Virus record (IMG/VR): IMGVR_UViG_3300017613_000718
Coordinates: 1 to 50,202 of that record
Reading direction: 5' to 3' (one strand)
Origin: a virus
Length of the DNA stretch: 50,202 nucleotides
Notes under the pieces: generated by a model
What the model was told of the DNA's origin: nothing
The model's input: the letters and a program-made list of their open reading frames with translations, nothing else
Database searches by the model: none
Translations under genes and position numbers: made by a program
Shown here: one piece after another, positions 1-50,202 of the stretch
Layout: every line of letters begins with the position of its first letter
Numbering within the stretch: the first letter of the stretch is position 1

Positions 1-121
1 TCGAGCCCGGCACCAAACGTGTCACCGAGATCCTCGACAGCAAGTTCCCATGCGACTTCAGCGTGAACTTCCGTGGCCAACGTGGCGGGGAAGCGAAGGT
101 GAACGACGAGATCCAGCTCAA
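1..121. repeat. terminal direct repeat copy 1 (identical to 50082-50202); marks circular closure or terminal redundancy
   Basis: Compared base by base with the last 121 nt of the window: identical. Confidence 0.97.
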
Positions 122-542
122 TATCAACCGCTTGCTGCTCGACCAGCAACCTTGGGCTATCGACGCAGGCTATGACCCCGACAACGTGGTGCTCACCATC
201 GACGACCACTCATGCGGCGGGTATACCCGTGCCACACCCATCGCTCTCTGGGCAGAGCACCTCGACGAAGCCACCATCCTCAACACAGTGCCTGCGAACG
301 GGAAGAAACCTGCCATCCACACCGTGGCTGAGATCATCGCGTATCACGAAGGCGCACGTCTGGAATACGAAGCCGCACCGCATGAAGAGAAAGTGAAAGG
401 TGACGCTCGTGCCGAGGTCGCCGCACGCATCCCGCTTGTGGGTGAGACTCAGTGGAACCACTCGAAGTGCGACAAGATGTGTGAGGTGCGAGACATTTGC
501 AATAAGCTTGTGCGCGAGCATGGGAGGCCGGGAGATGTTTGA
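1..542 (+). CDS. Cas4/RecB-family PD-(D/E)XK exonuclease, C-terminal part (same gene as 49676-50202)
   Basis: The frame is open from base 3. Motifs: GQVDV and EILDSKF (D...DxK nuclease motifs), QLNINRLL (Q-motif-like), and C-terminal CDKMCEVRDIC (Cx3Cx5C), which with the N-terminal Cys gives a 4-Cys Fe-S pattern. The GTG at 63 listed in the ORF track is not the true start. Confidence 0.75.
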   Translation, partial: EPGTKRVTEILDSKFPCDFSVNFRGQRGGEAKVNDEIQLNINRLLLDQQPWAIDAGYDPDNVVLTIDDHSCGGYTRATPIALWAEHLDEATILNTVPANGKKPAIHTVAEIIAYHEGARLEYEAAPHEEKVKGDARAEVAARIPLVGETQWNHSKCDKMCEVRDICNKLVREHGRPGDV

Positions 543-786
543 ACCTGTTGCACAATCTCAACGTATCAACAAAGCACTCAATCCCAAAATGACCCAGTTG
601 GCAGACGACTTGGCGAGCATCGCTAATGAACTGGAGGTCAGCTTAACCAGTTTGTACCAATATGTAGCGCTCCAGATATTACAAACGGTTCCATTAGCGA
701 GAATGGCAGCTGCGCGAGACGACGCTGCTGCTGTACGTCACGCAGAAGCCACGATGGACGACGGCTACGGATCGGTGGACGACTAG
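535..786 (+). CDS. hypothetical protein (83 aa)
   Basis: ATG 535 is preceded by gggaggccgggag. It overlaps the nuclease stop by 8 nt and lies in frame with track ORF 400..786. Confidence 0.55.
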   Translation: MFEPVAQSQRINKALNPKMTQLADDLASIANELEVSLTSLYQYVALQILQTVPLARMAAARDDAAAVRHAEATMDDGYGSVDD

Positions 787-788
787 CC

Positions 789-2729
789 ATGCCACGCACT
801 AAACGACACGTACCCGGCGTTGGCCCCTACACCGCCCCCTTACTATGGATCGGTGAAGCCCCCGGCCAGACCGAGGAGCGCCGAGGCATTCCATTCGTAG
901 GTGTCTCAGGCAAACGTGTGCGCCACCACCTCAGCAACCATGGCATCGATGCTGAGGACATTCGTATCAACAACGTCATCCCCATCAACGTGGGCAAGAT
1001 CACAGCTCAAAACCGTGACACCTTGTGCGCCTCCTGGTGGGACAACATCACTGACGACCTGGCTCGCATGTCTCCCCGAGTGATCGTGGCTTGTGGCGGC
1101 GTTGCGTTAAGGAGACTGACGAGCTTAACTGACATTACTAACGAATCGGGAGGGGTGATACACTCTAGCACTATCGGTGAAAGTATCACGATCAAGCAGC
1201 GCCGCCTTCCCACACACTTACCTGACGATACCCTTGTGATCCCCATCGTCCACCCTGCCGGCATCATGCGAACCAAGGTGGGCGGTGGCTGGGATCACTT
1301 CGATCGTATCGTGGCACGCATCGCACGCTACGCTACGGGTGCTCTCGAACTACGGCCCCCCAAGCCACATGTCGTCACTCGATTCAAGGCCGACGTACTC
1401 GACCGCGTCCTCACCGAAGCCAGCATCGTCTTCATCGACACCGAATACAACATCGACGACCACATCCCATATCTCATCGGCCTGACCACTGACAAGCTCG
1501 ACGAGCACACCGTCTACAGCTTCGCTCCACACGAGCGCTACGTCGATGTCCTGGCCAAGCACTTCGCCCGCTCAGACCTTCTAAAGGTAGCGCACAACTA
1601 CATGGCAGACGTGCAAGCTCTTCACACTCTAGGTGTGCGTTGGCACCACCCATCGTATTGCACGATGCTTGCTGCGAGCGCGCTCTATCCTGACCTACGA
1701 ATAGGCTTGAACCACGTTGCGCTTTTGTACCTAGACCACATCCGTAATTGGAAGGACATGGCGCACGATGATCCTGAATACAATGCGCTGGATGTGATGT
1801 ATATGCGGATGCTCTTCCCAACGCAACGTCAAGAGATAGCGGCTGCTGGGATGCAACGCCTCCTTACTGAAGAGATCTTCCCGGTCGCACCACTATGCAC
1901 TGCGCTTGAGGTTCGAGGGCTGAGAGTGGATGCGGATATCCAGGCTGAGATGATCGCTGAACGGCAGGCTGAATACGAAGCGACTGAGGCACGGGTCCAA
2001 GATGCTGTGAAGGAGATGTGCGCGAGCAAAAGCGCTGCGATAGAGATCGAGATCCAGCACTTCCAACACGAACACGATTATTATGAAGCGGGCGCTCGTC
2101 GAGCGGTCACCATCCCATGCCCGCTGCACCCTGACTACATCGGCGTGCGTAAGAAGCGATTCGCTACCACCACAGCATGCGAATGCGCCACGATCTACGA
2201 AGCCGTGGCACCCCAACGTGAAGGCATGCGCGAGAAGAAAGCGCAGGTTACCAAGCAGAAAACGAAGCTCAAGAAGTGGACCACCAAAGGCTTCAACCTG
2301 CTCTCGTCCCATGATCTCCGCTGGCTGTTGTACAATGAAGAGGGCTACGGTCTGCCGCCACAACGTAAAGATGGCCGCATCACGACCGACGCAGACGCCG
2401 TGGCCAAGCTGAAACTGATGCTCTATGACAATCGTGCGAAGATCAAATCTAAGTACCATCGCACGAACTGGGAGGAGATCACCAAGGTGCTCAAGGACAT
2501 CAAGCATTGTCAGCACCTGCGGAAGTTCATCAGCACCTTCTTGCAACCTCCAGTAGACGCGCATGGTATAGCGCACCCGCCATATAGACCATGGGGTGCT
2601 GGATCAGGTCGCCCAGCATCAGGGAAGGATGCGGTCGTGGCCTCTGATCGAGGCGCATCAGAGTACACGTTCAACGCCTTGAATATTCCAGACAAATGTC
2701 GGCGGATCTTTATCCCGCACAAACGGTGA
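789..2729 (+). CDS. family-A DNA polymerase, part I: UDG-like domain + 3'-5' exonuclease + N-terminal portion of the polymerase domain
   Basis: GEAPGQTEE..PFVGVSG..HPAG are family-4/5 UDG-fold motifs. FIDTEY, HNYMADVQAL and YNALDV are Exo I-III. The C-terminus GSGRPAS...FNALNIPDKCRRIFIP aligns by eye with Klenow TGRLSS..PNLQNIP..RRIRQAFIAP and stops just before motif A. Confidence 0.85.
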   Translation: MPRTKRHVPGVGPYTAPLLWIGEAPGQTEERRGIPFVGVSGKRVRHHLSNHGIDAEDIRINNVIPINVGKITAQNRDTLCASWWDNITDDLARMSPRVIVACGGVALRRLTSLTDITNESGGVIHSSTIGESITIKQRRLPTHLPDDTLVIPIVHPAGIMRTKVGGGWDHFDRIVARIARYATGALELRPPKPHVVTRFKADVLDRVLTEASIVFIDTEYNIDDHIPYLIGLTTDKLDEHTVYSFAPHERYVDVLAKHFARSDLLKVAHNYMADVQALHTLGVRWHHPSYCTMLAASALYPDLRIGLNHVALLYLDHIRNWKDMAHDDPEYNALDVMYMRMLFPTQRQEIAAAGMQRLLTEEIFPVAPLCTALEVRGLRVDADIQAEMIAERQAEYEATEARVQDAVKEMCASKSAAIEIEIQHFQHEHDYYEAGARRAVTIPCPLHPDYIGVRKKRFATTTACECATIYEAVAPQREGMREKKAQVTKQKTKLKKWTTKGFNLLSSHDLRWLLYNEEGYGLPPQRKDGRITTDADAVAKLKLMLYDNRAKIKSKYHRTNWEEITKVLKDIKHCQHLRKFISTFLQPPVDAHGIAHPPYRPWGAGSGRPASGKDAVVASDRGASEYTFNALNIPDKCRRIFIPHKR

Positions 2730-2794
2730 CGATATGATGCTCGTAGACGTGGCACTACCCAATCCAATCTGGGATTACATAGATGGAGGGATAG

Positions 2795-3043
2795 ATGATG
2801 AAGTGGAAGACGCTACTAGCGATAGCGGTACTGACGTTGGCACCACTGGTGTCGATGCTGGAGCAGGACTGTCAAGCGCGGTTCGACGCACCAAGCTCAA
2901 GAGTGGAGGCCACACAGACTGACGCACCCGATGTAATCCTGGATGATGGAGCACCGATCAAGGTAGCAGACGACATCTACCAACCGGTACCACTGGAGTA
3001 TGACCCGTTCACCGACGACGCTGATCCGATTAGTGATGATTGA
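2795..3043 (+). CDS. small secreted, very acidic protein (82 aa)
   Basis: SD ggaggg upstream of ATGATG. N-terminal signal-like segment KWKTLLAIAVLTLAPLVSM. The C-terminal half is D/E/P-rich. Confidence 0.6.
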   Translation: MMKWKTLLAIAVLTLAPLVSMLEQDCQARFDAPSSRVEATQTDAPDVILDDGAPIKVADDIYQPVPLEYDPFTDDADPISDD

Positions 3044-3121
3044 CCATTGAAGGCGGCTGGTGCGGCAACAAGTCGATGGCTCGACCTAAGGATGCGCTAG
3101 CCACGCATACCCGCACCGGTC

Positions 3122-3138
3122 GCCTTCGTTGAGAGGAG
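3122..3138 (+). repeat. boundary repeat copy 1 (GCCTTCGTTGAGAGGAG), contains the SD of the downstream gene
   Basis: This 17-mer is shared with 3323-3339 and 3754-3770. Confidence 0.9.
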
Positions 3139-3142
3139 AAAC

Positions 3143-3322
3143 ATGGAAGTAACAGGACAGGTAGGCAGAGAGCGGTTGGCTTCGATTATCGAAGGCAAGA
3201 TTCAAGCGCTTGAAAGTGACATCAACGTGTACCGGTTGTTCTTGAAACTGTTCGCCGACATCGAAGAAGGCAGTCCAGACGAGGAACGGTTGTGGTCCTA
3301 CTTCGTGAAGTTAGGCCGGTGA
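3143..3322 (+). CDS. hypothetical helical protein (59 aa; below the ORF-track cut-off)
   Basis: Hand translation: MEVTGQVGRERLASIIEGKIQALESDINVYRLFLKLFADIEEGSPDEERLWSYFVKLGR. ATG is 5 nt after gagaggag. The TGA is the first 3 nt of repeat copy 2. Confidence 0.6.
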   Translation: MEVTGQVGRERLASIIEGKIQALESDINVYRLFLKLFADIEEGSPDEERLWSYFVKLGR

Positions 3323-3339
3323 GCCTTCGTTGAGAGGAG
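3320..3339 (+). repeat. boundary repeat copy 2 (TGAGCCTTCGTTGAGAGGAG)
   Basis: Exact 20-mer, identical to 3751-3770. It begins with the upstream gene's stop codon and ends with the SD of the next gene. Confidence 0.95.
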
Positions 3340-3345
3340 ATACGC

Positions 3346-3750
3346 ATGAGTGAAGTGGATATCAAAGTATCTGAAGATCTAATTCGTGGGATCATCGAAA
3401 CCAAAGTCCAGACTGCTATTACGGAGGCGTTGTCCGAAGAGTCGAGCGTTGTCGAGAACGTTGTGACCGCCGCGCTGACGCAGAAGGTTAGCAGCACGGG
3501 CAGCGTGTCCCGCTACGCAACAGACAACAAGTTCTCGTACCTGGACGTGCTTTGCAAGAAGTTGATACGGGAAGCTGCTGAGGCGGCTATAGCAAGGTGG
3601 GTGGTGTCACGGAAAGAGGTGCTCGAAAAGGAGTTCTTGCGCCAGCTACAGACCAAGAAAACGTCCAGCCTAATGGTGCGAGCCTGCGTGGAAGGGCTGA
3701 CTGGAGCCGTGAAGGAGAAGTGGCGGTTCTCTGTGAGCTTCACTGATTAG
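3346..3750 (+). CDS. hypothetical protein (134 aa)
   Basis: Track ORF, preceded by the GGAGATACGC translation-initiation motif. Confidence 0.75.
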   Translation: MSEVDIKVSEDLIRGIIETKVQTAITEALSEESSVVENVVTAALTQKVSSTGSVSRYATDNKFSYLDVLCKKLIREAAEAAIARWVVSRKEVLEKEFLRQLQTKKTSSLMVRACVEGLTGAVKEKWRFSVSFTD

Positions 3751-3770
3751 TGAGCCTTCGTTGAGAGGAG
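3751..3770 (+). repeat. boundary repeat copy 3 (TGAGCCTTCGTTGAGAGGAG)
   Basis: Exact 20-mer, identical to 3320-3339. Confidence 0.95.
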
Positions 3771-3775
3771 GGGAG

Positions 3776-3997
3776 ATGGACGTAGGACTAAACCGACATC
3801 ACTCCAGGGTGTACTGGTTCATCAGGGACAACCCCGGAGCGCCACGGTCAACGACTATTGCCGAGGAGTGCGGTTACGAGATCAAAGACACTCGGCTGCT
3901 CCTCGCTGAACTTAGTAGACGCGGCTATGTGCAGCGAAGTAGACGCGGGCTATACCGACCCGCTGCTGACTTTCCAAGCATCGACCCAGCGCGTTGA
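3776..3997 (+). CDS. small winged-helix/HTH DNA-binding protein (73 aa)
   Basis: ATG 3776 follows gagaggagggg; the TTG at 3761 in the track lies inside the repeat. The pattern RVYWFIRDNPGAPRSTTIAEECGYEIKDTRLLLAELSRRGYV resembles MarR/wHTH recognition helix plus wing. Confidence 0.6.
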   Translation: MDVGLNRHHSRVYWFIRDNPGAPRSTTIAEECGYEIKDTRLLLAELSRRGYVQRSRRGLYRPAADFPSIDPAR

Positions 3998-4005
3998 GGT
4001 GAGGG

Positions 4006-4173
4006 ATGGAGATTGTATGGTTCGTGATTGGCTTCTTGAGCGGTGCTCTCGGGATTAACTATTGGTGGCTACGCTTCAACATGAAGAAGGCGCTGAGGAA
4101 TATGTACAACTTGGGCTACTCAGACGGGAAGCAGGGTGTGAGCCTGTGCCCGCCCCAACCCAGCGAGGAGTGA
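4006..4173 (+). CDS. small membrane protein (55 aa)
   Basis: Hand translation: MEIVWFVIGFLSGALGINYWWLRF... SD gaggtgaggg upstream. One predicted TM helix. Confidence 0.55.
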   Translation: MEIVWFVIGFLSGALGINYWWLRFNMKKALRNMYNLGYSDGKQGVSLCPPQPSEE

Positions 4174-4176
4174 GGG

Positions 4177-4266
4177 GTGACTATCTTCCTACTCAGTGGT
4201 GTTGTATTTGCGATACTGCTCGTAGTGGTGCTGGTGGTCACAGATACTGATGACTATGACTGGTAA
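4177..4266 (+). CDS. possible micro-membrane peptide (29 aa)
   Basis: GTG lies 4 nt after the previous stop and is preceded by gaggagtgagg. Sequence: TIFLLSGVVFAILLVVVLVVTDTDDYDW. Confidence 0.35.
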   Translation: MTIFLLSGVVFAILLVVVLVVTDTDDYDW

Positions 4267-4296
4267 CCCCCAACCCCGACCGGCAGTGAGGGTGAG

Positions 4297-4491
4297 ATGA
4301 CGTTGCACATTCCAGTGTGGGCTATACCGACAGCATTGACGGTGGGTTGCTTGTTCATGTTGTTCCGTCCCACAGGCGAGCACAACTGGCTGTCCGACGC
4401 CTTTACAACACTGGTGCGGCTGTTGTGGCTGATTCCAATCGGCTTCGTGTGGGCGATCTACTTTGCCGTGTTGTTGTGGCTGGCCGACTAA
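4297..4491 (+). CDS. small membrane protein, 2 TM (64 aa)
   Basis: Track ORF with SD gagggtgag and two hydrophobic helices. Confidence 0.65.
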   Translation: MTLHIPVWAIPTALTVGCLFMLFRPTGEHNWLSDAFTTLVRLLWLIPIGFVWAIYFAVLLWLAD

Positions 4492-4506
4492 CCCGAGGAG
4501 GACGGA

Positions 4507-4749
4507 ATGATTGAGGAGCGCGAACTACTAGACAGCATGCAAGATGCTTATCGTTTACGAAAACAACTCTCCATCGCCCTCAAGGCGTTGGGGGAGATCG
4601 CTAATGACCCGCACTGTGACTATTCCGTTGTGGCTGGCGGTGGATCATACGGCACTGGTGTAGCAGACGGTCACCGTTGCGCCGCCAAGAAAGCCCGCAC
4701 CGCAATAGCCAAGATCAAGGGGGGAGATGAGCAAAGAACAGACACTTAA
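4507..4749 (+). CDS. hypothetical protein (80 aa)
   Basis: Track ORF with SD gaggaggacgga. Confidence 0.7.
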   Translation: MIEERELLDSMQDAYRLRKQLSIALKALGEIANDPHCDYSVVAGGGSYGTGVADGHRCAAKKARTAIAKIKGGDEQRTDT

Positions 4750-4990
4750 AGACTTTGAGGCTGAGTTCCGCCAACTGTTCCCGGTTGGCATGCGAAGCGG
4801 CACAGACGCCACACTGGAGTTCATCATTGGATTCGAGTTGTTCAATACGCGACCGTACCACAACTACGAAGATTGGTCTCAGGGATGGCGACTGACCGTT
4901 GGCGATGTGGTCATTGAGACCGAATACTTGCACGAGTTGTTGCCGAAATACCGCAACCAACGCGACCAGGACGGAGGCGGGGATGAGTGA
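4727..4990 (+). CDS. hypothetical protein (87 aa)
   Basis: Track ORF with SD aaggggggag. Confidence 0.65.
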   Translation: MSKEQTLKDFEAEFRQLFPVGMRSGTDATLEFIIGFELFNTRPYHNYEDWSQGWRLTVGDVVIETEYLHELLPKYRNQRDQDGGGDE

Positions 4991-5138
4991 CGAACGCATC
5001 GAAACGTGCTGTGAGTGTGACGTACCCACCGGCAGGGCTGGCAGACACGATGACTCGCTCTATTGTGCCTGTGGCGAAGGTCCGTTCTGCGAAGAATGCT
5101 ATGACAAGCACGACGATAAAAGGTGCAGTGATGAGTAA
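4983..5138 (+). CDS. Cys-rich mini-protein (51 aa, starts MSDER)
   Basis: In frame with track ORF 4899..5138. ATG overlaps the previous stop (ATGAGTGA). Sequence: CCECDVP...CACGEGPFCEECYDKH. Confidence 0.5.
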   Translation: MSDERIETCCECDVPTGRAGRHDDSLYCACGEGPFCEECYDKHDDKRCSDE

Positions 5139-5310
5139 AGAACAACGGTATCGGTGGCTTATACGTTGTAAATGCGGCAAGCACTGGACGGTCGTCGTAG
5201 AAGGCCGTGATGGACCGACAGACAAGCAGGCGCGCTGCCGTCGATGTAAACAGGTATCCGATAATGTGTCGATGGGGATGCGCGGAACAGGACTAGTGCG
5301 CGATGAGTGA
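5131..5310 (+). CDS. Zn-ribbon mini-protein (59 aa, starts MSKEQ)
   Basis: In frame with track ORF 4987..5310. Contains CKCG...CRRC. The start overlaps the previous stop. Confidence 0.5.
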   Translation: MSKEQRYRWLIRCKCGKHWTVVVEGRDGPTDKQARCRRCKQVSDNVSMGMRGTGLVRDE

Positions 5311-5485
5311 CGAACGGAAGGCGCGGTGTAGCTACTGTCAAGGACTAGGTTGGTGCGAGGGGACTGCATCGGAACACGACCCGCGTTGTGACGGTAGCTG
5401 TAGCGTCGGCTGCCCCGTGCCAGTACAGATACAGGTTGAGTGTGAAGTGTGCGAAGGATTAGGTGTGGAGAACGACAATGACTGA
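5303..5485 (+). CDS. DnaJ-type zinc-finger mini-protein (60 aa, starts MSDER)
   Basis: Two CxxCxGxG motifs (CSYCQGLG and CEVCEGLG), as in the DnaJ cysteine-rich domain. Confidence 0.6.
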   Translation: MSDERKARCSYCQGLGWCEGTASEHDPRCDGSCSVGCPVPVQIQVECEVCEGLGVENDND

Positions 5486-6254
5486 CCAAGAACGCTGCGG
5501 CTGTGGGTTTGAGGATTGCCCGCTGTGCTACCCGGATGCCACCCAACCCCGCAAGCCGCTGCCGTGTAACTGCGGTAGTCAGTACAACCGCGAACGGCTA
5601 CGTGAAGCCGGTGAGCGGTTCGCGGAGAAAGTGGAAGAGCGTATGAAGCAAGACCGCAAGCCGCCGGGGGTGGTTTGGCTCGACTGCACTAACAGCAATC
5701 ACGGGTACTACGAACTCAAAATGGAGCGTACCCGCGACACCGACACCCCCTACGTCCCGCAGGCGGATTACGAGGTGATGCAAAAAGCATTCACGAAGCT
5801 GAGTAACGTGTTGGTCGGCTTCTACCCACCTGATATACCGTGGGACGCAAGCCTATCAGCAGACGAGATGGCATTGAATATTCGCAGTTCCCATGAGCAA
5901 CAACTCCGCGAGGCGAGGGAAAGGATCAAGTCATGGGAGGTCCATTGCAAAGACTTTGCCGAACAGGTAGATGAACAGACAACCAAAATTGAACTGCTCA
6001 AAAAAGCGGTAGCATCTCGACACGACTACGGCCCCGCATCACCGGGCGAGCAGGAATGGGCATGGCAACAGTTCTGTAGGCGTAGCGGTTGGGCACCTGA
6101 TTCGCATCCGTCAGCAAAGGACGCCTACGTCAACGGCTATTGTGACGGCGACACTTACAGTGAAGGTGACGAGCAACGCAAGATACTCCGCAAAGAGATC
6201 GAACAGCTGAAGAAAAAGCTAACCGCTGCCGACCAACGCTACTACGAAACATGA
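5478..6254 (+). CDS. hypothetical protein with N-terminal Cys cluster and coiled coil (258 aa)
   Basis: ATG 5478 overlaps the previous stop. N-terminus CGCGFEDCPLC...CNCG. The C-terminal heptad-like region ends in EIEQLKKKL. Confidence 0.7.
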   Translation: MTDQERCGCGFEDCPLCYPDATQPRKPLPCNCGSQYNRERLREAGERFAEKVEERMKQDRKPPGVVWLDCTNSNHGYYELKMERTRDTDTPYVPQADYEVMQKAFTKLSNVLVGFYPPDIPWDASLSADEMALNIRSSHEQQLREARERIKSWEVHCKDFAEQVDEQTTKIELLKKAVASRHDYGPASPGEQEWAWQQFCRRSGWAPDSHPSAKDAYVNGYCDGDTYSEGDEQRKILRKEIEQLKKKLTAADQRYYET

Positions 6255-6264
6255 GGAGGTTAAC

Positions 6265-6912
6265 GTGACCAAGGATCGAAAATACACAATCCTGATGGTG
6301 GTCTGCTTAGCTATCGCTATCGCCGCCATGACAGCCACCGTCATACGCGGCCAAACCACCGGCAACCTCAACGTGCTGTGGGACGCAGTAGACCACCCTA
6401 ACCTCGCTGCATACGAAGTCTCAGCCACCGATGTTGACCCCTTCACCACGACTGAAACCGCCGCCTCACTCACTGTGCCACCGTGCGCTGCAGCGATCGT
6501 CAACGTGCGCTCCTTGCCAGCTGACACCGATCTCAACACCCCGAGCCCTTATGCTGTGCTCGAAGCCTGGCCCGACATGGAAATCACTGAAGTCACACCG
6601 CTCGTTCTCGACCTCGCGAACAACACATTAGACCTCATCATCACAGGCCAGAACATCCAACCTGGCACCGACATCATCGCAGGTGAGGAAGGCACACCAA
6701 CCTGGGACTACGCATTCATCGAAGATCAAACAGATTGTGGCGCGATCACCGGCACGCTTATCGCACCAGATACAGCACAGATAGGTGACCAAGTGCTGTT
6801 GACCGTGAAGGCACCCGATGGGCAGACGGTGGTCGCACCGCAGATGGTGGCTGTGATTATGACGGTTGAGGATCTCGATTCACCGACCGGGTTGAGAGCT
6901 GTTCGTCCATAA
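6265..6912 (+). CDS. membrane-anchored protein with FN3/Ig-like repeats (215 aa)
   Basis: GTG start after gaggaggttaac. N-terminal TM segment ILMVVCLAIAIAAMTATVI. Beta-rich T/V/D repeats follow. Confidence 0.65.
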   Translation: MTKDRKYTILMVVCLAIAIAAMTATVIRGQTTGNLNVLWDAVDHPNLAAYEVSATDVDPFTTTETAASLTVPPCAAAIVNVRSLPADTDLNTPSPYAVLEAWPDMEITEVTPLVLDLANNTLDLIITGQNIQPGTDIIAGEEGTPTWDYAFIEDQTDCGAITGTLIAPDTAQIGDQVLLTVKAPDGQTVVAPQMVAVIMTVEDLDSPTGLRAVRP

Positions 6913-6935
6913 CCAACGTCCAAGGAGATACGCGC

Positions 6936-7439
6936 ATGTCAAAACCAATCGAGAAACCTGACCCCAACCCTGAGTACAAGGTCCGAGAGCTACCAGGTGC
7001 GCTCTATTGCCGCAAGTGCGAGGTCGCCAAGCTCACCGACCCACAAGACGAGCGGCTCTTCAGGCGCATCAGCATGCGAGGTAGAGGGCAAGATCCGTCA
7101 GTGGAGCAGATACTCAAGGATCTACCTGGCCTCACAGCCACACAAGCCAAGGCCACATTGGTGTGCTGGTTCAATTGGGGCTGGTACGACTGGGGCATCA
7201 CGCTCACGAAAGGGTGGCTCACTGATTGGGGACGGTCGGTCATGCAACAGCCTTGCACTTGCGAGGGGATGGAGCGTTTCGCTAAGTGCAGGGATCTCCC
7301 ACGAAGGCTGACTTGGGAACGTGTCATGGGGCGAATGGTTGAGTGTCTTGAACTGGACCCGCCGCCTCCACCTAAGGAAAAGAAGTCATCAAAGAAGTCA
7401 TCAAAGAAGAAACGCACACCTCGAACGGTGCAAACATGA
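6936..7439 (+). CDS. hypothetical protein with Lys-rich tail (167 aa)
   Basis: Track ORF preceded by GGAGATACGCGC. C-terminus PPPPPKEKKSSKKSSKKKR. Confidence 0.7.
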   Translation: MSKPIEKPDPNPEYKVRELPGALYCRKCEVAKLTDPQDERLFRRISMRGRGQDPSVEQILKDLPGLTATQAKATLVCWFNWGWYDWGITLTKGWLTDWGRSVMQQPCTCEGMERFAKCRDLPRRLTWERVMGRMVECLELDPPPPPKEKKSSKKSSKKKRTPRTVQT

Positions 7440-7756
7440 ACAAAACAGAAGCTACTTTCACTCGTGCTTATCCAGGTACTGAAGACCGCCAGCTGGTCAT
7501 CGAAGCTGGAATGGAAAAGGTGGGTGACACTTTTGATCCATGGATCGACATCATCGTGCGCGTGAAGATCGCACGAGAAGGTGATGTGGTCCGTTATCGA
7601 CGTGTCCGCACGCAGATCACCGGGATGGAAGCGTATGCGTTGCTCGACGAGCTGTTCACAGCCACGCACGCAGCGCACGGGCCGCATGTTGACCCGCGAC
7701 AAGGGCGGTTGCCGTTCGACGACACCGAGGACGACTCCAATGACCCGCCTCGTTGA
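7436..7756 (+). CDS. hypothetical protein (106 aa)
   Basis: Track ORF with an ATGA overlap to the previous gene. Confidence 0.65.
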   Translation: MNKTEATFTRAYPGTEDRQLVIEAGMEKVGDTFDPWIDIIVRVKIAREGDVVRYRRVRTQITGMEAYALLDELFTATHAAHGPHVDPRQGRLPFDDTEDDSNDPPR

Positions 7757-7883
7757 GTGGTGCGCGGGGGCACACAGCTTCGGTTGGGGTTTCGCCCTTG
7801 GTGTGAGCTGTACGTTAGGTGTTCTGGGACTGGTGGGTTGGTGGGTGTGGATAACACCTGAGGAGGACGAGGATGCCAGCTAA
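7740..7883 (+). CDS. possible small membrane protein (47 aa)
   Basis: Internal ATG of track ORF 7581..7883. Sequence: MTRLVEWCAGAHSFGWGFALGVSCTLGVLGLVGWWVWI. It overlaps both neighbouring genes. Confidence 0.35.
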   Translation: MTRLVEWCAGAHSFGWGFALGVSCTLGVLGLVGWWVWITPEEDEDAS

Positions 7884-8841
7884 CATCTACGTCGCCGCAG
7901 ACTTCTCACAAATGGAATCCTTCCTCACCGCATACTTCGCTCAAGACGACGTGATGTGGACCGAGCTACAAGACAGCCTCAAGCCTGGTGGCATCAAGGT
8001 CCACGCACTCAACGCCGCACTGCTATACGACATAGACCCTGCTGATGCCAAGACCCACGAGGTCGAGATCCAAGGCCAGATCACCACCGCATACAAAGGC
8101 GGCAAGAAGGTCTCGCATCTCATCAACTACGGCGGCCAGCCTAAGCTGCTGCACAAGCAACTGTGGCTACCATTGGAGTTCTGTTACGAAGCGCATCGTA
8201 AGATCACCGGCAAGTACGTCCCCACCACACGATGGCGAGAACGGCTGGTCGAGAAAGTCTACGGTGTGATTCAATACCTATGCAACTCTTGCGGGCACGA
8301 GTCCAATATCGGTGGAGTCTGTCCACATTGCACACGTTCCAATAAGCCTGTGCCGATGGTCTACCAAGGCTGGTTGGAGCCCCCGACACGCGAGCTGTTC
8401 ACACCTTTCTTGCGTCGTCGCCGGTATCTGGGTAGGCGTAATGATGGCGCGAACGCTCTCGCGTCCCAACTTCCCCAATCGTGTGGAGCTTCTATCTGGT
8501 ACCGCACGCTTCAACGACTGAACGGATTCACCGCTACCAGCGAAGGCTTTGAGCCTTGGCCTATCCCAACTGGATACCGTATGCTTACGCAACCTTATCA
8601 AGCATTCGAGTACCAGAACCCCATTGCCACCGGCACATACGACTCGTTTGTAGTTGAATGCGCTCCAGCTGACCGTGATACAATCGCCGCTTGGCTCGCG
8701 TGGACAATGGAACAAGCCTGGCCTCAGCTTGGTGGGATTCGTATCCCGGCTGAGGTTGAGTGGGGTGAGAATTGGTACGACCTACGTGAGATGGAGTACC
8801 AGGCTTTCAGCGCGACGAATCCTTTTGAGGAGGCAGCATGA
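7873..8841 (+). CDS. family-A DNA polymerase, part II (palm/fingers: motifs A, B, C) with zinc-ribbon insert
   Basis: ANIYVAADFSQMES is motif A, GGKKVSHLINYGG is motif B, and TYDSFVVE is motif C-like. An inserted CNSCG-x10-CPHC lies between motifs B and C. SD gaggaggacgagg. Confidence 0.85.
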   Translation: MPANIYVAADFSQMESFLTAYFAQDDVMWTELQDSLKPGGIKVHALNAALLYDIDPADAKTHEVEIQGQITTAYKGGKKVSHLINYGGQPKLLHKQLWLPLEFCYEAHRKITGKYVPTTRWRERLVEKVYGVIQYLCNSCGHESNIGGVCPHCTRSNKPVPMVYQGWLEPPTRELFTPFLRRRRYLGRRNDGANALASQLPQSCGASIWYRTLQRLNGFTATSEGFEPWPIPTGYRMLTQPYQAFEYQNPIATGTYDSFVVECAPADRDTIAAWLAWTMEQAWPQLGGIRIPAEVEWGENWYDLREMEYQAFSATNPFEEAA

Positions 8842-9296
8842 CCGAACGTCCGTTTCAAATCTCGCATGTTGTTAATGTACTTGATCAAATGGCAGACGGT
8901 GGTTACGGCACTCGTGACGCCGTGAACAATTTCCTCAGGCAGAAGTCTTCCTCGGCTGTGTCGATCGGTGACATGGGCAACTACAACATCAGACGGTACA
9001 CCTTGAACGAGGTGATAGCGCTGGCGGCGCTCGTGCCGTTGACCTCGGTGTTGGGTACACGTAACCGGCAGGACTTCACACCGAAACTGGTAAAGTTTCT
9101 TGACAGATTCGACTCGAATCTTCCAACCTTCACGCACCTATATGTAGTAAAGGCACTATACGTGCGGTCGAAGCCCATGATCTGCACCTCAGCTTTGTTA
9201 GAGGAGGACTTACCTGAACATGCCGTGGTCGTGGACCTTCAACGTGTGATCAAGGCTGCTTTGCGGTTGAAGGCCGATCCGGAAAGTGTGGCATGA
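8838..9296 (+). CDS. hypothetical protein (152 aa)
   Basis: Track ORF with an ATGA overlap to polymerase part II. Confidence 0.7.
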   Translation: MTERPFQISHVVNVLDQMADGGYGTRDAVNNFLRQKSSSAVSIGDMGNYNIRRYTLNEVIALAALVPLTSVLGTRNRQDFTPKLVKFLDRFDSNLPTFTHLYVVKALYVRSKPMICTSALLEEDLPEHAVVVDLQRVIKAALRLKADPESVA

Positions 9297-9643
9297 GCTG
9301 CGCGGGCATGTTCCGAATAATCTGGACCACCGACATGGTGCTACCTGACCTTAGCAAATATTGGAGAGACGCCATTGACTGGAGATGCGTGATGACCGGC
9401 CCTGACACAGAACAACACGGATACTGCCTCAACTGTGGTGACTACGACCTACTCGTCACCTCCACACCAGCTTACTGTGCCGCCTGCGCCGCCACCTGCG
9501 TCGAACGTGACCTCGTGGCGGCCTCGCATCAAGCCAAGGTGCCCGTCGCTCAGCACCGGCTCCTGGGCTTCAGGCACTGCATCCACCCGAAGATCTTGAA
9601 TGGCCGCTGCCTGGCCTGTGGTAAAACCCCTAAGGAGGACTGA
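9293..9643 (+). CDS. Cys-rich/Zn-finger protein (116 aa)
   Basis: Track ORF with CLNCG...CAAC...CLACG. ATGA overlap with the previous gene. Confidence 0.65.
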   Translation: MSCAGMFRIIWTTDMVLPDLSKYWRDAIDWRCVMTGPDTEQHGYCLNCGDYDLLVTSTPAYCAACAATCVERDLVAASHQAKVPVAQHRLLGFRHCIHPKILNGRCLACGKTPKED

Positions 9644-9644
9644 A

Positions 9645-9890
9645 GTGGACAAGACCATCTCTGTCACGTACCAATGCCTACAACCTATGCATCGAGATAA
9701 CTCTGAGCCTGGCCGGTGCCAGAAGCAAGCTGGCGTCAAGATGCGCGTGAACAGTCCCGCCTTCCCCCTGCCTGACATGCGGTGCCTTGAGCACCCCGAT
9801 GCTCCCATGGAGATCCTCGACATCCACGTCGAAGACACCTCGTTGATAGTAGATCCCCGCCAACAGCCCGTAGCCGTCAAGCCATCATGA
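9645..9890 (+). CDS. hypothetical protein (81 aa)
   Basis: GTG 9645 lies 6 nt after aaggagga, in frame with track ORF 9600..9890. Confidence 0.5.
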   Translation: MDKTISVTYQCLQPMHRDNSEPGRCQKQAGVKMRVNSPAFPLPDMRCLEHPDAPMEILDIHVEDTSLIVDPRQQPVAVKPS

Positions 9891-9891
9891 G

Positions 9892-11304
9892 ATGCCGTAC
9901 CTCGTTGACGACAACGACGCCTCCCGTCAAGCACTCATCGAGCTGCTCCAGGGCTTAACACCTGATAAAGTTGATGCTGAACTCGCGGCGACGGTCAAGG
10001 AAAGCATTGAGCTTGCATGGCAAGGGCAGCCTGACGCCTCATGGAACTCTATACGTGACGCATACTGTAAAGCCTTCGGCTCTGAAATCACGATCGCAGA
10101 GGCGTCGGTCACCAAGACCATACGTCCGTTCCGTGAGGTCGTCACCGACCAGTGGTTCAGCGACTACCTTGAATACTCCAGCGTGTCCGAAGCACCGGCT
10201 CAATTCCACTTCGGGGCCGTGCTCACTCTCATTGCAGGCTCACTACGAAGAAGGCCCTTACTCGACTGGGAGGCTCGTCCGACTTATTGCAACCTGTTCA
10301 GCTTGCTTGTCGGCTCTACCGGTTCACGTAAAGGTAGCGCGATCAAGACCGCTCAGTCCATGGTCCAGACCGTCCTTGCAACCAACGTCCTGCCCAATGA
10401 AGGCACCCACCAAGGGTATGCTGAGGCCCTGAAGCACCGCTACACAGACACAGGCATGAGCGACGGGCTGATCATCTCGCCCGAGTTCAAGGTGTTGTTG
10501 TCTAAAAATGAAAAGCACAAGGAAGCGCTCGTAGCCTGGCTCACTGACTGGTACGACTGCGATGATGTGTGGGAACGGGCGCTCAGGAGTGTGGACGAGC
10601 CCTACCTGCTAGAGCGCCTATGTGTGAGCGTACTCGGTGCGAGCAACATGCGGTGGCTCAGGCAAACACCTGAAGATGCGATCCTTGGTGGCTTCTTTCC
10701 ACGCTTCTTGATGTTCGTGCAACCTGAAGGGCTGAAGATCTGGGGCGATGCGTTCCCGAAGTTTAATCGCAAGCTATATGAGAAGTTGCAACAGGAACTT
10801 GAAGAACGCCTGGCGAACGTACCTGATGTCATCCGCTTCGATGCTGAAGGCCAGGCGTGGATGGAGGACTGGTACAAGGGGCCGCATCGCGGCTTGAGAG
10901 AATCTACCGGGGATGAGCAGATGCACGCCTGGTACGACCGCAAGCAGGCCGCATTGATGAAGGTGGCTATTATCTTGCAGCTCGTGAACGGTGGCCGACA
11001 GGATGTGGTCGAGGTCCAGTACCTGATAAAGGCGCAGAAGATCACCGACTGGTGCGACTGGTCGGTAGCCTATGTGTATAACAAGCTAGGTGTGGTGGGT
11101 AGTGGTGAGCTACTTGCTGACATCGTAGGCGTATTAGAGAGGCGTGCCCACCACCGCGCCACAGACCGAGTGGTCAAGAAGAACTTGTCACATAAGTATC
11201 TAGCGCCGATGATCAACAAGGGCCTGGCCTCGTTGAAAGAGATCGGCGTGGTCAAACGTGAGCACTCGGCTGAAGGTGGAGCGGAGTGGGTTTTGGTGGA
11301 CTAG
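9892..11304 (+). CDS. DUF3987-like P-loop NTPase (putative replicative helicase/initiator)
   Basis: NLFSLLVGSTGSRKGSAIK is a Walker A-like motif and GLIISPEF is Walker B-like. Size and layout resemble phage/plasmid DUF3987 proteins. No primase motifs were seen. Confidence 0.55.
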   Translation: MPYLVDDNDASRQALIELLQGLTPDKVDAELAATVKESIELAWQGQPDASWNSIRDAYCKAFGSEITIAEASVTKTIRPFREVVTDQWFSDYLEYSSVSEAPAQFHFGAVLTLIAGSLRRRPLLDWEARPTYCNLFSLLVGSTGSRKGSAIKTAQSMVQTVLATNVLPNEGTHQGYAEALKHRYTDTGMSDGLIISPEFKVLLSKNEKHKEALVAWLTDWYDCDDVWERALRSVDEPYLLERLCVSVLGASNMRWLRQTPEDAILGGFFPRFLMFVQPEGLKIWGDAFPKFNRKLYEKLQQELEERLANVPDVIRFDAEGQAWMEDWYKGPHRGLRESTGDEQMHAWYDRKQAALMKVAIILQLVNGGRQDVVEVQYLIKAQKITDWCDWSVAYVYNKLGVVGSGELLADIVGVLERRAHHRATDRVVKKNLSHKYLAPMINKGLASLKEIGVVKREHSAEGGAEWVLVD

Positions 11305-11579
11305 GCCAACCAGACGGTAACGAGCGCGTTGGTAACTGTGAACGCCGCCAGGTAGATCGTCACCGAACGTGGAAACGCCAGGTGTTGAAAGTCGTCCTCA
11401 ACCGACGCGGTGTACAAGAAGATGCTGTCACTCGTGTCGGCTTTGATCTCCACCGTGCCTCCTTGAGCAGTGCCCGTGACCGAGATGCCTTGAATGTTCA
11501 TCCAGGTCATGCCCAAGCTGGCGGCTGTGAAGGACTGGTCACTCCAAATGATGTCGTTACGTTGCGTAGTCGCTGCCAT
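11301..11579 (-). CDS. small beta-rich protein, last gene of the late arm (92 aa)
   Basis: Track ORF with SD gaggag 5 nt upstream of ATG. Its stop overlaps the stop of the plus-strand gene. Confidence 0.65.
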   Translation of the reverse strand: MAATTQRNDIIWSDQSFTAASLGMTWMNIQGISVTGTAQGGTVEIKADTSDSIFLYTASVEDDFQHLAFPRSVTIYLAAFTVTNALVTVWLA

Positions 11580-11614
11580 GATCTCTCCTCAATTCGCGTG
11601 TGTAGTATAGCATG

Positions 11615-14600
11615 TTAAGGGCGCTCATCCTGGTCGCCTTGAATCGCCTGTAGTGGCGACGTGATCGTCTGCAGCTTCTCACCAAACCACTCAGCCTGGT
11701 TCGATGACATCTCATTTCCTAAGTATTCACCGAAGTCCCAGAGCTGACGTAAGCCTGGCAATATGTCGTGGGCCAACCCATCGATATCTTTCGCAAACGA
11801 GTCGCGTGCATCTGGATTGGTCGTCAAATGCCAAAACGTGGTCGCTGCATTCACCAAGTCAGACATGATCGGCCCGCCAGTGTAAATCACAGCGTCCTTG
11901 TTTAGACTCCATTTACCAGTGTCGTTGTTGTAGAACACCATTGGGAGTAAGGACACCCCAATGCGATTCAACCAATAAGCTTCACCCTTCTCACTGCCTG
12001 CAAAGCCCATCGTCATGCCGTAGATCGAAGACAACCCCGCAACATACGCTCCGTATTTAAGGAACCGCACATCAATCCCACCAGCCGGGTTGTGTGCTGA
12101 CCTGAGCAAGGACGACAACCGATTAGTGGCGAACTCCATTTGGTGTAACGTGAATGTCTGGAGTGCGCCTGCCGCACCGCCTACTGGTGTGCGTAACAAC
12201 ATCCCACGCGACTCTTTACCAAGTGAAAACTGTGTGGTGGACACGACATCTTTCATGTACTGCTGAATCACTTCCTGTCGTGACGGTGCGCCTTCACGTA
12301 ACGCCATCGTGACTGGGTCAGACATCGGTGTTTGGGACAACGTGCGCTCAGTCCGTGCTAAACGCTGGCGAGCACGATCAGTGCGGGACTTGGTGAACTT
12401 AGATCCAACAGCGCCTGCGGCAGCACCGACAGCCAAACCCTTCAGCGCAGCACCGAACCTGTCCTCAACGTCTTCGCCCTGTTCGCTGTATGCCCCTAAG
12501 AACCCGCCAGCACCAGCACCGGCAGCCACGCTCTCGACGAATTGCACACCACGCTTAGCCTGTCCTGCAAATGCTTGCTGGGCTGACCGTTCAGCCGCTG
12601 CTGCTGTGGTCACACGCAAGAAGCGTTCAACAGTGCTGAACGGCAGGATCGAAGTCTCTGCAAATTTCATCATGGCAGATTTGAGCACTTTAGCAGGGCC
12701 GTCACCATGCATGATGTGCCCTGTTGGTGAGAGCGTTCGCATGATGTGCTGCGTGTTCATGTTTCCAATGCCAAGCTCACGCACCACGCGCAGCATGTTC
12801 CGACCCTTCAGGTTAGGATCTAACCACGCTAGTTTAGGAAACGTCTCAGCAACCTTGCCCTTCACTACACGCGAGCCGCCGACAAACACATTGCCCAAAC
12901 CGACATCAGCTGACGAGTTCACGATCTGCGTGAGGTTCGTCATCGCACTCATGAACGATCCACCGAGCTTGGAGAAGAACGCCCATGATCGAAGCGCATT
13001 CGCTGCCCCGCCGACCACACCCTGCTCCTGCATGCGCTTACCAAGGTGGCCCAACAGCATTGACGGAACTGACGTGCCGCCCATTGCATCTGCCATACTC
13101 GTGAAGTCAACACCGACCTTGTTCAACATGTTGCTTATGCGTAGGGTGCTGAGGCTGGGGATGCCCATGACATCAAGGTACAATCTCCCGAGCTGGCCTG
13201 CGAGAACCTCTTGCCGCTTGCCAAGCTGGTTCCAATACGACGGCCCCAAGTTGGCAATCATCTCATCAAGGTGGATCTTGCGTGTTGCGCCCGCAATGTA
13301 GGTGTGCATGGCTTCGTCGAGAGTCATCATCTCAGTGAGGGGCGTCGCTGCTGTGCGTTGATAGATCGAACGAAATATCTTCGACGCAGACAAGCCTTGC
13401 CCATGCGGGATCAGCAGGTCGTCCTTCCAACCTGTACGTACACCAAACTGCTCTTGCAGTAACTGCCGAATGTCAGCTACCGACTTGGAGGAGTAGTACC
13501 AAGGGAAGTAGTCCTCGATATATTGGCCTTTTTCTAACCCGAGCTGATCCGCAAATGTGTCAAGTAGTGTTCGTAAACGACCGTGCGTGGTGAGCATCTC
13601 AGGGTTAGCTTTGCCGTAACGCTCACGGAAAACCGAGTCCTGCATCATCCGCTTCAGGACTTCCTTTTGCTCCAGATTCAAGCCTCTTACGATATCGGTG
13701 TATTCGTTTGCTGCGATCTCATACCCACGACGAGAACTCTCAGCTGCAGTGGTGATCGAGTGGTAGCCTCTACCAAGCAAGTCGGCGTCAAGTTGCCCTC
13801 GCGCCCCTTGAGACTCGAACTTTTCGATGAACCGCAGGATGCGAGTGGTTGGCGCGAACCAGTCACCAGCATGAATGGCCCCGGATTCAACTTTACCTTT
13901 GCTGACGTTGAGGCTGGTGTTGTCGATCTCGGCTGCGACCTCTTGAATGCGTTTCGCGTTCTTACTAAGTTGTTGGCGTTGCCACTTGTTGCCCCGACGT
14001 GCGAAGTCTGCAAGCGGTATTGGGGCGGACGAGGCGGCGACCTGTGCAGTGAGCAGCATGTCCCGTGCATGCGGTACGTCAACAGCTTGCGAGAGCGGTG
14101 ACGACGCATCGTCTGCGAGTAACCGTAGGTCCAAATTGTAGGCCCGAGGACGTGCAAGGAAGGGTGTCGCCGTTACGCTAAGGTAGCCACGCCACCGTTT
14201 CAGCACGTTGTTTGTGAGTTGCTCTTCAGTAAGCTTGGCGGGCGCGGCCTTACCTGCGCGGGGTTTTGGCTGCCGACGAGTCTCATCAGCGGTAAGCTTT
14301 CGCACCTGCTTGTTGAACAACGCAAACGTGGTGTCATAGGACTCTTGCGTCACGGCATGCGGCGCGTACTTCTGCATGACACGGTCAAGCTCAGGCTGGG
14401 TTCGAGCAACTTGAATGCGCCATGTTCGATATTGGTTCTGCACGTATTCCGGCATGCTGTTGAAACGTGCAACACTCAGCTCAACAGGGTCGAGCTTGCC
14501 GGTCTTACGGTTCTTTGTCCAGCGGGGCTTGATCTTGGTGCCGGTGCGTTCAGCAGTGTGACCAGCTACCGTTTGCTTGCGCCGATAGCCGGTTTTCCAA

Positions 14601-17053
14601 TACGCATAGGCAGTCTTCTCATCAACCGCGCCTTGGAACAGTGGTTCTGTAAGCTTCAATGTTCGGAGAGCTTCTTTGCGGAGCGCACCTCGCCCAACAC
14701 GGCTGGCCATCAACATGCCGATAAGGCCAAATGATCCCATCGCACCGTAACGGGCACCATCATCAGAGTCCATCATGGTTTGCCAGACCGCATCACCAGC
14801 CAAGCCTGCCATCCCACCACCAACACCACCAAGTGCTTGCAGCGCACGCATACCTGGACGACTGAGTTGGATCACGTTGTCAGCCGCTTTGTGTTGGAGG
14901 TCATCGAGCATGCCTTTCAATGTCGGTGCTTCACTGATGACCTTGCGGTTGCCGTTGACTACGTTGAACGTGCGGAATACACGTTTACCCTCTTCCATGG
15001 CGTGCTCGAAGTTGATGCCATGCTCGTCCATGAACCTTTGCACGGACTCTATCTTGATAGGCACTCGACTGACACCTTGAGGAGTAACAGTTCCAGGTAA
15101 GATGCCCTTGACTGAACCCGACCCGGCTGCTGCAACACGATGAATGCCAGCTTCAACCGCCTTACCAGCTCGTTGTAACGATCCGCCGTGGTACCATTCA
15201 CGTAGCGCTTCCGTTACCTTACCTCCCTGTTGCGGCCCAAGTTCTTCAAGCACCTCGTCGAATGTGCTGCGGGCAGGCTCACCTGCAGGTGGCGGTTCCG
15301 ACGTGATGGGTGGTGCTTTTTTCTTCGGCACTGGTGGCACTGGATACTCAGCTCTGCGAGCCTGTGCCAACCGTTGCTCAAGCATGTTCTTCGCCGCAGC
15401 GAGTTGAACCATCTCAGGCGCGGCTTCAGACACGCCTTTGGCTTCTAGTGTGGCAACTCGTTCAGTGAGCTGTGCGAGCTGTGTTTTGAGACCGCGCTCA
15501 AAACCAGGACCGGCCCGGCCTGTCGCATGCCGCAATAGCGGGATGAGCGCATCATCCATGGCATCAGCGGCAGCCCTGACAGAGTCCTCGTATACCGCGC
15601 CCGTCACCTCACCGGCCTCTGCTGGTGTGAGCCGACTTCCACCTTCCTGCAATTTTTTGAGTGTGCTGGCTGGAAGGATTGTGCGAAGGTTCTGTGCGAA
15701 CAGTACCGTGCTGCCGAATCCACTCATGATTGCGGTCTGAAGATCCCCACCGCTAATTGCTGCACCGAAACCTGCACCAGCAGAGAAACGTGCGATGTGG
15801 GGCATGGATTTTTGCAGTGCGGCATTGGCTGTAGGGTTGAGCATCGAAAGGCGCAGCTTGGCCGTGTTTGTAGCGGCTGTCGTCGCAGCCATCCACCGAC
15901 GAGCGCCCAGCATTCCAGATAACGCAACGTCATAGCCCATCCAAGACAGCCCTTGAAACACACCTTGCTGTATAGCATCGAGTGGGGCCATCCCTTTTGC
16001 AGCTGCGTCCATGGTGCCGAACACTGCGCCCTGCATGCCCGCGCTGGTCAACCGACCAAACGTGAGGTTGGGTTGGTGAACAGCTGCCGTAAAGAGCTTC
16101 CGACCACCTCGCGCCAGGCCCGCTTTGGCTCCAGTAAGCTGGCCTGAGATGCCCAAAAGGCTGTTGCGCTCTGCCGCAGCAAGCATCTTGGGTGAGAATC
16201 CGATCGCACGGCCCATCAGGGCGCTGCTGAGCAGCCGTCCTGCGCCTGCACCGGCCATTATGTACTCAATGCTTTCTAGCGTACCGGCGTCGTCTGGGGC
16301 CATCTGAGCGCCTATGAGGCCCCCTACACCAGGAATCACACCGTTGCGTACAGCACTGATGGCGAACCGCGACCCAGCGGTTGCACCCCCTCCAAGTGCT
16401 CGGGTGGCTCCAGCAGTGACAGCTTGCCCAGCTTTGGTGCCGCCAATTCTCAACAGACCACTGGTCAATGCCCCTGATCCTAAGCCGCCAGTGCCGACTG
16501 TCACGGCAATCATGCTGGCCAGGTGCCCAACGGCCTGGCCCCAACCTGACATGCTGGCCTTCCAGGCTTCACGTTGCAGCTCGTCTTCAGGAGCACCGAA
16601 TAGGTTAGATTCAGTCCAGTCGCGAACACGTTTGAGATGGTCTTCAATCTCTCCCATGTGCTGCTCGCCTGTTCGCCCGCCCGTTAAAAAGTCAGGTAGC
16701 AGATCAAGCGCCATGGCCTGCGACTGGCCAAAGCCGCGCTGTTGCAGTTCGTAAAACCCACGCAGCCAACCTGTGACATCGTGCTTGGTGGTGAAGTACG
16801 CCGTTTCCCAAAGGCCCATGCGTTGCGCTGATTCTCGTTGCTCTGCCATAGCACGCAAAGACAGATAGGCGTCATGCGGTGTGTCCGATACCGAGAACAT
16901 GTCTGAGATCTCGTCTTCAGTAAGCAGCCCTTGGTTCTGCACCCGTGAGATCGTAGCATGCGCGTCTTGGTCTACTTGAATGCGTTTGATAAGACGCTTC
17001 GCACGAAGGACTGCTTGTTTCTGCTCGTCGGTGAGGGAGTCAAAGGAGGGCAT
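11615..17053 (-). CDS. giant internal virion/DNA-ejection protein (1812 aa)
   Basis: SD aggag. Gly/Ala-rich hydrophobic blocks and long helical regions. It sits after two other ejection-type proteins, as with T7 gp14-16. No lysozyme, transglycosylase or peptidase motif was recognised. Confidence 0.6.
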   Translation of the reverse strand: MPSFDSLTDEQKQAVLRAKRLIKRIQVDQDAHATISRVQNQGLLTEDEISDMFSVSDTPHDAYLSLRAMAEQRESAQRMGLWETAYFTTKHDVTGWLRGFYELQQRGFGQSQAMALDLLPDFLTGGRTGEQHMGEIEDHLKRVRDWTESNLFGAPEDELQREAWKASMSGWGQAVGHLASMIAVTVGTGGLGSGALTSGLLRIGGTKAGQAVTAGATRALGGGATAGSRFAISAVRNGVIPGVGGLIGAQMAPDDAGTLESIEYIMAGAGAGRLLSSALMGRAIGFSPKMLAAAERNSLLGISGQLTGAKAGLARGGRKLFTAAVHQPNLTFGRLTSAGMQGAVFGTMDAAAKGMAPLDAIQQGVFQGLSWMGYDVALSGMLGARRWMAATTAATNTAKLRLSMLNPTANAALQKSMPHIARFSAGAGFGAAISGGDLQTAIMSGFGSTVLFAQNLRTILPASTLKKLQEGGSRLTPAEAGEVTGAVYEDSVRAAADAMDDALIPLLRHATGRAGPGFERGLKTQLAQLTERVATLEAKGVSEAAPEMVQLAAAKNMLEQRLAQARRAEYPVPPVPKKKAPPITSEPPPAGEPARSTFDEVLEELGPQQGGKVTEALREWYHGGSLQRAGKAVEAGIHRVAAAGSGSVKGILPGTVTPQGVSRVPIKIESVQRFMDEHGINFEHAMEEGKRVFRTFNVVNGNRKVISEAPTLKGMLDDLQHKAADNVIQLSRPGMRALQALGGVGGGMAGLAGDAVWQTMMDSDDGARYGAMGSFGLIGMLMASRVGRGALRKEALRTLKLTEPLFQGAVDEKTAYAYWKTGYRRKQTVAGHTAERTGTKIKPRWTKNRKTGKLDPVELSVARFNSMPEYVQNQYRTWRIQVARTQPELDRVMQKYAPHAVTQESYDTTFALFNKQVRKLTADETRRQPKPRAGKAAPAKLTEEQLTNNVLKRWRGYLSVTATPFLARPRAYNLDLRLLADDASSPLSQAVDVPHARDMLLTAQVAASSAPIPLADFARRGNKWQRQQLSKNAKRIQEVAAEIDNTSLNVSKGKVESGAIHAGDWFAPTTRILRFIEKFESQGARGQLDADLLGRGYHSITTAAESSRRGYEIAANEYTDIVRGLNLEQKEVLKRMMQDSVFRERYGKANPEMLTTHGRLRTLLDTFADQLGLEKGQYIEDYFPWYYSSKSVADIRQLLQEQFGVRTGWKDDLLIPHGQGLSASKIFRSIYQRTAATPLTEMMTLDEAMHTYIAGATRKIHLDEMIANLGPSYWNQLGKRQEVLAGQLGRLYLDVMGIPSLSTLRISNMLNKVGVDFTSMADAMGGTSVPSMLLGHLGKRMQEQGVVGGAANALRSWAFFSKLGGSFMSAMTNLTQIVNSSADVGLGNVFVGGSRVVKGKVAETFPKLAWLDPNLKGRNMLRVVRELGIGNMNTQHIMRTLSPTGHIMHGDGPAKVLKSAMMKFAETSILPFSTVERFLRVTTAAAAERSAQQAFAGQAKRGVQFVESVAAGAGAGGFLGAYSEQGEDVEDRFGAALKGLAVGAAAGAVGSKFTKSRTDRARQRLARTERTLSQTPMSDPVTMALREGAPSRQEVIQQYMKDVVSTTQFSLGKESRGMLLRTPVGGAAGALQTFTLHQMEFATNRLSSLLRSAHNPAGGIDVRFLKYGAYVAGLSSIYGMTMGFAGSEKGEAYWLNRIGVSLLPMVFYNNDTGKWSLNKDAVIYTGGPIMSDLVNAATTFWHLTTNPDARDSFAKDIDGLAHDILPGLRQLWDFGEYLGNEMSSNQAEWFGEKLQTITSPLQAIQGDQDERP

Positions 17054-17068
17054 TATGCGGCTCCTACG

Positions 17069-18964
17069 CTATTTGATATCTGAGATGCCTGAGAGGATGT
17101 CTTGGACTTGTCGCAATTCGTTCTGCAGATTTTGACCGTGCTGTTCAAGCGTGCTGGTGCCAGGGTCTGAAACGTCCATACCGTCTTCGCCAGTTGTGTC
17201 AGGTTTTCGCAGGTCACCAAGAGCATGCTTGGCCAGTTCCTGCAGGAATGCGTCGTTCTTGATTTGCGAAAGCAGCATGGACATCCCGTCAGGGTTGCTG
17301 GCCATCGCTCGCATTAGAGGGATGATTTGATTTGTACGTTTACGAAGGCGCTTGGCGGCGTCGATGACGGCACCACCGTCATAGTCCGCGTCCTCTGTGG
17401 TGAGTTCACCATCCTCGTCGATCGAGGTGCGTTGGCCTGTGACACGCTTGATGCGTTTTGTGCCGTGTCGGGCTGCGATTTTTGCGAGCGCCTCTTGCAC
17501 CTTCGCGGCGGATGCCTCACCAATGAACAGGTCTTTCATGTCCTCGGCAGTGACAAGCATGTCCGAGTCGTTATTGAACATGAGCCAACCTGATAACTCG
17601 CTACCATCACCGGTCAAGAGTTGGCGCATGTCTTCTTGGATACTCACGAGGTTCGCGCCACTGAACCCACCAGCGCCTGCACCAGTAACGGCCTTTGCCC
17701 GTTCAGCCTGTTTAGCCATCGCAAGATAGTAGTTGGCCAACGCCTCTTTGCTCTTGAGGTCTGTTACTGCGTTCAGCATCGGATAGCGGAGATGCAGGAA
17801 CTTCATGGTTTTGTGTAGAGACTCAGGGTCTATGTCAGGGTACTGGCGCAGCATGGCCTTGTAATGCACCTCTTGTGGTGAATGCTGCACGAATTGCACG
17901 TCGTCGAGTAAAGACAAGTCGCCTGTACGGATCGCCTTGTTTAACGTGCCGGCATCACCTGCAATGAACCCCATTTGGTTTTTCGCAAGGTCAACCAGAA
18001 AAGCCGCGTTGTTCCGCACGTCGGCCCGCGCTAAACGCTTTTCGTGTGTCTTCAGCGCAGCGTTTTGCAGCACCATGTTGTCGGCAGTCGCTTCACTGTA
18101 GTCGAGCTTGCTGTCGAACAGCGCCTGGGTGTGTCGCATTTCTTGACGTACTTGTGAGATCTGCTCAACCGTGAGCTTGCGCCCGAGACCCATCGTCGCG
18201 ATCTGCTGATCCATGAGTTGGAGGTTCTTACGGCGGGTGTCAGCTTCGAGTTGTGACAGTCCCGCTAAGTGCTCGTCCACCAACAGGTCAGTCTGTGCGC
18301 GTGTCTTGTCGATGCCAGCACGGGCCGCTGCAGCTCCAAGTTCAGGCATGCCCGCGTCGAGGCCCCGTTGCATGCCTTCAGTTTCTACTTGAGTCTGCGC
18401 GGTGCCAGCTTTCGTGGCCCCTTCTTGGGCACCGATCAGATCCTTTTGTGCCCCAGCCGTTTCCAGGTCCATGAACTTCTTACGCACGTCGGCTTTGAAG
18501 CCTGCTGCACGCCATTTGCGGAAGTTTTCAGGCGACATCCCGAATGTCTGCGCCAAGACCCGTTCGTCCACATCAGTCTGTGGCACCAACATCACGTCCG
18601 GACCAGGGTCACCGTCTTTCCGGTAGCGCTTGTAGGCCATGGTGTGTGCTGGACCGGTGAGCGGTTGGTTATCCGGACCGACGAAACGGCCAAGCATCGC
18701 ATCCATGGATTGGAATTCTACAAGCTCGTCGTCACGTTCCATGTTGGCAGCGAGGTCGGAGTAGTATTGTGCGGTCGCATCGGCGGTGATCCTTGCCGTT
18801 TCGCGATCTGTCTTTTTCAAGCCAAGTTGGTCTTGGTACCGTGCCTCTTCTAACTTCCTGCGCCTTTTCGCTGCCAACGTGCCGCCAACGATCTCTGCCA
18901 CGCCAGCCAAGACATCAGCGAGACTACCGCGCTTACCTCTGTAAGGAACTACTGCTCTTGCCAT
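17069..18964 (-). CDS. internal virion/ejection protein (631 aa), coiled-coil rich
   Basis: SD aggag. Assignment rests on position and composition. Confidence 0.5.
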   Translation of the reverse strand: MARAVVPYRGKRGSLADVLAGVAEIVGGTLAAKRRRKLEEARYQDQLGLKKTDRETARITADATAQYYSDLAANMERDDELVEFQSMDAMLGRFVGPDNQPLTGPAHTMAYKRYRKDGDPGPDVMLVPQTDVDERVLAQTFGMSPENFRKWRAAGFKADVRKKFMDLETAGAQKDLIGAQEGATKAGTAQTQVETEGMQRGLDAGMPELGAAAARAGIDKTRAQTDLLVDEHLAGLSQLEADTRRKNLQLMDQQIATMGLGRKLTVEQISQVRQEMRHTQALFDSKLDYSEATADNMVLQNAALKTHEKRLARADVRNNAAFLVDLAKNQMGFIAGDAGTLNKAIRTGDLSLLDDVQFVQHSPQEVHYKAMLRQYPDIDPESLHKTMKFLHLRYPMLNAVTDLKSKEALANYYLAMAKQAERAKAVTGAGAGGFSGANLVSIQEDMRQLLTGDGSELSGWLMFNNDSDMLVTAEDMKDLFIGEASAAKVQEALAKIAARHGTKRIKRVTGQRTSIDEDGELTTEDADYDGGAVIDAAKRLRKRTNQIIPLMRAMASNPDGMSMLLSQIKNDAFLQELAKHALGDLRKPDTTGEDGMDVSDPGTSTLEQHGQNLQNELRQVQDILSGISDIK

Positions 18965-18973
18965 GTTGTGCTC

Positions 18974-19741
18974 CTAACCGCCCAGTCCTTCAAAGAACTG
19001 AATCCACTGTAGCGTGTCGTCAGTGCCGCCTTGGTCTTGGTTGTGGGTGATGACTGGTGCTCCACCACCGCCACCAAGAAGCATGGACAGGATGTCGAGC
19101 GGAAATTGGTTCTGTTGCTGTTGCATGCCTGCTGCGGACTTCCACAACTCGGCCAGGAATTGCGGCATTTGGCTGAGCTGCATGCCTGAGGCGGCCTGGG
19201 CTTCGATGCTCGCTGGCGCGGCTGCCTTCATGATGTCCGCGATGCTGCCACCGATCATCTGCTGGCCTTGACCCATGAGTTGTGACATGAAGTCACCAAC
19301 TTGAGCGCCGGTTGAAGTAGACCTGACGGGGATGCCGCTGACGTTTGAGGACTCGTAGATCTTGTCGGTGCCTTGTTGTGCGAGGATGTCTTGTGAAGGT
19401 TTCAAGTAGCCCGCAAGGGTCTCGCCAAGGCCGGTGAGGTCTGGCATGTAACCTTCAGTCGCGCCCTTCATCAACGCGCCTAGCCCAACACCCCCACCGC
19501 CTGCCATCAAGGGCATCAACGAACTCAGTCCACTGCCTGCCTGTTCGCCAAACATGTTCCCAAACTGCATGAGCGGACTGTTCCCGAAGTTGAGTGCGTC
19601 TGGCATGTTCTGCATGGCAGCGTTCCCGAGCTGCTGGCTGAGCTGGTTCATCCATTGGAATTCGAGCGGGACGCTCATTGCCTCTTTCCAAGGCTCTTGA
19701 GGATCAACCCAGTCTTGGATATCGCTGATGACTCCACCCAT
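18974..19741 (-). CDS. internal virion/ejection protein (255 aa), Gly/Met/Gln-rich
   Basis: Low-complexity G/M/Q-rich sequence with GGGG tracts. It is the first of the three-gene ejection block. Confidence 0.5.
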   Translation of the reverse strand: MGGVISDIQDWVDPQEPWKEAMSVPLEFQWMNQLSQQLGNAAMQNMPDALNFGNSPLMQFGNMFGEQAGSGLSSLMPLMAGGGGVGLGALMKGATEGYMPDLTGLGETLAGYLKPSQDILAQQGTDKIYESSNVSGIPVRSTSTGAQVGDFMSQLMGQGQQMIGGSIADIMKAAAPASIEAQAASGMQLSQMPQFLAELWKSAAGMQQQQNQFPLDILSMLLGGGGGAPVITHNQDQGGTDDTLQWIQFFEGLGG

Positions 19742-19745
19742 GGTG

Positions 19746-20273
19746 TTATTCTCCTTGCTGTGCTGCCCAACTGGGCGTTGTGTCCCGGTCAGCTTGGTAC
19801 CAGATCACGTCTTCAGGAACCCCATTGTACCATAGGTATTTAGGCAAGACGGCTTGCCGAGTGAGTGGTATGGCGTCGAGAAGACGTTGCATTAAAAGGT
19901 TGCTGACGTTGGTGAAAGCGTCGATGTGGAAGAGGTCGTAGACTTGCAATGTGGAGTACCCAAGATAGTGCCAGTCCTCGGTCGCACGGCGCATTGCTGT
20001 GCGGTCCCATGCAGCGCCGTAGGTGACGCACCGCCATTTCGGTATGACGTTAGTGAATGCGATCATGCCGCCGCCGTCTGCGATGTCGTAGACGAGTGAG
20101 AGTGGGTGGCAAAAGGTGCGGACGTACCAGGCTTCAGGGTGTGCGAGGACACCGTCATGCCAGAACACTGGGATCTGACGAAGGTGCTCGAATAGTGTTT
20201 GGTGCCCAGTGGTATCGGTGGGCTCGATGCGCCGGTAGCCGCGCTCGGCAAGGGCGTTCACGAGGCGCTCCAT
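19746..20273 (-). CDS. GNAT-fold-like protein, paralog B (175 aa)
   Basis: VYDIADGGGMIAFTNVIPKWRCVT...HIDAFTNVSN...GVPEDVIWYQ follows the RimJ/RimL-type GNAT beta4-alpha3..beta6 pattern by eye. No clear Q/RxxGxG/A acetyl-CoA motif. Confidence 0.4.
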   Translation of the reverse strand: MERLVNALAERGYRRIEPTDTTGHQTLFEHLRQIPVFWHDGVLAHPEAWYVRTFCHPLSLVYDIADGGGMIAFTNVIPKWRCVTYGAAWDRTAMRRATEDWHYLGYSTLQVYDLFHIDAFTNVSNLLMQRLLDAIPLTRQAVLPKYLWYNGVPEDVIWYQADRDTTPSWAAQQGE

Positions 20274-20896
20274 TCAAGCCACGTTAGGTCACAGAGCTTG
20301 CCGTCGTAGCTTGTAGCTTCGTGGAGGGTGCCACGGGCCGCCATGCCTGCGGTAGTGAGGTGGTCAGTTGTGTCCAGGTCGTCACGTTTGGGGAATGCGT
20401 CCAGGCGGATCAGTCCGTGTGTGTAAGCGGCTACTCCGAACATGAACTCAATGGTCCCGGCAGGCAATAAGGCAACGTCTTCGTGCCAAATGTGGAGCGA
20501 CACTTTAGCTCGCCATTTAGGCTGGACGTGGCTGATTGCGAGCACCCCACCACCGTCAGCGAGATCGAACACGATGTTCTCAGGGCGGGTGAAGTGCGTG
20601 AGGAACCACTGCATTGGGTTGGCGCGGGCAGGATCGGGCCAGAAGTCAAGTTGCTCGACCATGTGTTTTGACAGTGCGATCTGTGCATCGCCGTCGTTCC
20701 ACTTGACAACACGTAAGCCCCGTTGCGCCAGAGGATCACGCTGGTTGTCAGGTTGCACCGCCTCGGCTAAGGGGGCTGACGCCGAGACATTATTTGTAGG
20801 AATGGTGCGAGAAGAAGGCTTAGCGGCTGCCTTCTGTCTAAGATCGTCGCGCAACGAGGCTAACGCTTTTGTCAATCGTGGATCACGGTCCTCCAT
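20258..20896 (-). CDS. GNAT-fold-like protein, paralog A (212 aa)
   Basis: VFDLADGGGVLAISHVQPKWRAKV...IRLDAF...YDGKLCDLTWLEW is paralogous to 19746-20273. Confidence 0.4.
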   Translation of the reverse strand: MEDRDPRLTKALASLRDDLRQKAAAKPSSRTIPTNNVSASAPLAEAVQPDNQRDPLAQRGLRVVKWNDGDAQIALSKHMVEQLDFWPDPARANPMQWFLTHFTRPENIVFDLADGGGVLAISHVQPKWRAKVSLHIWHEDVALLPAGTIEFMFGVAAYTHGLIRLDAFPKRDDLDTTDHLTTAGMAARGTLHEATSYDGKLCDLTWLEWSAS

Positions 20897-20919
20897 GGGT
20901 ATCTCCTTGGTTGGTGGGG

Positions 20920-22629
20920 CTATCCTGTGCGTGAGTCACCTCCGTATGTGAACTCTGCGGTGAAGTCGTGAAGGCGCATGTCGATGCCGCTGATACGGAA
21001 CTCGAACCAGTCTGATGTCACGCCACCAGGGTCGAGAGAATAGGTTTTGCTGGTGAGGCGAGCTGCGGCACCGGCTGGAAGCTCAACGCCTGTTGTGATG
21101 GCGATCCAGGCTGCGGTGTCGCCTGTACGGTATTCGATGAAGGGTGTCCAGGCGAACTCGCTACGGTAGCGGATGTGGACATCGTGGAGCGTGAGTTCGT
21201 CGGTGTCCTCAAGCTCACGGATGGGGCGGCCACCTGCGATTATGGCTCGACCTTCTGCAGTGATCGGTGGGAAGTTGATCTGGCCTGTGATGGTTGCGCC
21301 GTTATCCGTAGCGCCTTGCGAGTCAGAGTCGTTCATCAATATGCCGGTAGATGTGGCGAGTGCGACCGTGTTGGCACCAGCAGCAAGCGCAACGTCAGCC
21401 CACCGTAAGAATGGGAAGTCCTCCCAGGTGTCGTCGTCGTAGGGGGCTGACTCAGCGTCTTGCCAGGTCAAAGTGTCAGTGCTGACCAACGTATTTGCGG
21501 CTGTAATGACATCAGCGTAAGACATTGGGCCGTAGACACGGTTTTCGAGGTGGTTGAACACCCACACGCTGGTGACTGTGGTGGAGCCACCTTCAGGGAT
21601 ACCGATGAAGATCTCGTGCGATCGGGGCTTGTACCAGGCGACGGCAGCATTGAGAGCTTCTTGGTTGATGCTGTTCATGATGGTGTGGGTGACTTCTGGG
21701 GCCACCATGTTGAGGGCGGCTGCGCCGTCGTAGAAGTAGAGGCCATCGTGGCCGACGAAGAAGAGCTTGTTCGGGTTGAGTGAGATGAGGGTGCGCGGGA
21801 GGAGAATGCCGACACCTTTGCCGGGGTTCACAGCATCGAAGCGCAAGGGCGCATACGGCAGGCCGGTAGGTGTGGCTCGCCAAAGGGCACCACCATTCGC
21901 GTCACCTTTGAGGATTGCAATGCCGCCAAGAATTGGCGAGGCTGCCGTGATGGCGTAAGGATCATCAAGCAAGTCCGCAAAGCCGCTAGTGGAACTTGTC
22001 CAGGAGATTGCGTCACCGAATTCTGACCATTGCACACGCGCCTGTTTGCGTTCAGCGGATGCGTCACGCACGTTCATCACCACAGCCCGATTGGCGGCCG
22101 ATACGACAACCTTGCCCCCGACTGGTCCTGCTTCGGTAGTGTCAACTGCGTCGTTCCACAAGGCGTCGGTATCGTCAGGATTCCATACAAGCGGGTTGTC
22201 CACACCGTTGACGGCCATGAGCATGTTTTTTGGACTGACAGCGCCTGTACGTGGCACCATTGCCATGCTCCAGTAATCGTCATCGTCACCGGAAGGGGCA
22301 CCCGCTGCGGGTGTGCGGTCAACCCAAGCTGACTGCCAAGAGTAGACCTTGTTTTTAGTGAACCGCATGGTATGCACGGTGCCGTCGTCGAACAATGCTG
22401 CGAACGTGCCCGTTATACGATTCGCATCCGGCGCAGTGCCAACAGCTTCGTATCCCAGGCGAGTCTGTGCGATTCCATCAGCTAAGCGGATGTTCGGTGT
22501 GGACACCAGTAGCGGTGGCTGTTGACGTGGCTGCGGCGTCACGAGATCCTCAGCCGGGAGGTCGAGCACCACCTTCCCTGAACCGATGTTCATGAACGAG
22601 ACCTTGATCACTTGAGATCGTGCAGCCAC
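20920..22629 (-). CDS. tail tubular/nozzle-like structural protein (569 aa)
   Basis: GTG start 6 nt after aggag. Beta-rich. Assignment rests on size and position only. Confidence 0.35.
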   Translation of the reverse strand: MAARSQVIKVSFMNIGSGKVVLDLPAEDLVTPQPRQQPPLLVSTPNIRLADGIAQTRLGYEAVGTAPDANRITGTFAALFDDGTVHTMRFTKNKVYSWQSAWVDRTPAAGAPSGDDDDYWSMAMVPRTGAVSPKNMLMAVNGVDNPLVWNPDDTDALWNDAVDTTEAGPVGGKVVVSAANRAVVMNVRDASAERKQARVQWSEFGDAISWTSSTSGFADLLDDPYAITAASPILGGIAILKGDANGGALWRATPTGLPYAPLRFDAVNPGKGVGILLPRTLISLNPNKLFFVGHDGLYFYDGAAALNMVAPEVTHTIMNSINQEALNAAVAWYKPRSHEIFIGIPEGGSTTVTSVWVFNHLENRVYGPMSYADVITAANTLVSTDTLTWQDAESAPYDDDTWEDFPFLRWADVALAAGANTVALATSTGILMNDSDSQGATDNGATITGQINFPPITAEGRAIIAGGRPIRELEDTDELTLHDVHIRYRSEFAWTPFIEYRTGDTAAWIAITTGVELPAGAAARLTSKTYSLDPGGVTSDWFEFRISGIDMRLHDFTAEFTYGGDSRTG

Positions 22630-22638
22630 AACAGACTC

Positions 22639-23064
22639 CTACAGGGACTCGATCAGGTCAACGACACGCTTGAGGCCAGCGTAGAATTCACCAACTGCCT
22701 GGTGCTCTTCAGCTTTGCGTTCCAACTCGTCAAGCCAAGACTTGAGTGTGGGTTTGACGGTGGGCCACATGGTGGACAACATGGTGAGTTCGGCTACTAG
22801 CCTCAAGCCGATTCGTAGTTTCTTCCAGAACTTCATGCGCGTTCTCCTTTTGTTGAGCACAGGCTCTTGATCTTGTTGTGCGAGCCAGGCTCTTTTAGCT
22901 GCACGGTGGGCCTTACGCCAACCGCCTTTGTTTCGTAGACGTGAAGAGGTGGCCGAGCGCCTCCGGGTTTGGATTGGTATTCGTCTTTTGCGCTGGCCGA
23001 CACGATAGACTCTCCTTGCTGGGCGGCGGGCTTGCGGCTTGCCGGTTGCTATGCGGCGGGTCAT
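22639..23064 (-). CDS. protein with extremely Arg/Lys-rich N-terminal 75 aa plus hydrophobic/helical C-terminus (141 aa)
   Basis: ATGA overlap with the upstream fibre gene. Sequence: MTRRIATGKPQARRPARRVYRVGQRKRRIPIQTRRRS... An alternative start at MKFWKK would give 65 aa. Confidence 0.45.
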   Translation of the reverse strand: MTRRIATGKPQARRPARRVYRVGQRKRRIPIQTRRRSATSSRLRNKGGWRKAHRAAKRAWLAQQDQEPVLNKRRTRMKFWKKLRIGLRLVAELTMLSTMWPTVKPTLKSWLDELERKAEEHQAVGEFYAGLKRVVDLIESL

Positions 23065-23918
23065 TCGACACGCAAGAGCGACACGTTCGCGGTCTTGACT
23101 TCCAAGTCTTGGGAGTCGCTTAAGTTTTCCAGATATAAGCTGACTTGGTCACTGGCAGACAAGGCTAAGATGCAGGTGGATGAAAAATGGTAGCTCTCAG
23201 TTGAGTCTGATAACGTGCGCCGACCTCGGCCTTCTGCTTTTGCGGAGCCGTCAATCATGACGCCACCATAGGCACCGACTGCTGTTGAGCCTGAGTCTAG
23301 TGTGACAGACATCGACCATTCTATAAAGTACGTGCCCGCATAGGTGACAGCGAGGTAGTGGTCGCTGAATGTGACGTTCTTTAGCACACCTGTTGTGAAG
23401 TCAGTGCCGCCGGTATTCACCTCTGTTGGAGTCTCGTCAGACGCGATTGCTACGGTGAAAAGGGAATTGGTGTACATGTGGCCGTAAGCGATCGGTGCCG
23501 CAACGAACGATCGGTTCACTACCCACCAGCCGGTGCCGTCACTCTGCAACGACACGCTATCGTATGTCCCACCAGGCAGGACGTATGCAGTGCCCGCGCC
23601 GCCCGAAGCGATTTGCTCGGTGCCGTCAGGGTCGATGCTGACGGTGTTCGCCGTGTCGTTTGTACGGACGAAGGTGTAGATGTATTCATCAACATCGGCT
23701 GCCGGGGGAAGGCTGATAGTGACCGCAGCACTGCTGGCATCGACGTGGCATACAGTATCGTTGACAGCGAGTGTGTAGTCGGCGGTCAGGGCCGTGACTT
23801 GTTGCTTGATCTCGTCATAAAGCTGCGCCCGCTCTGCGATCAAAGCCAGCTTCGCCTGCTGGTCCACACCTTCAGTGGTGGGGTTCAGTGCCGCCTGTAC
23901 GCGAAGGGTCTCGGTCAT
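23061..23918 (-). CDS. tail fibre protein with C1q/TNF-like C-terminal jelly-roll (285 aa)
   Basis: N-terminal coiled segment. C-terminus AGTYFIEWSMSV...GGVMIDGS...ILALSASDQVSLYL...ANVSLLRVE matches the C1q-domain strand pattern by eye. Confidence 0.45.
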   Translation of the reverse strand: MTETLRVQAALNPTTEGVDQQAKLALIAERAQLYDEIKQQVTALTADYTLAVNDTVCHVDASSAAVTISLPPAADVDEYIYTFVRTNDTANTVSIDPDGTEQIASGGAGTAYVLPGGTYDSVSLQSDGTGWWVVNRSFVAAPIAYGHMYTNSLFTVAIASDETPTEVNTGGTDFTTGVLKNVTFSDHYLAVTYAGTYFIEWSMSVTLDSGSTAVGAYGGVMIDGSAKAEGRGRRTLSDSTESYHFSSTCILALSASDQVSLYLENLSDSQDLEVKTANVSLLRVE

Positions 23919-24841
23919 TAGGAGATGCGCCCAAATTCAAAAGCAATAGGAGACACGGACAGGCAGTAAGCCCAAACGCGAACAGGGTCGCTGCCGCTGC
24001 TGTAGTTCCAGCATCGCAATTCGTACTCAAGGTTCCCTGTGCCGGTAGGTGCGTGGATGACGTGCATTGAACACGTAACGATTCCATCCGTGGCCTCGTG
24101 GAGCGTCAGTCCTGAGTTTGAGCCTTGCCTCGCGATCTCTGCAACCGAACCGCTAGGGTCAGTTCTGATGGCAAACGCTGGTTCGGCATCGGTGGGTGCC
24201 GTGCCACAGGAATAGCCTACGGTAGCGAGCACTAAGAACGGGGTGTCAGCGACCTGTACATTTATGGTCACAGATGCTACCTGTTCGTTACTCCCTACAG
24301 CAACTGAAGTGGTCCATACCGCGCCGGTAACTGGATCGTCGTCAACCTCATAGTTGAGCTGCGCCACGGGAAACTGCGCGTCAGCTGACACTTCAAGATT
24401 GGCCGCATCGAGTGTGCCTGTGACATCTGCGTCCACAGCGGTGAGTGTCGTCGTGGACTCCATAGTCGCAGCTTTCATTGCGTTGGCGACGAAGGTGTAT
24501 TGAGTGGCTGTGTCGGGCGCGGCCAAGGTGGCATCACCAGCCTTGATTTCCGCGTCGTCGCTGTTGATCACGAGCGCATAGTCACCGTCTGTGGCACCGG
24601 TCTCATAGACGTACCACTCGTCGGCTGCGGCTGACGCGTCACCTTCAGCTTCAGCTACACCACAGGTATGGCGACCGTCTTTGATGTCTTTGGGCGTGCC
24701 TTCTGAATGGTGGTGCCCGCCTGTTTGGAACCGTTCGCGGATCTGTTGCTTCATCTCCCGCATGCGGTTGTCACCGGTCTTGATTTCTTCGGTAGCTGCT
24801 GGAACTGTCTCGTCCCATGCGTCACTGATAATGTCCGCCAT
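23918..24841 (-). CDS. tail fibre/structural protein (307 aa)
   Basis: N-terminus DAWDETVPAATEEIKTGDNRMREMKQQIRERF...GGHHH is typical of phage fibre N-termini. The rest is T/A/V/D-rich and beta-rich. TAATG overlap with the next gene. Confidence 0.45.
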   Translation of the reverse strand: MADIISDAWDETVPAATEEIKTGDNRMREMKQQIRERFQTGGHHHSEGTPKDIKDGRHTCGVAEAEGDASAAADEWYVYETGATDGDYALVINSDDAEIKAGDATLAAPDTATQYTFVANAMKAATMESTTTLTAVDADVTGTLDAANLEVSADAQFPVAQLNYEVDDDPVTGAVWTTSVAVGSNEQVASVTINVQVADTPFLVLATVGYSCGTAPTDAEPAFAIRTDPSGSVAEIARQGSNSGLTLHEATDGIVTCSMHVIHAPTGTGNLEYELRCWNYSSGSDPVRVWAYCLSVSPIAFEFGRIS

Positions 24842-24844
24842 CTG

Positions 24845-25552
24845 CTATCTCCCTTGCAAACGTGCTGTGGTTGGTCGTCCAACGTGGAAGTGCCCGAACC
24901 CACCTCTCGACTTTGCTTCTTCGTATGGTGACTTGCGCTCTGCGATGAACGCGAGGAAGCGTTGCTCTAGTGCCATGCTTTGGTCGGGCATGCGGAGTAG
25001 TTCAGCAGCCTCCGCGCCCGCTGCCAGGTGGATGGCTGTGTGCCATTCGGATGGGATCACTGGAGCTGAGCCACCTTCACTGAGTGTCTCAGGTAGGTTG
25101 TAGACGTACTCTGTGACGGTGACATCGCTGGTTGGGATCTTGTAGACCCGGTAGCCTTGGGTGTTGCTCTTACCGTCTGGGCACCAATAACGGAGGTACC
25201 CTGTGGCGGTCTTGTCCACGGTCATCATCTTGCGGTGAGGCCAGCCGTCGATGCGAACGCCATCGGTGTTGTTCCACAGGCCGTCTACGCTATAAACGCC
25301 AGTGCTGTTCGCGACGAAGTTATTCGTGAGTGATGAGGAGATCGTGCGCTCGATCTCGTGCTGGAGTTCGTAGAACCGCACGCGCCGGAACTGGGGTTGC
25401 TTTTGCCCAGGTCGTTGGACGTAGCCCTGGAAGGTCGCCAGGCGGTTGTAGCCTGACTGGACGCGGGCCAGGTACCAGGCGTCGGTGATGGTCGCTGATG
25501 AGCGGTTACCGACATGCTGTTGGGTCAAGGTAATGAGTTCGTCAGGTGTCAT
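24845..25552 (-). CDS. possible head-to-tail adaptor (235 aa)
   Basis: N-terminal ELITLTQQHVGN...ITDAWYLARV and C-terminal WHTAIHLAAGAEAAELL are reminiscent of P22 gp4-type adaptors. This is a weak call. Confidence 0.3.
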   Translation of the reverse strand: MTPDELITLTQQHVGNRSSATITDAWYLARVQSGYNRLATFQGYVQRPGQKQPQFRRVRFYELQHEIERTISSSLTNNFVANSTGVYSVDGLWNNTDGVRIDGWPHRKMMTVDKTATGYLRYWCPDGKSNTQGYRVYKIPTSDVTVTEYVYNLPETLSEGGSAPVIPSEWHTAIHLAAGAEAAELLRMPDQSMALEQRFLAFIAERKSPYEEAKSRGGFGHFHVGRPTTARLQGR

Positions 25553-25570
25553 AGCGTCTCCTCCCGCCCA

Positions 25571-26749
25571 TTATACCGTAGGCTCGCGTGGTGAGCGGGG
25601 TGGATAGTCGTCTCGGCTGGGTTGATCTAGGTCCAGGCCACGGCGCAGCTCGCCATTAGGAGTGCGCTCGAACTCGGACTCGTAGCGTAGGCCGTCACCT
25701 TGGATGCTGTCGATGTACGATCGTTGCCAGTTGATGGGCGATCGGCCATTCTCGGGCCAGGTAACTGGTATCTCCACAGGATTTGAGGCGAGTGAGACAT
25801 CATCGATGCGCCAGGTTGATGTGCCTCCTGTGCCTTGGAGACGGATAGTGAGCGCGCCTGTGCCGGATGCGAGGAATGAGAAGCCGAAGTGCTGCCACGT
25901 CAGGCGTGGGTCGGCGGAGGCGGTGTACAACTCTGTGGTCAAGTTAAAGACCGGGTCACGATCAATCCATTTGATCTGACCTGTTTCGTCTAACGTGACA
26001 GCACCTTTTGATTCTGTTCCTTCAAAGACTTCGAGCATGATCTTGCCGGTGCCGCTCACGAGATTAGCGAAGGCACTGGCGTAGACGCGGTCACCAGCTG
26101 AAGCTGTTTGGGAGGTGACCTGGGTGGCACGACCGGTCTGGCGAGTGAGCATGCAGTTGTCTACGTACCAGTCGTCCACGATGATCGGGATGAGGCTGGC
26201 TTGGCTCACGATGCGGATGCCGCCTGTGAGTGGAGCGCCAGCTGTGATCGTGTCGAATGAGAGCACTGTGGGATCTGAGATGTGCGCCCAGCCGGTGAAG
26301 TCATCGTGCGCGAGGGCACGTAGGAGGTTCCATACGCCTGTGCCGGGGTCGTAGTAGATCTGGCATTCGACGTTGATGGCGGCGTCTGAATTGGTGTAGC
26401 AGGAGAAGGTGTACGAGGTGTCTGAGTCCACTGAGAGGTATTGCCAAGTGTCGGATTCTTGGTTGCCGCCGAAGCCGTTGCGGGTGCGGAGACGGCAGGA
26501 GTAGTCGCCTTCGTAGACCTCGGTTGAGGACTGTTCACCGAAGCCGGTGTAGGTCCACACGTCGCCCAGTTCGTGTCCTGGGTCAAGTAGGAGGTTGGAG
26601 TCGTCTGCGGCTGCGATCTCTACGCTGGCGGCACCTGAGCGCATGGCGGACGTTATGAGCGTAGCGCCGGGATCTAAGGTCCAGGCTGCGACGGTCTCGA
26701 AGGAATTTTCGATGATGTATTGGCCATCGGGTGGGGTGAATATTGCCAT
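25571..26749 (-). CDS. fibre/receptor-binding protein with two CBM-like (galactose-binding-like) jelly-roll domains (392 aa)
   Basis: Two repeats end in IIVDDWYVDNCML and WRIDDVSLA, the typical last strand of CBM4/9-type modules. Confidence 0.5.
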   Translation of the reverse strand: MAIFTPPDGQYIIENSFETVAAWTLDPGATLITSAMRSGAASVEIAAADDSNLLLDPGHELGDVWTYTGFGEQSSTEVYEGDYSCRLRTRNGFGGNQESDTWQYLSVDSDTSYTFSCYTNSDAAINVECQIYYDPGTGVWNLLRALAHDDFTGWAHISDPTVLSFDTITAGAPLTGGIRIVSQASLIPIIVDDWYVDNCMLTRQTGRATQVTSQTASAGDRVYASAFANLVSGTGKIMLEVFEGTESKGAVTLDETGQIKWIDRDPVFNLTTELYTASADPRLTWQHFGFSFLASGTGALTIRLQGTGGTSTWRIDDVSLASNPVEIPVTWPENGRSPINWQRSYIDSIQGDGLRYESEFERTPNGELRRGLDLDQPSRDDYPPRSPREPTV

Positions 26750-26752
26750 GGA

Positions 26753-28420
26753 TCATGGCTCCGGTGGCTCGTATTCGGTGCGGATGGTGGTGATCTCGCG
26801 CCATTCTTCGTGGTCGAAGTCGTCGATGTCGTCTGAGAGGCGCAGGCGCTGGTCGCGGTCTTCGAGCATGGATGATTCGGGGTGGAGGGTGCCCATGATT
26901 TCGTCTACGAAGGCGCGGTCGTGGTTGCGGCGTTGTGGGCCGGGGGCGTTCTCGGCTAATGTGGTTGTGCTGGCGGTTTCAGAATCTACGTGTGACCAAT
27001 GACCGTTGATGAATAGCCAATGGGGGTCGTAGCCGTCGTAGGTGGGGTCACCGTCTGCAAAGTCACCATCTGTGCAACGTAAGATTTTAAGGACAGCAGT
27101 GACGTATCGGCCGTTGGCAGATGAAGTGATGTCGAGAAGCGCGAAAGAACCTGGCACGGAAATGGACCTACCATGCCAAAGCACCCGGTCACCGCCTACG
27201 CCGTTGCCGAATGCGCTTGAACCAAGACCGCCTGCAGTAACCTGAGCACGCATAGCCGTTTTGACCTCACGGAAATTGGGGCCAACGGGTACAGGTGGAC
27301 GGTTTACAGTCGTGTCGTCAATCTTACTGACTGCGCCTAATGTCCAGTCAAGACAGTATGAGTGATGGTCATCACCGGTAAACACAAGTAAGCTGTTCTT
27401 TTCGCTGTAGCCGTAATCGTGCGCGACTTTCAAAATGTCGTTCACTTCTGATTTGTAGTAAAGTGATGCGCTGTCGCGTGCGCCAACACCCGTTCCAAAC
27501 CCAGTAGCTATGGGGTCTTTTAGTGTGCCACCAAACGTAAGTACCACAAGCCCCCGATCGGCATAGGCGACGAATTGTGCTTTTAGCCACTCACGTTGAG
27601 CAGATCCGAAACAAGTGTGATTGGGGTTATTTGGGTACTCGTCACCTGACCAGTGGGGTACGTAGTCGGTGTCGTCAGATTCATCACGCTTGGTGATGCG
27701 TTGTGACCTGTCTTCTGGGATGATAAAGGGCACGTTGGCCACAGTGAAAGAGTACCCGTATGATGGCGATGCTGGTTGTGGTCGGTCACGCCAGATATGG
27801 TCAGCCACGGTTTCAGCGTCGTCTGGCATCGTGTCGTAGTCGCCCCAGTCGCTGCTTGAATTGTCACCACCGTAATCCCAATCGTCCCATTGGAAAGCTA
27901 CGGGGAGGCGTGCAAGACAGTCTTCAACATCCGAAGTCCCGAGAGTAGCAATCCAGTTGTTCACGCCGGATGCCGCTGTCGTTATGCCTGACCCAGAAGC
28001 GAAGTCACCGATTTGCAAGATGAAGCCTGGAATGCCGTCAGGCTCGTAGTTGGTTTCCCAGTAAGAGAGGATGTCCGTGAAGCCCACAAGATTACTCGCT
28101 TTACCGTGCTGGTCCGCGCATTCAAATACGACAAACCGTCCTGAAGCGGGCATGGTCCATGTTGAATTCGTAGAACGTTCTGCCGCGCCTTCCATGATGC
28201 GGTAGTCGTATTTGGTGCCTGGGGTCAAGCCTGACGCGGTAAGGACCACGGTGTTGGACTTGGTGCCGTCGATCGCTTGGGTGTCTTGCGTGACCCAAGT
28301 CGTGGTGCCGTCTTCACGAGTGTCGAGGATGTAGGTGCCTGTAGTGACTGCTTGGCACCAGAGCGTGAAGCCCGTTTGCGAAGGCGGGCCGAGACGTGGA
28401 CCGGTTAGGAGAAGTGGCAT
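26753..28420 (-). CDS. PhoD-like metallophosphatase with purple-acid-phosphatase-type N-terminal FN3 domain (555 aa)
   Basis: N-terminus GFTLW...LTASGLTPGTKYDYRI is PhoD_N-like. FVVFECADQHG, ILQIGDFASG, FQWDDWDYGGDN and VFTGDDHHSY correspond to the metallophosphoesterase/PhoD motif series. Confidence 0.7.
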   Translation of the reverse strand: MPLLLTGPRLGPPSQTGFTLWCQAVTTGTYILDTREDGTTTWVTQDTQAIDGTKSNTVVLTASGLTPGTKYDYRIMEGAAERSTNSTWTMPASGRFVVFECADQHGKASNLVGFTDILSYWETNYEPDGIPGFILQIGDFASGSGITTAASGVNNWIATLGTSDVEDCLARLPVAFQWDDWDYGGDNSSSDWGDYDTMPDDAETVADHIWRDRPQPASPSYGYSFTVANVPFIIPEDRSQRITKRDESDDTDYVPHWSGDEYPNNPNHTCFGSAQREWLKAQFVAYADRGLVVLTFGGTLKDPIATGFGTGVGARDSASLYYKSEVNDILKVAHDYGYSEKNSLLVFTGDDHHSYCLDWTLGAVSKIDDTTVNRPPVPVGPNFREVKTAMRAQVTAGGLGSSAFGNGVGGDRVLWHGRSISVPGSFALLDITSSANGRYVTAVLKILRCTDGDFADGDPTYDGYDPHWLFINGHWSHVDSETASTTTLAENAPGPQRRNHDRAFVDEIMGTLHPESSMLEDRDQRLRLSDDIDDFDHEEWREITTIRTEYEPPEP

Positions 28421-28519
28421 GGCGCACCCGCTACGCTCCCCAGCCCAACCTGTGGAGATACGCGCAAGAAGATAGCACCGAGTAGCGCGGCGGGTACATG
28501 TGAGCGGTTGAGCACAGGG

Positions 28520-29128
28520 TTAGTCGTTCGCGGAGTCAGCGTTGATGTGGCCGACTGGGTAGCCGTAGATTTGGATGCAGAGGTCGAGGACATCGTCCTC
28601 GCCGCCAGAGATCGCAGCAGGGCCGCATTTGAAATACCCTTCTGCAGGTGTGTACGGTCGAATGTTAGGCGTAGCCGCTTTAATGTCCCACCCGCCAGCC
28701 GCTGGGCTTTGGCCGGTTAGCGAACCAACAGCGCTGTCATAAGACCATGCCACCTCCACTGCGTCATACGTGCCGTCGTACACGGCCACGCCAGAAGGGT
28801 TGGTGTGGATGTCAATGGTAGTTGTAGCACCCGCGTTCAGCATTAATCGTCCAGCACCAACACCAAGACCGTCGTCAGTCGCCGCAGACAAAGTCGCGGC
28901 TGTACAGTCGAGTCGGCAATACCAACCAACAGCGACAACTCGCATGTCAAACGGGAACTGGAACGTGAAGGTCTTCTTCTTTGCTACGCTGGTCAATATG
29001 GCAGGCCCAAATGAAACAACCGTCAAAGCGCCTGCCACCGGTCCAGGATATGTTTGCCTACCACGCAATGACGCGGCAGCACGCCGGTCAGTACCCGCGA
29101 TACCAGAAGGGAACATTTTTCCTGACAT
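28520..29128 (-). CDS. structural-module paralog P3 (202 aa)
   Basis: Shares GPVAG, GATTT and the C-terminal GYPVGHINADSAND with P1 and P2. Confidence 0.6.
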   Translation of the reverse strand: MSGKMFPSGIAGTDRRAAASLRGRQTYPGPVAGALTVVSFGPAILTSVAKKKTFTFQFPFDMRVVAVGWYCRLDCTAATLSAATDDGLGVGAGRLMLNAGATTTIDIHTNPSGVAVYDGTYDAVEVAWSYDSAVGSLTGQSPAAGGWDIKAATPNIRPYTPAEGYFKCGPAAISGGEDDVLDLCIQIYGYPVGHINADSAND

Positions 29129-29137
29129 GGAACTCTC

Positions 29138-29629
29138 CTAATCGTATGCAGGATCGGTGTTGACATGGCCCCGACTGAAACCGACGACGTGGACGTTGTG
29201 CCCCTGACCCTCAATGGCACCATCAACAGCATCACAGGTCGCGGCTACAAACACCGCATCACCACGAGTGACTTCACGGGCTGCTGCAACAAGAGTAGTA
29301 GTGCCACCCGATGCAGCCTCAGCATAGCCTTCCGGGGCCACATCCAACGCAACAGTTGCAGCAAGCAGCGCGGTGCCTGTAGCAACCGTAAACCCTGCGC
29401 TGTTTGAATAAAAGTCGAGGTCCGCGTCAGCCGTGATGGACTCGTCGCCTCCGCTCCATTGGATACGCTCAATGCGAAAGTCACATGGCGCACGGAAGCC
29501 CCAAACTATCAAGTCAGCGTCCGCGATAGCAGCCAGGATTGAACTCCCACTGAACACCATGTACGTCCCAGCAACAGGTCCACCTAGATTGGTACGTCCT
29601 GCGTATAGATGAGGCGGCAATGTAGGCAT
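29138..29629 (-). CDS. structural-module paralog P2 (163 aa)
   Basis: The start was moved to ATG 29629, which forms an ATGA overlap with the P1 stop. MPTLPPHLYAGRTNLGGPVAGTYM...WGFRAPCDFRI...SGGTTT...GHVNTDPAYD aligns along its whole length with P1. Confidence 0.65.
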   Translation of the reverse strand: MPTLPPHLYAGRTNLGGPVAGTYMVFSGSSILAAIADADLIVWGFRAPCDFRIERIQWSGGDESITADADLDFYSNSAGFTVATGTALLAATVALDVAPEGYAEAASGGTTTLVAAAREVTRGDAVFVAATCDAVDGAIEGQGHNVHVVGFSRGHVNTDPAYD

Positions 29630-30108
29630 CAGTCGTACTCCGGGTTGGCGTTGATGTGTCCGGTAGCGTAGCCGGTGACATCCCAATTAAGGTTGGCCAC
29701 CGCGCCGGGCACGTCATCGCTGGTGTAGTGCATGAACACGCACCGGCCTTTCGCGATGTCACGAGCTGCTTCAGGAATAGTGGTTGTTCCACCAGACTCG
29801 GCACGGGCGTAGCCGGTCTCGTTCACGTCAATAGCGATAGCGGCTGCCAAGAGGTCGGTGTCGCTCGTGGCGCTGAACGTGGCGTTATGTGCGAACATGA
29901 TGTCCACGTTAGCGGTAGCCGCCGTAGGACAGACCCAAGAAATCTCAGTGATGCGAATGTCACATGGCGCGACGAAACCCCAAATGATCACACCAGCCAC
30001 TTCGGCTGCGCTGGTGTAAGGCCCACCATGCCACGTCATGTAACCACCGATAGCAGGCCCAGTTACGGTTGCCCGACCTATGCCAATATGGTCAGGAAGT
30101 ACAGGCAT
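29629..30108 (-). CDS. structural-module paralog P1 (159 aa)
   Basis: MPVLPDHIGIGRATVTGPAIGGYM...WGFVAPCDIRI...SGGTTT...GHINANPEYD. SD aaaggag. Confidence 0.7.
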   Translation of the reverse strand: MPVLPDHIGIGRATVTGPAIGGYMTWHGGPYTSAAEVAGVIIWGFVAPCDIRITEISWVCPTAATANVDIMFAHNATFSATSDTDLLAAAIAIDVNETGYARAESGGTTTIPEAARDIAKGRCVFMHYTSDDVPGAVANLNWDVTGYATGHINANPEYD

Positions 30109-30131
30109 GCGGTGCTCCTTTGAGGTACGAG

Positions 30132-30155
30132 GGAAGGGGCGGTGAGGCCCCCTCC
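30132..30155 (-). other. GC-rich hairpin between the decoration gene and P1 (9-bp stem, 6-nt loop on the minus-strand RNA)
   Basis: Minus-strand RNA GGAGGGGGC-CUCACC-GCCCCUUCC. No U-tract follows. Confidence 0.5.
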
Positions 30156-30170
30156 TTCGTGGGTTACGGA

Positions 30171-30722
30171 CTACGTGTCAGTGTCGTGCGACGGGAAGAA
30201 GACACTGTTGGTGAACACGAAGATCATGCGCGGATTGTCAGCCGCTACGGTGCCCGCCAAGTGGTCAGTGTCCTGTGTGGTGTTGGCCTGCTTTGCCCAA
30301 CCGAGAGTGAGGCAGATGCCCAAGTCGAGGTCGTTGAGGTTGATGCAGCAGATGCCGTCATCGTCCTCAATGGTGCCAAAGTTGATGCCGATGTGCGTAG
30401 CGAACACACCCGACGCGATGTCAGTGGCCTCGTTGATGAGGTCACCTTCAAACATGGCACCAGGAAGTGCGAGTGCGACACTAACCCGTTCGTTGTTTGC
30501 TGCGGTGTGCATCGCGACACCGATGAGGCCGACAGCCGAACCGCCAACGGCAGTCGCAAACGGTGTGTCAGTGTTACTGACGATCACGTCGCCAGAAGAG
30601 AACTCCACAAGGTCACCGAGAGTAATGGCACCCCCGGCCAAGAACTCGAAGAGTGGGACGGAAGCTGTTCCACCAGCGCCGCCACGGGGTTTCATGGGCT
30701 GAGTTTTAAGTAGTGTAGCCAT
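30171..30722 (-). CDS. putative capsid decoration protein (DUF2190-like N-terminus, 183 aa)
   Basis: Lies immediately downstream of the major capsid gene. AGGAITLGDLVEFSSGDV...LIGVAMHTAANNERVSVAL resembles the DUF2190 pattern. Confidence 0.45.
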   Translation of the reverse strand: MATLLKTQPMKPRGGAGGTASVPLFEFLAGGAITLGDLVEFSSGDVIVSNTDTPFATAVGGSAVGLIGVAMHTAANNERVSVALALPGAMFEGDLINEATDIASGVFATHIGINFGTIEDDDGICCINLNDLDLGICLTLGWAKQANTTQDTDHLAGTVAADNPRMIFVFTNSVFFPSHDTDT

Positions 30723-30736
30723 TTCTCACCCCCTCC

Positions 30737-31669
30737 TTATGACGGTGCCGAGCCGTACATCCCCAGCCAGTTGACGGGGGCTACGACGTAGCGCATGGTG
30801 CCGACGAAGACGGCGATAGTAGAACGGCGGTCGTCGAAGCTGTCGAGCTTCGGGCGACGACGCCACAGGAAGACCATCTTGTGCTTCGTGCCTTGGATGA
30901 TCCAGTCGTCCGCGTCGGTCATGTATGGGGTGACCTCGACGGTCGTCGCGTTTTGGGAGACGTTCTCGACACGGTTGGCCGTGTCTGGGCGATTGGAAGA
31001 ACCAACCACCTCTTCAGCCGAGTAGCGCTGATCAGGTCCGACGATGATACGAGCGGGCTTAGAGTACGCCGGAATGCGCAGGCCACGGTCGTTCACCCAT
31101 TTCTCGAACTGGATCAGGGCGTTACGGTAAGAGGTCATGTTGAGATCAACGTCGGTGCTGGGGCGATTGGCCTGAGCTGCAGCTTCACCACCGCTTACGG
31201 GTACGTGCGAGGTGGCGAAGAGACCTTCCGTGACGGTAGGTAAAACGAGCCAGGACGCGCCGTCAAAACCCTCAGCCCCGAAAGGCTTGTGGGCATCGAC
31301 TTCTACGCGTTCTGCGAGACCGTCACTGAGGCCAGTGGCGGCGTCACGCAGTGCTGAACCGTTTCCTGCATACAAGTCGTCTTCCCAGGCTTCTGCGGTG
31401 ACCTCGAAACCGAGGCCGTAGGTGCCGTGGGTGAACGTCTTGGTGTCACCTTCGAGCGCGTCGTATGACGTGATCGGCAGTCCTTCAGGCTTTGAGGCAG
31501 CCATCGGTAGCCCGGAGGCGTACAGATATTCCTCGGCTTTGCGCTCTGATGTCTCGACGTTGTAGAACTTCGAGTAGTACGTCATGCGCTCGACGAGGTT
31601 GGTGCCAATGATCTCCCTTAGCCCTGGCGTCAAGTGCTCAGCAACCGAGCCTGACATTGTGGGCGGCAT
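30737..31669 (-). CDS. major capsid protein (HK97-fold type, 310 aa)
   Basis: It follows the scaffold gene. FYNVETSERKAEEY...GLP...EG...FTHGTYGLGFEVTAEAWEDDLY is typical of Mu gpT-type/HK97-like coat proteins. Strong SD aggaggg. Confidence 0.75.
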   Translation of the reverse strand: MPPTMSGSVAEHLTPGLREIIGTNLVERMTYYSKFYNVETSERKAEEYLYASGLPMAASKPEGLPITSYDALEGDTKTFTHGTYGLGFEVTAEAWEDDLYAGNGSALRDAATGLSDGLAERVEVDAHKPFGAEGFDGASWLVLPTVTEGLFATSHVPVSGGEAAAQANRPSTDVDLNMTSYRNALIQFEKWVNDRGLRIPAYSKPARIIVGPDQRYSAEEVVGSSNRPDTANRVENVSQNATTVEVTPYMTDADDWIIQGTKHKMVFLWRRRPKLDSFDDRRSTIAVFVGTMRYVVAPVNWLGMYGSAPS

Positions 31670-31701
31670 TTAAGACCCTCCTATCTGTTGGCTGCTCGGC
31701 G

Positions 31702-32256
31702 TCAGGCCGGGGCAGCAGGTGATTTTTTCCCGCCACTGGTCTTGGTCTTGGCCGGTGGCTGTGCTGTGGACATAAACGGCTTCCCATCACGGGTAGCGTG
31801 AGTCTTTCGGTCTTCGATTTCGCCTTCTTCGCGGATGAACGGACGTGCGATTCGAGGAGGCACGTTGTCTTGGAACTGGGCGTAGAAGGCTTCGTCAGCG
31901 TCCTTGGTGCGGTTTGCGGCTTTGTAGAGCATCTCGTCATCGCGGCGTTCGCGCTCGTGCATCGGGAGCCAGGCGAGTACGAGGTCACCATAGACGATGC
32001 GGTTGCGTGCGCGATCGATGTAGGCTTCGTTGAGGCCGAGTTCCCCGCAGATCTTTTCGGTGTCCTGGACGGTTGCACCTTGGGTGATTTCGTAGCCGGG
32101 ATTCTCGCCGTAGGCACGGAGGTGCATGGCCATGTTCTGTTGGTCGGAGCTGTTGATCCAACGGAAATGCTTGTCGTGGTAGACAGTGCGTTTCTTTTTG
32201 AGCGACCAGTTCGGTAGCTCAAGCGCGTCTCTTTCTCCACTTGGTTGGTAGGGCAC
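31702..32256 (-). CDS. hypothetical head-module protein (184 aa)
   Basis: Track ORF. Chosen over the overlapping 200-aa S/T/P/R-rich frame at 31638..32240. Confidence 0.6.
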   Translation of the reverse strand: MPYQPSGERDALELPNWSLKKKRTVYHDKHFRWINSSDQQNMAMHLRAYGENPGYEITQGATVQDTEKICGELGLNEAYIDRARNRIVYGDLVLAWLPMHERERRDDEMLYKAANRTKDADEAFYAQFQDNVPPRIARPFIREEGEIEDRKTHATRDGKPFMSTAQPPAKTKTSGGKKSPAAPA

Positions 32257-32259
32257 GGA

Positions 32260-32433
32260 TCACGCTCCTTTCGGTTTCGTGAATTTGGGCGGCTTTATGT
32301 GTTTGGTGGGTTTGGTGGGCGCAGGCTTCGGCTTGGCCATGAGCGCCAGGTAATCGGCTTCGATCTTCTTCAGGCGGTCGTACTCTTTGATCTCGATGAC
32401 CGTCTGATGGGTGAGGACTCTTACGCGTGGCAT
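32260..32433 (-). CDS. small Lys/Pro-rich protein (57 aa; below the track cut-off)
   Basis: Hand translation: MPRVRVLTHQTVIEIKEYDRLKKIEADYLALMAKPKPAPTKPTKHIKPPKFTKPKGA. Confidence 0.45.
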   Translation of the reverse strand: MPRVRVLTHQTVIEIKEYDRLKKIEADYLALMAKPKPAPTKPTKHIKPPKFTKPKGA

Positions 32434-32442
32434 GAAGGCTCC

Positions 32443-32613
32443 TTACGAGAGTTTGATGTTGTGGAGGGGGCGGCGATCGTCGCGCTCACGACGTGCGGCT
32501 TCAGGGTTGGTCGTCTTGGTGTCCGATTCAGGTTTGACCTGACGCTGTGGAACCTTGACGACAGCCTGCTCGTTACGCATCTTGTCGATCTTGTAGCGTT
32601 GTGCGCGGTCCAT
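32443..32613 (-). CDS. small basic protein (56 aa; below the track cut-off)
   Basis: Hand translation: MDRAQRYKIDKMRNEQAVVKVPQRQVKPESDTKTTNPEAARRERDDRRPLHNIKLS. Its ATG overlaps the scaffold stop by 1 nt (TAATG). Confidence 0.45.
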   Translation of the reverse strand: MDRAQRYKIDKMRNEQAVVKVPQRQVKPESDTKTTNPEAARRERDDRRPLHNIKLS

Positions 32614-33431
32614 TAGAACTGCCCCGGTTTGATGCGCTGCGACGGGTCGTCAGGGTCGATCTCAGGAAGGATGGGCACGCCGCCTTTCTTGCGGTCGTGT
32701 TTCGTCTCACAGACTTCCTTCGAGGCAGCAAAGTTCTTTGGGGTGATGCGAAGTGCTTTGGCGGCGATCAGGTCGTCAGTGCCCAAACCGTGCGTGTCAG
32801 CACCGGGGCCACCTTGGTGTGCGCCGGGAGCATTGATGGGAGCGCCCCAAGCTTCCTTTTCCTTGGCTACTTGGGCATCGACTTTGGCAGAGACCTCAGC
32901 TGCGATGATCTCGTCGTGGTGCCGCATGCGGATGTTGCCGATTGCGGTCTCCCAAGCGTTGACATTCATGCGCTTGGTGACGGGCATGCTGGCGACTTCG
33001 GCCTCGATCTCGGAGCCGTAGGCGTCGAACATGTCTTTGTTCTCGGAACGGGCGACTCGCCGGGCCATGTCCATGCCGCCGATTAGAAGTTCGTTCTCTT
33101 CCATGGGGGCCTGGTTGCGGCGTCGTAGTTCGGCGTCGATCTCGGCTTTTCGCTTGTCGAGACGCGCTTGAGAGGCACCGTAGTCACCGGTCTCGCTGTC
33201 CTTTTGGTGCTGTTCGTATGCGGCAGCAAGTTCAGCTTCAGCGTCGAACGGAGCGTCGGCAGGTGGTGCGACGGGCGTCTTGCCCTGGGCGGCCAGGCCC
33301 TCTTTGATGCTGTCGGCTACCAGCTTGATGTCTTCGACGGTGGCCGGGCGCGGAGTGTCGTCGGTGCCCTTGGCGTCAGAGTCGGCTTGCTGATCAGCGG
33401 CTTGTTGAGTTTTCGGGTCGTCGTCTGGCAT
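32613..33431 (-). CDS. scaffolding protein (272 aa)
   Basis: Acidic, Ala/Glu/Lys-rich and helical. It lies between the portal and capsid genes. Confidence 0.6.
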   Translation of the reverse strand: MPDDDPKTQQAADQQADSDAKGTDDTPRPATVEDIKLVADSIKEGLAAQGKTPVAPPADAPFDAEAELAAAYEQHQKDSETGDYGASQARLDKRKAEIDAELRRRNQAPMEENELLIGGMDMARRVARSENKDMFDAYGSEIEAEVASMPVTKRMNVNAWETAIGNIRMRHHDEIIAAEVSAKVDAQVAKEKEAWGAPINAPGAHQGGPGADTHGLGTDDLIAAKALRITPKNFAASKEVCETKHDRKKGGVPILPEIDPDDPSQRIKPGQF

Positions 33432-33741
33432 TTCGTCTCCTTCTTGCGCTTTGGCCGTCGCCTAGTATCTCCTGAGCACGGTTAATTAGGTGCTCTAATA
33501 CCATCTTAGCATGTTCATAGGCGTCTTCGCGGCCAATGGCGTGGCATTTGGCTGTTTCTAGGGATTTCCAGTCGTGTTTGGCATTGCAGTCGCGGACGAT
33601 CAGGCGATCGACGTATTCGAGCCAGGCACGCTCGAAGGGGGTGTTCTTGAGGGCCTCGGCCTGTTCACGGACCGCGATCCATTCGTCGTCGGAGAGGTTT
33701 GTGGCGGGGTTCACGATGCCTTCGATCGTGGCGTGGCCCAT
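33394..33741 (-). CDS. hypothetical head-module protein with Arg-rich tail (115 aa)
   Basis: Track ORF that overlaps both neighbouring genes. Confidence 0.5.
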   Translation of the reverse strand: MGHATIEGIVNPATNLSDDEWIAVREQAEALKNTPFERAWLEYVDRLIVRDCNAKHDWKSLETAKCHAIGREDAYEHAKMVLEHLINRAQEILGDGQSARRRRNARRRPENSTSR

Positions 33742-34133
33742 TGGCCTTCAAGGACCGCCATCACGTCGCCATCACCGATGAGTAGGATTGCGGTTTGACG
33801 ATCGTCTTCGCAGATGATGTCGCCGCAGTGTTCTGGGATGAGGACACGGATGCCTTGGACGAGCCAGGGGTGGCAATCAGCGCCTGCCTTTAGGACGACC
33901 GCACAGAGGCCCCAGGTGGAACGCGCCCGGTCATCGACCCCTGGGGCATATAGAGTGCTCCCAGGCAAGAGCCTTTGGTGCCGCGCTCCTGGGATCATTG
34001 GTAATGTGGTCAAAAGCCTGTGCGGCATGGGATTCAAATTCGCATATGCGCTATCCGCGAGAGCTTCTTTGATCCTTTTGCGTTCTTCTGCTAACAGGTC
34101 GTCGTCGTATGCGACATCTAGGTGTGTACTCAT
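33711..34133 (-). CDS. GroES/Cpn10-like co-chaperonin candidate (140 aa)
   Basis: The start was moved to the ATG preceded by GGAGATACGCGC. PHRLLTTL...GLCAVVLKAGAD...VQGIRVLIPEHCGDIICEDDRQTAILLIGDGDVMAVLE parallels GroES (P..DRVIV...GEVLAVGNG...VKVGDIVIF......EEVLIMSESDILAIVE). Confidence 0.4.
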   Translation of the reverse strand: MSTHLDVAYDDDLLAEERKRIKEALADSAYANLNPMPHRLLTTLPMIPGARHQRLLPGSTLYAPGVDDRARSTWGLCAVVLKAGADCHPWLVQGIRVLIPEHCGDIICEDDRQTAILLIGDGDVMAVLEGQWATPRSKAS

Positions 34134-34196
34134 GCGCGTATCTCCGGGCTCCAACGCCTCCCGCTCGATGACTCGCCAACGAGCTGGGGCGTGAGG

Positions 34197-36098
34197 CTAA
34201 AATCCAGACTCATCTTCTTGACCAGCAGGCAGTGCCTGGGGCTGACCTGCGGCGGTTTGGACTGACTGACTGATTTGGGACATTGACTCCTTGAGTTCAG
34301 CGATGTCGAGTAGGAATTCAGCGGGGTCGTGGACGGATTCGAGGCTGTTCAGCATTGATTCAGCTGACGCGAGAAGCTTCTCGGTGATCTTAAGGAAGAT
34401 GTCACGAGCGCCTTGTGGTAGCTGTGGTTTGAGCACCATTTGCATTGAGCCGACCATGCGTTCGTAGAAGGTCATCAGGAACTGGACCATCGTGAACTGT
34501 TCGGTCTTGCGTTTTTCGGCTGCGATGTTTGCGTCTTGTGCGAGGACTTTGATGACGACTTGTGTGCGGGCAGTGTCGGCGTTGAGGTTGAAGATGTAGT
34601 TGCTGAGAAGGAGGATCTCCTCGTCGGAGAACATGGCGCGTAAGGCTTCAGTGGGCATGCGCTTGCGATAGAGTTCGATGGTGAGGTAGACGCCTTCTTG
34701 CATACCGTCTGCGAGGGAGTTGATGGCACGGCGGCCTACTGATTGGCCTGCCTTCATTGCAGGTACACCGATGGCGGCTGGGACGCGCTTGCCTGCAGCG
34801 ACGTTGCCCACGGCTGTTTCATCGAGGCCAAGGAGACGAGCTGCGTAGACGCGGTTGAGTTCTTCGAGCGCGATGGCTTGGGCTGCGGCTTGAGGGTCAC
34901 CGAGTGGGTAGATCTCAACGTCTTCGTCAGGATCTTCTGTGGCCACGACCGTGCCAGGGAGAACGCCCTCGTCGCCACCGATCTCGCCTGCGATGGCGCG
35001 GTCTTGTTTGACCACGACGAGGTGCGCGATTCCGCGTTTGCCTCCCTCGATACCGATGTTGTGGATGGAGTTCGCTTCCTCTTGTGGGGATTGGAGGACT
35101 TCGCATACGCCCTGGCCTTGGCCGTCTGTTTGGCGAGGCGAGCGTGCGTATTGGACCATGACGATCGGGCGACGGGCACCGAAGGGGTTCCAGGCTACAC
35201 GGAGGATCTTGTTCGCTTTCTTGTGCCAATCGACGACGATGGATTCGAGGATGTTGTCTTCGTTGACATCCCAGTCGAGGTAGAGTTCGTCGATGTCGTG
35301 TTGGCGATGGAGGGCGGGAAGGTCGCGGTCCTCGTCTGCGAAGAAGCGTTCGATGTCCATCGCAGCGTTTTTGTAGTAGTGGTTGAGTGCCACCCATTGG
35401 AGGATGGAGCCCCAGGTGCGGTTGCGGACGGTGTGGCCCACGAAAGGCATCTCGTTGACGCAGGTGCCGTACCCGTTCCAGAAGATGAGATCGTCGAATG
35501 AAATGAAGTACCAGCGTGCGGTGCCGCGTTCGATGGCTTGGATGGTCTCGTTGGATTCGGTGACGCCTACGTTGCGGACTGAGTCTTGGGTGTAGGCGAC
35601 CTTCCATGCACCAAGGCCCCAGTCGGTTTGGTCCTGGCTGACTTGGCTGATTACTGATTCACCGTCGAGAGCACGCTTGTTGCGGAGCATTGCTTCGAGG
35701 AACTTGGCGAGGTTCTTGGTGGGTAGGGTGAAATCGTCTTCGCCACGTTTGGGGTTGCCCACGGGTTGGATGTTGAGGAGCGGTGTTGGGAGGACGGACT
35801 GCTCGAGATTTGCTTGTGCGACGTTAGAGGCCCACATGGTGAGTGGAACGCTGACGTTGGACACACCGGTCCGGAGCGGGGCGTCGGGGTTCACCCCAGA
35901 AAGTGTCTTCCGCCAGCGTTCAACTTTCTCCATGCGAGCGGAGTGTTGAGCGTGGACGAGCGTCATGCCGCGTTCGATGAACGAGGTGAGGTCTTCCATG
36001 CACTGTTCTGAGAGTTTTAATGGTGCTGTGATGTCGATCTCGGCACGGACATCGGCGTCTATGCGTGGTGGGGTGCCAGGAACGGGCTTGCGTGGCAT
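34197..36098 (-). CDS. portal protein (633 aa)
   Basis: Size and position, directly downstream of TerL. SD gaggaga. Confidence 0.75.
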   Translation of the reverse strand: MPRKPVPGTPPRIDADVRAEIDITAPLKLSEQCMEDLTSFIERGMTLVHAQHSARMEKVERWRKTLSGVNPDAPLRTGVSNVSVPLTMWASNVAQANLEQSVLPTPLLNIQPVGNPKRGEDDFTLPTKNLAKFLEAMLRNKRALDGESVISQVSQDQTDWGLGAWKVAYTQDSVRNVGVTESNETIQAIERGTARWYFISFDDLIFWNGYGTCVNEMPFVGHTVRNRTWGSILQWVALNHYYKNAAMDIERFFADEDRDLPALHRQHDIDELYLDWDVNEDNILESIVVDWHKKANKILRVAWNPFGARRPIVMVQYARSPRQTDGQGQGVCEVLQSPQEEANSIHNIGIEGGKRGIAHLVVVKQDRAIAGEIGGDEGVLPGTVVATEDPDEDVEIYPLGDPQAAAQAIALEELNRVYAARLLGLDETAVGNVAAGKRVPAAIGVPAMKAGQSVGRRAINSLADGMQEGVYLTIELYRKRMPTEALRAMFSDEEILLLSNYIFNLNADTARTQVVIKVLAQDANIAAEKRKTEQFTMVQFLMTFYERMVGSMQMVLKPQLPQGARDIFLKITEKLLASAESMLNSLESVHDPAEFLLDIAELKESMSQISQSVQTAAGQPQALPAGQEDESGF

Positions 36099-36116
36099 GA
36101 CTGTCTCCTCGTTCGG

Positions 36117-37955
36117 TTAGATGAGTGGTGCGCCTGTGGAATTGGAGCGGGCGATGCGTCGGCGGCGTAGGCGTTTGCGGACCAAGCGTTGGACGCGGTC
36201 GGTGCCGGATGCTCCATGGTGTTCCAAAGCGATCTCCTCGTATTGAGCTTCGGTGTCTAACCAGTCAAGTGTACCATTGGGTGCGTGGCGGACCTCGCTG
36301 CGTGGTAGTGAGAGCCCCTCACGGAGTAGTAATTTGCGCTGTCCAAGGCGGTTACCTACACGGTTGCGGATGTGGTGGAATTTCGCCTCACCACGTTTGC
36401 GCGGGACCATTTCTACTGGGGCGAGGGTGACGCCGCGTTCTTGGGCGTAGAATTTGAGAGCCTTGGCTACGAAGATTTGGGCTGCGACCTTCTCGCAAAG
36501 GATCTCTACTCGGCGGCCTAGCTTCTCGCATGCGTCCATCCAGGCTTCGTAGTAGCGCTTGATGGCTTCTTCTGGTCCCCAGTGGCCAGCGGCGACATCG
36601 AGGTTGAGAACCAGTCCACGGGCTTTGTCGAGCGCGAACCATGAGATGCAGTGGCGGGCGGTCTTGCCCTTTTTGCGTGCTTCTGAATCGTCGTCGGCAG
36701 CAGCGGGGTCGATGGACATGCGGTGGCAGTAGAGGTGGGTGAGTGGAATGGTCTCGGGGGCCATGAAGACTTCGCCTGTGTCGGAGTCTTTTTGCTCGTC
36801 GATGACGGCTACCCATTCACGGTTCACGCCACGGTCGGTGTTCACGGCTCTGACTTCAAGACGGAACGGGATGAATTTGGAGGCATCCATGATGGGGTGA
36901 GCAACAGGGTTATTGCGCCACTGGATGTCGAAGATGATGTCGCCCTTGTCGCGACGGATGTTCTCTAGGTTGGGGTGGCGCTCTGGCCAGATGCCTTCAT
37001 CACGCTCAGCACAATCGGAGTCGTCATCGCCTGACCAACGACCACAGTTGCCGAAGTCATGGACGTAGCACCGATAGGCGGATCGTCGCCAGATCGCCCA
37101 GTCGTGAAGCTCTTTGTGAACGTGAGTGTTGGGGTCGTCCAAGGCCCAACGGTTCTCGGTGAGGAGGAGGAAGCCGCCGTAGGGGTCGTCATAGTCTTGG
37201 TTCTCCAAGGTTTGGGACTGGAGACGGAACCAGTCGGTGCGGCGCTGGAGTTCGGTGGGTGAGCCGTAGGACTTTTCGCTTACGAGGTCGTCGAACATGA
37301 TGCCGTCTTTGGCACCGCCGACTTCTCGGGAGTCGATGCCGATGGCACAGCAGTAGGGGTCGGGTTTGGTGGGGTCGAGGCGACCTGGGAGGACGTATTC
37401 CTCGCGAGAGAAGGTGCCGTAGTCGGGCTTGTTGGGGTTGGTCCAGACACGTTCGTCGAATAGCCAACGGAGGCTGGTGTTGCGTAGCCACTGTTCGCGG
37501 CCTGCAGCATTCCAACGGGTGGCGATCTTTTTGGACTCGCTTCCGATGGCGAGGCGGGAGTCGGCTCCTTTGAGGTGGGGGTGGTCGTCGATGAAGCGGG
37601 CAGCTCGGTCGAATTCGGCGGGGGAGTCACGTTCGGCGTCAGGGACTTGGATGCTGAGCCACCAAGGGACGGTGAGCGTGGTGATGGTGGACTTGGCGTG
37701 TTTGCGGGGGTCTTCAAAGAGGCCACGTTTCTTGGTGGTGATGACCCATTGGACCCATTCGCAGGGGCCAAAATGCGTGTCGTATGTGAATAGGTTTGGG
37801 TTGGACTTGGTGCAGAACGCAAAGCAGGTGATGGTTTTGACGGCTACGTAGAGGGATCGGCGCACGGCGGCGCGGTAGTACATCTTGGCGCGGGTGTCGC
37901 CACGTTTGCGAGCGTCTTCGACGGCGTCGTGCGTGAGTTGGTAGGCTTCAGGCAC
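36117..37955 (-). CDS. terL: terminase large subunit (612 aa)
   Basis: FEDPRKHAKST is Walker A-like (PRxxGKS/T), IMFDDLV is Walker B, LLTENRW is the coupling motif, and MSIDPA is a nuclease Asp motif. It lies upstream of the portal gene. Confidence 0.8.
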   Translation of the reverse strand: MPEAYQLTHDAVEDARKRGDTRAKMYYRAAVRRSLYVAVKTITCFAFCTKSNPNLFTYDTHFGPCEWVQWVITTKKRGLFEDPRKHAKSTITTLTVPWWLSIQVPDAERDSPAEFDRAARFIDDHPHLKGADSRLAIGSESKKIATRWNAAGREQWLRNTSLRWLFDERVWTNPNKPDYGTFSREEYVLPGRLDPTKPDPYCCAIGIDSREVGGAKDGIMFDDLVSEKSYGSPTELQRRTDWFRLQSQTLENQDYDDPYGGFLLLTENRWALDDPNTHVHKELHDWAIWRRSAYRCYVHDFGNCGRWSGDDDSDCAERDEGIWPERHPNLENIRRDKGDIIFDIQWRNNPVAHPIMDASKFIPFRLEVRAVNTDRGVNREWVAVIDEQKDSDTGEVFMAPETIPLTHLYCHRMSIDPAAADDDSEARKKGKTARHCISWFALDKARGLVLNLDVAAGHWGPEEAIKRYYEAWMDACEKLGRRVEILCEKVAAQIFVAKALKFYAQERGVTLAPVEMVPRKRGEAKFHHIRNRVGNRLGQRKLLLREGLSLPRSEVRHAPNGTLDWLDTEAQYEEIALEHHGASGTDRVQRLVRKRLRRRRIARSNSTGAPLI

Positions 37956-37961
37956 GGGCGG

Positions 37962-38192
37962 TCAATCCTTGGATGCGTCTAGGTAGATGTGGGGTGGGAC
38001 GTGGTGGTCGGGGTCGCGTTCTCGGTCGCGGAGCCACTTGAAGTAGGTGCGTTCGTTGATGCCACGCATGGCGAGTTCCCGGCGGAACTTCTTGAGGGCG
38101 CGGATGCAGGTCTCTTGGGCTTGTTGACGGGTGATGCCGAGTTCGGCGGCGATGGAATCGTAGGTGGGGAGGTCACCGTTATTGTTGCTCAT
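37962..38192 (-). CDS. small sigma-70 region-4-like HTH protein (76 aa)
   Basis: YDSIAAELGITRQQAQETCIRALKKFRREL matches the region 4.2 HTH pattern. It lies between the TerS-like gene and terL. Confidence 0.5.
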   Translation of the reverse strand: MSNNNGDLPTYDSIAAELGITRQQAQETCIRALKKFRRELAMRGINERTYFKWLRDRERDPDHHVPPHIYLDASKD

Positions 38193-38929
38193 TGCACTTC
38201 GACCTCTTCAGGTTCTACGTCAACGATGTCTGCGAGTACGTCTGACATGTCGAGACCTGATTCTTGGATAGCGTCTTTCATGTTGTTGGCCTGGATCTTG
38301 TTGGGACGGAAAGGTGTGACGTTTGATGCGTTGCCCTGGCCTGGTTGGGCAGCCATTCCTGACTGTTCGTATGCGGTCTTCGATGCGTCGATGGCGGCAC
38401 GGATTTCACCTGCTCCCATGCGACGTTCGCCAGCTGAGTCCATGCCGATGCGGTCGCGAAGTAGTTCGATGGTCTCTGATAGGAGGGTTTGGCTGCGGAT
38501 GTAGATGGCGCGTTGTCGGATGACGGGCTCGGAGGCTTCGCACGCGAGGGTCTTGTCGATGCTGGAGTATACGTCGGTGAGGAGTTCGTTGAAGATGACG
38601 GCGAATTGCGGGTCGTCCATGTGGGTTTGGAGCAGGTTCTTGGTGATCCCGACGTGCCGTGCGATGGCTTCACGATCGGTGAGGTTGTCTGAGAGGATGA
38701 GGCGACAGATTTGAGCGTAGCGGGCACGGACTACAGGGTCGATTGCGAATTTGCGACGGCGGTCTTTGCTGTATTTGCGTGTGACGATCATGTCCATGGA
38801 TTCATGGCGTTCGTGTTCGTAGGCGTCAGCTGCGTCAGCGGCGAGTTGCATTGGAGTTGGGTCTTCGATGTAAGCGTAGACCGGCGCTCGTTCGATGCAA
38901 CCGAAGTCGTACTTTCGTGGTCTTGGCAT
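38189..38929 (-). CDS. putative terminase small subunit (246 aa from ATG 38929; the track extends to a TTG at 38986)
   Basis: First gene of the late arm, upstream of terL. HTH-like LTDREAIARHVGITKNLL followed by a helical region. Neither candidate start has an SD. Confidence 0.45.
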   Translation of the reverse strand: MPRPRKYDFGCIERAPVYAYIEDPTPMQLAADAADAYEHERHESMDMIVTRKYSKDRRRKFAIDPVVRARYAQICRLILSDNLTDREAIARHVGITKNLLQTHMDDPQFAVIFNELLTDVYSSIDKTLACEASEPVIRQRAIYIRSQTLLSETIELLRDRIGMDSAGERRMGAGEIRAAIDASKTAYEQSGMAAQPGQGNASNVTPFRPNKIQANNMKDAIQESGLDMSDVLADIVDVEPEEVEVQ

Positions 38930-38935
38930 GGAGGT

Positions 38936-38965
38936 AGGATACGGTGATGTGGGCTGGTAGGTCAA
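38936..38965 (-). promoter_or_regulatory. candidate sigma70-type promoter giving a leaderless late transcript
   Basis: Minus strand reads TTGACC-18 nt-TATCCT, then 6 nt (acctcc), then ATG 38929. Confidence 0.35.
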
Positions 38966-39070
38966 GACGTAAATTCTTTCACGCAATAACTGTGCTTGAT
39001 GAGGGGGAGTTGTTGCGTAAAACCGAGGTCGAGAGTTAATGGGAACTATATTTCCCTCCCCCCTTACAAT

Positions 39071-39237
39071 CCCCCCTATAAAGAGTCTTTAATGATGCGG
39101 TTTGGGTTGGCACAGGATATCGTGAGAACGAAACTAAAGCGAAAGTGCATATAGTATTAGATCGATTTTGTGATAGTTAAAATTCCTTCAGCACATCTCA
39201 AATTTTGCGCTACATTTTTTGCAACTCTTTAGGGGGG
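39071..39237. repeat. inverted repeat CCCCCCTA(TA)AAGAGT / ACTCTTTAGGGGGG flanking an AT-rich 137-bp core
   Basis: 39071-39086 versus 39224-39237. The arms are complementary except for a 2-nt TA insertion. Confidence 0.8.
39151..39180 (-). promoter_or_regulatory. candidate sigma70-type leftward promoter
   Basis: Minus strand reads TTAACT-18 nt-TACTAT. Confidence 0.3.
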
Positions 39238-39256
39238 TACGGCGGTCGTGGTGGAA

Positions 39257-39272
39257 GGGGGGCCTACCCCCC
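39257..39272. other. perfect G6-CCTA-C6 hairpin
   Basis: ggggggcctacccccc, lying directly upstream of the first iteron. Confidence 0.85.
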
Positions 39273-39279
39273 GTTCATT

Positions 39280-39755
39280 TCGGCATTGTGGTACCTGTTT
39301 GCGCACACGGCAGTGGTGTTGTTGCGGTATTCGAGTACCTGTTTACCTTCTATCAAGCGACCCACGCGCCCACCTATTTCGGTATTGTGGTACCAGATGT
39401 ACCAGTTTACCGTGCTATTAAGGTATTGTAGTACCGTAATAGGTGCATCAAATGTGTCGCATACATGAATTAACCTTCGTACTCTACAGCTTATATCGGT
39501 ATTTCAGTACCAAATTGAGCTACTTCAAAATTTCAAGGTTAACCCATTTTGGCATGCGGTTTGCTAGGATATGTGGATATGCAATGAACATGCCATTTCG
39601 CTTAGCACGTAAGTAAGGCGAATGTAGTGTGACGCTGTCGCGCTGTGTGGCCGGTGTGGCGTGGCGATATACGCACGGGTGCATCTACCTTGATATAAAG
39701 ATCTCCGCTGTGTGGCCAGCTGGTGAGACGTGAGCACTATCGGCATTCGAGTACT
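39280..39755 (+). promoter_or_regulatory. array of six 16-bp iterons, consensus TCGGYATTSNRGTACC
   Basis: Copies: 39280-39295 tcggcattgtggtacc; 39324-39339 gcggtattcgagtacc; 39379-39394 tcggtattgtggtacc; 39420-39435 aaggtattgtagtacc; 39496-39511 tcggtatttcagtacc; 39740-39755 tcggcattcgagtact. Copies 1 and 2 are both followed by TGTTT. There is also a 12-bp direct repeat cgctgtgtggcc at 39641 and 39706. Confidence 0.85.
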
Positions 39756-39860
39756 TGATCTCTTTATATGGTGGCTTTCGCTTTATGTTCGTGCTCGCCG
39801 TTAGCAATAGGTGTGCCAAAGCATGGTTGAATAAAAGACTAGATTGGTCTACTGAAATTG

Positions 39861-39889
39861 TTGACTAGCGTGCAATTGCAGTGTATAAA
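39861..39889 (+). promoter_or_regulatory. strong sigma70-type early promoter
   Basis: TTGACT-17 nt-TATAAA, 29 nt upstream of the first plus-strand gene (SD aggagg, ATG 39918). Confidence 0.7.
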
Positions 39890-39917
39890 TAAGGCACACT
39901 TTCAATAGGAGGAAACC

Positions 39918-40118
39918 ATGCTAGACAAATCAGAAAAGCAACTCGATCAAATCAGAGCATTGCTGCATAAAGCGCACACGTTAGCGCACAAGATGTGCAA
40001 AGCCGAGCGGAAACGCTACCAGTACGGCGAACCGGTCTACGCCGCTGTTGGCAGCATCACCGATGCAGTCTACAGCGGTATCTCTGCCGTTGAAGTGTTA
40101 GACAGTCTACAGCAATAA
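39918..40118 (+). CDS. hypothetical early protein (66 aa)
   Basis: Track ORF with SD taggaggaaacc. Confidence 0.75.
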   Translation: MLDKSEKQLDQIRALLHKAHTLAHKMCKAERKRYQYGEPVYAAVGSITDAVYSGISAVEVLDSLQQ

Positions 40119-40129
40119 AGGATAAAACC

Positions 40130-40642
40130 ATGGATATAGATTATGGCCTAGGCCAAACGAACATCAACCTAAAAACTGGCATCCACTATGGTGTTATTTC
40201 ACAACACAGCATTCTGCCAGAAGCATTAGACGATGTTCTGGTAGAAGGATCTATCTATCCTACAAACTGTCCGGAATGTGGATTCGAAGTAGATCCCAAC
40301 AACCTGCCGATGGCGTGCGAATCGTGCGGTTTCGTTTCTGACGATGATTCCGAATGGTACGCAGAGGAGTCTAGCGGATTCGAGTACACCGATTCAGAAT
40401 ACTCTCTAGTCGATTGTCTTGATTCGGACGTGTTCGTTCTGAAATCGTCATTCTACACACATACGAGGTTCTGTAGCCCATGCGTTCCCGGCGCTGGAAA
40501 CCTAGACTCGCCCACTGAAGACGGCGCACGAACATATTGCCTTGGACATGATTGGTTTGAGGGTGGTAAAGCCCCGTATCCGGTCTATAGGGTACCGTGC
40601 GGGAAAGTTACTGACAATTCAATCGTTAAAGCTGAAGCATAG
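40130..40642 (+). CDS. Zn-ribbon protein (170 aa)
   Basis: Track ORF with CPECG...CESCG. SD aaaggataaaacc. Confidence 0.7.
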   Translation: MDIDYGLGQTNINLKTGIHYGVISQHSILPEALDDVLVEGSIYPTNCPECGFEVDPNNLPMACESCGFVSDDDSEWYAEESSGFEYTDSEYSLVDCLDSDVFVLKSSFYTHTRFCSPCVPGAGNLDSPTEDGARTYCLGHDWFEGGKAPYPVYRVPCGKVTDNSIVKAEA

Positions 40643-40653
40643 GAGCACACAAG

Positions 40654-41016
40654 ATGAACAAAACAAAAGAAGTAATCCCCGCGTATGGCCGCGACTACAA
40701 GACCGCCGGTCTAGCGCGGTATGCCTGGGAAACAGGGAAAGATTTCCAACTAGCGTCTATCTTCGATGGGCAACAGCTGATCAACAAACAGGATGCAGAA
40801 ACCGTCGGGCTTCATATCCTGATACGGTTCGACCGGCTAACGAAGTTGCATGATACACACCGGCCCCTACCGGTAAAGACCAAGAAAATGCTATTCGGGC
40901 CCGTTCCAACTAAGAAACCGCGCAAGTTGGGACCGTGCGAATTTTGTGGCCTACCTGGATTCCATCACAACAAAAGCTTAGGTATCGACCTGTGCGTTGA
41001 ATGTACTGATCAATAG
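40654..41016 (+). CDS. hypothetical protein with C-terminal Cys cluster (120 aa)
   Basis: Track ORF with CEFCG...CVEC. Confidence 0.7.
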   Translation: MNKTKEVIPAYGRDYKTAGLARYAWETGKDFQLASIFDGQQLINKQDAETVGLHILIRFDRLTKLHDTHRPLPVKTKKMLFGPVPTKKPRKLGPCEFCGLPGFHHNKSLGIDLCVECTDQ

Positions 41017-41024
41017 GTGAAAGC

Positions 41025-41699
41025 ATGCTAATTCGTGACGCATATTTGACGATCGGTGGCAGTACATCGGCATCGAAAATGTCCGCCGGTGTGGAGTGCC
41101 TGGCGTTTGACCCGCGACAGTGCCACACCGGCAGTAAGATGCGCAAAAAGAAGGGCACTATTTGCCGCGAGGGATGCTACGGATTCGATGGCTGTTGTAG
41201 GTTCTCGACAACCAAGATCGCAGAGGCTCGGCGTATGGACGCATATCGAGAAGCAGATCCAGCTGAATATCAGGCGGCGTTTGTGCGCATATTAGGTGAT
41301 GGACGACGTGAGCGAATGCGCTGGTTTACAGATGGGGATCTAGCGGATGCGGCTATGCTACGCATTATCAAAGCGATAGCCGAACGGACACCTGACACGC
41401 GGCACTGGCTACCGACAAAGGAACGCGGGTGGCTGATAGCATTCGAGCGGCGCAATGTGTGGCCGGATAATGTGTGCGCACGGCTGTCACTACCTGGGAT
41501 AAATCAAAAGGTGCCTATGTCGGTGAGCGACCGGCCCATATCCACGGTGCATACTGATCCATCGGTGTATCCTGATGCACACATATGTCCAGCTTACGAA
41601 CAAGACGGCACCTGTGGAGATTGTGACGCATGCTGGAATAGAGAGGTTTTGCATGTTAGCTACCCGTTTCATAAGAACGGGAGAAAGGTGGCAGCATGA
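41025..41699 (+). CDS. conserved-looking Cys-rich protein (224 aa); family unverified
   Basis: CREGCYGFDGCC...RWFTDGDL...HWLPTKERGW...CGDCDACW. I cannot assign a family without a search. Confidence 0.6.
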   Translation: MLIRDAYLTIGGSTSASKMSAGVECLAFDPRQCHTGSKMRKKKGTICREGCYGFDGCCRFSTTKIAEARRMDAYREADPAEYQAAFVRILGDGRRERMRWFTDGDLADAAMLRIIKAIAERTPDTRHWLPTKERGWLIAFERRNVWPDNVCARLSLPGINQKVPMSVSDRPISTVHTDPSVYPDAHICPAYEQDGTCGDCDACWNREVLHVSYPFHKNGRKVAA

Positions 41700-41995
41700 C
41701 ACAACGAAAGAGACCTGATATCCGAATCTGCCAGGCGGTTGTGTGCCGTCTCGGTAACAACGTGGTACCGGACTTCAAGACCGACGCGCACGAACGGTTG
41801 TTCGTCAACCGTGTACTGTTAGAAGAAGGAGCGACGTACAGCGAATTCCGCCTGCTGGACGAAAAGCCGGGCCGAGATGACTGGAACGGGTACGAAGGTC
41901 TGCACGGTGAATGGCACCATCGGTTGCGACGCAACAGAAACCATCCGATAAGCGGTAAGGAGATGTTCGAGATTCTGGCGAAGAATGACGCGTAA
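41696..41995 (+). CDS. hypothetical protein, possible His-Me finger (99 aa)
   Basis: GEWHHRLRRNRNH is HNH-like. ATGA overlap with the upstream gene. Confidence 0.5.
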   Translation: MTQRKRPDIRICQAVVCRLGNNVVPDFKTDAHERLFVNRVLLEEGATYSEFRLLDEKPGRDDWNGYEGLHGEWHHRLRRNRNHPISGKEMFEILAKNDA

Positions 41996-42030
41996 TAGGC
42001 TCCCATACACAACCATAAATAGAGGACACG

Positions 42031-42225
42031 ATGACCAACAACCAAATGATTGAGAAAGTGCTCCGTTTGGGTTATGAGATTGAGAACCTCGAAGAAGAAC
42101 TGAACAACAAATCGACCGAGATTGAAGGCGTGGAAGAAGAGTGGATCAAGACCCACGCGTGCAGCTGTGGGCTATTTCAAATCCCAGAATGTGCAACAGC
42201 GTGCGTGAGTTGTAAACACGTATAG
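42031..42225 (+). CDS. hypothetical protein (64 aa)
   Basis: Track ORF with SD agaggacacg. Confidence 0.6.
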   Translation: MTNNQMIEKVLRLGYEIENLEEELNNKSTEIEGVEEEWIKTHACSCGLFQIPECATACVSCKHV

Positions 42226-42240
42226 ACGGAGGACAAAACC

Positions 42241-42363
42241 ATGGAACAAAAATATTGCACTCTCTGCAACGGGCCGTTAGTGTATCTCGGTGCGTTAGGG
42301 TATCTGGAATGGTACCGGTGCCAGCACTGTGGGATGGATCAGAATAGTGAACTAGGGGAGTGA
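42241..42363 (+). CDS. Zn-ribbon mini-protein (40 aa; below the track cut-off)
   Basis: Hand translation: MEQKYCTLCNGPLVYLGALGYLEWYRCQHCGMDQNSELGE. SD ggaggacaaaacc. Confidence 0.55.
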   Translation: MEQKYCTLCNGPLVYLGALGYLEWYRCQHCGMDQNSELGE

Positions 42364-42369
42364 ACTGTA

Positions 42370-42741
42370 ATGAGTAATATGGCGATAAGCAACGACTACG
42401 GATATGGATCGGCAGAATGCGACAATTGCGACGAAGGTCCGTTCAAGATTCAGGATTTGAAAAGCATCCGAGATTTCGGTCAGCGAGTCGACGCGGGAAG
42501 CGAGGTTCCGGCAGGCGAGTGTCCGGAATGTGGCGGACTTTGCTATGCGGTCGGGAAACCCTCGAACATCTCTGAGCCTACGATGAAGCGACTGGAACGC
42601 GAACTGGCTGAGTCAAAGGCTGATCTGGAGAAATTGCAGGCGGATCGCGACGCCTATCGCAAAGCATACCTGCGGCGGTGTACCGATGTGCGCGACCTCA
42701 AGGAGGCGGTGAGGAGCCTCATCGAAATAGGTCTCAAATAA
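42370..42741 (+). CDS. Zn-ribbon + coiled-coil protein (123 aa)
   Basis: Track ORF with CDNCD...CPECGG. Confidence 0.7.
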   Translation: MSNMAISNDYGYGSAECDNCDEGPFKIQDLKSIRDFGQRVDAGSEVPAGECPECGGLCYAVGKPSNISEPTMKRLERELAESKADLEKLQADRDAYRKAYLRRCTDVRDLKEAVRSLIEIGLK

Positions 42742-42762
42742 GCCAACATGGAGGACTGAGCG

Positions 42763-42972
42763 ATGACAAACGAAAACGACACCATGCCGGACTTGATGTT
42801 CCGTGCGCTCAATACCACGGAGCTGGACGAATTTCAACAATGGGCCGTGGACAACTGGGAACCTGGGAAGCCTGTCAAAAACTTCTGGCATCCTGTTGTG
42901 CGCGAGACCTGGGCTAAGCTTGAAGCTGAACACTGTCGGCAACAGGCTGAGCGGGTGCAACGTGACGGATAA
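42763..42972 (+). CDS. hypothetical protein (69 aa)
   Basis: Track ORF with SD atggaggactgagcg. Confidence 0.65.
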   Translation: MTNENDTMPDLMFRALNTTELDEFQQWAVDNWEPGKPVKNFWHPVVRETWAKLEAEHCRQQAERVQRDG

Positions 42973-43162
42973 AAAGATCCCTCACATCATCACAAAACAA
43001 GGTACGCATTACATCATGTCTCGATCTACAATATTGTCGCGCCACAGCTCACCAACTGCGGCACAGATGACACTGGAAGAGATGCTCAAATCGTATACAT
43101 TCGCAGCTGACAAATCGCAACGATCTCGGCTCATTGCTGAGTGGAGCAAGCGTGGGCGATAG
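42962..43162 (+). CDS. possible small protein (66 aa from a GTG; start uncertain)
   Basis: C-terminal part of track ORF 42803..43162, which otherwise overlaps 42763..42972. No good SD. Confidence 0.3.
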   Translation: MTDKKIPHIITKQGTHYIMSRSTILSRHSSPTAAQMTLEEMLKSYTFAADKSQRSRLIAEWSKRGR

Positions 43163-43310
43163 GGCTAGAGATGCGTAACATGTTGAAAACAAACCCACAA
43201 GGACGCAACGCCGGGTGCCGTGCCGAGGGCGGTGGACATTTGAGACCCAAAAACACGCCAAAAGATCCCAAAAACAACGATCCTGCTAGGATTCCTAGCT
43301 GTCGCCTACC

Positions 43311-43355
43311 GGCACCACACGACACCACAAGGGTACGGGTACCGGCGGTGGTGCC
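43311..43355 (+). terminator. possible intrinsic terminator/hairpin at the end of the first early block
   Basis: GGCACCAC (43311-43318) pairs with GTGGTGCC (43348-43355), followed by ttatctttc. The loop is long (29 nt) and contains gggtacgggtacc. Confidence 0.3.
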
Positions 43356-43399
43356 TTATCTTTCAACGACTTACAACGATTTGCCGGAATGCCGTGAGG

Positions 43400-43575
43400 T
43401 CTCTATCTATATAATAAAAATAGACATCAAAAGTGAAGGAATTATAAGAACGGGTTGGGTGGGTGTAATAATATTATGTAATATAAGAAATATAATAATT
43501 GAAACCTTTCCTGCATACCTACAAATCCTCTACTTTTCCCCTCTATATCTACTCTACAGATAGGAATTTCACGAC
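43400..43575. other. AT-rich non-coding tract (second control region)
   Basis: ctctatctatataataaaaatagacatc...gtaataatattatgtaatataagaaatataataattg. Visibly far more A+T than the flanks. No SD-led ORF. Confidence 0.7.
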
Positions 43576-43777
43576 AGCGCCAAAAATTCTCGCAAGTTAT
43601 TGAGGACAAAAGGACAAAGCATGCACACATACCCTCGCTCTGCCGTGAAATGCCGAGACGCTGCTGCTAGGATATCTACAATGCTCTCGCTTTTCACCAG
43701 TATCGAAGCGAAACCTGGTGTATACTGTCCACTGCAGGTCGCCCGGCATTTAGATGGCGCATCTCAAGGGGTTTAGA

Positions 43778-44224
43778 ATGAACAACTTACCAGAAAAAGC
43801 ACACTGTAAAGCATGCGACCGCACGCTCCCGATCGAGCGCTTTGCCATAATCGTCAGGGACATGGCCCGTAGACCGGCCCCACGCTGCCGTCACTGCCAG
43901 ATGTGCGCTAGGCAGGCCACCAGGCTCAACTGCAAGGCATCGGCCCGTGGCGACGATTCTCGCGTGTCTCTGGAGGTGGTGTACGAGCTGCGTAAGCGAT
44001 CCAAGGATCGGTGCCAGGCGAGATTGGGTAGGCGAAGGTGCTCGAAGCCTGCCACGGCGATAAGGCAGCGGGTGCCATGGTCGTTGGGTGGGCACAATAC
44101 TGCATCGAATTTGATGCACACATGCAAGGGCTGTTGCCTCAAGCTGAATGGGGCGCTCAAGCATATCGATGCATCGAGGGCGACGATGAGCGCGTTGCAG
44201 AAGCGGTTGAGAAAGTTGAGATAG
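43778..44224 (+). CDS. HNH-like endonuclease, degenerate motif (148 aa)
   Basis: CKAC...CRHC, then VPWSLGGHNTASNLMHTCKGCCLKLNG, which matches P.s.GG....NL...C..C..K. The usual DH upstream of the Pro reads IRQR. ATG 43778 is preceded by aagggg. Confidence 0.55.
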   Translation: MNNLPEKAHCKACDRTLPIERFAIIVRDMARRPAPRCRHCQMCARQATRLNCKASARGDDSRVSLEVVYELRKRSKDRCQARLGRRRCSKPATAIRQRVPWSLGGHNTASNLMHTCKGCCLKLNGALKHIDASRATMSALQKRLRKLR

Positions 44225-44227
44225 TGG

Positions 44228-44256
44228 TTGACGAATGGCAACTGGTGATATAGAAT
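44228..44256 (+). promoter_or_regulatory. strong sigma70-type promoter
   Basis: TTGACG-17 nt-TAGAAT, 22 nt upstream of the SD/ATG at 44279. Confidence 0.65.
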
Positions 44257-44278
44257 ATGTGTATAAGGAGGACAACCC

Positions 44279-44467
44279 ATGGACAAGGACAAAGACAACA
44301 GACCCCGCTACTCCGACCTCGAACTCCACGCGCATTGGGTAGCCAATCGCATGAAGGAGGTTGAGGAACGGATCACACGGGACAAGATCCTGTTGCAGCA
44401 ATATGCCAAGGATCTGGCGATGGCGACGAATGAGCTTTATGCGCGGGAGCAGGAGGACAAGAAATGA
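44279..44467 (+). CDS. hypothetical protein (62 aa)
   Basis: Track ORF with SD aaggaggacaaccc. Confidence 0.7.
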   Translation: MDKDKDNRPRYSDLELHAHWVANRMKEVEERITRDKILLQQYAKDLAMATNELYAREQEDKK

Positions 44468-44676
44468 ACTATCAATTCCCACCTGAACCACCACTCGACC
44501 CACCTGAAGACGACGAGACATACTGCACAGCCTGCAACCCCAACTGGCTCTCTGAAGACGAACTCCAGGGCATCACTGACGCAGGGCAAGACGGGTACTG
44601 TGACGACTGTCTGTTGGACATGCACATCGATACCCAGATCGAAGAGGATTTGGAGAGGAGGGCTGGACTGCTATGA
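44464..44676 (+). CDS. acidic Zn-ribbon protein (70 aa)
   Basis: Track ORF with CTAC...CDDC. ATGA overlap with the upstream gene. Confidence 0.65.
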   Translation: MNYQFPPEPPLDPPEDDETYCTACNPNWLSEDELQGITDAGQDGYCDDCLLDMHIDTQIEEDLERRAGLL

Positions 44677-44888
44677 GCGACTGTCTGACACGCATACTCT
44701 ACGTTGGGATCTTGACCGTCGTGTGGGGCTGCGGAGCGCTCGTAGGCTTGTGGTTGGGTGCCAATCAAAAAGACACCGCCATACCTGCCTGCCCCCACCC
44801 AATAACCTTTGAATGCACAGCGAACCACACCGGTCTTTATTGCAAGCCACTGGTGTACAATAAGCCTGTCACTGACGAAGGGCGTTAG
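44673..44888 (+). CDS. small membrane protein/lipoprotein candidate (71 aa)
   Basis: ILYVGILTVVWGCGA is lipobox-like (VWGC). Several Cys residues. ATGA overlap with the upstream gene. Confidence 0.55.
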   Translation: MSDCLTRILYVGILTVVWGCGALVGLWLGANQKDTAIPACPHPITFECTANHTGLYCKPLVYNKPVTDEGR

Positions 44889-44946
44889 CGAGCTTCGAGC
44901 AGGAGGGCGTTGAGCGTTGAGTACTGATAACGGAGGATAAGAACAG

Positions 44947-45195
44947 ATGAAACTGATCAAGTTACCTGAGCGTGATGGCCGCACCTTGATGGTCAACCCT
45001 TGGGCCATCATGGCAATCGAAGAGTGGGACAATCCACCGAAGGTGTATCTGATGTTGTTCGGTCAACAGTCGATTCAGCTGGACTGCGAAGCTGAGCCAG
45101 CGCGGAAAGCTTGGATCGCTGGATTGGGTGAGAACGCGCAGGATGTGCTGAGTGTGGCCCGGCCAAAAGTGAAAGTGAAAGAGAAAATAAAATGA
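44947..45195 (+). CDS. hypothetical protein (82 aa)
   Basis: Track ORF with SD acggaggataagaacag. Confidence 0.7.
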   Translation: MKLIKLPERDGRTLMVNPWAIMAIEEWDNPPKVYLMLFGQQSIQLDCEAEPARKAWIAGLGENAQDVLSVARPKVKVKEKIK

Positions 45196-45497
45196 CTTTC
45201 CTCATGGCACCACGCACACGAGTTGAATTCCTAGAGCGGATCAACGTGCTCTGTTCCCGGCATCAAGGATCAGTCACATCTTGGTGGCGCACTGAGCAAC
45301 GCAACACCGCTGTCGGAGGCCACGAGAATAGCAAACACCTCTATGGCTGGGCTGTGGATATCGTCCTCGACGATATGCGTGCCGACCTGCGGCACAAGTT
45401 CATGATAGAATGTCGGCATATGGGACTATTCGTGAAAGACGGAAACGCCTGCATCCACGTCCAAGGCTTACCGCTTGGGCCGATTACACAACAATGA
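45192..45497 (+). CDS. peptidase M15-type cell-wall hydrolase (endolysin candidate, 101 aa)
   Basis: SWWRTEQRNTAVGGHENSKHLYGWAVDIV...ACIHVQG fits S.yR...N...GG..S.H..G.AvD...H, the Zn ligands H, D, H of VanY/M15. Confidence 0.6.
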   Translation: MTFLMAPRTRVEFLERINVLCSRHQGSVTSWWRTEQRNTAVGGHENSKHLYGWAVDIVLDDMRADLRHKFMIECRHMGLFVKDGNACIHVQGLPLGPITQQ

Positions 45498-45506
45498 GGT
45501 ACCAAC

Positions 45507-45887
45507 ATGCCCGACAACTCGGTAACAGCGCTATTAACTGGTGGTGTGGTAGGAGGCGTGCTCATCACGTTGAAAGCCTTCGACATGCTGATCAAGTTCA
45601 AGTTCCCGAAGTTCAACGGGAGCGTCCATGAAGCGAACGTCGAGCGAGCGATTACGAAATTGTCAGTAGCCATGCACCAACAGACCGAGATCATGAAGAC
45701 CTACGGTGATAAGATCGAAGGCATGTCAGACGTGATCGACCGAGTTGACCGGTGGCACGCTGAAGAAATCCCCGGCCAGCCTGGTCAAAAGAAAGTCTGG
45801 CAAGATACGCACAAGGTGGTGTCAACCATTTCTCGTAACGTCAAGCTGCTATGCAGAGAAAACAAAGTCACATACGTTGATGACTAG
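45507..45887 (+). CDS. N-terminally anchored membrane protein (holin/spanin-type candidate, 126 aa)
   Basis: TM segment ALLTGGVVGGVLITL followed by a helical periplasmic-type region. Adjacent to the endolysin candidate. Confidence 0.45.
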   Translation: MPDNSVTALLTGGVVGGVLITLKAFDMLIKFKFPKFNGSVHEANVERAITKLSVAMHQQTEIMKTYGDKIEGMSDVIDRVDRWHAEEIPGQPGQKKVWQDTHKVVSTISRNVKLLCRENKVTYVDD

Positions 45888-45899
45888 AGGAGGCATATC

Positions 45900-46088
45900 A
45901 TGGCCAATGGAAAGCAAGGCATCACGATCTTCACTACTCAAAACTGGGTCCGCCGGTTACTCACCCTCGTGAGTGTAATCGCGGGCGCGATCATCGCACT
46001 CGGACATGCACCTGAGAATGTCGTCGAGTGGTGCGGCCTGGTCGTCGCAGCTGTCGGCTCGCTGCTCACGGATCTTAAGAGTGGCTAA
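45900..46088 (+). CDS. two-TM small protein (holin candidate, 62 aa)
   Basis: LLTLVSVIAGAIIALG and WCGLVVAAVGSLL. SD agaggaggcatatc. Confidence 0.5.
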   Translation: MANGKQGITIFTTQNWVRRLLTLVSVIAGAIIALGHAPENVVEWCGLVVAAVGSLLTDLKSG

Positions 46089-46449
46089 GCGTCCACAGGT
46101 GGACGTGCTCGCATGGGCGGCTGGAGTCATCGAAGGCTCCGGTCGCATCGTGTTCCGCACTAAAGACGGTGACGTGATTGCCGTCATCGTCTACGCGTGC
46201 GTTGATGAGCCTGTCGCAATCGCGCTAACGAAGCTGCTTGACACGGGTACGTGGTCAGAACGACAACACAGATGGACACTTCCAGCTGCTGATCAACAAC
46301 GTGTGCTTTCAGCTCTCAACAACTACTGGCAGACGAAGACCATGCGTCGTGAAGCTTGGCGGGTAATCCAGTACCGAATTGTGCAAACCAAACGGGTCAC
46401 GTCTGATGTGATGCGTGCGTTACGAGGACAAATTTTTTCATCAGCTTAG
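46081..46449 (+). CDS. single-motif LAGLIDADG-like protein (about 122 aa; start uncertain)
   Basis: VLAWAAGVIEGSGRIVF aligns with the I-CreI-type LYLAGFVDGDGSI motif, but the second acidic position is Ser. In frame with track ORF 46006..46449; a GTG at 46081 overlaps the upstream stop. Confidence 0.4.
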   Translation: MAKRPQVDVLAWAAGVIEGSGRIVFRTKDGDVIAVIVYACVDEPVAIALTKLLDTGTWSERQHRWTLPAADQQRVLSALNNYWQTKTMRREAWRVIQYRIVQTKRVTSDVMRALRGQIFSSA

Positions 46450-46459
46450 CATTTAGCTG

Positions 46460-46489
46460 TTGACGCACATGTACTGCAGCTGATAGCAT
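46460..46489 (+). promoter_or_regulatory. candidate sigma70-type promoter for the recombination/replication block
   Basis: TTGACG-18 nt-TAGCAT, 30 nt upstream of ATG 46519 (SD aaaggagga). Confidence 0.45.
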
Positions 46490-46518
46490 GCGGTACATTC
46501 GATAAAGGAGGACACCTA

Positions 46519-47424
46519 ATGGCAATGCCACCCCTTGCACGTCCGCAGGTCATGCCGGGACTACCAAAGAAAACTGCAGGCGCACCTGAGATCAACGCAC
46601 CTGAGATCGAGGAGACCACTGATGTGCGGTGTGGTATCTCGTTGTTATTGCAGGGTGGGTCTGGGGCCGGGAAGTCATACGCCATTGCGCGGATCATCCA
46701 AGCTCTAGCTGCACACGACCTCTCCACGTTGTACATCGATGTCGAGAACAAATGGCAAGAGGTCGCCCGGTTCAATCCTCTTCGCATCCCGATCTGTAAA
46801 CCCACTATCGTTGACGGCAAACCTCGCAGGTCCACGCCGGTTGAACGATACGCTCGCCTGATGGCAGTCATTGATGGTGTGGCTGCCGGACAGTATCGAG
46901 AGCACAAGGGCAAGCGCATTGGTGCGATCTGCATCGATGGGTTGATGGAAGCGGGCGACCTCATACATGCGAAGAAGCGTGCTGAATATACGGCTGCCAA
47001 AACCCTACAAATGTGGGGCGCAGTCGGTGAGGCCACCATCATGCTCGCCAAGGATTTGAGGGACGCGGCTGGGATCGCCAGCGACGAGCTTGGCATTCCA
47101 CCGGTCAACATCGTCGCCACTGTGGGCGAGGAAGTGGACACCAAGATCAAGGACAAGCTGTGGTACGCGCCGCTATTGCCGGGACGGCTGTCGTTGAATC
47201 GAGTAGCGTATGCGTTCAACACCGTGTTCAGGCTCACGGCTGCTCTCACAGATGAAGGTCACATGTACAACGTGCATACCTGCGCGGCTGATGCGTGGTA
47301 TGCCAAGGCACCGGCTGAGATGTTCGATCCAGTGGTGAAGGGACCGGGCGCGGATGCTGGTGGTCCTGATATTGGAGAGATGTTCATGAAGTTGGTGGAT
47401 TACTATGGGGTGAAGGAGGACTAA
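46519..47424 (+). CDS. Sak4-like (AAA_24/RecA-fold) ATPase (301 aa)
   Basis: LLLQGGSGAGKS is Walker A and AICIDGL is Walker B. Size and the DUF669-like neighbour are typical of Sak4-type single-strand-annealing modules. Confidence 0.65.
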   Translation: MAMPPLARPQVMPGLPKKTAGAPEINAPEIEETTDVRCGISLLLQGGSGAGKSYAIARIIQALAAHDLSTLYIDVENKWQEVARFNPLRIPICKPTIVDGKPRRSTPVERYARLMAVIDGVAAGQYREHKGKRIGAICIDGLMEAGDLIHAKKRAEYTAAKTLQMWGAVGEATIMLAKDLRDAAGIASDELGIPPVNIVATVGEEVDTKIKDKLWYAPLLPGRLSLNRVAYAFNTVFRLTAALTDEGHMYNVHTCAADAWYAKAPAEMFDPVVKGPGADAGGPDIGEMFMKLVDYYGVKED

Positions 47425-47427
47425 ACC

Positions 47428-48015
47428 ATGCCCAAATACGAAACAGCATTCATAGGTGCGTGCCCGCATTGTGCGACGGTGACGAGGTTTACGCTCACCA
47501 AATATAAAAAGACCACCGCTGACTACCAGGTTGGTTCCATGCCAGGCACCCGTGAACTCATTAAGGACCAGCTAAACCGGCCAGTTGAGTTCACTCATGT
47601 CGGCAAACCACAACCAGCTGAACCGCCTGCATGCTTGACCGAGCCCCACCTTGTAGACGTGCAGGAAGATGTGGACATGCGAGTGGCCTTCCTTGCCGAC
47701 CACGTCAACGGCATAGCGCACGAAACCCTCAAGCTCCATCAAAAGATGCGACTGGTGCTCGCGCAACTACCTAAGTTGGATGAGTTCAAGGACGTGGACG
47801 AGCGGTTGCAGGGACACCATGATCGGATCGGCAGCCTATCTGAACGGATAGCCTTTATCCAAGGACTCTATGTCACGGAGAATGGGCTCCAAGCCGTAGT
47901 GGACGCGCAAAAGGAACGCAACAAACAGTTCAGGAAAGTCATCAACAGCCTCATCGACGCCGTTGACGAACTGTCTGACGGCGACTTACCATACGAACAA
48001 AAACTCAAAGAGTAA
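47428..48015 (+). CDS. hypothetical protein, N-terminal CxxC + coiled coil (195 aa)
   Basis: Track ORF with SD gaaggaggactaaacc. Confidence 0.7.
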   Translation: MPKYETAFIGACPHCATVTRFTLTKYKKTTADYQVGSMPGTRELIKDQLNRPVEFTHVGKPQPAEPPACLTEPHLVDVQEDVDMRVAFLADHVNGIAHETLKLHQKMRLVLAQLPKLDEFKDVDERLQGHHDRIGSLSERIAFIQGLYVTENGLQAVVDAQKERNKQFRKVINSLIDAVDELSDGDLPYEQKLKE

Positions 48016-48056
48016 TAAACCCCACATCAAGTGGGACCAAGCAAAGGAGATAAGCT

Positions 48057-48683
48057 ATGTCTTACGATTTCGGTGAAACCGAAAGCATGGAGCCCACCGA
48101 CCTTGTACCGACCTCTCGGTACCCGGTGGTCGTCACGCTCGGTGATCCAGCCATCACACCGTCCACAACTAAGGGCACTCCAGGTTTACAACAGACCCTG
48201 ACCATCCTGGCTGGCCCCTACAAGGGCATCGAGCTGGGCGGCATGGACATGACGGTCTGGCTGACCGGTGGCACCCTACACCTGCTGACACACCTCACAC
48301 GACAGGTCACCGGCATGGAGACCGACCACGAGGCGCTCGAAGGATTCACGCCGAGTGAAGCGAACATCGATTCCAAAACGCTCAGGGCCGAGGTCAAAGC
48401 GTGGTTGGAGGAACTCGATCCCGACGATCGTTGCCGCATCATGGGGCAGTTCATCCGCTACGAGAAGTGGTCGGGCAAGGAAGTGATCGCGGAGATCAAG
48501 CTCACTGAGGAGCCGGTCAACGATCCCGAGACCGGGAAGCAAAAGAAGGACGAGAACGGTAAGGGCATCACGTTCTGGCGCAACCGGCTCGTGTCCTATT
48601 ACGGGCACTCGCATCCGAAGAAGGGCATGTCGAACTGGCGTGCCGTGGTCCTTCCCAACCAGAAGGAAGAGGCCGCGCGATAA
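48057..48683 (+). CDS. DUF669-like ssDNA-binding protein candidate (208 aa)
   Basis: The N-terminus LVPTSRYPVVVTLGDPAITPSTTKGTPGLQQTLTILAGPYKGIEL follows the DUF669 pattern (lP.G.Y.v.i...s.kG...l...f.i..G.y.G). It lies next to the Sak4-like gene. Confidence 0.55.
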   Translation: MSYDFGETESMEPTDLVPTSRYPVVVTLGDPAITPSTTKGTPGLQQTLTILAGPYKGIELGGMDMTVWLTGGTLHLLTHLTRQVTGMETDHEALEGFTPSEANIDSKTLRAEVKAWLEELDPDDRCRIMGQFIRYEKWSGKEVIAEIKLTEEPVNDPETGKQKKDENGKGITFWRNRLVSYYGHSHPKKGMSNWRAVVLPNQKEEAAR

Positions 48684-48714
48684 GCCATGCGAAGGAGGAC
48701 ACTACAAGATAAGC

Positions 48715-48749
48715 CGCACACGAGGTTGTTGTTGTTGCCTGCGTGTGCG
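48715..48749 (+). other. hairpin with a (TTG)4 loop downstream of the DUF669-like gene
   Basis: CGCACACG (48715-48722) pairs with CGTGTGCG (48742-48749). AGG/CCT extends the stem, with one bulged G. The loop is ttgttgttgttg. No T-tract follows. Confidence 0.5.
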
Positions 48750-48908
48750 TCGAGAAGCGGGCTTTGCTCATGGCCTGCTCCTGCATCCACCCCACTCGAC
48801 GACAGGGTTGATTCGCCCTGGATGGTGCGCGGTCGGTTGTCCTCCTGCCGCGTTTCGTTGGGTGGGGATGGGTGTGGTTTCCCAAACGGCACACGGTACT
48901 CGTAATCT

Positions 48909-48924
48909 GGTACTTGAATACCGA
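48909..48924 (-). promoter_or_regulatory. distal, inverted copy of the control-region iteron
   Basis: ggtacttgaataccga is the reverse complement of tcggtattcaagtacc. A half-site ggtactcgtaat lies at 48895-48906. Located in a 280-bp non-coding gap. Confidence 0.7.
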
Positions 48925-48963
48925 AATCTATTAACCACTCTACGTTAGCAAGGAGATAAGCCA

Positions 48964-49155
48964 GTGGAAGAACTCGACGGAATGGAACTACCGGAAATGA
49001 ACTCGGTCGCACAGCTCTGCTTCGCCATGCTGCAGGCCAACACCAGCATCATGTACCGAGGCACGGTGTACACCAACTTCTCCGACCCCGACCTGCCCGT
49101 TGCCGGTGCCTTGATGTGGCTCCGCAGTGAGCTGAAGAAACTGAACAAGGACTGA
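48964..49155 (+). CDS. hypothetical protein (63 aa, GTG start)
   Basis: Track ORF with SD aaggagataagcca, the same TIR style as the gene at 48057. Confidence 0.6.
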   Translation: MEELDGMELPEMNSVAQLCFAMLQANTSIMYRGTVYTNFSDPDLPVAGALMWLRSELKKLNKD

Positions 49156-49168
49156 TCCCACAATGGCA

Positions 49169-49235
49169 ACCCGCTCGCACTCGTTCGCTCACGTTATTCG
49201 ACCCTCGTTGGGTGATGGCGAGTCTGCGAGCGGGT
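49169..49235. repeat. 11-bp perfect inverted repeat ACCCGCTCGCA / TGCGAGCGGGT
   Basis: 49169-49179 and 49225-49235, separated by 45 nt. Confidence 0.85.
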
Positions 49236-49269
49236 GGCCTGCGAAGAGGTGGCCCCTAGCGAGGTGGCC
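49233..49269 (+). promoter_or_regulatory. three GGTGGCC direct repeats at 15-bp spacing
   Basis: Copies at 49233-49239, 49248-49254 and 49263-49269. The last two are embedded in an identical gaggtggccc. Confidence 0.75.
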
Positions 49270-49290
49270 CGAGCACATGGAGATACGCAC

Positions 49291-49671
49291 ATGAATAAGA
49301 ACGCAATAAGAATAACCGCAAGCGCCGTTGTTGTCGGCATCATGCTTTTGGCGTTGGTGCTTTGGGGCCTTCCCGTCTACAAAGTGTGGGCGTCAGGTCT
49401 TGGAGGACAAGCCAAACTCAAACGCGCTGAGCAAGAAAAGCTGATCATGATAGAGCATGCCAAAGCTGAAGTCGCATCCGCTAAGCTCAGAGCTGAAGCC
49501 ATCGCAGTCGTAGGTGATGCAGTACAGCAGTACCCTGAATACCGGCTACAAGAATTCATCGGAGCCTTCGGGGATGCCATGGAGAATGGAGCGATTCAAA
49601 AGATCATCTACGTGCCCACTGAAGCAAACATTCCCATTGTTGAGGCTGGCCGTATAGGCAGTGAGAGGTGA
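49291..49671 (+). CDS. membrane-anchored protein with SPFH/band-7 C-terminal-like helical region (126 aa)
   Basis: ATG 49291 is preceded by GGAGATACGCAC. TM segment ASAVVVGIMLLALVLWGL followed by AKLKRAEQEKLIMIEHAKAEVASAKLRAEA...KIIYVP. Confidence 0.5.
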   Translation: MNKNAIRITASAVVVGIMLLALVLWGLPVYKVWASGLGGQAKLKRAEQEKLIMIEHAKAEVASAKLRAEAIAVVGDAVQQYPEYRLQEFIGAFGDAMENGAIQKIIYVPTEANIPIVEAGRIGSER

Positions 49672-49675
49672 CGCC

Positions 49676-50202
49676 ATGCCAGCAACACATTTCATACATC
49701 CAATCACCGGTGACCGAGTCCCGTTCGATTACTTCGATACCGATCGATCAGGCCCCAAAGGTCGCCATTCATGCCAGCCCTGGCTTGCGAGATTCATAGC
49801 TGAAGGCATCGCTAATGATGTCCGACATGCTGGGCTGGACCTCACCACCACACGCACGATGGGGTGCCCTCGACAGACATTCATCGAGGTCACTTATGAT
49901 TATGGGATCAACCCACGAGAGTCATTCGCTATGCGTCGGGGCACTGCGATGCACGCCGTGTCAACCCGGTATTGGAGCCCCGAACACTTCATCACCGAGC
50001 ATGGCGAAGGACGTGCGCTCTGCACACTACCAGGCCAACTCTTTGGAGTACCCATCAGTGGGCAGGTCGATGTCATGCGGATCGAGCCCGGCACCAAACG
50101 TGTCACCGAGATCCTCGACAGCAAGTTCCCATGCGACTTCAGCGTGAACTTCCGTGGCCAACGTGGCGGGGAAGCGAAGGTGAACGACGAGATCCAGCTC
50201 AA
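49676..50202 (+). CDS. Cas4/RecB-family PD-(D/E)XK exonuclease, N-terminal part (runs off the window end and continues at 122-542)
   Basis: ATG at 49676 with no stop before the window end. The TMGCPRQTF motif matches the Cas4-type N-terminal Cys (CPR). The frame matches ORF 63..542 once the 121-bp overlap is merged. Confidence 0.75.
   Translation, partial: MPATHFIHPITGDRVPFDYFDTDRSGPKGRHSCQPWLARFIAEGIANDVRHAGLDLTTTRTMGCPRQTFIEVTYDYGINPRESFAMRRGTAMHAVSTRYWSPEHFITEHGEGRALCTLPGQLFGVPISGQVDVMRIEPGTKRVTEILDSKFPCDFSVNFRGQRGGEAKVNDEIQL
50082..50202. repeat. terminal direct repeat copy 2 (identical to 1-121)
   Basis: The string tcgagcccggcaccaaacgtgtcaccgag...gatccagctcaa occurs at both ends. Confidence 0.97.

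Follow-up and report, generated by a model that had tools for sequence, protein, structure and literature searches.

A family-A DNA polymerase encoded in two pieces, cut immediately before motif A, in a phage genome of about 50 kb

How a DNA polymerase is made when its gene is interrupted directly in front of the first active-site motif is the question raised by the window, that is, the whole stretch of 50,202 nucleotides analysed here (IMG/VR virus record IMGVR_UViG_3300017613_000718). A preliminary description had placed a family-A polymerase in two open reading frames (ORFs), and both are present with the termini that it quoted: part I ends in '...NALNIPDKCRRIFIPHKR*', with its TGA stop at 2727-2729, and part II begins with 'MPANIYVAADFSQMES...'. 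The contig has an exact direct repeat at its ends and is therefore the complete genome of a phage, about 50.08 kb in size. No second family-A polymerase was found across the whole window, and the split pair is the only DNA polymerase of the genome. The order part I, gap, part II and DUF3987 gene on one strand was seen in every relative with enough sequence, the DUF3987 gene downstream of the polymerase being a conserved synteny partner in all relatives.

1..121, no strand assigned: terminal direct repeat of 121 nt, exactly identical to 50082-50202
789..2729, + strand: polA part I, 646 aa (UDG domain, 3'-5' exonuclease, thumb, first part of the palm)
2730..7872, + strand: island of 5,143 bp with about 12-17 co-oriented small ORFs (codon-usage scores)
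7873..8841, + strand: polA part II, 322 aa (motif A strand, fingers/motif B, zinc ribbon, motif C, C-terminal palm)
9892..11304, + strand: DUF3987 primase/helicase-like gene (Pfam PF13148, E 1.9e-12; PHROG DNA primase; synteny)

The UDG-like and Exo I-III motifs previously assigned to part I were recovered and are conserved in the family. The UDG domain scored well above the Pfam cut-off of 24.3, and its motifs GEAPG (852-866), PFVGVSG (891-911) and HPAG (1251-1262) are nearly invariant across the family. Pfam matches to the exonuclease (PF01612) and to N-terminal DNA_pol_A were weak. Exo I (IDTEY, 1434-1448), Exo II (HNYMADV, 1593-1613) and Exo III (YNALDV, 1779-1796) were located, and the exonuclease residues D217, E219, Y331 and D335 are invariant among 16 relatives. 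A Cys/His cluster in the thumb is shared by most relatives, including the contiguous P0022, and is absent in L002. The palm portion comprises motif 1 ('GSGRP', with the equivalent of Klenow R668), motif 2 ('FNALNIPDKCRRIFIP') and a terminal HKR before the stop, and R608, N629, N632, P634 and R638 are invariant in the family alignment. Invariance in part I covers DxE, YxxxD, the arginine of TGR, and motif 2. In many relatives part I carries an acidic C-terminal tail, of a type typical of replisome interaction modules.

813..1316, + strand: family-4 UDG-like domain, residues 9-176 (PF03167, 66.3 bits; PDB family-4 UDGs, E 1.5e-8)
1434..1796, + strand: 3'-5' exonuclease motifs (residue conservation in 16 relatives; weak PF01612 match)
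2118..2186, + strand: Cys/His cluster C-x2-H-x16-C-x-C, thumb insertion (CPLHPDYIGVRKKRFATTTACEC; comparison with relatives)
2601..2726, + strand: final conserved palm elements of part I (residue conservation; junction alignment)

Part II has its own translation start, since a Shine-Dalgarno sequence ends 6 nt before its ATG. Its match to Pfam DNA_pol_A covered profile positions 152-261 with 24 bits, under the cut-off of 34.3. Both predicted catalytic aspartates are carried by part II: D10 in motif A corresponds to Klenow D705 (and E15 to E710), and D257 in motif C to D882. In motif B, K78 and Y86 correspond to K758 and Y766, H82 occupies the F762 'B3' position and Y74 the R754 site. The equivalents of D705, E710, K758, Y766 and D882 do not vary among 14 part II proteins, in agreement with the motifs read earlier by eye. 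Nor do C137, C140, C150 and C153 of the zinc ribbon, which was modelled with pLDDT 93-96; the ribbon had been reported between motifs B and C as CxxC-x10-CxxC, and its place and cysteines hold while the spacing is x9. Motif C, with Y for H881 and S for E883, had been described as YDS instead of HDE and reads TYDS clade-wide, contiguous relatives included. The ribbon was also found in the contiguous P0072, P0074, P0078 and P0085 and is absent from the contiguous sister clade. Since contiguous enzymes share both, the YDS motif and the ribbon are not consequences of the split. The changes R754 to Tyr, F762 to His, H881 to Tyr and E883 to Ser, all shared by contiguous relatives, could make the catalytic properties unusual.

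7860..7866, + strand: GAGGAGG, Shine-Dalgarno sequence of part II, 6 nt ahead of the ATG
7888..7920, + strand: motif A, YVAADFSQMES, with D10 and E15 invariant (alignment to Klenow and T7)
8089..8136, + strand: motif B, AYKGGKKVSHLINYGG (alignment and conservation)
8281..8331, + strand: zinc ribbon CNSC-x9-CPHC between motifs B and C (conservation; model)
8629..8658, + strand: motif C, TGTYDSFVVE, with Y256 and D257 invariant

The two ORFs had been claimed to cover the enzyme without overlap or missing segment, and the coordinates bear this out. In the PHROG 17 DNA polymerase profile, part I spans 535-1002 (E 2.5e-29) and part II 1009-1241 (E 3.8e-13), and against P0022, a contiguous relative of 909 aa, they align with residues 2-629 and 634-903. 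Judged from these matches and from an alignment across the junction (9 contiguous proteins, 10 of part I and 13 of part II), the ORFs tile a family-A polymerase flush, with no residues missing and the cut immediately before motif A; only about 3 extra terminal residues in part I and 4 in part II lie at the break. An AF2 model of the artificially joined chain, based on a 60-sequence MSA, reached pLDDT 93.2 and pTM 0.89, a confidence partly driven by contiguous relatives in the MSA. Its best Foldseek matches were Bst/Klenow large fragments (E 1e-21, target TM 0.77-0.80). The chain is confidently predicted to fold as a Klenow-type enzyme, a result that applies to the joined chain and is not a test of heterodimerisation. 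In the model, strand 641-642 precedes the break and the motif A strand 651-657 follows it, the break itself being in a loop.

The same split was found in more than 20 relatives, 35-48% identical over their full length, in which 54-1,382 bp separate the halves. In these divergent lineages each half is an intact ORF with no internal stops; identity at this level with invariant catalytic residues suggests that both are under purifying selection, and decay of part II to a pseudogene was not borne out. Contiguous relatives were also recovered, and four contiguous enzymes nest among split ones in the tree, which implies more than one change between the split and the contiguous state. Phages MEP401 and QDWS535, whose PolA belongs to an unrelated lineage, share this structural break point, and in a third lineage the cut is about 30 residues upstream; the split is thus unique to neither this genome nor its lineage. 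Since related phages have the same cut, it represents a natural and recurrent mode of breaking the enzyme and not damage. An HNH endonuclease gene follows part I immediately in L010, L011 and L033, and the gap of L010 holds a YAcAr gene whose ortholog in L036 immediately precedes the intact polymerase. A mirror-tree comparison of co-evolution between the halves gave r = 0.11 on star-like distances.

The previous count of about 17 ORFs in the gap was roughly right: 12 have a clear in-frame coding signal by codon-usage scores, and in four to six the signal is ambiguous.

2795-3043 (or the overlapping alternative 2734-2922), 3143-3322, 3346-3750 and 4006-4173, + strand: first supported island ORFs (codon usage)
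4297-4491, 4507-4749, 4727-4990 and 5463-6254, + strand: middle supported island ORFs (codon usage)
6265-6912, 6936-7439 and 7436-7756, + strand: last supported island ORFs (codon usage)
3761-3997, Cys-rich mini-ORFs at about 4899-5485, and 7581-7883, + strand: ambiguous island ORFs (codon usage)
3118-3138, 3319-3339 and 3750-3770, + strand: three copies of a 19-21-nt repeat (GTGAGCCTTCGTTGAGAGGAG; repeat search)

Island ORFs gave no significant Pfam match; a Pfam scan of all but the smallest ORFs found no homing endonuclease in the window's own island. No homologs were found in the polymerase loci of relatives, and the island ORFs appear to be lineage-specific ORFans. Each repeat copy immediately precedes the start of an island ORF, in a stop plus SD context, with three matches against 0.01 expected and none elsewhere in the genome. 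No excess of promoters or terminators was found in the island. As had been remarked, an island of 5 kb at the split point is unusual: it is the largest gap found, 3.7 times the next largest.

We consider it probable that the replicative family-A polymerase consists of two separately translated subunits that assemble non-covalently, the gene having been split by insertion at a permissive palm loop. Part I would contribute the UDG-like and proofreading exonuclease domains, the thumb, and motifs 1 and 2, by which the palm holds the primer-template, and part II the motif A strand, the fingers with motif B, the zinc ribbon and motif C. With two polypeptides, a cut before motif A and no intein, the palm would have to form from two chains, as proposed at the outset; profile coordinates, contiguous relatives, the AF2 model and the more than 20 split relatives support this, and from them we infer assembly into an active heterodimer. 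Because the break is in a surface loop of a palm beta-hairpin, the two subunits would complete the palm sheet at their interface, through fragment complementation. The gene may have been broken by DNA insertion at this loop, most plausibly through a homing endonuclease encoded as a free-standing gene or through rearrangement at the locus; the HNH and YAcAr genes of relatives and the identical site in MEP401 and QDWS535 speak for this origin. The intergenic slot would later have gathered lineage-specific accessory genes, amounting to 5.1 kb here, all presumably co-transcribed with both halves.

The halves might instead be joined after transcription or translation, by a self-splicing intron, trans-splicing, a split intein, ribosomal bypass or read-through. 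Phage polymerase genes often contain introns and inteins, an intron was raised for the MEP401 split by its authors (PMC10580990) and the relative P0025 has an intein, though in the UDG domain. Joining is nevertheless extremely unlikely here: an Rfam search of 1-12000 gave no intron even with the limit relaxed to E <= 1, ribosomal bypassing is known over about 50 nt and not 5 kb, and the gap is packed with co-oriented ORFs showing coding signal. In relatives with a short gap, the part I frame meets 2-6 stops before part II is reached. No intein blocks were found at the break, as previously noted (no Cys/Ser/Thr +1, no HN), and the few extra residues leave no space for N- and C-intein halves, which argues against a split intein. 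It is very unlikely that the island is a metagenome assembly chimera in a genome whose true gap is short, as in relatives. The window is a metagenomic contig with a gap of exceptional size whose ORFs lack homologs in any relative, but GC content (0.55-0.57) does not differ from that of the surrounding DNA, although the GC skew switches to positive values (0.12-0.15) over 3-6 kb, compared with about -0.05 to -0.10 on either side. The codon model of the genome suits most of the island ORFs, the contig closes on itself through the exact repeat, and the exact proteins of both halves are listed in the database on 2 contigs. The split, moreover, would stand whether or not the island is genuine.

Phages of about 50 kb often have no polymerase of their own, and the pair could be a decaying, non-functional relic in a phage that replicates with host polymerases; motif C lacks Glu, the equivalents of R754 and F762 are missing from motif B, and neither half by itself reaches the Pfam DNA_pol_A gathering score. 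The intact ORFs and invariant catalytic residues make this very unlikely, the unusual motif variants also occur in contiguous relatives and the codon usage of the halves is typical of the genome. There is a small chance that the halves function independently, part I alone as a UDG/exonuclease/DNA-binding repair factor and part II with another partner or in a non-polymerase role. The UDG and the exonuclease of part I are complete, conserved catalytic domains and could work without a polymerase, its acidic tails in relatives would fit such a role and the 5-kb separation could decouple expression. However, part I keeps a thumb and motifs 1-2, sensible only in a polymerase active-site cleft, and part II keeps all catalytic residues without a thumb to bind the DNA duplex. 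The halves always co-occur in the same order on the same strand, and the interleaving of contiguous and split forms in the tree indicates that they are interchangeable in function.

The split polymerase of two separate subunits favoured here has its closest counterparts in MEP401/MEP402 (OM43 phages, Zobellviridae; PMC10580990) and vB_Af_QDWS535 (Alcaligenes phage; OK172329), in which PolA is likewise split inside PF00476. Part II starts with 'MILNADAKALE' in MEP401 and 'MLVSIDAGQIEW' in QDWS535, the break at Klenow ~699|700 being in the loop immediately before the motif A strand, as in the window. The MEP401 paper noted the split and speculated on an intron, the break not being mapped to motif A (PMC10580990). 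These PolAs have neither UDG domain nor zinc ribbon, BLAST detected no similarity to the window's part II, and their gap holds 0-1 small ORF (a TAATG overlap in QDWS535) in contrast to the 5-kb island. Two-gene family-A polymerases also occur in LUZ24-like Bruynogheviruses, with about 2 kb and roughly 10 small ORFs between 'part I' and 'part II' (PMC3890496), and in the T7-like cyanophages S-SBP1 / S-TIP37 clade B (PMC10201439, PMC12695635). There the breaks fall between exonuclease and polymerase, each piece is a complete domain and AF2 suggests that the pieces re-associate (PMC3890496, PMC10201439, PMC12695635), whereas the cut in the window runs through the palm, so the active-site sheet would be rebuilt from two chains.

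In Aeromonas phages 25 and 44RR, PolB is split into gp43A/gp43B (Petrov et al. 2010, reviewed in PMC2988022), the insert that interrupts the catalytic region is untranslated sequence or a seg homing-endonuclease cassette, and the phage 25 halves co-purify and polymerise (PMC2988022). That enzyme is of family B, with another fold, another break site and small inserts; the endonuclease may be cause of the split or later invader, an ambiguity shared by the HNH genes in L010, L011 and L033. The Aeh1 nrdA gene, split by mobE into 'genes in pieces', yields an active NrdA (PMC3045599); there a mobile endonuclease has broken up an essential enzyme, which reassembles non-covalently and with no splicing, much as proposed for the window. 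Its assembly needs tails made by the insertion, whereas the window's halves have only 3 + 4 extra residues, and mobE lies at the split, whereas no endonuclease gene was detected in the island. Fractured genes, including polymerase genes in environmental phage-like DNA, also have halves separated by inserted genes, but carry split-intein halves and undergo protein trans-splicing (PMC2677866), in contrast to the window with its lack of intein blocks. The N-terminal family-4 UDG-like domain with exonuclease and polymerase is shared with the UDG-PolA fusions of N4-like cluster 17, SPO1-like and SP15-like phages (PMC10201439; bioRxiv 10.1101/2025.03.26.645540; PDB 9qhs), and the window retains GEAPG and HPAG, as do their 'active UDG' groups. 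The best PDB match to such a fusion was confined to the UDG domain (E 9e-4), and the clade of the window is only distantly related to them. All described fusions are single chains, whereas the window's enzyme is in two, and its clade differs further in the TYDS motif C, the His at B3 and the zinc-binding inserts in thumb and fingers.

The two open reading frames at 789-2729 and 7873-8841, with the termini quoted in the preliminary description, had been read there as two halves of a family-A DNA polymerase (PolA) that tile the enzyme with neither overlap nor missing segment. This interpretation was essentially right and the finding is real. The locus is laid out as follows.

Features of the split polymerase locus in the window
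789-2729, part I, 646 aa
2118-2186 (part I residues 444-466), second putative metal-binding cluster, C-x2-H-x16-C-x-C, in a thumb insertion
2730-7872, island of 5,143 bp between the halves
7873-8841, part II, 322 aa
8089-8136, motif B
8281-8331, zinc ribbon, CNSC-x9-CPHC, four invariant Cys
9892-11304, plus strand, DUF3987 gene, primase/helicase-like

Part I spans positions 535-1002 of the PHROG 17 polymerase profile (E 2.5e-29) and part II positions 1009-1241 (E 3.8e-13). In the alignment with a contiguous relative of 909 aa (P0022), part I corresponds to residues 2-629 and part II to residues 634-903, leaving outside only HKR (3 residues) at the end of part I and MPAN (4 residues) at the start of part II. 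Profile and alignment coordinates thus agree that the halves tile, as had been claimed. The break lies between Klenow residues ~699 and 700, so that part I holds about 290 residues of the polymerase domain, including the thumb and motifs 1 and 2. Neither half reached the gathering score of 34.3 for Pfam DNA_pol_A (PF00476) when searched singly (12.9 and 24.0 bits); part II matched profile positions 152-261, and part I gave weak exonuclease and N-terminal DNA_pol_A matches. Membership in the family-A fold is given by the PHROG 17 E-values together with the structural match of the joined model described below. The window has no second PolA.

Motif A is located in part II as ADFSQME, where D10 and E15 correspond to Klenow D705 and E710 and are invariant in 14 part II proteins from relatives. 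The Lys and Tyr of motif B and the Asp of motif C were also invariant in these 14 proteins when aligned with Klenow and T7 gp5. Within motif B (RxxxKxxxFxxxYG, the O helix), K78 (K758), Y86 (Y766) and the next Gly are conserved, while Klenow R754 is replaced by Tyr and F762 (position B3) by His throughout the clade. The invariant Asp of motif C (D882) is embedded in YDS rather than HDE, with clade-wide replacement of H881 by Tyr and of E883 by Ser. Contiguous relatives also have TYDS, and HDS and HDA occur in contiguous UDG-PolA relatives, so the motif changes are not a by-product of the split. The B3 position governs ddNTP discrimination. It is reported as F, Y or L in the 19 published PolA clusters; the His at B3 and the Tyr for R754 are both invariant across the split clade, and the B3 His was also seen in three contiguous relatives (P0022, P0023 and P0026).

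Part I keeps Exo I-III, the motif 1 arginine and motif 2. Its N-terminal portion scored 66.3 bits against the family-4 UDG profile PF03167 (cut-off 24.3) and was matched by family-4 UDGs in the PDB at E 1.5e-8, and the UDG motifs GEAPG, PFVGVSG and HPAG are present and conserved. In a single pairwise alignment with 1ui0, one of the two aligned Cys positions among the [4Fe-4S] ligands is kept, and the domain begins after the N-terminal CxxC of the free-standing enzymes. The Cys/His cluster in the thumb is conserved in most split and contiguous relatives and is missing from one locus (L002).

How the halves might be joined was considered at the level of protein, RNA and translation. A split intein would consist of an N-intein of about 100 aa starting with Cys or Ser and a C-intein of about 35 aa ending in HN before a Cys, Ser or Thr; the 3 + 4 residues beyond the contiguous alignment leave no room for such halves, and the intein absence claimed earlier is thereby borne out. 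No group I or group II intron family of Rfam was found over positions 1-12000, even at E <= 1, and the gap in the window is protein-coding, which argues against a ribozyme-interrupted gene. Read-through of a single stop codon in relatives with short gaps and both halves in the same frame was excluded, since several stop codons separate the halves in the frame of part I where the gap is 54-177 bp. Part II has its own Shine-Dalgarno sequence (GAGGAGG), and the gap shows no excess of promoters or terminators, which fits a single polycistronic unit.

To place the break in the fold, we predicted the structure of an artificially joined chain with AF2. The single-sequence prediction gave a pLDDT of 33, while an alignment of 60 sequences gave a model with a pLDDT of 93.2 and a pTM of 0.89; being a model of one joined chain, it says nothing on heterodimer formation. 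The best PDB matches by Foldseek were the Bst and Klenow large fragments (E ~1e-21, target TM 0.77-0.80). In the model, a short strand (641-642) precedes the junction between residues 646 and 647, the motif A strand (651-657) follows it, and the residues linking the two form a loop. Going by established Klenow-fold anatomy, the cut thus falls at the turn of a beta-hairpin in the palm; it would take both chains to complete the palm sheet, part II bearing both metal-binding aspartates and part I the thumb and the duplex-binding motifs.

Database searches for relatives, a check proposed in the preliminary description, recovered both split and contiguous versions. Stand-alone relatives of part II (302-355 aa) were 40-47% identical to the window protein and those of part I (624-670 aa) 35-44%, while contiguous relatives of 717-920 aa were about 30-33% identical. 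Among the INPHARED genomes, tblastn yielded no match to part II and only distant UDG-PolAs to part I. Every sufficiently long locus has the order part I, gap, part II, small ORFs, DUF3987 gene and a giant gene on the opposite strand, and the break falls at one alignment column in all of these. One apparent exception (L008) was discarded because its junction lies within a scaffold N-run. The gap itself is highly variable in size.

Gap sizes between the polymerase halves, counted as distinct lineages and including IMG/VR and metagenome loci
54-177 bp, ~8 lineages
~600-1,075 bp, ~5 lineages
1,382 bp, 1 lineage
5,143 bp, the window alone

The gap contents differ by lineage and include a conserved 7-Cys mini-ORF, a DUF4406 gene and a YAcAr gene, the latter two in different lineages; three loci (L010, L011 and L033) have an HNH_3 endonuclease gene directly after part I. 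The mini-ORF, with the pattern C-x2-C-x6-C-x2-C-x2-C-x2-C-x5-C (for example ICKDCHDYRKVCRDCGRCDECSQHAAC), is located between the halves in at least 8 lineages.

7-Cys mini-ORF in relatives' loci
L002, 8956-9180
L020, 404-631
L021, 1056-1277
L022, 260-499
L023, 1394-1537
L024, 476-697
L030, 2167-2367
L016, ~9885-10004

In another frame, it shares sequence with the 3' end of part I, and it extends as far as the start of part II. Matches to its HMM were confined to relatives' gaps (E 1e-18 to 1e-22), and it is absent from the window (best E 0.4). The mini-ORF could have resided in the gap since ancestral times, or it could encode an accessory subunit. In many relatives (L002, L021, L023, L027 and L029), PH(P/A) in part I is also followed by an acidic C-terminal tail, as in ATFVVDIGVLAGELQDDEDNDEN before the stop; the window protein lacks such a tail. 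A +1-frame ORF at 2734-2922 in the window opens with MMLVDVALPNPIWDYIDGGIDDEVEDATSD, resembling this tail; it has a weak coding signal and overlaps an alternative ORF (2795-3043), and it could be a severed or frameshifted acidic tail. A full intein of about 265 aa, starting with Cys and ending in HN before a Cys, was seen after YITNV in a contiguous UDG-PolA of 1,034 aa (P0025). It was dismissed as a sign of mobile elements targeting motif A, because it sits in the UDG domain.

The history of the split was examined by phylogeny. A first tree (100/100 bootstraps) had pointed to a single ancient fission and to the zinc ribbon as a synapomorphy of the split enzymes, but this was overturned by an exhaustive profile search. 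Four contiguous enzymes (P0072, P0074, P0078 and P0085) score as high as the split ones, are continuous across the junction and have the ribbon; with these included, monophyly of all split enzymes was recovered in 0/300 bootstraps. The contiguous P0072, encoded by one gene on a contig of 57.6 kb that shows the same synteny, grouped with the split P0071 and P0010 at 89% bootstrap support. Since contiguous enzymes are nested among split ones, the split state has changed at least twice in the clade, by repeated fission and/or precise re-fusion. The YAcAr gene upstream of P0072 is an orthologue of the one within the gap of L010, and some gap cargo is derived from neighbouring genes. The two YAcAr genes, at 5128-5553 in L010 and at 7465-7830 in L036, just upstream of the intact polymerase, are 42.5% identical (E 1e-24). 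The orthology is a hint that local rearrangement, such as tandem duplication followed by reciprocal loss, gave rise to the split or to its cargo. A mirror-tree comparison of part I and part II distances was uninformative (r = 0.11), as all pairs were nearly equidistant.

The window ends in an exact 121-nt terminal repeat, indicating a complete genome of about 50.08 kb, and encodes a terminase, a portal, virion proteins and the DUF3987 primase-like protein. About 12 ORFs of the island have a coding signal that is clearly in frame, and that of four to six others is ambiguous; none has a significant Pfam match or a homolog in relatives' loci, and no HNH or GIY-YIG endonuclease was detected by Pfam among the 10 largest. 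The GC content of the island matches that of the genome, and the GC skew turns positive over about 3-6 kb, within the island. Three consecutive island ORFs are each preceded by a copy of a 19-21-nt repeat, GTGAGCCTTCGTTGAGAGGAG, the copies lying at 3118-3138, 3319-3339 and 3750-3770. With 0.01 matches expected, these 3 were the only ones in the genome, which suggests local cassette duplication. Three small, very Cys-rich ORFs with ambiguous codon-usage scores, for example MSDERKARCSYCQGLGWCEGTASEHDPRCDGSCSVGCPVPVQIQVECEVCEGLG, follow each other at about 4899-5485, and two of these are identical over a 15-nt start region (GATGAGTGACGAACG; 4982 and 5302).

Two further features of the genome are of note. 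A giant ORF of 1,812 aa (11615-17053, minus strand), with no match in Pfam or PHROG, is syntenic with ORFs of 1,800-2,600 aa in all relatives, on the opposite strand directly after the DUF3987 gene, and could encode an ejection or tail protein or a virion enzyme. The segment 39001-41000 has a GC content of 0.455-0.495, compared to about 0.56 in the remaining genome, at the switch from leftward structural genes to rightward genes; the segment could have a regulatory role, contain an origin or be of foreign descent.

The most likely mechanism would be a non-covalent two-subunit polymerase, the split having presumably arisen when DNA was inserted at a permissive loop of the palm, and this loop later turned into a variable slot for cargo. 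The palm split is kept under selection in many lineages and has arisen or reverted repeatedly. A broader and rather doubtful reading is that the palm stretch from motif 1 to motif A is jointly a general fission hot-spot, a protected landing pad for genes and a site of subunit recruitment. As a hot-spot, it would tentatively have been cut independently in several phage lineages, with the split repeatedly gained and lost in the clade, like the cycles of invasion and precise loss of mobile elements. As a landing pad, it would hold cargo that shares a transcript with an essential gene and that could hardly be deleted without loss of the polymerase. The gap-resident 7-Cys mini-ORF or the acidic tails may have been recruited in some lineages for assembly or for interaction with the replisome. 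Such recruitment, if true, would make a true multi-subunit family-A polymerase.

Textbooks present the family-A polymerase as a single chain. For specialists in polymerases and phage evolution, the locus offers a natural split site, already tested by evolution, for the design of two-piece Klenow-fold polymerases, a test case for the tolerance of essential enzymes to mobile-element insertion, and, with 0 to about 17 genes in the slot, an example of an essential gene sheltering accessory genes. It is also a warning: because part II alone falls below the Pfam threshold, polA-based annotation and marker-gene surveys will miss or mis-size split enzymes.

The reclassification of Czernecki et al. 2023 described PolA splitting solely at the exo/pol boundary, which it presented as a first (PMC10201439), whereas the cut here passes through the catalytic palm. 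Likewise, the part I and part II genes of LUZ24-like phages are exo-pol splits with about 2 kb of small ORFs in between (PMC3890496), and these and the S-SBP1-like splits differ from the window, where the break is within the polymerase domain. A literature phrase search for further intradomain PolA splits was unproductive. Another UDG-PolA lineage (L038, 1-3215) is cut about 30 residues upstream of the window site, between motif 1 (NSGRWNSGKMEEAK before the stop) and motif 2 (FNSQNIPPSIRDLW), with an MTS-like gene (methyltransferase small domain; weak Pfam match) and a 66-aa ORF in a gap of about 0.8 kb; the low-confidence loop 611-630 of our model matches this region. The same loop as in the window is cut again in unrelated PolAs. 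The OM43 phage MEP401 (PMC10580990), of a different PolA lineage with no UDG, is cut at Klenow ~699/700 with part II beginning at motif A. The Alcaligenes phage QDWS535 is cut at the same site with a TAATG stop/start overlap and no cargo, and in alignment with Klenow the breaks of the window and both phages fall in the same column, with no detectable sequence relationship of these enzymes beyond general PolA homology. Genes in pieces of the mobE/nrdA type have a free-standing endonuclease gene at the break; none was detected among the 10 largest ORFs of the island. Functional precedents for intradomain splits are provided by the PolB pair gp43A/B (PMC2988022) and the NrdA of Aeh1 (PMC3045599).

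Follow-up and report, generated by a model that had tools for sequence, protein, structure and literature searches.

A lineage-specific gene island in a variable slot of an ancestrally split phage DNA polymerase gene, and a local 21-nt repeat at three of its gene starts

The window, by which we mean the whole stretch of 50,202 nucleotides analysed, is a circular phage genome of ~50.1 kb (a second assembly is 99.995% identical) in which a family-A DNA polymerase gene is cut just upstream of motif A into two ORFs, polN and polC (Table 1). The split is ancestral and clade-wide, the gap between the halves is a variable slot, and the island of 17 ORFs (5.1 kb) that fills it here is a lineage-specific accessory locus unique to the window genome. 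Three adjacent island genes share a 21-nt repeat that is real, local and start-associated.

The ends of the two ORFs confirm the original prediction that the island lies between family-A polymerase halves. PolN matches the Pfam families UDG (4e-18), DNA_pol_A_exo1 and DNA_pol_A (profile positions 10-94) and ends, directly past the ...NALNIP...R.IFIPH segment, in FNALNIPDKCRRIFIPHKR and the stop, and polC opens with MPANIYVAADFSQMESF, which is motif A (VAADFSQME), and contains an inserted zinc ribbon (CxxC...CxxC) whose Cys 137, 140, 150 and 153 are invariant. The homologues of polC (n = 13) measure 302-355 aa each, and its identity to the nearest relatives is at most 45-49%; INPHARED held nothing related to the clade at the sequence level. 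All 31 related loci recovered have a split polymerase, and wherever both the end of polN and the beginning of polC were read, the split falls at an identical residue position (the polN C-terminal alignment took in seven relatives). Many of them have only 78-164 nt and no gene between the halves, so the split is older than the island, which overturns the proposal that the island invaded polA.

Across the relatives the gap spans 78-1385 nt versus 5143 nt in the window genome, and its cargo is unrelated between lineages (HNH_3, YAcAr, DUF4406 or Cys-rich mini-proteins). An HNH_3 gene lies 7 nt past the polN stop in the L007 and L008 loci, the L037 gap has the same length as theirs (1385 nt), and the L002 and L004 loci, ~75% identical in DNA, have different gap genes. 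When the 17 island proteins were compared with the relatives' loci by tblastn, none matched, whereas the flanking genes did. Rather than harbouring a fixed, syntenic version of the island, the relatives are without it altogether; aligning them, as had been proposed, revealed varying gap content but no conserved 20-mer boundaries. The accessory-locus reading is thus upheld as to the variable slot and the lineage-specific content, but not as to repeats serving as conserved cassette boundaries. Other slots among the conserved replication genes differ too, by 0.1-2 kb, so the polymerase split is no unique hotspot.

Free-standing homing endonuclease genes are known to split other genes, as with nrdA/mobE in phage Aeh1. 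The clade resembles such cases in that a conserved enzyme gene is cut at a fixed point into two functional ORFs, with an HNH endonuclease gene at the split in L007 and L008; however, the window gap has no endonuclease gene and most relatives' gaps are empty, so that an endonuclease origin is something we infer rather than observe. MEP401-type OM43 phages likewise have a split family-A DNA polymerase gene with a small inserted ORF (PMC10580990), that is, a polymerase encoded by a pair of ORFs that flank one or more unknown ORFs, an arrangement kept across a phage group, but in the window clade the slot holds from 0 to 17 genes (5.1 kb) and the N-terminal half carries a fused UDG domain.

Table 1. 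Coordinates of the polymerase halves, the island genes and the repeated or structured elements.
Feature	Position	Strand	Description
polN	789-2729	+	UDG domain, 3'-5' exonuclease, N-terminal part of family-A DNA polymerase
Island	2730-7872	+	17 co-oriented, tightly packed ORFs (A-Q); ORF list, junction table, JGI calls
Gene A	2795-3043	+	82 aa; N-terminus signal-peptide-like, C-terminal part acidic; no family match
Three-way-junction hairpin	3045-3131	+	Occupies A-B spacer
Repeat copy 1	3118-3138	+	GGTCGCCTTCGTTGAGAGGAG, 18/21; 4 nt 5' of gene B ATG (3143)
Gene B	3143-3322	+	59 aa, ORFan
Repeat copy 2	3319-3339	+	GTGAGCCTTCGTTGAGAGGAG; 6 nt 5' of gene C ATG (3346)
Gene C	3346-3750	+	134 aa, helical
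Repeat copy 3	3750-3770	+	Identical to copy 2; 5 nt 5' of gene D ATG (3776)
Gene D	3776-3997	+	73 aa, weak winged-helix (wHTH)
Gene E	4006-4173	+	Tiny hydrophobic protein; no family match
Gene F	4177-4266	+	29 aa, tiny hydrophobic; absent from JGI calls; no family match
Gene G	4297-4491	+	Tiny hydrophobic protein; no family match
Gene H	4507-4749	+	ORFan
Gene I	4727-4990	+	ORFan; its ATG holds first MSKEQ copy (4727-4740)
MSDER start repeat copy 1	4982-4996	+	GATGAGTGACGAACG; I/J junction (8-nt overlap ATGAGTGA)
Gene J	4983-5138	+	Cys-rich mini-protein
Gene K	5131-5310	+	Cys-rich mini-protein
MSDER start repeat copy 2	5302-5316	+	GATGAGTGACGAACG, exact; K/L junction
Gene L	5303-5485	+	Cys-rich mini-protein
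Gene M	5478-6254	+	258 aa, N-terminus Cys-rich
Gene N	6265-6912	+	215 aa, N-terminal helix then beta-rich part
Gene O	6936-7439	+	12-nt tandem duplication (KKSSKKSS) at 7379-7402
Gene P	7436-7756	+	ORF list, junction table
Gene Q	7740-7883	+	Hydrophobic; 11-nt overlap with polC start
polC	7873-8841	+	C-terminal polymerase part, Pfam DNA_pol_A profile positions 152-261

Searched against Pfam, PHROGs and NCBIfam, the island genes, put forward earlier as host-takeover or anti-defence candidates, are all ORFans. The JGI gene calls, taken from the twin assembly L014, miss ORF J and place a 107-aa ORF from 4987 there instead; genes J, K and L are linked via 8-nt overlaps (ATGAGTGA/ATGAGTAA). Several HTH families match gene D, though weakly (E 0.01-0.05), so the earlier wHTH label is kept in a weakened form, and no homologue of D was found among 5.8 billion proteins. 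The C-terminal ~85 aa of gene M form a domain common to 19 cluster representatives of varied length, and gene N, which has no Pfam match, gave an AlphaFold model of pLDDT 39 in which just a helix at the N-terminus and, after it, beta strands can be seen, leaving the earlier FN3/Ig-like label a conjecture. Among the island genes tested, gene C alone has close relatives elsewhere that match it over the full length: 19 proteins from unrelated phages are 56-67% identical to it, compared with the 45-49% maximum for polC and the nearest relatives. These homologues often adjoin RecT or exonuclease genes, which puts a caveat on the original statement that no island gene has a recognisable replication function.

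The 21-mer is a corrected form of an element said to precede three consecutive genes. The 20-mer TGAGCCTTCGTTGAGAGGAG is indeed exact at 3320 and 3751, but the third match is 17/20 at 3119 and the block shared by all three is 21 nt long. The element was also said to begin with the upstream stop codon, which holds for copy 2 only, as it includes the gene B TGA (3320-3322) together with the 8-nt SD-like GAGAGGAG. Copy 3 begins on the final base of the gene C TAG (3748-3750), so its TGA is a second in-frame stop, and in copy 1 TCG replaces TGA and there is no convincing gene end. The identity is sharp-edged and stops short of coding sequence, and gene C sits precisely between the two perfect copies, which enclose it from SD to stop; gene B compared with the gene C family HMM gave E 0.15. 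Allowing up to three mismatches on both strands, we found no further match to TGAGCCTTCGTTGAGAGGAG, and three matches arose in none of 100 shuffles. An SD-like purine run makes up the 3' 8-9 nt and is frequent across the window genome, whereas the non-SD 12 nt (GTGAGCCTTCGTT) recur at no other gene start, which sets aside a genome-wide SD context as the source of the repeat. The 21-mer precedes 3 of the 17 island genes, all adjacent and inside 650 bp; it is absent from every relative's locus and from IMG/VR, and the island borders carry no repeats.

All exact repeats of at least 15 nt in the 50-kb genome fall within the island, namely the 21-mer family and the MSDER 15-mer, and Markov controls predict ~0 exact 15-mer pairs there. 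A 12-nt tandem duplication (7379-7402), listed beside those repeats, likewise lies inside the island. The MSDER repeat is exact at 4982 and 5302, as predicted, and 8 of its 15 nt are the stop/start overlap ATGAGTGA, a design used at four successive junctions (I/J, J/K, K/L and L/M). The second predicted duplication, MSKEQ (4727-4740 and 5131-5144), does exist as a 13/14-nt pair but is weak, as two matches arose in 5 of 100 shuffles, within chance. A further start motif, GGAGATACGC, occurs in 5 copies versus 0.1 expected, 4 of them immediately before an ATG, and it is dispersed genome-wide on both strands, so the reuse of start-region sequence here is more than local and is compatible with functional selection. 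In four other phage contigs (L015, L017, L007 and L004), neighbouring small genes that are not homologous are likewise preceded by exact SD-to-start repeats of 17-20 nt, with a different sequence in each contig and an estimated chance expectation of ~0.01 per locus.

Copy 1 differs from the other two in its structural setting. The main stem of the hairpin in front of gene B comprises 18 bp (3048-3065 with 3111-3128, three G.U pairs included), and the hairpin folds with -46.4 kcal/mol (z -4.3) on the plus strand, compared with -42 kcal/mol (z -2.9) on the minus strand; Rfam and tRNA searches gave no match. Its 3' arm includes the 5' half of copy 1, and all three variant bases of that copy are paired within the stem, which suggests selection on RNA structure. 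Copies 2 and 3, in contrast, have no stem-loop (RNA fold z +0.5 to +1.2).

Our best explanation, held with about even confidence, is that the island is a lineage-specific expansion of the variable slot at the old split and that the 21-mers are footprints of ORF-insertion junctions. The repeats would be copies of one stop/Shine-Dalgarno junction before B, C and D, which follow one another but are unrelated. Genes would enter an existing junction with ORF precision by short-homology recombination, for which a Sak4-like annealase encoded at 46519-47424 is a candidate source of recombination capacity, and each insertion would leave a junction on either side of the newcomer, every copy acting as the ribosome-binding site of the following gene. 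As the gene enclosed by the perfect copies, C would have arrived last. For this model to work, donor and recipient must both have contained the junction, or else a further event must have copied it; the 21-mer is absent around the gene C homologues of unrelated phages (four loci read, 57-64% identity), so there is no known donor with matching junctions. Also counting against the model are the genome-wide dispersal of GGAGATACGC, the placement of copy 1 in a stable hairpin and the variation of other slots.

The main rival, possible but clearly the less probable of the two, takes the 21-mer for a regulatory element tied to gene starts (SAS- or stoperator-like), a selected site co-regulating B, C and D. 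On the mRNA it could be an extended SD joined to a binding site for an initiation-controlling protein or RNA, and on the DNA an asymmetric operator or a roadblock, to which the weak wHTH protein D, encoded directly behind copy 3, might bind. SAS/ESAS elements of Cluster K mycobacteriophages lie 3-7 nt ahead of ATG start codons, in 11-19 dispersed copies (Pope et al. 2011, PMC3203893), and SAS and the 21-mer are alike as short, asymmetric, one-orientation repeats just before the ATGs of non-structural genes (4-6 nt here), with an AGGAG core, conserved bases unable to pair with 16S rRNA, at times the upstream stop codon inside the element, and an imperfect inverted repeat before some copies. The sharp edges of the 21-mer, the dispersed motif GGAGATACGC and the imperfect 18-bp inverted repeat ahead of copy 1, loosely ESAS-like, also fit. 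However, the 21-mer is of another sequence and of 21 nt, has just three copies, all adjacent, and is absent from relatives; ESAS arms are 4-13 nt apart as against a 45-nt structured spacer at copy 1, D is without homologues and copies 2 and 3 share no conserved RNA fold. Since start repeats of unrelated sequence recur at adjacent genes in other phages, copying is simpler than independent regulators.

Mobile boundary cassettes of the PeSL kind, shuffled as modules via recombination and mini-circles, had been suggested by likeness and are improbable here. PeSLs in T4-type hyperplastic regions combine a strong sigma-70-like early promoter with a terminator stem-loop (Arbiol et al. 2010, PMC2839356); as there, the island has small ORFs, ORFan-like in the case here and non-essential in T4-type phages, between direct repeats in a variable region where recombination between copies is plausible, gap content turns over among relatives and the phage encodes an annealase. 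The defining make-up is missing, however: the sole promoter-like site in 500-12000 (5.6 expected) is at 11185, outside the island, and copies 2 and 3 lack the stem-loop. Such a boundary is missing at 14 of the 17 island genes, and the repeat is neither spread over the region nor common to relatives, IMG/VR or the other gene C loci, all of which argues against a conserved boundary and largely refutes PeSL membership. Slightly less probable still are three phage-specific promoters (T7 class-II or middle type) with transcripts starting in GAGAGGAG. T7-like phages cluster their promoters before early or middle genes, and the length of ~21 nt, sharp edges, intergenic position and single orientation would suit this pattern, but neither a sigma factor nor an RNA polymerase of the single-subunit type turned up when 20 of the largest predicted non-island proteins were searched against Pfam and PHROGs, three copies are few for 50 kb, and the implied leader would measure merely 12-14 nt. 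A chance or trivial product of the shared SD, in keeping with the common purine run and the MSKEQ pair, is refuted for the 21-mer by the shuffles, the Markov controls and the unique non-SD half.

The tolerance of the slot for inserted DNA would follow from the split itself. As the polymerase halves are already separate proteins, DNA between them would leave the enzyme unbroken and would ride the replication-operon transcript, and a possible means by which the site stays recombinogenic is suggested by one sister lineage, whose split harbours an HNH homing-endonuclease gene; with separate halves and a shared operon transcript, the slot may freely gain and lose cargo.

The two polymerase ORFs that flank the island, polN and polC, constitute a split family-A DNA polymerase: together they cover the exonuclease and polymerase domains (by Pfam, UDG, 3'-5' exonuclease and DNA_pol_A profile positions 10-94 in polN, and DNA_pol_A positions 152-261 in polC). 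PolN ends in ...FNALNIPDKCRRIFIPHKR followed by its stop codon, and polC starts with MPANIYVAADFSQMESF, which is motif A. Among 5.8 billion proteins searched there are 13 polC homologues, all 302-355 aa long. The split was present in 31 of 31 related loci fetched, and its residue position was identical in each relative in which the polN end and the polC start were read; it is therefore ancestral to the clade, and polA was not invaded by the island, contrary to one option of the original prediction. We also observed a strongly acidic variable tail (for example DDEDNDEN, DDEEEDRE) after the conserved ...IYVPH of polN in relatives L002, L003, L004, L010 and L013, absent from the window, L001 and L007, which may serve in docking of the polymerase halves or of another partner. 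PolC harbours an inserted CxxC...CxxC zinc ribbon (residues 137-153), the four cysteines of which are invariant in 14 of 14 clade members. Split polymerases with inserted ORFs are already known (PMC10580990), and the fusion of a UDG domain to the polymerase N-terminal half is of enzymological interest.

In a comparison of the polN-polC gap across the clade (see table), the slot of the window exceeded every other one seen by a factor of 3.7. In the relatives with minimal gaps (L031/L032 and L022/L023; 78-99 nt) no gene lies between the two polymerase ORFs, and gap cargo, where present, is unrelated from lineage to lineage: L002 and L004, whose DNA is ~75% identical, differ in their gap genes. 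No endonuclease gene, as in a homing-endonuclease split, is found in the window's gap. When the 17 island proteins were compared by tblastn with the relatives' loci there were no matches, while the flanking genes do match, and searches of Pfam, PHROGs and NCBIfam with the island proteins gave essentially no matches. Variation of 0.1-2 kb is also seen in other slots between conserved replication genes, showing that several slots are variable and the split is one of these. Repeats of at least 9 nt, such as a mobile element with repeated termini would have, were looked for at the island borders and not found, and the relatives' gaps contain no analogous boundary repeats, only short chance-like matches. 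Apparent natural presence/absence pairs among the loci fetched, L015/L016 and L017/L018 included, proved to be one and the same sequence. Megablast of window positions 1-12000 against INPHARED found no close relative, a polC search of IMG/VR and a GTDB genome scan for close relatives found no match, and the nearest relatives in the databases searched have 45-49% polC identity. At that distance the comparison failed to reveal variable content between conserved boundaries. While the repeats are real and the description of the island as an accessory, fast-turnover locus stands, its invasion of polA is wrong and conserved shuffling boundaries are unsupported.

The window has identical 121-nt ends and therefore represents a circularly assembled, complete phage genome of ~50,081 bp, to which a further public assembly (L014, JGI 3300017527) shows 99.995% identity. 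The + strand from ~40,000 through the origin to ~11,600 carries early, recombination and replication genes, one of them for a Sak4-like annealase, and the - strand between 11,615 and ~39,000 the structural genes, for terminase, portal, capsid and an 1812-aa protein. The divergent intergenic region between the structural and early arms has low GC (45%) and carries 19-nt direct repeats and inverted repeats; it is probably a promoter/operator or origin region. The 1812-aa protein, without Pfam or PHROGs match, has a counterpart of 1800-2600 aa in all relatives, with its position kept and convergent with a DUF3987 gene.

Features of the window and of related or gene C homologue-bearing loci (positions in nt of the respective sequence)
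Feature	Locus	Sequence or content	Position or size
polN	window		789-2729
polC	window		7873-8841
Zinc ribbon in polC	window		8281-8340
Island	window	17 ORFs, A to Q	2730-7872
21-mer copy 1	window	before gene B (ATG 3143)	3118-3138
21-mer copy 2	window	before gene C (3346-3750)	3319-3339
21-mer copy 3	window	before gene D (3776-3997)	3750-3770
Three-way-junction hairpin	window	A-B spacer	3045-3131
MSDER 15-mer	window	GATGAGTGACGAACG	4982, 5302
Second start motif	window	GGAGATACGC	3336, 6924, 49279 (+); 34136 (-); 28454 (+)
Tandem duplication, gene O	window	AAGAAGTCATCA x2	7379-7402
1812-aa protein	window		11615-17053 (-)
Divergent intergenic region	window		39000-40100
19-nt direct repeats	window		39277, 39376, 39417
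Inverted repeats	window		39371/39432, 39073/39224
Sak4-like annealase	window		46519-47424
Early-gene hairpins	window		48783-48876, 46107-46210, 49165-49239 (+)
Identical ends	window		1-121, 50082-50202
SD-to-start repeat	L015	AGAAGAGGTAACGATTATGG	8426, 8596
SD-to-start repeat	L017	GAAGGGTGGGGAGTGATG	10890, 11087
SD-to-start repeat	L007	GGAGTTTGATGATGGGT	1436, 1608
SD-to-start repeat	L004	GAAGGGGGGAAGTGATG	575, 1008
14-16-nt block	L004	ATGAGCGCGGCGAAG	1689, 1972, 2373
Three-copy intergenic repeat; CsrA homologue upstream of gene C homologue	L020		3568-5610, 9256-9543
Gene C homologue neighbourhood	L019	C-DUF3799-RecT	
Gene C homologue neighbourhood	Virgibacillus phage Mimir87	between 'DNA repair protein' and RecT	
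polN stop-to-polC gap	relatives		78 (2 loci), 99 (2 loci)
polN stop-to-polC gap	relatives		122, 137 (3 loci), 149, 153, 164, 189
polN stop-to-polC gap	relatives		261 (3 loci), 407, 649, 901, 978
polN stop-to-polC gap	relatives		1075 (2 loci), 1385 (3 loci)
polN stop-to-polC gap	window		5143
Gap cargo	relatives	301-aa ORFan	
Gap cargo	relatives	DUF4406 protein	
Gap cargo	relatives	Cys-rich mini-proteins	
Gap cargo	relatives	four small genes + YAcAr protein (one set)	
Gap cargo	L007/L008	HNH_3 endonuclease gene, 7 nt past polN stop	1385-nt gap, same in L037

The repeat preceding genes B, C and D was confirmed as a 20-mer with exact copies at 3320 and 3751 and a 17-of-20 match at 3119; neither strand of the window has a further site of up to three mismatches, and three such matches were reached in none of 100 shuffles. 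The block common to the copies extends to 21 nt and ends 4 nt (B), 6 nt (C) and 5 nt (D) before the ATG of three consecutive genes. All exact repeats of at least 15 nt in the genome fall within the island; they are the 21-mer family, the MSDER 15-mer and the 12-nt tandem duplication of gene O, against ~0 expected there from Markov controls. The last 8 nt of the 21-mer, GAGAGGAG, form an SD-like purine run, and SD-centred 9-mers (for example AAGGAGGAC and GGAGATACG) are found at many starts in this genome, but the 5' part, GTGAGCCTTCGTT, is found at none of the other starts, so the 21-mer is more than a shared SD. The original prediction had the element begin with the upstream stop codon, which is true only of copy 2 (TGA): the stop of gene C is the TAG at 3748-3750, immediately 5' of the TGA of copy 3, and copy 1 has TCG where TGA is expected, with no convincing gene end there. 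The motif was found neither in 13 related loci nor on either side of the gene C homologues in phage contigs L015 to L018, and a 19-mer search of IMG/VR gave no match. A degenerate motif, YCGTTGRGNGRDG, with extra sites at 7750, 48855 and 49205, was designed after seeing the data and is not relied on.

Position and form of the 21-mer match the Start-Associated Sequences (SAS) of Cluster K mycobacteriophages (PMC3203893), as it is likewise asymmetric, on the + strand in all three copies, 4-6 nt before the ATG and endowed with a GAGGAG; it may thus be a selected SAS-like element at the starts of B, C and D. SAS, however, number 11-19 copies over the non-structural half of the genome and share a consensus, GGGATAGGAGCCC, that is conserved across phages and tied to gene families, whereas the window has three copies within 650 bp of a different sequence that is absent from relatives. 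The analogy may indicate how the 21-mer works, not that it belongs to the SAS. The PeSL of T4-type phages are defined by a promoter and a terminator (PMC2839356). Each PeSL contains a strong sigma-70-like early promoter and a terminator stem-loop, and copies are common to related genomes at the borders of insertions, deletions and replacements. By contrast, a scan of 500-12000 restricted to sigma-70-type promoters found one promoter-like site, at 11185, and none at the repeats; a hairpin is present at copy 1 only and lacks a U-tract; and the 21-mer was in none of the relatives searched. With no sigma-70-like promoter, no stem-loop at copies 2 and 3 and only 3 of 17 island genes served, the 21-mer is not a PeSL. 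Stoperators of Cluster A mycobacteriophages, the asymmetric intergenic binding sites of the phage repressor, come in many copies (roughly 24-30 in L5), far above the three in the window. A T7-type system, in which a single-subunit RNA polymerase uses a ~23-nt promoter before several genes, is likewise at odds with three copies, and none of 20 large proteins scanned matched an RNA polymerase or sigma family (several large ones being matchless altogether).

Two further observations favour a selected start element. The second start motif has five copies versus 0.1 expected, four of them followed by an ATG after 0-2 nt; these four are spread over different modules and both strands. Moreover, the A-B spacer is filled by a stable three-way-junction hairpin (-46.4 kcal/mol, z -4.3, with a weaker fold on the opposite strand), of which copy 1 forms the 3' arm. 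Each of the three positions at which copy 1 differs from copies 2 and 3 is paired in the stem, which hints at selection on RNA structure; the hairpin may be a processing site or a U-tract-less terminator. No stable fold was predicted at copy 2 (z +1.2) or copy 3 (z +0.5), and no known RNA families or tRNAs were matched. The + strand has further highly stable hairpins within or between early genes (z -3.7 for 48783-48876 and z -5.3 for 46107-46210); all three are without Rfam match and may be processing sites or terminators, and the 3' arm of 48783-48876 contains TTCGTTGGGTGGGGATGG, which is loosely 21-mer-like. As for the other start-region repeats, the MSDER 15-mer is exact at both sites, with eight of its bases being the stop/start overlap ATGAGTGA, a design common to the I/J, J/K, K/L and L/M junctions, whereas the MSKEQ pair is within chance (two matches in 5 of 100 shuffles). 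The perfect tandem duplication in gene O, encoding KKSSKKSS in a basic C-terminal tail, is a sign of recent slippage.

Gene C is the exception among the island genes: its well-conserved family comprises 19 proteins of 56-67% identity in unrelated phage contigs, where the homologues sit in arrays of small early genes, often beside recombination genes. This identity to foreign phages far exceeds the 45-49% between the backbone polymerase and its nearest kin, which fits a recent arrival. The gene C model is helical (pLDDT 68.7), its sole match is an uncharacterised Siphoviridae protein, and a PDB sequence search gave no match. In contig L020, a CsrA homologue lies immediately upstream of the gene C homologue, and an intergenic repeat of 21-33 nt, present three times and accompanied by a GC-rich hairpin, has a PeSL-like look. 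Among the other island proteins, D is a weak winged-helix protein with no homologue anywhere searched; M has a C-terminal ~85-aa domain common to 19 cluster representatives, whose members carry no informative Pfam domains; and N starts with a helix and is otherwise beta-rich in a single-sequence model that is unusable for an FN3/Ig call (pLDDT 39). Paralogy of B, C and D was considered and rejected, as 8 of 20 residues agree between the B and C N-termini but B scores a non-significant E 0.15 with the HMM of the gene C family; so was that of J and L (E 0.01, in a tiny search space only).

Identity between the repeat copies breaks off sharply and stops short of the coding regions, and gene C lies precisely between the two perfect copies, which frame it from SD to stop. 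Contigs L015, L017, L007 and L004 all likewise have a 17-20-nt exact repeat, contig-specific in sequence, before adjacent small genes encoding non-homologous proteins, against a chance expectation, by our estimate, of ~0.01 per 20-kb locus for two exact copies of a 17-mer. That the junctions are identical while the gene bodies are unrelated speaks against duplication with later divergence and for copying of the junction itself, which would be a DNA-level process. In the simplest reading, an ORF would have recombined into an existing junction, thereby copying it, and the duplicated junction would have been kept as a working ribosome-binding site. This makes copying compatible with a selected element, the retained junction being the ribosome-binding site. 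In L004, a 14-16-nt block also recurs at three further sites in different registers. As a broader and rather unlikely extension of junction copying, 'junction capture' would have stop/SD-to-start junctions serve as annealase-driven recombination substrates for single-ORF gain in densely packed arrays of small genes, the split polA as a safe landing pad holding 0 to 17 genes, and the 17-21-nt repeats in five unrelated contigs as its general signature.

Each kind of feature is already known, and it is the combination of a split polymerase with inserted ORFs and start-associated repeats that is new. If duplicated junctions mark single-ORF insertions, they would provide a searchable signature of recent gene gain in any phage genome, and gene C would be a recent acquisition linked to recombination modules. 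If the 21-mer is a selected element, the island would offer a minimal three-gene system for working out the role of start-associated elements, which were described in mycobacteriophages in 2011. The origin and turnover of small ORFan genes in phages are poorly understood, and this clade provides a clean natural series in which one fixed split in an essential polymerase holds a slot ranging from empty to 17 genes.

Follow-up and report, generated by a model that had tools for sequence, protein, structure and literature searches.

Why should a virus carry a PhoD-like metallophosphatase among the genes for its particle? An earlier note on the window (the whole stretch of 50,202 nucleotides analysed here) had placed such an enzyme in the tail-fibre part of the virion operon and had read it as a tailspike-like depolymerase, with a phosphate-scavenging auxiliary metabolic gene as the alternative. 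The reading that we favour, and that we consider an even call, is that of a phosphoesterase or binder directed at surface polymers with phosphodiester links and displayed on the particle, to which its C-terminal module would attach it. The open reading frame that had been noted is present on the minus strand, and all five strings quoted from it (LTASGLTPGTKYDYRI, FVVFECADQHG, ILQIGDFASG, FQWDDWDYGGDN and VFTGDDHHSY) are found in its 555-residue translation. The protein consists of an FN3-like N-terminal domain, a PhoD-type core and a ~70-residue acidic C-terminal module not described before:

26753..28420, minus strand: PhoD-like virion-module protein, whole open reading frame (555 aa plus stop, ATG start; from the open reading frame list and translation)
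28145..28420, minus strand: N-terminal FN3-like beta-sandwich, residues 1-92, of the PhoD_N / Pur_ac_phosph_N / DUF7800 type (Pfam, DUF7800, structural model, Foldseek)
26981..28144, minus strand: PhoD-type metallophosphoesterase core, residues 93-480 (Foldseek, family profile, motif-by-motif alignment)
26756..26968, minus strand: acidic C-terminal module of ~70 aa, residues 485-555, proposed particle anchor (segment HMM, distribution)

The profile searches on which the assignment had been expected to rest gave a divided answer. Taken alone, the protein stayed below the Pfam thresholds: a single-sequence search returned Pur_ac_phosph_N (1e-4) and PhoD_N (3e-3), both below threshold, with no match to PF09423 or another catalytic domain and no gathering threshold reached. 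A phmmer search against the PDB gave FN3 noise only, and PHROGs returned nothing for this protein, nor for eight of the nine neighbours tested. The family, in turn, recovers PhoD. A word-indexed homolog search found only six relatives, and an exhaustive profile search was required to recover the 29 sequences analysed here, among which PF09423 was matched at E<0.01 by 12 members (best 9e-10) and DUF7800 by 21 (best 2.4e-10). A protein identical to that of the window, P0001, occurs in the public collection on a contig of 50,202 bp. The profile built from all 29 matched Bacillus subtilis PhoD (2yeq_A) with E=4.9e-6 over profile positions 47-366.

An AlphaFold2 model calculated from the 29 sequences (pLDDT 75.6, pTM 0.80) replaced an earlier AlphaFold run with six, which was too poor for use (pLDDT 52.8). 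Its best Foldseek match was 2yeq_A (E=5e-22, TM 0.63/0.66), in a structural alignment that spans 542 columns at ~14% identity between the two proteins; B. subtilis PhoD (PDB 2YEQ; PF09423) has the same FN3-like N-domain and metallophosphatase sandwich. Residues 1-92 were modelled as six to seven strands with pLDDT values of 85-97 and gave FN3 matches in Foldseek, while the active-site loops are of low confidence (pLDDT ~50-70 around residues 103-112, 140-160 and 180-200). The resemblance to PhoD exceeds chance, and the assignment to a PhoD/purple-acid-phosphatase type with an FN3-like N-domain is upheld. The likeness to a tailspike is not, as the model shows FN3 and PhoD folds in a globular assembly and lacks a beta-helix. 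Purple acid phosphatases were the next Foldseek matches (~1e-13), and we ranked an identity with them low: they are second-best structural matches only, and their seven-ligand set (D, D, Y, N, H, H, H, in GDxG / GDxxY / GNH[DE] / VxxH / GHxH) was not found in the protein or its family. Indeed, the tyrosine is missing, the third motif reads DDWD and not GNH, motif V is GDDH, and the motif-IV histidine varies (S, T, H or F at position 296 among the 29 sequences). A likeness to OAA-family lectins at profile positions 399-446 (E=0.003) was set aside, as this stretch falls inside the PhoD-aligned structural span.

No signal peptide precedes the FN3-like domain: in alignments to the N-domain families, the N-terminus (MPLLLTGPRLG) already matches from profile position 2-6 onwards. 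Phage family members begin directly at this domain; two cellular-type relatives, P0025 and P0027, have signal-like N-termini, and P0025 also lacks the C-terminal module.

B. subtilis PhoD is an Fe3+/2Ca2+ phosphodiesterase and phosphomonoesterase thought to act on teichoic acid. How much of its active site is retained was judged from a motif-by-motif alignment of the window protein with PhoD and with viral PhoD-domain proteins, which gave the following correspondences:

28106..28114, minus strand: motif I, D103-Q-H105, of the DxH type, aligned to Cys124 of the 2yeq chain (Cys180 of the PhoD precursor)
28004..28009, minus strand: motif II, G138-D139, aligned with PhoD Asp207
27860..27889, minus strand: motif III, WDDWDYGGDN (WDDHEvxNN in PhoD), with D179, D180, W181 in place of His, D182, D186 and N187
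27698..27715, minus strand: E236-D-R238-S-Q-R241, counterpart of LDTRQYR of B. subtilis PhoD (alignment with 2yeq)
27470..27478, minus strand: R315-D316-S317, counterpart of the MDSWDGY region of B. subtilis PhoD (alignment)
27365..27376, minus strand: motif V, G349-D350-D351-H352 (GD436xH438 in PhoD), aligned with TGDVH of 2yeq

Twelve columns are invariant across the 29 sequences, whose mean column identity is 34%, and seven of them lie in catalytic motifs: D139 of motif II, D180, D182 and N187 of motif III, and D350, D351 and H352 of motif V. R238 and R315 are invariant, D316 is kept in 27 members, and position 236 is D in 28/29, the window protein having E. D103 and H105 of motif I are near-invariant (D in 27/29, with Cys in one; H in 28/29); in motif III, D179 is found in 26/29 and position 186 is N in 25 members and D in four. 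In PhoD, D265, D266, N271 and N272 are Ca-site ligands, and mutation of C180, D207, D265, D266, N271, N272 or D436 abolished or drastically cut activity (PMC4223295). The conserved family positions map onto this list of activity-critical residues in the sequence alignment (PMC4223295), with PhoD D265, D266, N271, N272, D436 and D207 corresponding to D179, D180, D186, N187, D350 and D139. H438 and the LDTRQYR and MDSW segments likewise have counterparts here, as has C180, which is Asp in the window protein as in a natural Asp subfamily of PhoD. As judged by alignment, the Ca2+-site ligand positions and the bridging D436 and D207 of PhoD are thus retained.

Other parts of the site differ from PhoD. 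Motif I is of the DxH type, one extra residue precedes the NN pair, and the tyrosinate-ligated Fe3+ site is incomplete in the alignment: Asp103, Asp139 and His352 are present, but the counterpart of Tyr210 is missing, the tyrosine position of GDxxY (142) being S142 in the window protein and variable elsewhere. The WDDHE histidine, which serves as general-acid or transition-state residue in related metallophosphatases, is replaced by W181 (WDDWD), as had been noticed from the sequence; position 181 is W in 21 of the 29 members, H in six, Q in one and F in one. The metal site thus stands by alignment in its Ca-site positions and not in the tyrosine ligand or this histidine. The two losses go with motif I, since the tyrosine is lost in 62/65 homologs of the DxH type as against 13/35 of the remaining ones, and Trp at the WDDHE position is confined to the DxH/CxH class (40/65, and 0/35 outside it). 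The combination of DxH, missing tyrosine and tryptophan marks what appears from sequence to be a distinct PhoD subclass.

Because the tyrosine ligand is missing and the WDDHE histidine is a tryptophan, catalysis may be weak or lost. These substitutions, and the restriction of the tryptophan to one class, are what would be seen in a pseudo-enzyme that sits on the particle and, having lost hydrolysis, only binds phosphorylated surface polymers in a metal-dependent way, comparable to the Ig- or Hoc-like decorations that serve in adsorption; the lectin-like proteins found adjacent or fused to family members (below) fit it as well. We find such a complete loss unlikely: the other metal-ligand positions, together with R238 and R315, are invariant at this low mean identity, which is more than binding usually needs. 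Moreover, His and Trp alternate among close relatives, with four of the six His-bearing members having a Trp-bearing nearest neighbour, so that position 181 tolerates both without decay of the remaining site.

The surroundings of the gene bear on whether its product is a particle protein of any kind:

30737..31669, minus strand: major capsid protein gene, upstream landmark (PF25209 Phage_capsid_4, E=6.8e-10; phrog_371, major head protein)
28520..30108, minus strand: three paralogous small beta-rich proteins, upstream (29629-30108, 29138-29686 and 28520-29128; BLASTP)
25571..26749, minus strand: adjacent 392-aa protein with a weakly supported lectin-like/jelly-roll N-terminal part and the same C-terminal module (at 25574-25777)
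24845..25552, minus strand: SU10-type head-to-tail adaptor gene, conserved downstream landmark (PF24175 SU10_adaptor, 28.3 bits against a cut-off of 27)
23918-24841 and 23061-23918: fibre-like genes after the adaptor gene, the second with a weak BclA_C-like tip

The PhoD-like gene shares its strand and operon with the genes for terminase, portal, capsid and adaptor. With structural genes on both sides and conserved synteny, its assignment to the virion operon and not to a metabolic region is supported, but it sits in the interval from capsid to adaptor gene, away from the fibre genes among which the earlier note had put it. The triplication of the upstream paralogs was also correct: two copies are 44% identical (E=3e-40) and the third is matched at 2e-4 and 3e-3, thus around 1e-4 at best. 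The tight translational packing is true of the downstream side, where the gene for the 392-aa protein begins 3 nt past the stop codon, and not of the 5' side, where a gap of 99 nt holds a weak terminator-like hairpin. Calling that downstream protein CBM-type is a weak assignment, since it has no Pfam match of its own and CBM_4_9 appears only in its relatives (E=0.006-0.12).

The source of the window is an uncultured SU10-like (short-tailed) podophage lineage. No cultured relative of the lineage was found, IMG/VR contained only one contig of it (L106, the same as L024), no tRNAs were found in the window, and none of the ORFs tested matched lysis genes. The only cultured-phage match to the PhoD-like protein was in Dolichospermum phage Dfl-JY23 (24% identity, E=6e-4), and a GTDB scan gave distant bacterial PhoD-like proteins and one truncated relative in a MAG without sign of phage context, and nothing else. 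One order (capsid gene, small paralogs, PhoD-like gene, optional module-bearing gene or genes, SU10-type adaptor gene, fibre gene) is common to the window, L001/L002, L004, L024 and L102, with 32-36% identity, and is found at 25% in L030, a more distant podophage contig; six contigs or more thus keep the position, at identities of 25-36%. Homologs of the small paralogs lie at the same position in L004, L023 and L024, the 392-aa protein is 27% identical to its L004 neighbour, and the adaptor is 40-46% identical to those of L001, L004, L024 and L102. In L024, capsid, portal and terminase share 40-52% identity with their window counterparts (52% for the capsid protein), so that the PhoD-like gene has moved together with the core genes. 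What occupies the slot differs between contigs: it holds the enzyme alone in L024, the enzyme and a lectin-like protein in the window, L001 and L004, the enzyme and two bare modules in L102, and an enzyme fused to a jelly-roll-like C-terminal part in L030. A capsid-adaptor slot, an FN3-type domain and variable cargo are the features of a capsid or neck display protein.

PhoD-type domains are also encoded among virion genes elsewhere. In Thermobifida phage P1312 the gene for gp22 (KT021004) comes after the tape-measure and tail genes, and in the siphovirus contig L016 the gene for an 816-aa protein comes after those for the tape-measure, Dit-like and virion proteins; the hosts are actinobacteria, or the contig appears actinophage-like. 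Both proteins join PhoD to a CBM/lectin-like part (PhoD plus CBM_4_9 in gp22) and have the WDDHD[FY]GxNN spacing in common with the window protein. They differ from it in passing the PF09423 threshold, in keeping the tyrosine (GDLHY), the histidine and a GDxG motif I, and in carrying PhoD as the N-terminal domain of a protein of 0.8-1.1 kaa without the C-terminal module. In the available portion of the P1312 virion mass-spectrometry table, gp22 has no coverage value; the authors considered it to be secreted.

A second set is found in cyanophages (Nostoc phage YongM, Dolichospermum phage Dfl-JY23 and Anabaena phages Elbi, A-Lf14, A-Alj1 and A-Hlh1), where the gene adjoins a 'capsid fiber' or neck-fibre gene. 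These phages are myoviruses, and their proteins, of ~650 aa, lack the shared module; that of Dfl-JY23, the one aligned, has a Cys-type motif I and keeps the tyrosine and histidine, unlike the window protein. In YongM, the PhoD-family protein was the seventh best-scoring of 32 proteins in mass spectrometry, next to the 'capsid fiber protein', in a sample that was a concentrated lysate and not gradient-purified particles (PMC8875764). The only experimental work on phage phoD, a preprint on Anabaena phages, reads the gene as a phosphate-scavenging auxiliary gene that is very highly transcribed, independently of the adjoining neck-fibre genes (10.64898/2026.02.14.705889). The recurrent placement of phoD beside head, neck or tail genes, in this lineage, the cyanophages, P1312 and L016, suggests that at least some of these genes encode particle proteins, and the high score in YongM points the same way.

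The transcription of cyanophage phoD and the secretion proposed for gp22 could, in turn, be taken to favour an enzyme that works off the particle, as a late, soluble PhoD-like phosphatase whose substrate is organic phosphate, intracellular or released, or which attacks host nucleic acids or wall polymers from inside the cell; the 99-nt gap and its hairpin would suit this too. We judge it quite improbable here, and the auxiliary-gene alternative of the earlier note the weaker one. Auxiliary metabolic genes are usually patchy and lie outside core structural modules, whereas this gene keeps its position beside the adaptor gene across contigs with only 25-36% identity. As the protein has no signal peptide, it cannot reach external organic phosphate before lysis. 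Terminator-like hairpins around the gene were at chance level in the promoter/terminator scan (5 found, 4.6 expected), and the C-terminal module is common to the non-enzymatic neighbour and to genes that encode nothing else. The traits of phosphate-acquisition auxiliary genes of the phoA, pstS or phoH type, namely patchy occurrence, a place outside the core and access to substrate, were thus not found for this gene.

The C-terminal module is the proposed particle anchor, and it is here, and not in an N-terminal particle-binding adaptor such as the earlier note had suggested looking for, that the protein and its neighbour share a segment. Its consensus is YPPENxxxPxxFxRxYxDDxxGTLH...RDxxxRLRxxDDxDxxDRDxL...RxE, and the module has 19 acidic and 8 basic residues in 66. 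By eye only, it has a YD-repeat-like look (YxDDxxGT.. / RDxxxRL..), which we do not claim as a relationship. An HMM of the segment matched the product of the next gene (25571..26749) at E=3e-10 and downstream genes in L001, L002 and L004, and five bare versions of 68-75 aa exist (P0096, P0119, P0139, P0154 and P0155), among them the only two additions from a search of the protein collection with the module. The next gene and the bare module genes all sit just upstream of the SU10-type adaptor gene, the order in L102 being the end of the PhoD-like gene, module, module, adaptor. The module matched nothing in the PDB or Pfam, and as it is without known homolog its anchoring role is read from its distribution; on these grounds it probably fastens the protein to the virus particle. 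B. subtilis PhoD, encoded outside any such operon, has a Tat signal and a C-terminal capping helix, both missing here, where this portable module is found instead.

A short, charged module that is portable between different proteins might also act as a scaffold-like or capsid-interior signal by which the enzyme and its neighbour are loaded into the head for delivery into the cell. Such targeting has precedent, as C-terminal peptides load cargo into encapsulins, which have HK97-fold shells, and the C-terminus of the P22 scaffold does likewise in engineered systems. We nevertheless hold encapsidation to be very improbable: external display is where FN3-like, lectin-like and PhoD-type domains are typically met, PhoD being a family of extracytoplasmic enzymes, and bare modules without cargo would have no purpose as cargo tags. 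Comparison with SU10 agrees. Its ejection proteins are encoded after the needle gene, and the window counterparts of these genes are the large genes at the far end of the operon (17069-18964 and 11615-17053). 

For the displayed protein that we favour, SU10 also offers an analogy of slot. Between its capsid and adaptor genes SU10 encodes an Ig-like protein, gp10, for which its authors draw parallels with a minor capsid protein and with a head-fibre domain and which was not seen on the SU10 capsid. It shares with the window protein the genomic slot, the adaptor family of the phage and an Ig/FN3-type domain; gp10 has only 132 aa and no enzyme domain, and the likeness drawn here is one of slot and domain type. 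An Ig-like occupant of this slot would also suit the pure binder discussed above. Attachment through the C-terminus has a parallel in T4 Hoc, which is anchored by its C-terminal domain.

For a displayed phosphoesterase or binder, we infer virion incorporation, attachment site, catalysis and substrate as follows. The protein would be made in the cytoplasm and not exported, and its module would fix it to the particle during assembly, at the head or the head-tail junction and not as a tail fibre; the neighbouring lectin-like protein would attach by the same module. Once displayed, the PhoD-like domain may meet host surface polymers that contain phosphodiesters or phosphomonoesters, the candidates being teichoic-acid-like polymers, phosphoglycan capsules, LPS phosphates and eDNA. 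It would cleave them, or at least bind them through its metal centre, and thereby help the phage to reach or hold the cell surface. This centre would be a remodelled PhoD centre, with the Ca-site positions kept, the DxH histidine in place of the tyrosine ligand and a second-shell tryptophan for the histidine.

The proposed task is that of the phi29 gp12 appendages and of the GDPD-domain tail proteins of staphylococcal phages, which are virion-borne enzymes acting on phosphodiester-linked wall polymers: particle-carried cutting of teichoic-acid-type polymers during adsorption. The folds of those proteins, a beta-helix and a GDPD TIM barrel, are unrelated to PhoD, and they are tail-located and N-terminally anchored. 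We know of no PhoD-type virion-borne wall-polymer enzyme shown experimentally. A bolder version of the proposal, which we regard as possible but doubtful, is that the ~70-residue module is a plug-in that hangs interchangeable cargo (a PhoD-type enzyme, a lectin-like jelly-roll, or nothing) on the particle before the adaptor slot, and that the enzyme is the first PhoD-fold virion-borne depolymerase, a metal-dependent phosphodiesterase of a new PhoD subclass.

Teichoic acids and several capsule types are held together by phosphodiester bonds, whereas nearly all virion-borne depolymerases known to us belong to the glycosidases, lyases or esterases. If confirmed on the particle, a PhoD-type enzyme would be a new enzyme class in the phage adsorption toolkit, and a candidate reagent against phosphodiester-linked polymers and biofilm eDNA. 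The module, for its part, is a candidate display tag of natural origin for an uncultured group of phages. The finding also bears on annotation, as phage phoD genes are currently annotated as phosphate-scavenging auxiliary genes. For this lineage, the features of the protein point to a virion-carried enzyme or binder of what may be a new kind.

The PhoD-like open reading frame was confirmed at 26753-28420; it lies on the minus strand, starts with ATG and encodes 555 aa. The five motif strings quoted in the earlier note are all present in its translation. When searched as a single sequence, the protein gave only sub-threshold N-domain matches in Pfam (Pur_ac_phosph_N, 1e-4; PhoD_N, 3e-3) and no catalytic-domain match, and a sequence search of the PDB returned FN3 noise only. 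A word-indexed homolog search yielded five relatives with 33-40% identity to the target, and an exhaustive profile search gave 755 matches in total, including ~30 full-length family clusters. A 29-sequence family alignment formed the basis of the profile, the Pfam counts and the residue counts. Pfam PhoD (PF09423) is matched by 12 of these 29 members (best 9e-10), and the family profile matches B. subtilis PhoD (PDB chain 2yeq_A) with E=4.9e-6. With the same alignment, the pLDDT of the AlphaFold2 model rose from 52.8 to 75.6 (pTM 0.80), and the top PDB structural match of the model was again 2yeq_A (E=5e-22, TM 0.63/0.66), with plant purple acid phosphatases next. In a viral structure library, the best matches were ~650-aa viral proteins, Bacillus phage G gp352 and giant-virus PhoD-like proteins. 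Because the family matches in Pfam, the profile match to 2yeq_A and the structural match of the model agree, the PhoD-type assignment proposed previously holds at the level of the family profile and the predicted fold. The family profile also weakly matches OAA-family lectin repeats (myxobacterial hemagglutinin, E=0.003) at target residues ~400-448 (about 27080-27225, minus strand); this was taken as a chance match, as it lies within the span structurally aligned with PhoD.

The window is a phage genome in which a long minus-strand operon covers ~11.6-38 kb and the plus strand carries replication genes. Positions 1-121 and 50082-50202 form an exact 121-bp terminal direct repeat, which suggests that this 50.2-kb contig represents a whole genome, either circularly closed or terminally redundant. 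Between the divergent operons, the GC content is ~0.51 (38000-44000) versus 0.55-0.59 elsewhere, and this stretch is probably an early or regulatory region. On the plus strand, a 646-aa protein (789-2729) starts with a uracil-DNA-glycosylase-superfamily domain (E=4e-18) and a separate 322-aa ORF (7873-8841) has a weak DNA_pol_A fragment match; together they may represent a split or unusual family-A polymerase arrangement. The genes that frame the PhoD-like gene are as follows:

34197-36098, minus strand: SU10-portal, weak match
30737-31669, minus strand: capsid protein, Pfam match (PF25209)
24845-25552, minus strand: SU10-type adaptor, Pfam match (PF24175)
23918-24841, minus strand: fibre-like gene after the adaptor; only ~60 N-terminal residues conserved in the L001/L004 counterparts
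23061-23918, minus strand: fibre-like gene after the adaptor; weak C-terminal BclA_C (C1q/TNF-like) match, E=0.0016

The order major capsid gene, small paralogs, PhoD-like gene, zero to two genes bearing a shared C-terminal module, SU10-type adaptor and fibre gene is found in the window and in the related contigs L001/L002, L004 and L024, and in part in L023 and L102. The PhoD-like proteins of these related contigs are 32-36% identical to the target. L024, in which the adaptor directly follows the PhoD-like gene, shares 43% identity with the window in the terminase, 40% in the portal and 52% in the capsid protein. An adaptor directly after the PhoD-like gene is also seen in the more distant contig L030, which carries a weak SU10_MCP match, three small genes, a 662-aa PhoD-like protein (PF09423 at 33 bits; 25% identity to the target) and an SU10_adaptor gene (E=4.5e-9); the C-terminal part of its PhoD-like protein looks like a jelly roll by eye and is devoid of the module. 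In phage SU10, the adaptor is gp11 and the long fibre consists of gp12/gp13. The fibre-like genes of the window likewise come after the adaptor and are the more likely receptor-binding fibres. SU10 also encodes an Ig-like protein, gp10, between its capsid (gp9) and adaptor (gp11) genes; gp10 was not seen in the authors' map, and they draw a parallel between gp10 and both the minor capsid protein of Epsilon15 and the N-domain of the phi29 head fibre. Since the fibre-like genes follow the adaptor and the position corresponds to that of gp10, the placement of the PhoD-like gene in a tail-fibre part of the operon is inaccurate: it lies between the capsid and adaptor genes, in a head/neck accessory slot.

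The last ~70 residues of the target point to how it could be held there. In the exhaustive search, the match of several 72-75-aa proteins was restricted to the final ~60-70 positions of the profile, and this segment also forms the C-terminus of a 252-aa protein. An HMM of target residues ~485-555 matches the adjacent downstream ORF (392 aa, E=3e-10) as well as the equivalent downstream genes of related contigs. The module-bearing loci are:

window, 25571-26749, minus strand: 392-aa neighbour of the target
L001, 2538-3296: module-bearing locus
L004, 4509-5255: module-bearing locus
L102, 121-545: module-bearing locus

The N-terminal parts of the downstream neighbours look like jelly rolls or lectins; CBM_4_9 is matched only weakly by relatives of the 392-aa protein (E=0.006-0.12) and not at all by the window's own copy. 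In L102, the end of the PhoD-like gene is followed by a 72-aa and a 68-aa bare module and then by the adaptor, and the search revealed two more bare modules, one of them on five contigs. Stand-alone module genes span 68-75 aa, with zero to two module genes per genome. The module is acidic (19 D/E versus 8 K/R in 66 residues), is predicted by AlphaFold2 to fold into four short strands and a helix, and gave no match in the PDB or Pfam. In every contig having the adaptor gene, it lies just upstream of it. Because this portable segment is joined to varied cargo or to none, and keeps a constant place before the adaptor gene, its best explanation is that of a putative particle-attachment element.

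Other genes of the operon were also inspected. Three tandem paralogous genes (28520-30108, minus strand) encode small beta-rich proteins that all end in GH[IV]N..[PS].[YN]D; the products of 29629-30108 and 29138-29686 are 44% identical, that of 28520-29128 is more distant, and L004, L023 and L024 hold multi-copy homologs at the same place. These three may serve as decoration or vertex proteins, and the module might have them as partners. Directly after the capsid gene, a 183-aa protein (30171-30722, minus strand) with a weak Phage_cement_2 match (E=0.06) may be a cement or decoration protein. At the distal end, a 1812-aa ORF (11615-17053, minus strand) has no Pfam match and, by position, would correspond to the large ejection or internal proteins of SU10-like phages. 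Within the tail/ejection part, two further adjacent genes (19746-20273 and 20258-20896, minus strand) are paralogs of each other (26% identity, E=2e-18).

In B. subtilis PhoD, mutation of C180, D265, N271, N272 or D436 abolishes activity and mutation of D207 or D266 reduces it drastically; the Fe3+ is tyrosinate-ligated, and a natural subfamily has Asp in place of Cys180 (PMC4223295). The 2yeq chain was mapped to precursor numbering from the profile-2yeq_A alignment and the multiple alignment, and the numbers Tyr210 and His438 are our own count along the chain against the published mutant numbers.

PhoD residues and the target residues aligned to them
C180: D103
D207: D139
D265 / D266: D179 / D180
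N271 / N272: D186 / N187
D436: D350
H438: H352

Seven of the 12 columns invariant in the family (n=29) are D139, D180, D182, N187, D350, D351 and H352; R238, aligned with the LDTRQYR stretch of PhoD, and R315 show no variation either, and D103 and H105 show almost none. The Tyr of the PhoD GDxxY motif is absent (S142 in the target, a variable position in the family), and the suspected loss of the WDDHE histidine is real, with Trp in the target and in 21/29 members and His in 6/29. It is unlikely that the target is a non-catalytic adhesin, as this Trp and the missing Tyr might suggest, given that the ligand positions are invariant. In raw counts ignoring relatedness, taken over ~100 homologs whose cores align well, a His two positions past the motif-I Asp or Cys (DxH/CxH) coincides with loss of the Tyr in 62/65 cases, versus 13/35 in homologs lacking it (Fisher p=3e-10), and Trp at the WDDHE position is confined to the DxH/CxH class (40/65 versus 0/35). 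His and Trp alternate among close relatives, the nearest neighbour being Trp-bearing for four of the six His-bearing family members. We read the DxH, Tyr-less family as a distinct, maintained PhoD subclass on these sequence patterns. The DxH histidine is a feature of classical metallophosphoesterases, and here it may stand in for the tyrosine at metal site 1; in the AlphaFold2 model, the loops around the active site are of modest confidence.

PhoD genes of other phages bear on whether the protein is part of the virion. The sole cultured-phage record matching the target is the PhoD of Dolichospermum phage Dfl-JY23 (24% identity), whose gene adjoins a 'capsid fiber protein' gene. In Anabaena phages, phoD is consistently beside neck-fibre genes and is read as a separately transcribed, phosphate-scavenging gene (2026 preprint 10.64898/2026.02.14.705889). 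In mass spectrometry of cyanophage YongM, performed on concentrated phage that was not gradient-purified, the PhoD-family protein came 7th by score among 32 proteins (score 1132, 35% coverage) and ranked among capsid and tail proteins, with the adjacent capsid-fibre protein 10th and replication enzymes at scores of ~19 (PMC8875764). The phosphate-scavenging reading in the cyanophage literature favors a non-virion metabolic or late enzyme, which we consider distinctly unlikely for the target in view of the fixed structural position of its gene, the shared C-terminal module and the missing export signal: no signal peptide was found in phage family members, and those present are in the relatives P0025 and P0027, the former lacking the module. 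Encapsidated cargo is a very improbable role.

More distant PhoD-domain proteins above the Pfam threshold occur in IMG/VR contigs as parts of 0.8-2.1-kaa proteins, some with lectin-like domains. In a siphovirus contig (L016, 4833-12451), the gene of an 816-aa protein directly follows tape-measure, Dit-like and virion-protein genes. This protein is matched by 87 cultured phage records; where the match falls in the PhoD half, the annotation reads hydrolase, phosphatase or purple acid phosphatase, and Arthrobacter 'minor tail protein' matches are confined to its C-terminal half. Similarly, the 1096-aa gp22 (PhoD and CBM_4_9) of cultured Thermobifida phage P1312 (L104, 61-10291) is encoded directly after tape-measure and tail genes. 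The P1312 authors regarded gp22 as secreted, and in the readable rows of their virion mass-spectrometry table it has no coverage value. A glycosyl/glycerophosphate transferase gene lies near gp22. Proteins of ~1250 aa whose central part scores as PhoD above the Pfam cut-off make up a further widespread family, seen in L010, L011, L015 and many contigs from soil (L035-L101). Three of its members are carried by IMG/VR contigs of 33-35 kb, and one of these contigs has genes for a terminase and an anti-repressor as well.

We give about an even chance to the target being a particle-displayed PhoD-type phosphoesterase. The C-terminal module would fix it, alongside a lectin-like partner, to the head or the head-tail junction, and the displayed domain would bind surface polymers that contain phosphodiesters or act on them. 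The PhoD family also includes a phospholipase D. Annotated PhoD-family genes in phages, and virion-borne polymer-degrading enzymes as a kind, were already known. What appears to be new is that a PhoD-like component is conserved in the head/neck slot of an uncultured SU10-like lineage, that its portable C-terminal module is common to neighbouring proteins and also found as bare genes, and that DxH, absence of the Tyr and Trp are correlated in a putative active-site variant.

Follow-up and report, generated by a model that had tools for sequence, protein, structure and literature searches.

Introduction

Several described systems in which short repeated sites serve phage or plasmid DNA bear comparison with the region analysed here. 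In the replication origins of the SaPIs (ori and Rep) and of phage P4 (ori and crr, with alpha), several copies of one short sequence lie beside an AT-rich stretch and are served by an AAA+ protein with a C-terminal winged helix; the crr of P4 is a distant extra site. In the lambda origin, with its O protein, and in the iteron origins of plasmids (P1, pSC101, R6K and RK2), direct repeats of 16–22 bp with partial dyad symmetry lie beside an AT-rich segment. These classical iterons follow one another without a break, one every two helical turns or so, and are as a rule found within or beside the initiator gene; the plasmid origins add DnaA boxes. G-rich RNA primers are known from the ColE1 origin and from mitochondrial CSBII.

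Near-identical sites of 13–17 bp with imperfect symmetry, some of them far from the main cluster, are found at lambda OL/OR, at the FL and FR sites of coliphage 186 CI and at the stoperators of mycobacteriophage L5; such sets include promoter-overlapping sites and have a repressor gene nearby, and the L5 stoperators are oriented with transcription. N4-type hairpin early promoters form a stable 5–7-bp hairpin per repeat and go together with a virion RNA polymerase gene. Packaging sites (pac or cos), finally, lie upstream of terS, as in the R sites of lambda cosB and the pac repeats of P1 and SPP1; some pac sites have boxes on both sides of the cleavage zone, and phased repeats flanking this zone are known from the repeat layouts of P1 and SPP1 pac. 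TerS rings are described as using many HTH contacts (PMC4737164), and the SaPI Rep, an SF3 helicase, binds iterons through its C-terminal winged helix and loads itself at the AT-rich centre of the origin (PMC9371898).

The present analysis concerns a stretch of 50,202 nucleotides (IMG/VR virus record IMGVR_UViG_3300017613_000718), which as a whole we call the window. An original prediction, made from its letters, had placed in it a divergent control region with an array of 16-mers that might be the iterons of a replication origin, the operators of a regulator or part of a packaging signal. We find this control region to be of a fairly ordinary phage kind, but real. It appears to be a composite of two functionally separate parts, a G-run module (39058–39272) and the 16-mers. 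Judged from sequence alone, the region may serve as a replication origin, as a gene switch or as a packaging signal; an origin is the single most likely reading of the 16-mers, and a regulatory array is nearly as likely.

Results

Genome layout and the control region

With 121 identical nt at its two ends, the window is an assembly of the circular type, about 50,081 nt in length. On its - strand, the TerS-like gene (leftwards from 38929) is followed by the gene for a small HTH protein and by the TerL, portal and structural genes, as far as 11615. The + strand block runs from 39918 across the window end to 11618 and encodes a UDG-PolA fusion, a second PolA-like ORF, a Sak4-like AAA_24 protein and a DUF3987 protein. 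TerL matches PHROG 38 (E = 1e-14) and has only 11 homologues in 5.8 billion proteins; since it has no tblastn match among 50,697 phage records, this uncultivated phage appears to belong to a clade without a cultured relative. Through TerL we gathered about 30 loci (TerL identity 37–59%), which are referred to as relatives and carry L numbers; a search for closer relatives or strain variants of the window found none. No Rfam match, tRNA or attP was found, nor any integrase, ParA/ParB or repressor among the ORFs scanned. Avoidance of GTAC or GGTACC as restriction sites was not seen, both occurring in normal numbers.

A real non-coding stretch separates the two blocks, as the original prediction had held, although its left edge, placed there at 38987, is probably 38930, ATG 38929 being the more likely start of the TerS-like ORF. 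This gap (38930–39917) is flanked by two outward-facing sigma-70-type promoters (Table 1), the only promoter-like sites within it that agree with the consensus at 9 or more of 12 positions; neither is touched by any 16-mer. The rightward one, already recognised in the original prediction, is the best such site in the gap and is followed by GGAGG (39908–39912) and ATG 39918, and L007 and L008 have near-consensus promoters at the matching position, just before their first early gene. The leftward candidate ends 6 nt before the ATG of the TerS-like gene and would give a leaderless-type transcript. Also borne out is a 12-bp direct repeat, exact in both copies, which bounds a GT-rich stretch; similar GTGG-rich DNA lies 3' of the hairpin in L007, L008 and L044.

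Two further non-coding regions are present in the genome (43163–43778 and 48684–48963). The + strand GC skew is positive on both sides of the gap, with no switch at 39 kb, and the 16-mer array together with the first early block has a GC content of 45–50%, compared with a genome mean of 56%.

Table 1. Features of the control region and associated elements, in window coordinates
Feature	Position	Strand	Details
DUF3987 AAA+ protein with C-terminal winged helix	9892–11304	+	Candidate origin-binding initiator-helicase; link to the 16-mers putative
Small sigma-region-4-like HTH protein	37962–38192	-	Second candidate binder of the G-run module
TerS-like HTH protein	38189–38929	-	Candidate binder of the G-run module
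Candidate leftward promoter, TTGACC-18-TATCCT	38936–38965	-	9/12 consensus positions
Two inverted G-boxes	39058–39086	-	Read TTGTAAGGGGGG and CTCTTTATAGGGGGG on the - strand; left arm of inverted repeat
AT-rich patch 1	39087–39223		31–37% GC; between inverted and direct G-boxes
G-run module, conserved in the clade	39224–39272	+	ACTCTTTA-G6 (39224–39237), 15-nt spacer, GGAA-G6-CCTA-C6 (39253–39272)
Perfect hairpin, GGGGGG-CCTA-CCCCCC	39257–39272	+	Inside G-run module
16-mer copy 1	39280–39295	+	TCGGCATTGTGGTACC; 31.5 bits
16-mer copy 2	39324–39339	+	GCGGTATTCGAGTACC; 30.5 bits
16-mer copy 3 and half-site	39379–39411	+	TCGGTATTGTGGTACC, then extra half-site GTACCAGTTTACC at 39399–39411; 34.6 bits
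16-mer copy 4	39420–39435	+	AAGGTATTGTAGTACC; 27.0 bits
16-mer copy 5	39496–39511	+	TCGGTATTTCAGTACC; 30.1 bits
AT-rich patch 2	39512–39620		34–44% GC (genome mean 56%); contains TGCTAGGATAT at 39562–39572; adjoins copy 5
GT-rich stretch	39641–39717	+	Exact 12-mer CGCTGTGTGGCC at both ends (39641, 39706)
16-mer copy 6	39740–39755	+	TCGGCATTCGAGTACT; 27.5 bits; centre about 150 nt upstream of predicted early transcription start
Early promoter, TTGACT-17-TATAAA	39861–39889	+	10/12 consensus positions
16-mer seventh copy	48909–48924	-	TCGGTATTCAAGTACC; 0 mismatches; in 280-nt gap 48684–48963

Seven sites with one motif

The six same-orientation 16-mers of the original prediction are all present, within 476 nt of non-coding DNA, and differ from TCGGYATTSNRGTACC by 0, 1, 0, 2, 1 and 1 mismatches in order of position. 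They form the strongest repeat cluster in the genome, no other 600-nt stretch having as many copies of a 12-mer. When up to three mismatches were allowed, 18 matches were counted, compared with 5.5 ± 2.3 in shuffled sequences, and 0 of 100 shuffles reached 18. The 16-mer is the core of a 22–24-nt site. A position weight matrix, built from the 24-nt sites and used to score the whole genome, sets these copies apart from the background: exactly seven sites scored 27–35 bits, and the next best was copy 4 read on the reverse strand (16 bits), followed by scores below 12. The seventh site lies about 9 kb from the array and 40 nt upstream of the gene that starts at GTG 48964; its flanks are those of copy 3 (ATTTCGGTATTnnnGTACCAGAT), and no promoter-like or terminator-like element was seen there.

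Start-to-start spacings in the array are 44, 55, 41, 76 and 244 nt. The first four amount to 3.9–7.2 helical turns. The spacings are irregular, so that the regular distance of about two turns typical of iterons was not found, while all of them deviate from an integral number of turns by no more than 0.25 turn, an agreement with a chance probability of about 3%. That the 16-mers are protein-coding repeats was rejected, as no spacing is a multiple of 3 and the sites fall in different reading frames. Their core, GGYATT-NN-RGTACC, is quasi-palindromic, 5 of the 7 position pairs in the 14 bp being complementary; GGTA..TACC is symmetric, but the T5/G10 asymmetry is fixed in all copies. Folded as single strands, the sites reach only 0 to -1.8 kcal/mol. 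Because they avoid the promoters and do not fold in this way, we read them as protein sites in duplex DNA and not as operators or hairpin promoters. An N4-like layout, with hairpin early promoters and the 1812-aa ORF as virion RNA polymerase, was likewise rejected, since the repeats do not fold and the early promoters, both in the window and in L007 and L008, are of the sigma-70 type; for the 1812-aa ORF, sequence comparison with Pfam, PHROG and PDB gave no match, and no polymerase signal was seen.

Conservation of the 16-mers in related genomes, to which the original prediction had tied its reading, was not found: the relatives keep the G-run module and lack the 16-mers, which are thus specific to the lineage of the window. 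A motif-pair scan of IMG/VR gave six matches, none of them in a relative; five are coding tandem repeats, and the sixth (L004) is an unrelated intergenic pair. The seven 16-mers are best described as putative sites at which a single sequence-specific protein, found only in this lineage, would bind.

A G-run module that stays with the TerS-like gene

To the left of the array, the segment 39058–39272 comprises three boxes of the form TTKWA-G6, two of them inverted, around an AT-rich spacer, together with GGAA-G6-CCTA-C6. Runs of at least six G or six C occur only seven times in the genome, compared with about 36 expected, and five of the seven lie in this segment. The originally described hairpin is indeed perfect, and the inverted repeat (39071–39086 and 39224–39237) is present as well, being 85–86% complementary over 13–14 nt. 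It is created around the AT-rich spacer by the two extra inverted boxes (39058–39086), which are unusual in comparison with the relatives.

The module was found in about 20 relatives with TerL identity down to 37%, as a conserved block of about 95 nt that ends at the hairpin. The pattern CTTKWA-G6, 12–15 nt, GAA-G6, 1–4-nt loop, C5–9 is present in L007, L008, L012, L018–L020, L023, L024, L030, L033–L036, L038, L042, L044 and L046, and variants of it in L010, L011, L031, L047 and L049. Each locus has a single copy of it, invariably upstream of the TerS-like gene, at a distance of 0.1–2.5 kb. Even in L012, where the upstream genes are co-directional, and in L010, where the divergence point is 2.5 kb off, the module stays with the TerS-like gene; this agrees with the packaging role (pac/cos) considered by the original prediction, whereas a role of this module as the AT-rich core of an origin does not fit.

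In an RNAalifold analysis of 18 sequences, no covariation was detected, G always forming the 5' arm and C the 3' arm, and in L047 the C-run is 55 nt away. On these grounds, we read the module as a conserved DNA signal that would be bound by a clade-wide protein, candidates for which are the two HTH proteins of the packaging block, both retained by nearly all relatives. A micro-ORF was rejected, since the G-run lengths vary among relatives, and a structured RNA or intrinsic terminator agrees poorly with the near absence of compensatory G/C changes, with tails that are not T-rich in most relatives and with the lack of an Rfam match. Of the two candidate binders, the TerS-like ORF is identified only by its position, its HTH motif and a conserved C-terminal tail, and in the window its HTH recognition helix deviates from the clade consensus; the sigma-region-4-like protein is encoded directly upstream of TerL in nearly all of the approximately 20 relatives examined and is absent or unclear in L007, L008 and L047.

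As the module follows the TerS-like gene, it is most likely a packaging recognition site (pac or cos); in about 20 loci it is single-copy, lies beside the terminase genes and is conserved with them, as such a site would be. Many contigs stop 0–550 nt from the hairpin. These ends are scattered and vary from one assembly to another of the same phage; the contigs are mostly short, and Illumina assemblies tend to break at G-runs as well.

Repeat arrays and AT-rich patches in the relatives

Several relatives have dense arrays of their own. L023 contains 17 copies of TGTCCCG in 515 nt, phased at 9–11 nt, which change from direct to inverted orientation across an AT-rich patch; this layout matches that of SaPI-type origins, with repeats on both sides of an AT-rich centre (PMC9371898). 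Arrays of this kind are also present in L036, L020 and L024, built of TGTCCCGA, TGTCCAC/TGTCAC and TGTCAT/TGACA, and in all four loci the array occupies the slot between the G-hairpin and the early genes. In nine relatives, words of the TGTC[AC] type show a 4–7-fold enrichment at up to 400 nt from the most AT-rich patch that the locus has. That patch lies 330–410 nt from the hairpin in four relatives and 2.6–4.4 kb off, inside the early arm, in L007, L008, L010 and L019.

The window follows the second of these patterns. The most AT-rich patch of its genome (43400–43510, 20–29% GC) lies about 4 kb from the gap, inside the non-coding region 43163–43778 and 3' of a terminator-like hairpin (43337–43356). 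The region contains no 16-mer and only an inverted pair of TGTCCAC, and it has a 17-nt exact word in common with the patch of L020. For the position of the origin, the arrays of the relatives may thus point to 43.4 kb at least as much as to the gap, and the origin reading of the 16-mers is weakened because the array-bearing AT-rich patch of the relatives has its counterpart there, without 16-mers. The iterons next to an AT-rich core that the original prediction described are only half borne out, since the most AT-rich patch is the one at 43.4 kb; the 16-mers also do not have the regular spacing, about 22 bp, of classical iterons. DnaA boxes, whether of the E. coli or of the actinobacterial TTGTCCACA type, are not enriched in the window or in the relatives.

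A candidate initiator

The DUF3987 protein, whose gene lies about 20 kb from the 16-mer array, was modelled from 18 homologues (mean pLDDT 84). In the model, an AAA+ core is followed by the succession helix-helix-helix-strand-strand, a winged helix (residues 403–468, with the recognition helix at 438–450), and Foldseek matches with E values of about 1e-3 or better include MCM subunits, ORC/Cdc6 and the SaPI protein PriRep1. From this fold and these matches, we infer that the phage very probably recognises its own origin.

Discussion

We tentatively interpret the six 16-mers as iterons of a replication origin, a reading to which we would give less than an even chance. An initiator, for which the AAA+/winged-helix DUF3987 protein is the candidate, would bind the roughly helically phased 16-mers, would bend or wrap the DNA and would open the adjoining AT-rich patch (39512–39620); the seventh 16-mer could be an auxiliary or autoregulatory site. 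What argues for an origin is the cluster itself, whose six direct repeats in non-coding DNA are more than the three, of 15–22 bp, to be looked for in an iteron-type origin; it is the foremost repeat cluster of the genome and belongs to seven clean sites with nothing intermediate in score. The six local copies are co-oriented and roughly in helical phase, with an AT-rich patch beside copy 5; they avoid both promoters and do not fold as single strands. The phage also has a predicted replication set of its own (the UDG-PolA fusion, the second PolA-like ORF and the AAA+ protein with a winged helix), and its relatives have dense lineage-specific arrays beside AT-rich patches, in L020, L023, L024 and L036 in the matching slot. 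Against an origin, the most AT-rich patch of the genome is elsewhere and has no 16-mer, and it is around such patches that the arrays of nine relatives gather, at a distance from the G-hairpin in L007, L008, L010 and L019 like that seen in the window. Moreover, classical iteron origins have narrower and more regular spacings than the 41–76 nt seen here, no set of opposing orientation lies across the AT-rich patch, neither a GC-skew switch nor DnaA boxes mark the gap, and the position of the seventh site just upstream of a gene start would suit a regulator.

Compared with the SaPI and P4 origins, the window has the same combination of repeated short sites, an AT-rich stretch and an AAA+ protein with a C-terminal winged helix, and its seventh 16-mer recalls the distant crr site of P4. 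It differs in that its sites, of 16–22 nt, are all co-oriented in the array, stand 41–76 nt apart and lie about 20 kb from the AAA+ gene, their binding by that protein being putative. Lineage specificity of the repeat sequence is a further point in common with the SaPIs (PMC9371898). With lambda ori and the plasmid iteron origins, the array has in common direct repeats of 16–22 bp, partial dyad symmetry and a neighbouring AT-rich segment, but it has neither their contiguity at about two helical turns nor their closeness to the initiator gene, and the DnaA boxes that plasmid origins add are not enriched.

Nearly as likely as an origin, and thus also doubtful in absolute terms, is that a dimeric HTH-type phage transcription factor uses all seven as operators or enhancer-like sites; it would control the early operon (39918) and the 48964 operon, for example through looping or a multi-dimer wheel, and would time the early-to-middle/late switch. 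The partly dyad-symmetric 14-bp core is in keeping with this, and so is the seventh copy, which is intergenic, precedes the first gene of the next block by 40 nt and has the opposite orientation, an arrangement easy for a dimer site. Two of the three rightward gene blocks are headed by such sites, and the low GC content common to the array and the first early block suggests joint acquisition. Several near-identical sites, with a copy remote from the main cluster, also characterise lambda OL/OR, the 186 CI sites and the L5 stoperators; these sets, however, include promoter-overlapping sites and have a repressor gene nearby, neither of which is seen in the window, and the L5 stoperators follow the direction of transcription, whereas the seventh site here is reversed. 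No 16-mer overlaps a -35 or -10 element: the distance to the -35 of the one good promoter, which lies downstream, is 350–580 nt for copies 1–5 and 105 nt for copy 6, and nothing promoter-like accompanies the seventh copy. Five to six co-oriented sites so far upstream of a promoter would be unusual for operators, and Pfam and PHROGs scans of the flanking ORFs, which very divergent proteins could escape, found no repressor-like, Cro-like or other HTH gene next to the array. A reading as classical promoter-overlapping operators fails because the 16-mers are lineage-specific, the one good rightward promoter is 130–600 nt away from them, and the seventh copy is 9 kb off.

It is quite improbable that the 16-mers are accessory sites for a small terminase ring (of the TerS-like or the sigma-region-4-like HTH protein) and make up, with the G-run module, one extended pac/cos region in which the DNA would be wrapped round the ring before cleavage. 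The array does begin 8 nt past the conserved module that tracks the TerS-like gene, phased repeats round the cleavage zone of pac sites and TerS rings with many HTH contacts offer precedents, and the TerS-like recognition helix departs from the clade consensus. Seen from the terminase genes, however, the array lies beyond the module, the seventh copy has no obvious packaging role at 9 kb, the relatives keep the module without the 16-mers, and the differing contig ends of the same phage reveal no fixed terminus. Least probable of all is that the hairpin and G-runs act as RNA, be it as a short non-coding transcript running from the AT-rich patch to a G6-CCTA-C6 terminator or as a G-rich R-loop replication primer like those of ColE1 and mitochondrial CSBII. 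A terminator scan flags the hairpin, on the + strand and with a T-rich tail, the block of about 95 nt conserved in the clade ends there, and the 236-nt fold has a z-score of -2.0. Against this, the 18 sequences show no covariation, the T-tail is missing in most relatives and the C-run is displaced in L047, no Rfam family matches, and no convincing promoter lies upstream.

The G-run module is the most distinctive result. It resembles the pac and cos sites upstream of terS in being single-copy, in having several boxes and an AT-rich spacer, in its place 70–340 nt upstream of the TerS-like gene and in being conserved with that gene, and the layout of 39058–39272 recalls pac sites whose cleavage zone is flanked by boxes on either side; among the cos and pac sites described, none is related to it in sequence. 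A bolder proposal, which we consider unlikely, is that the module, as two or three TTGTA-G6 boxes followed by GAA-G6-loop-C6, is an undescribed cis-element common to an entire clade of uncultivated phages, each about 50 kb long, and is either a packaging initiation site or a transcription-coupled priming or R-loop element, the latter forming a replication-and-packaging hub with lineage-specific iterons that would be read by the MCM/ORC-like AAA+/winged-helix protein.

The analysis yields three testable objects: (i) a regulon or iteron set of seven sites with a clean 22-nt motif; (ii) a G-run module of about 95 nt tied to packaging genes; and (iii) a candidate AAA+/winged-helix initiator. Neither an origin nor a regulatory role of the 16-mers would overturn current ideas. 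As the clade is without a cultured relative, a mapped cis-element would anchor the annotation of about 20 or more metagenomic genomes. If the 16-mers are iterons, their wide, irregular spacing and distant extra site would extend the known origin layouts; if they are regulatory, they would mark out how an unknown group of phages switches its early genes.

Features in and near the control region

The control region, the gap between the TerS-like gene and the early genes, contains a 22-nt inverted repeat (see the table) whose arms enclose the entire G-run module (the G6 boxes and G6/C6 hairpin) together with the 16-mer array; we estimate its chance probability at about 1e-3. GC content is 45-53% in the 16-mer array and the first early gene block (39918-43162), as against 56% in the remaining genome, which hints at their joint acquisition. 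The second of two GT-rich stretches adjoins the seventh 16-mer, and stretches of the same words also occur near the hairpin in the relatives L007, L008, L030 and L044 (after the hairpin). Within this type of DNA, the word GCTGGTGA at 39719 matches E. coli Chi at seven of eight positions.

Many independent assemblies (L047, L048, L049, L013, L016, L009, L033 and L038) break 0-550 nt from the G-run module; the L049 contig ends 4 nt past a G6 box and that of L047 at a C6 run. These breaks could reflect sequencing drop-outs at G-runs, population variability or real DNA ends.

Neighboring and other genes

A promoter-like site ends 6 nt ahead of an ATG at 38929 within the TerS-like ORF, and no Shine-Dalgarno sequence was found at this ATG, which suggests that the transcript is leaderless and that the protein is shorter, starting MPRPRKYDF. 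The gene for a small sigma-70 region 4-like protein (55-114 aa across the window and its relatives, with the pattern LLPW.EIA..LG.S...V...Y.RAL.KLR) adjoins TerL upstream in nearly all relatives examined, with no clear copy in L007, L008 and L047; its product could be a terminase component or a late regulator. The 1812-aa ORF, which has no sequence match in Pfam, PHROG or PDB, corresponds in position to the giant virion proteins that N4-like phages encode.

Features of the window and of related loci
Feature	Position	Strand	Remarks
Fused uracil-DNA-glycosylase-like domain and family A polymerase 3'-5' exonuclease region	789-2729	+	
PolA-like ORF	7873-8841		separate
1812-aa ORF	11615-17053	-	far end of structural arm
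Sigma-70 region 4-like protein	37962-38192	-	directly upstream of TerL
TerS-like ORF, listed start	38986		TTG
22-nt inverted repeat	39124-39145, 39775-39796		19/22 complementary, 629 nt apart
GT-rich stretches	39630-39730, 48840-48880		GTGG, GGTGG, GTGTGG
Second non-coding region	43163-43778		about 600 nt, inside early arm
Perfect palindrome GCTAGGATTCCTAGC	43285-43299		flanks AT-rich patch
Terminator-like hairpin	43337-43356		before AT-rich patch
TGTCAC-type array	L007 2100-2800		
TGTCAC-type array	L008 3520-4740		
TGTCAC-type array	L010 5580-6460		
TGTCAC-type array	L019 800-1400		
TGTCAC-type arrays	L020, L023, L024, L036		adjoining hairpin

A second non-coding region and its counterparts in relatives

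At 20-29% GC, the patch at 43400-43510 is the genome's most AT-rich one; it lies in the second non-coding region, where phased CCCAAAAACA repeats and an inverted pair of TGTCCAC also flank it. This region has a 17-nt exact word in common with the AT patch of the relative L020. The replication origin could instead lie here, a serious alternative. The motif CTAGGAT, present in only three copies genome-wide (39564, 43286 and 43667), is in every case on the + strand, within non-coding DNA and in the context TGCTAGGAT(A/T)(T/C); it may be a second regulatory motif connecting both non-coding regions.

In relatives, repeats of the TGTCAC/TGTCAT/TGTCCCGA type, pointing either way, are densely arrayed around an extreme AT-rich patch, at 6-22 per kb within the arrays versus 1.4-6.6 per kb overall. 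Such arrays around an AT-rich patch are probably the origin, or the main regulatory hub, of this clade.
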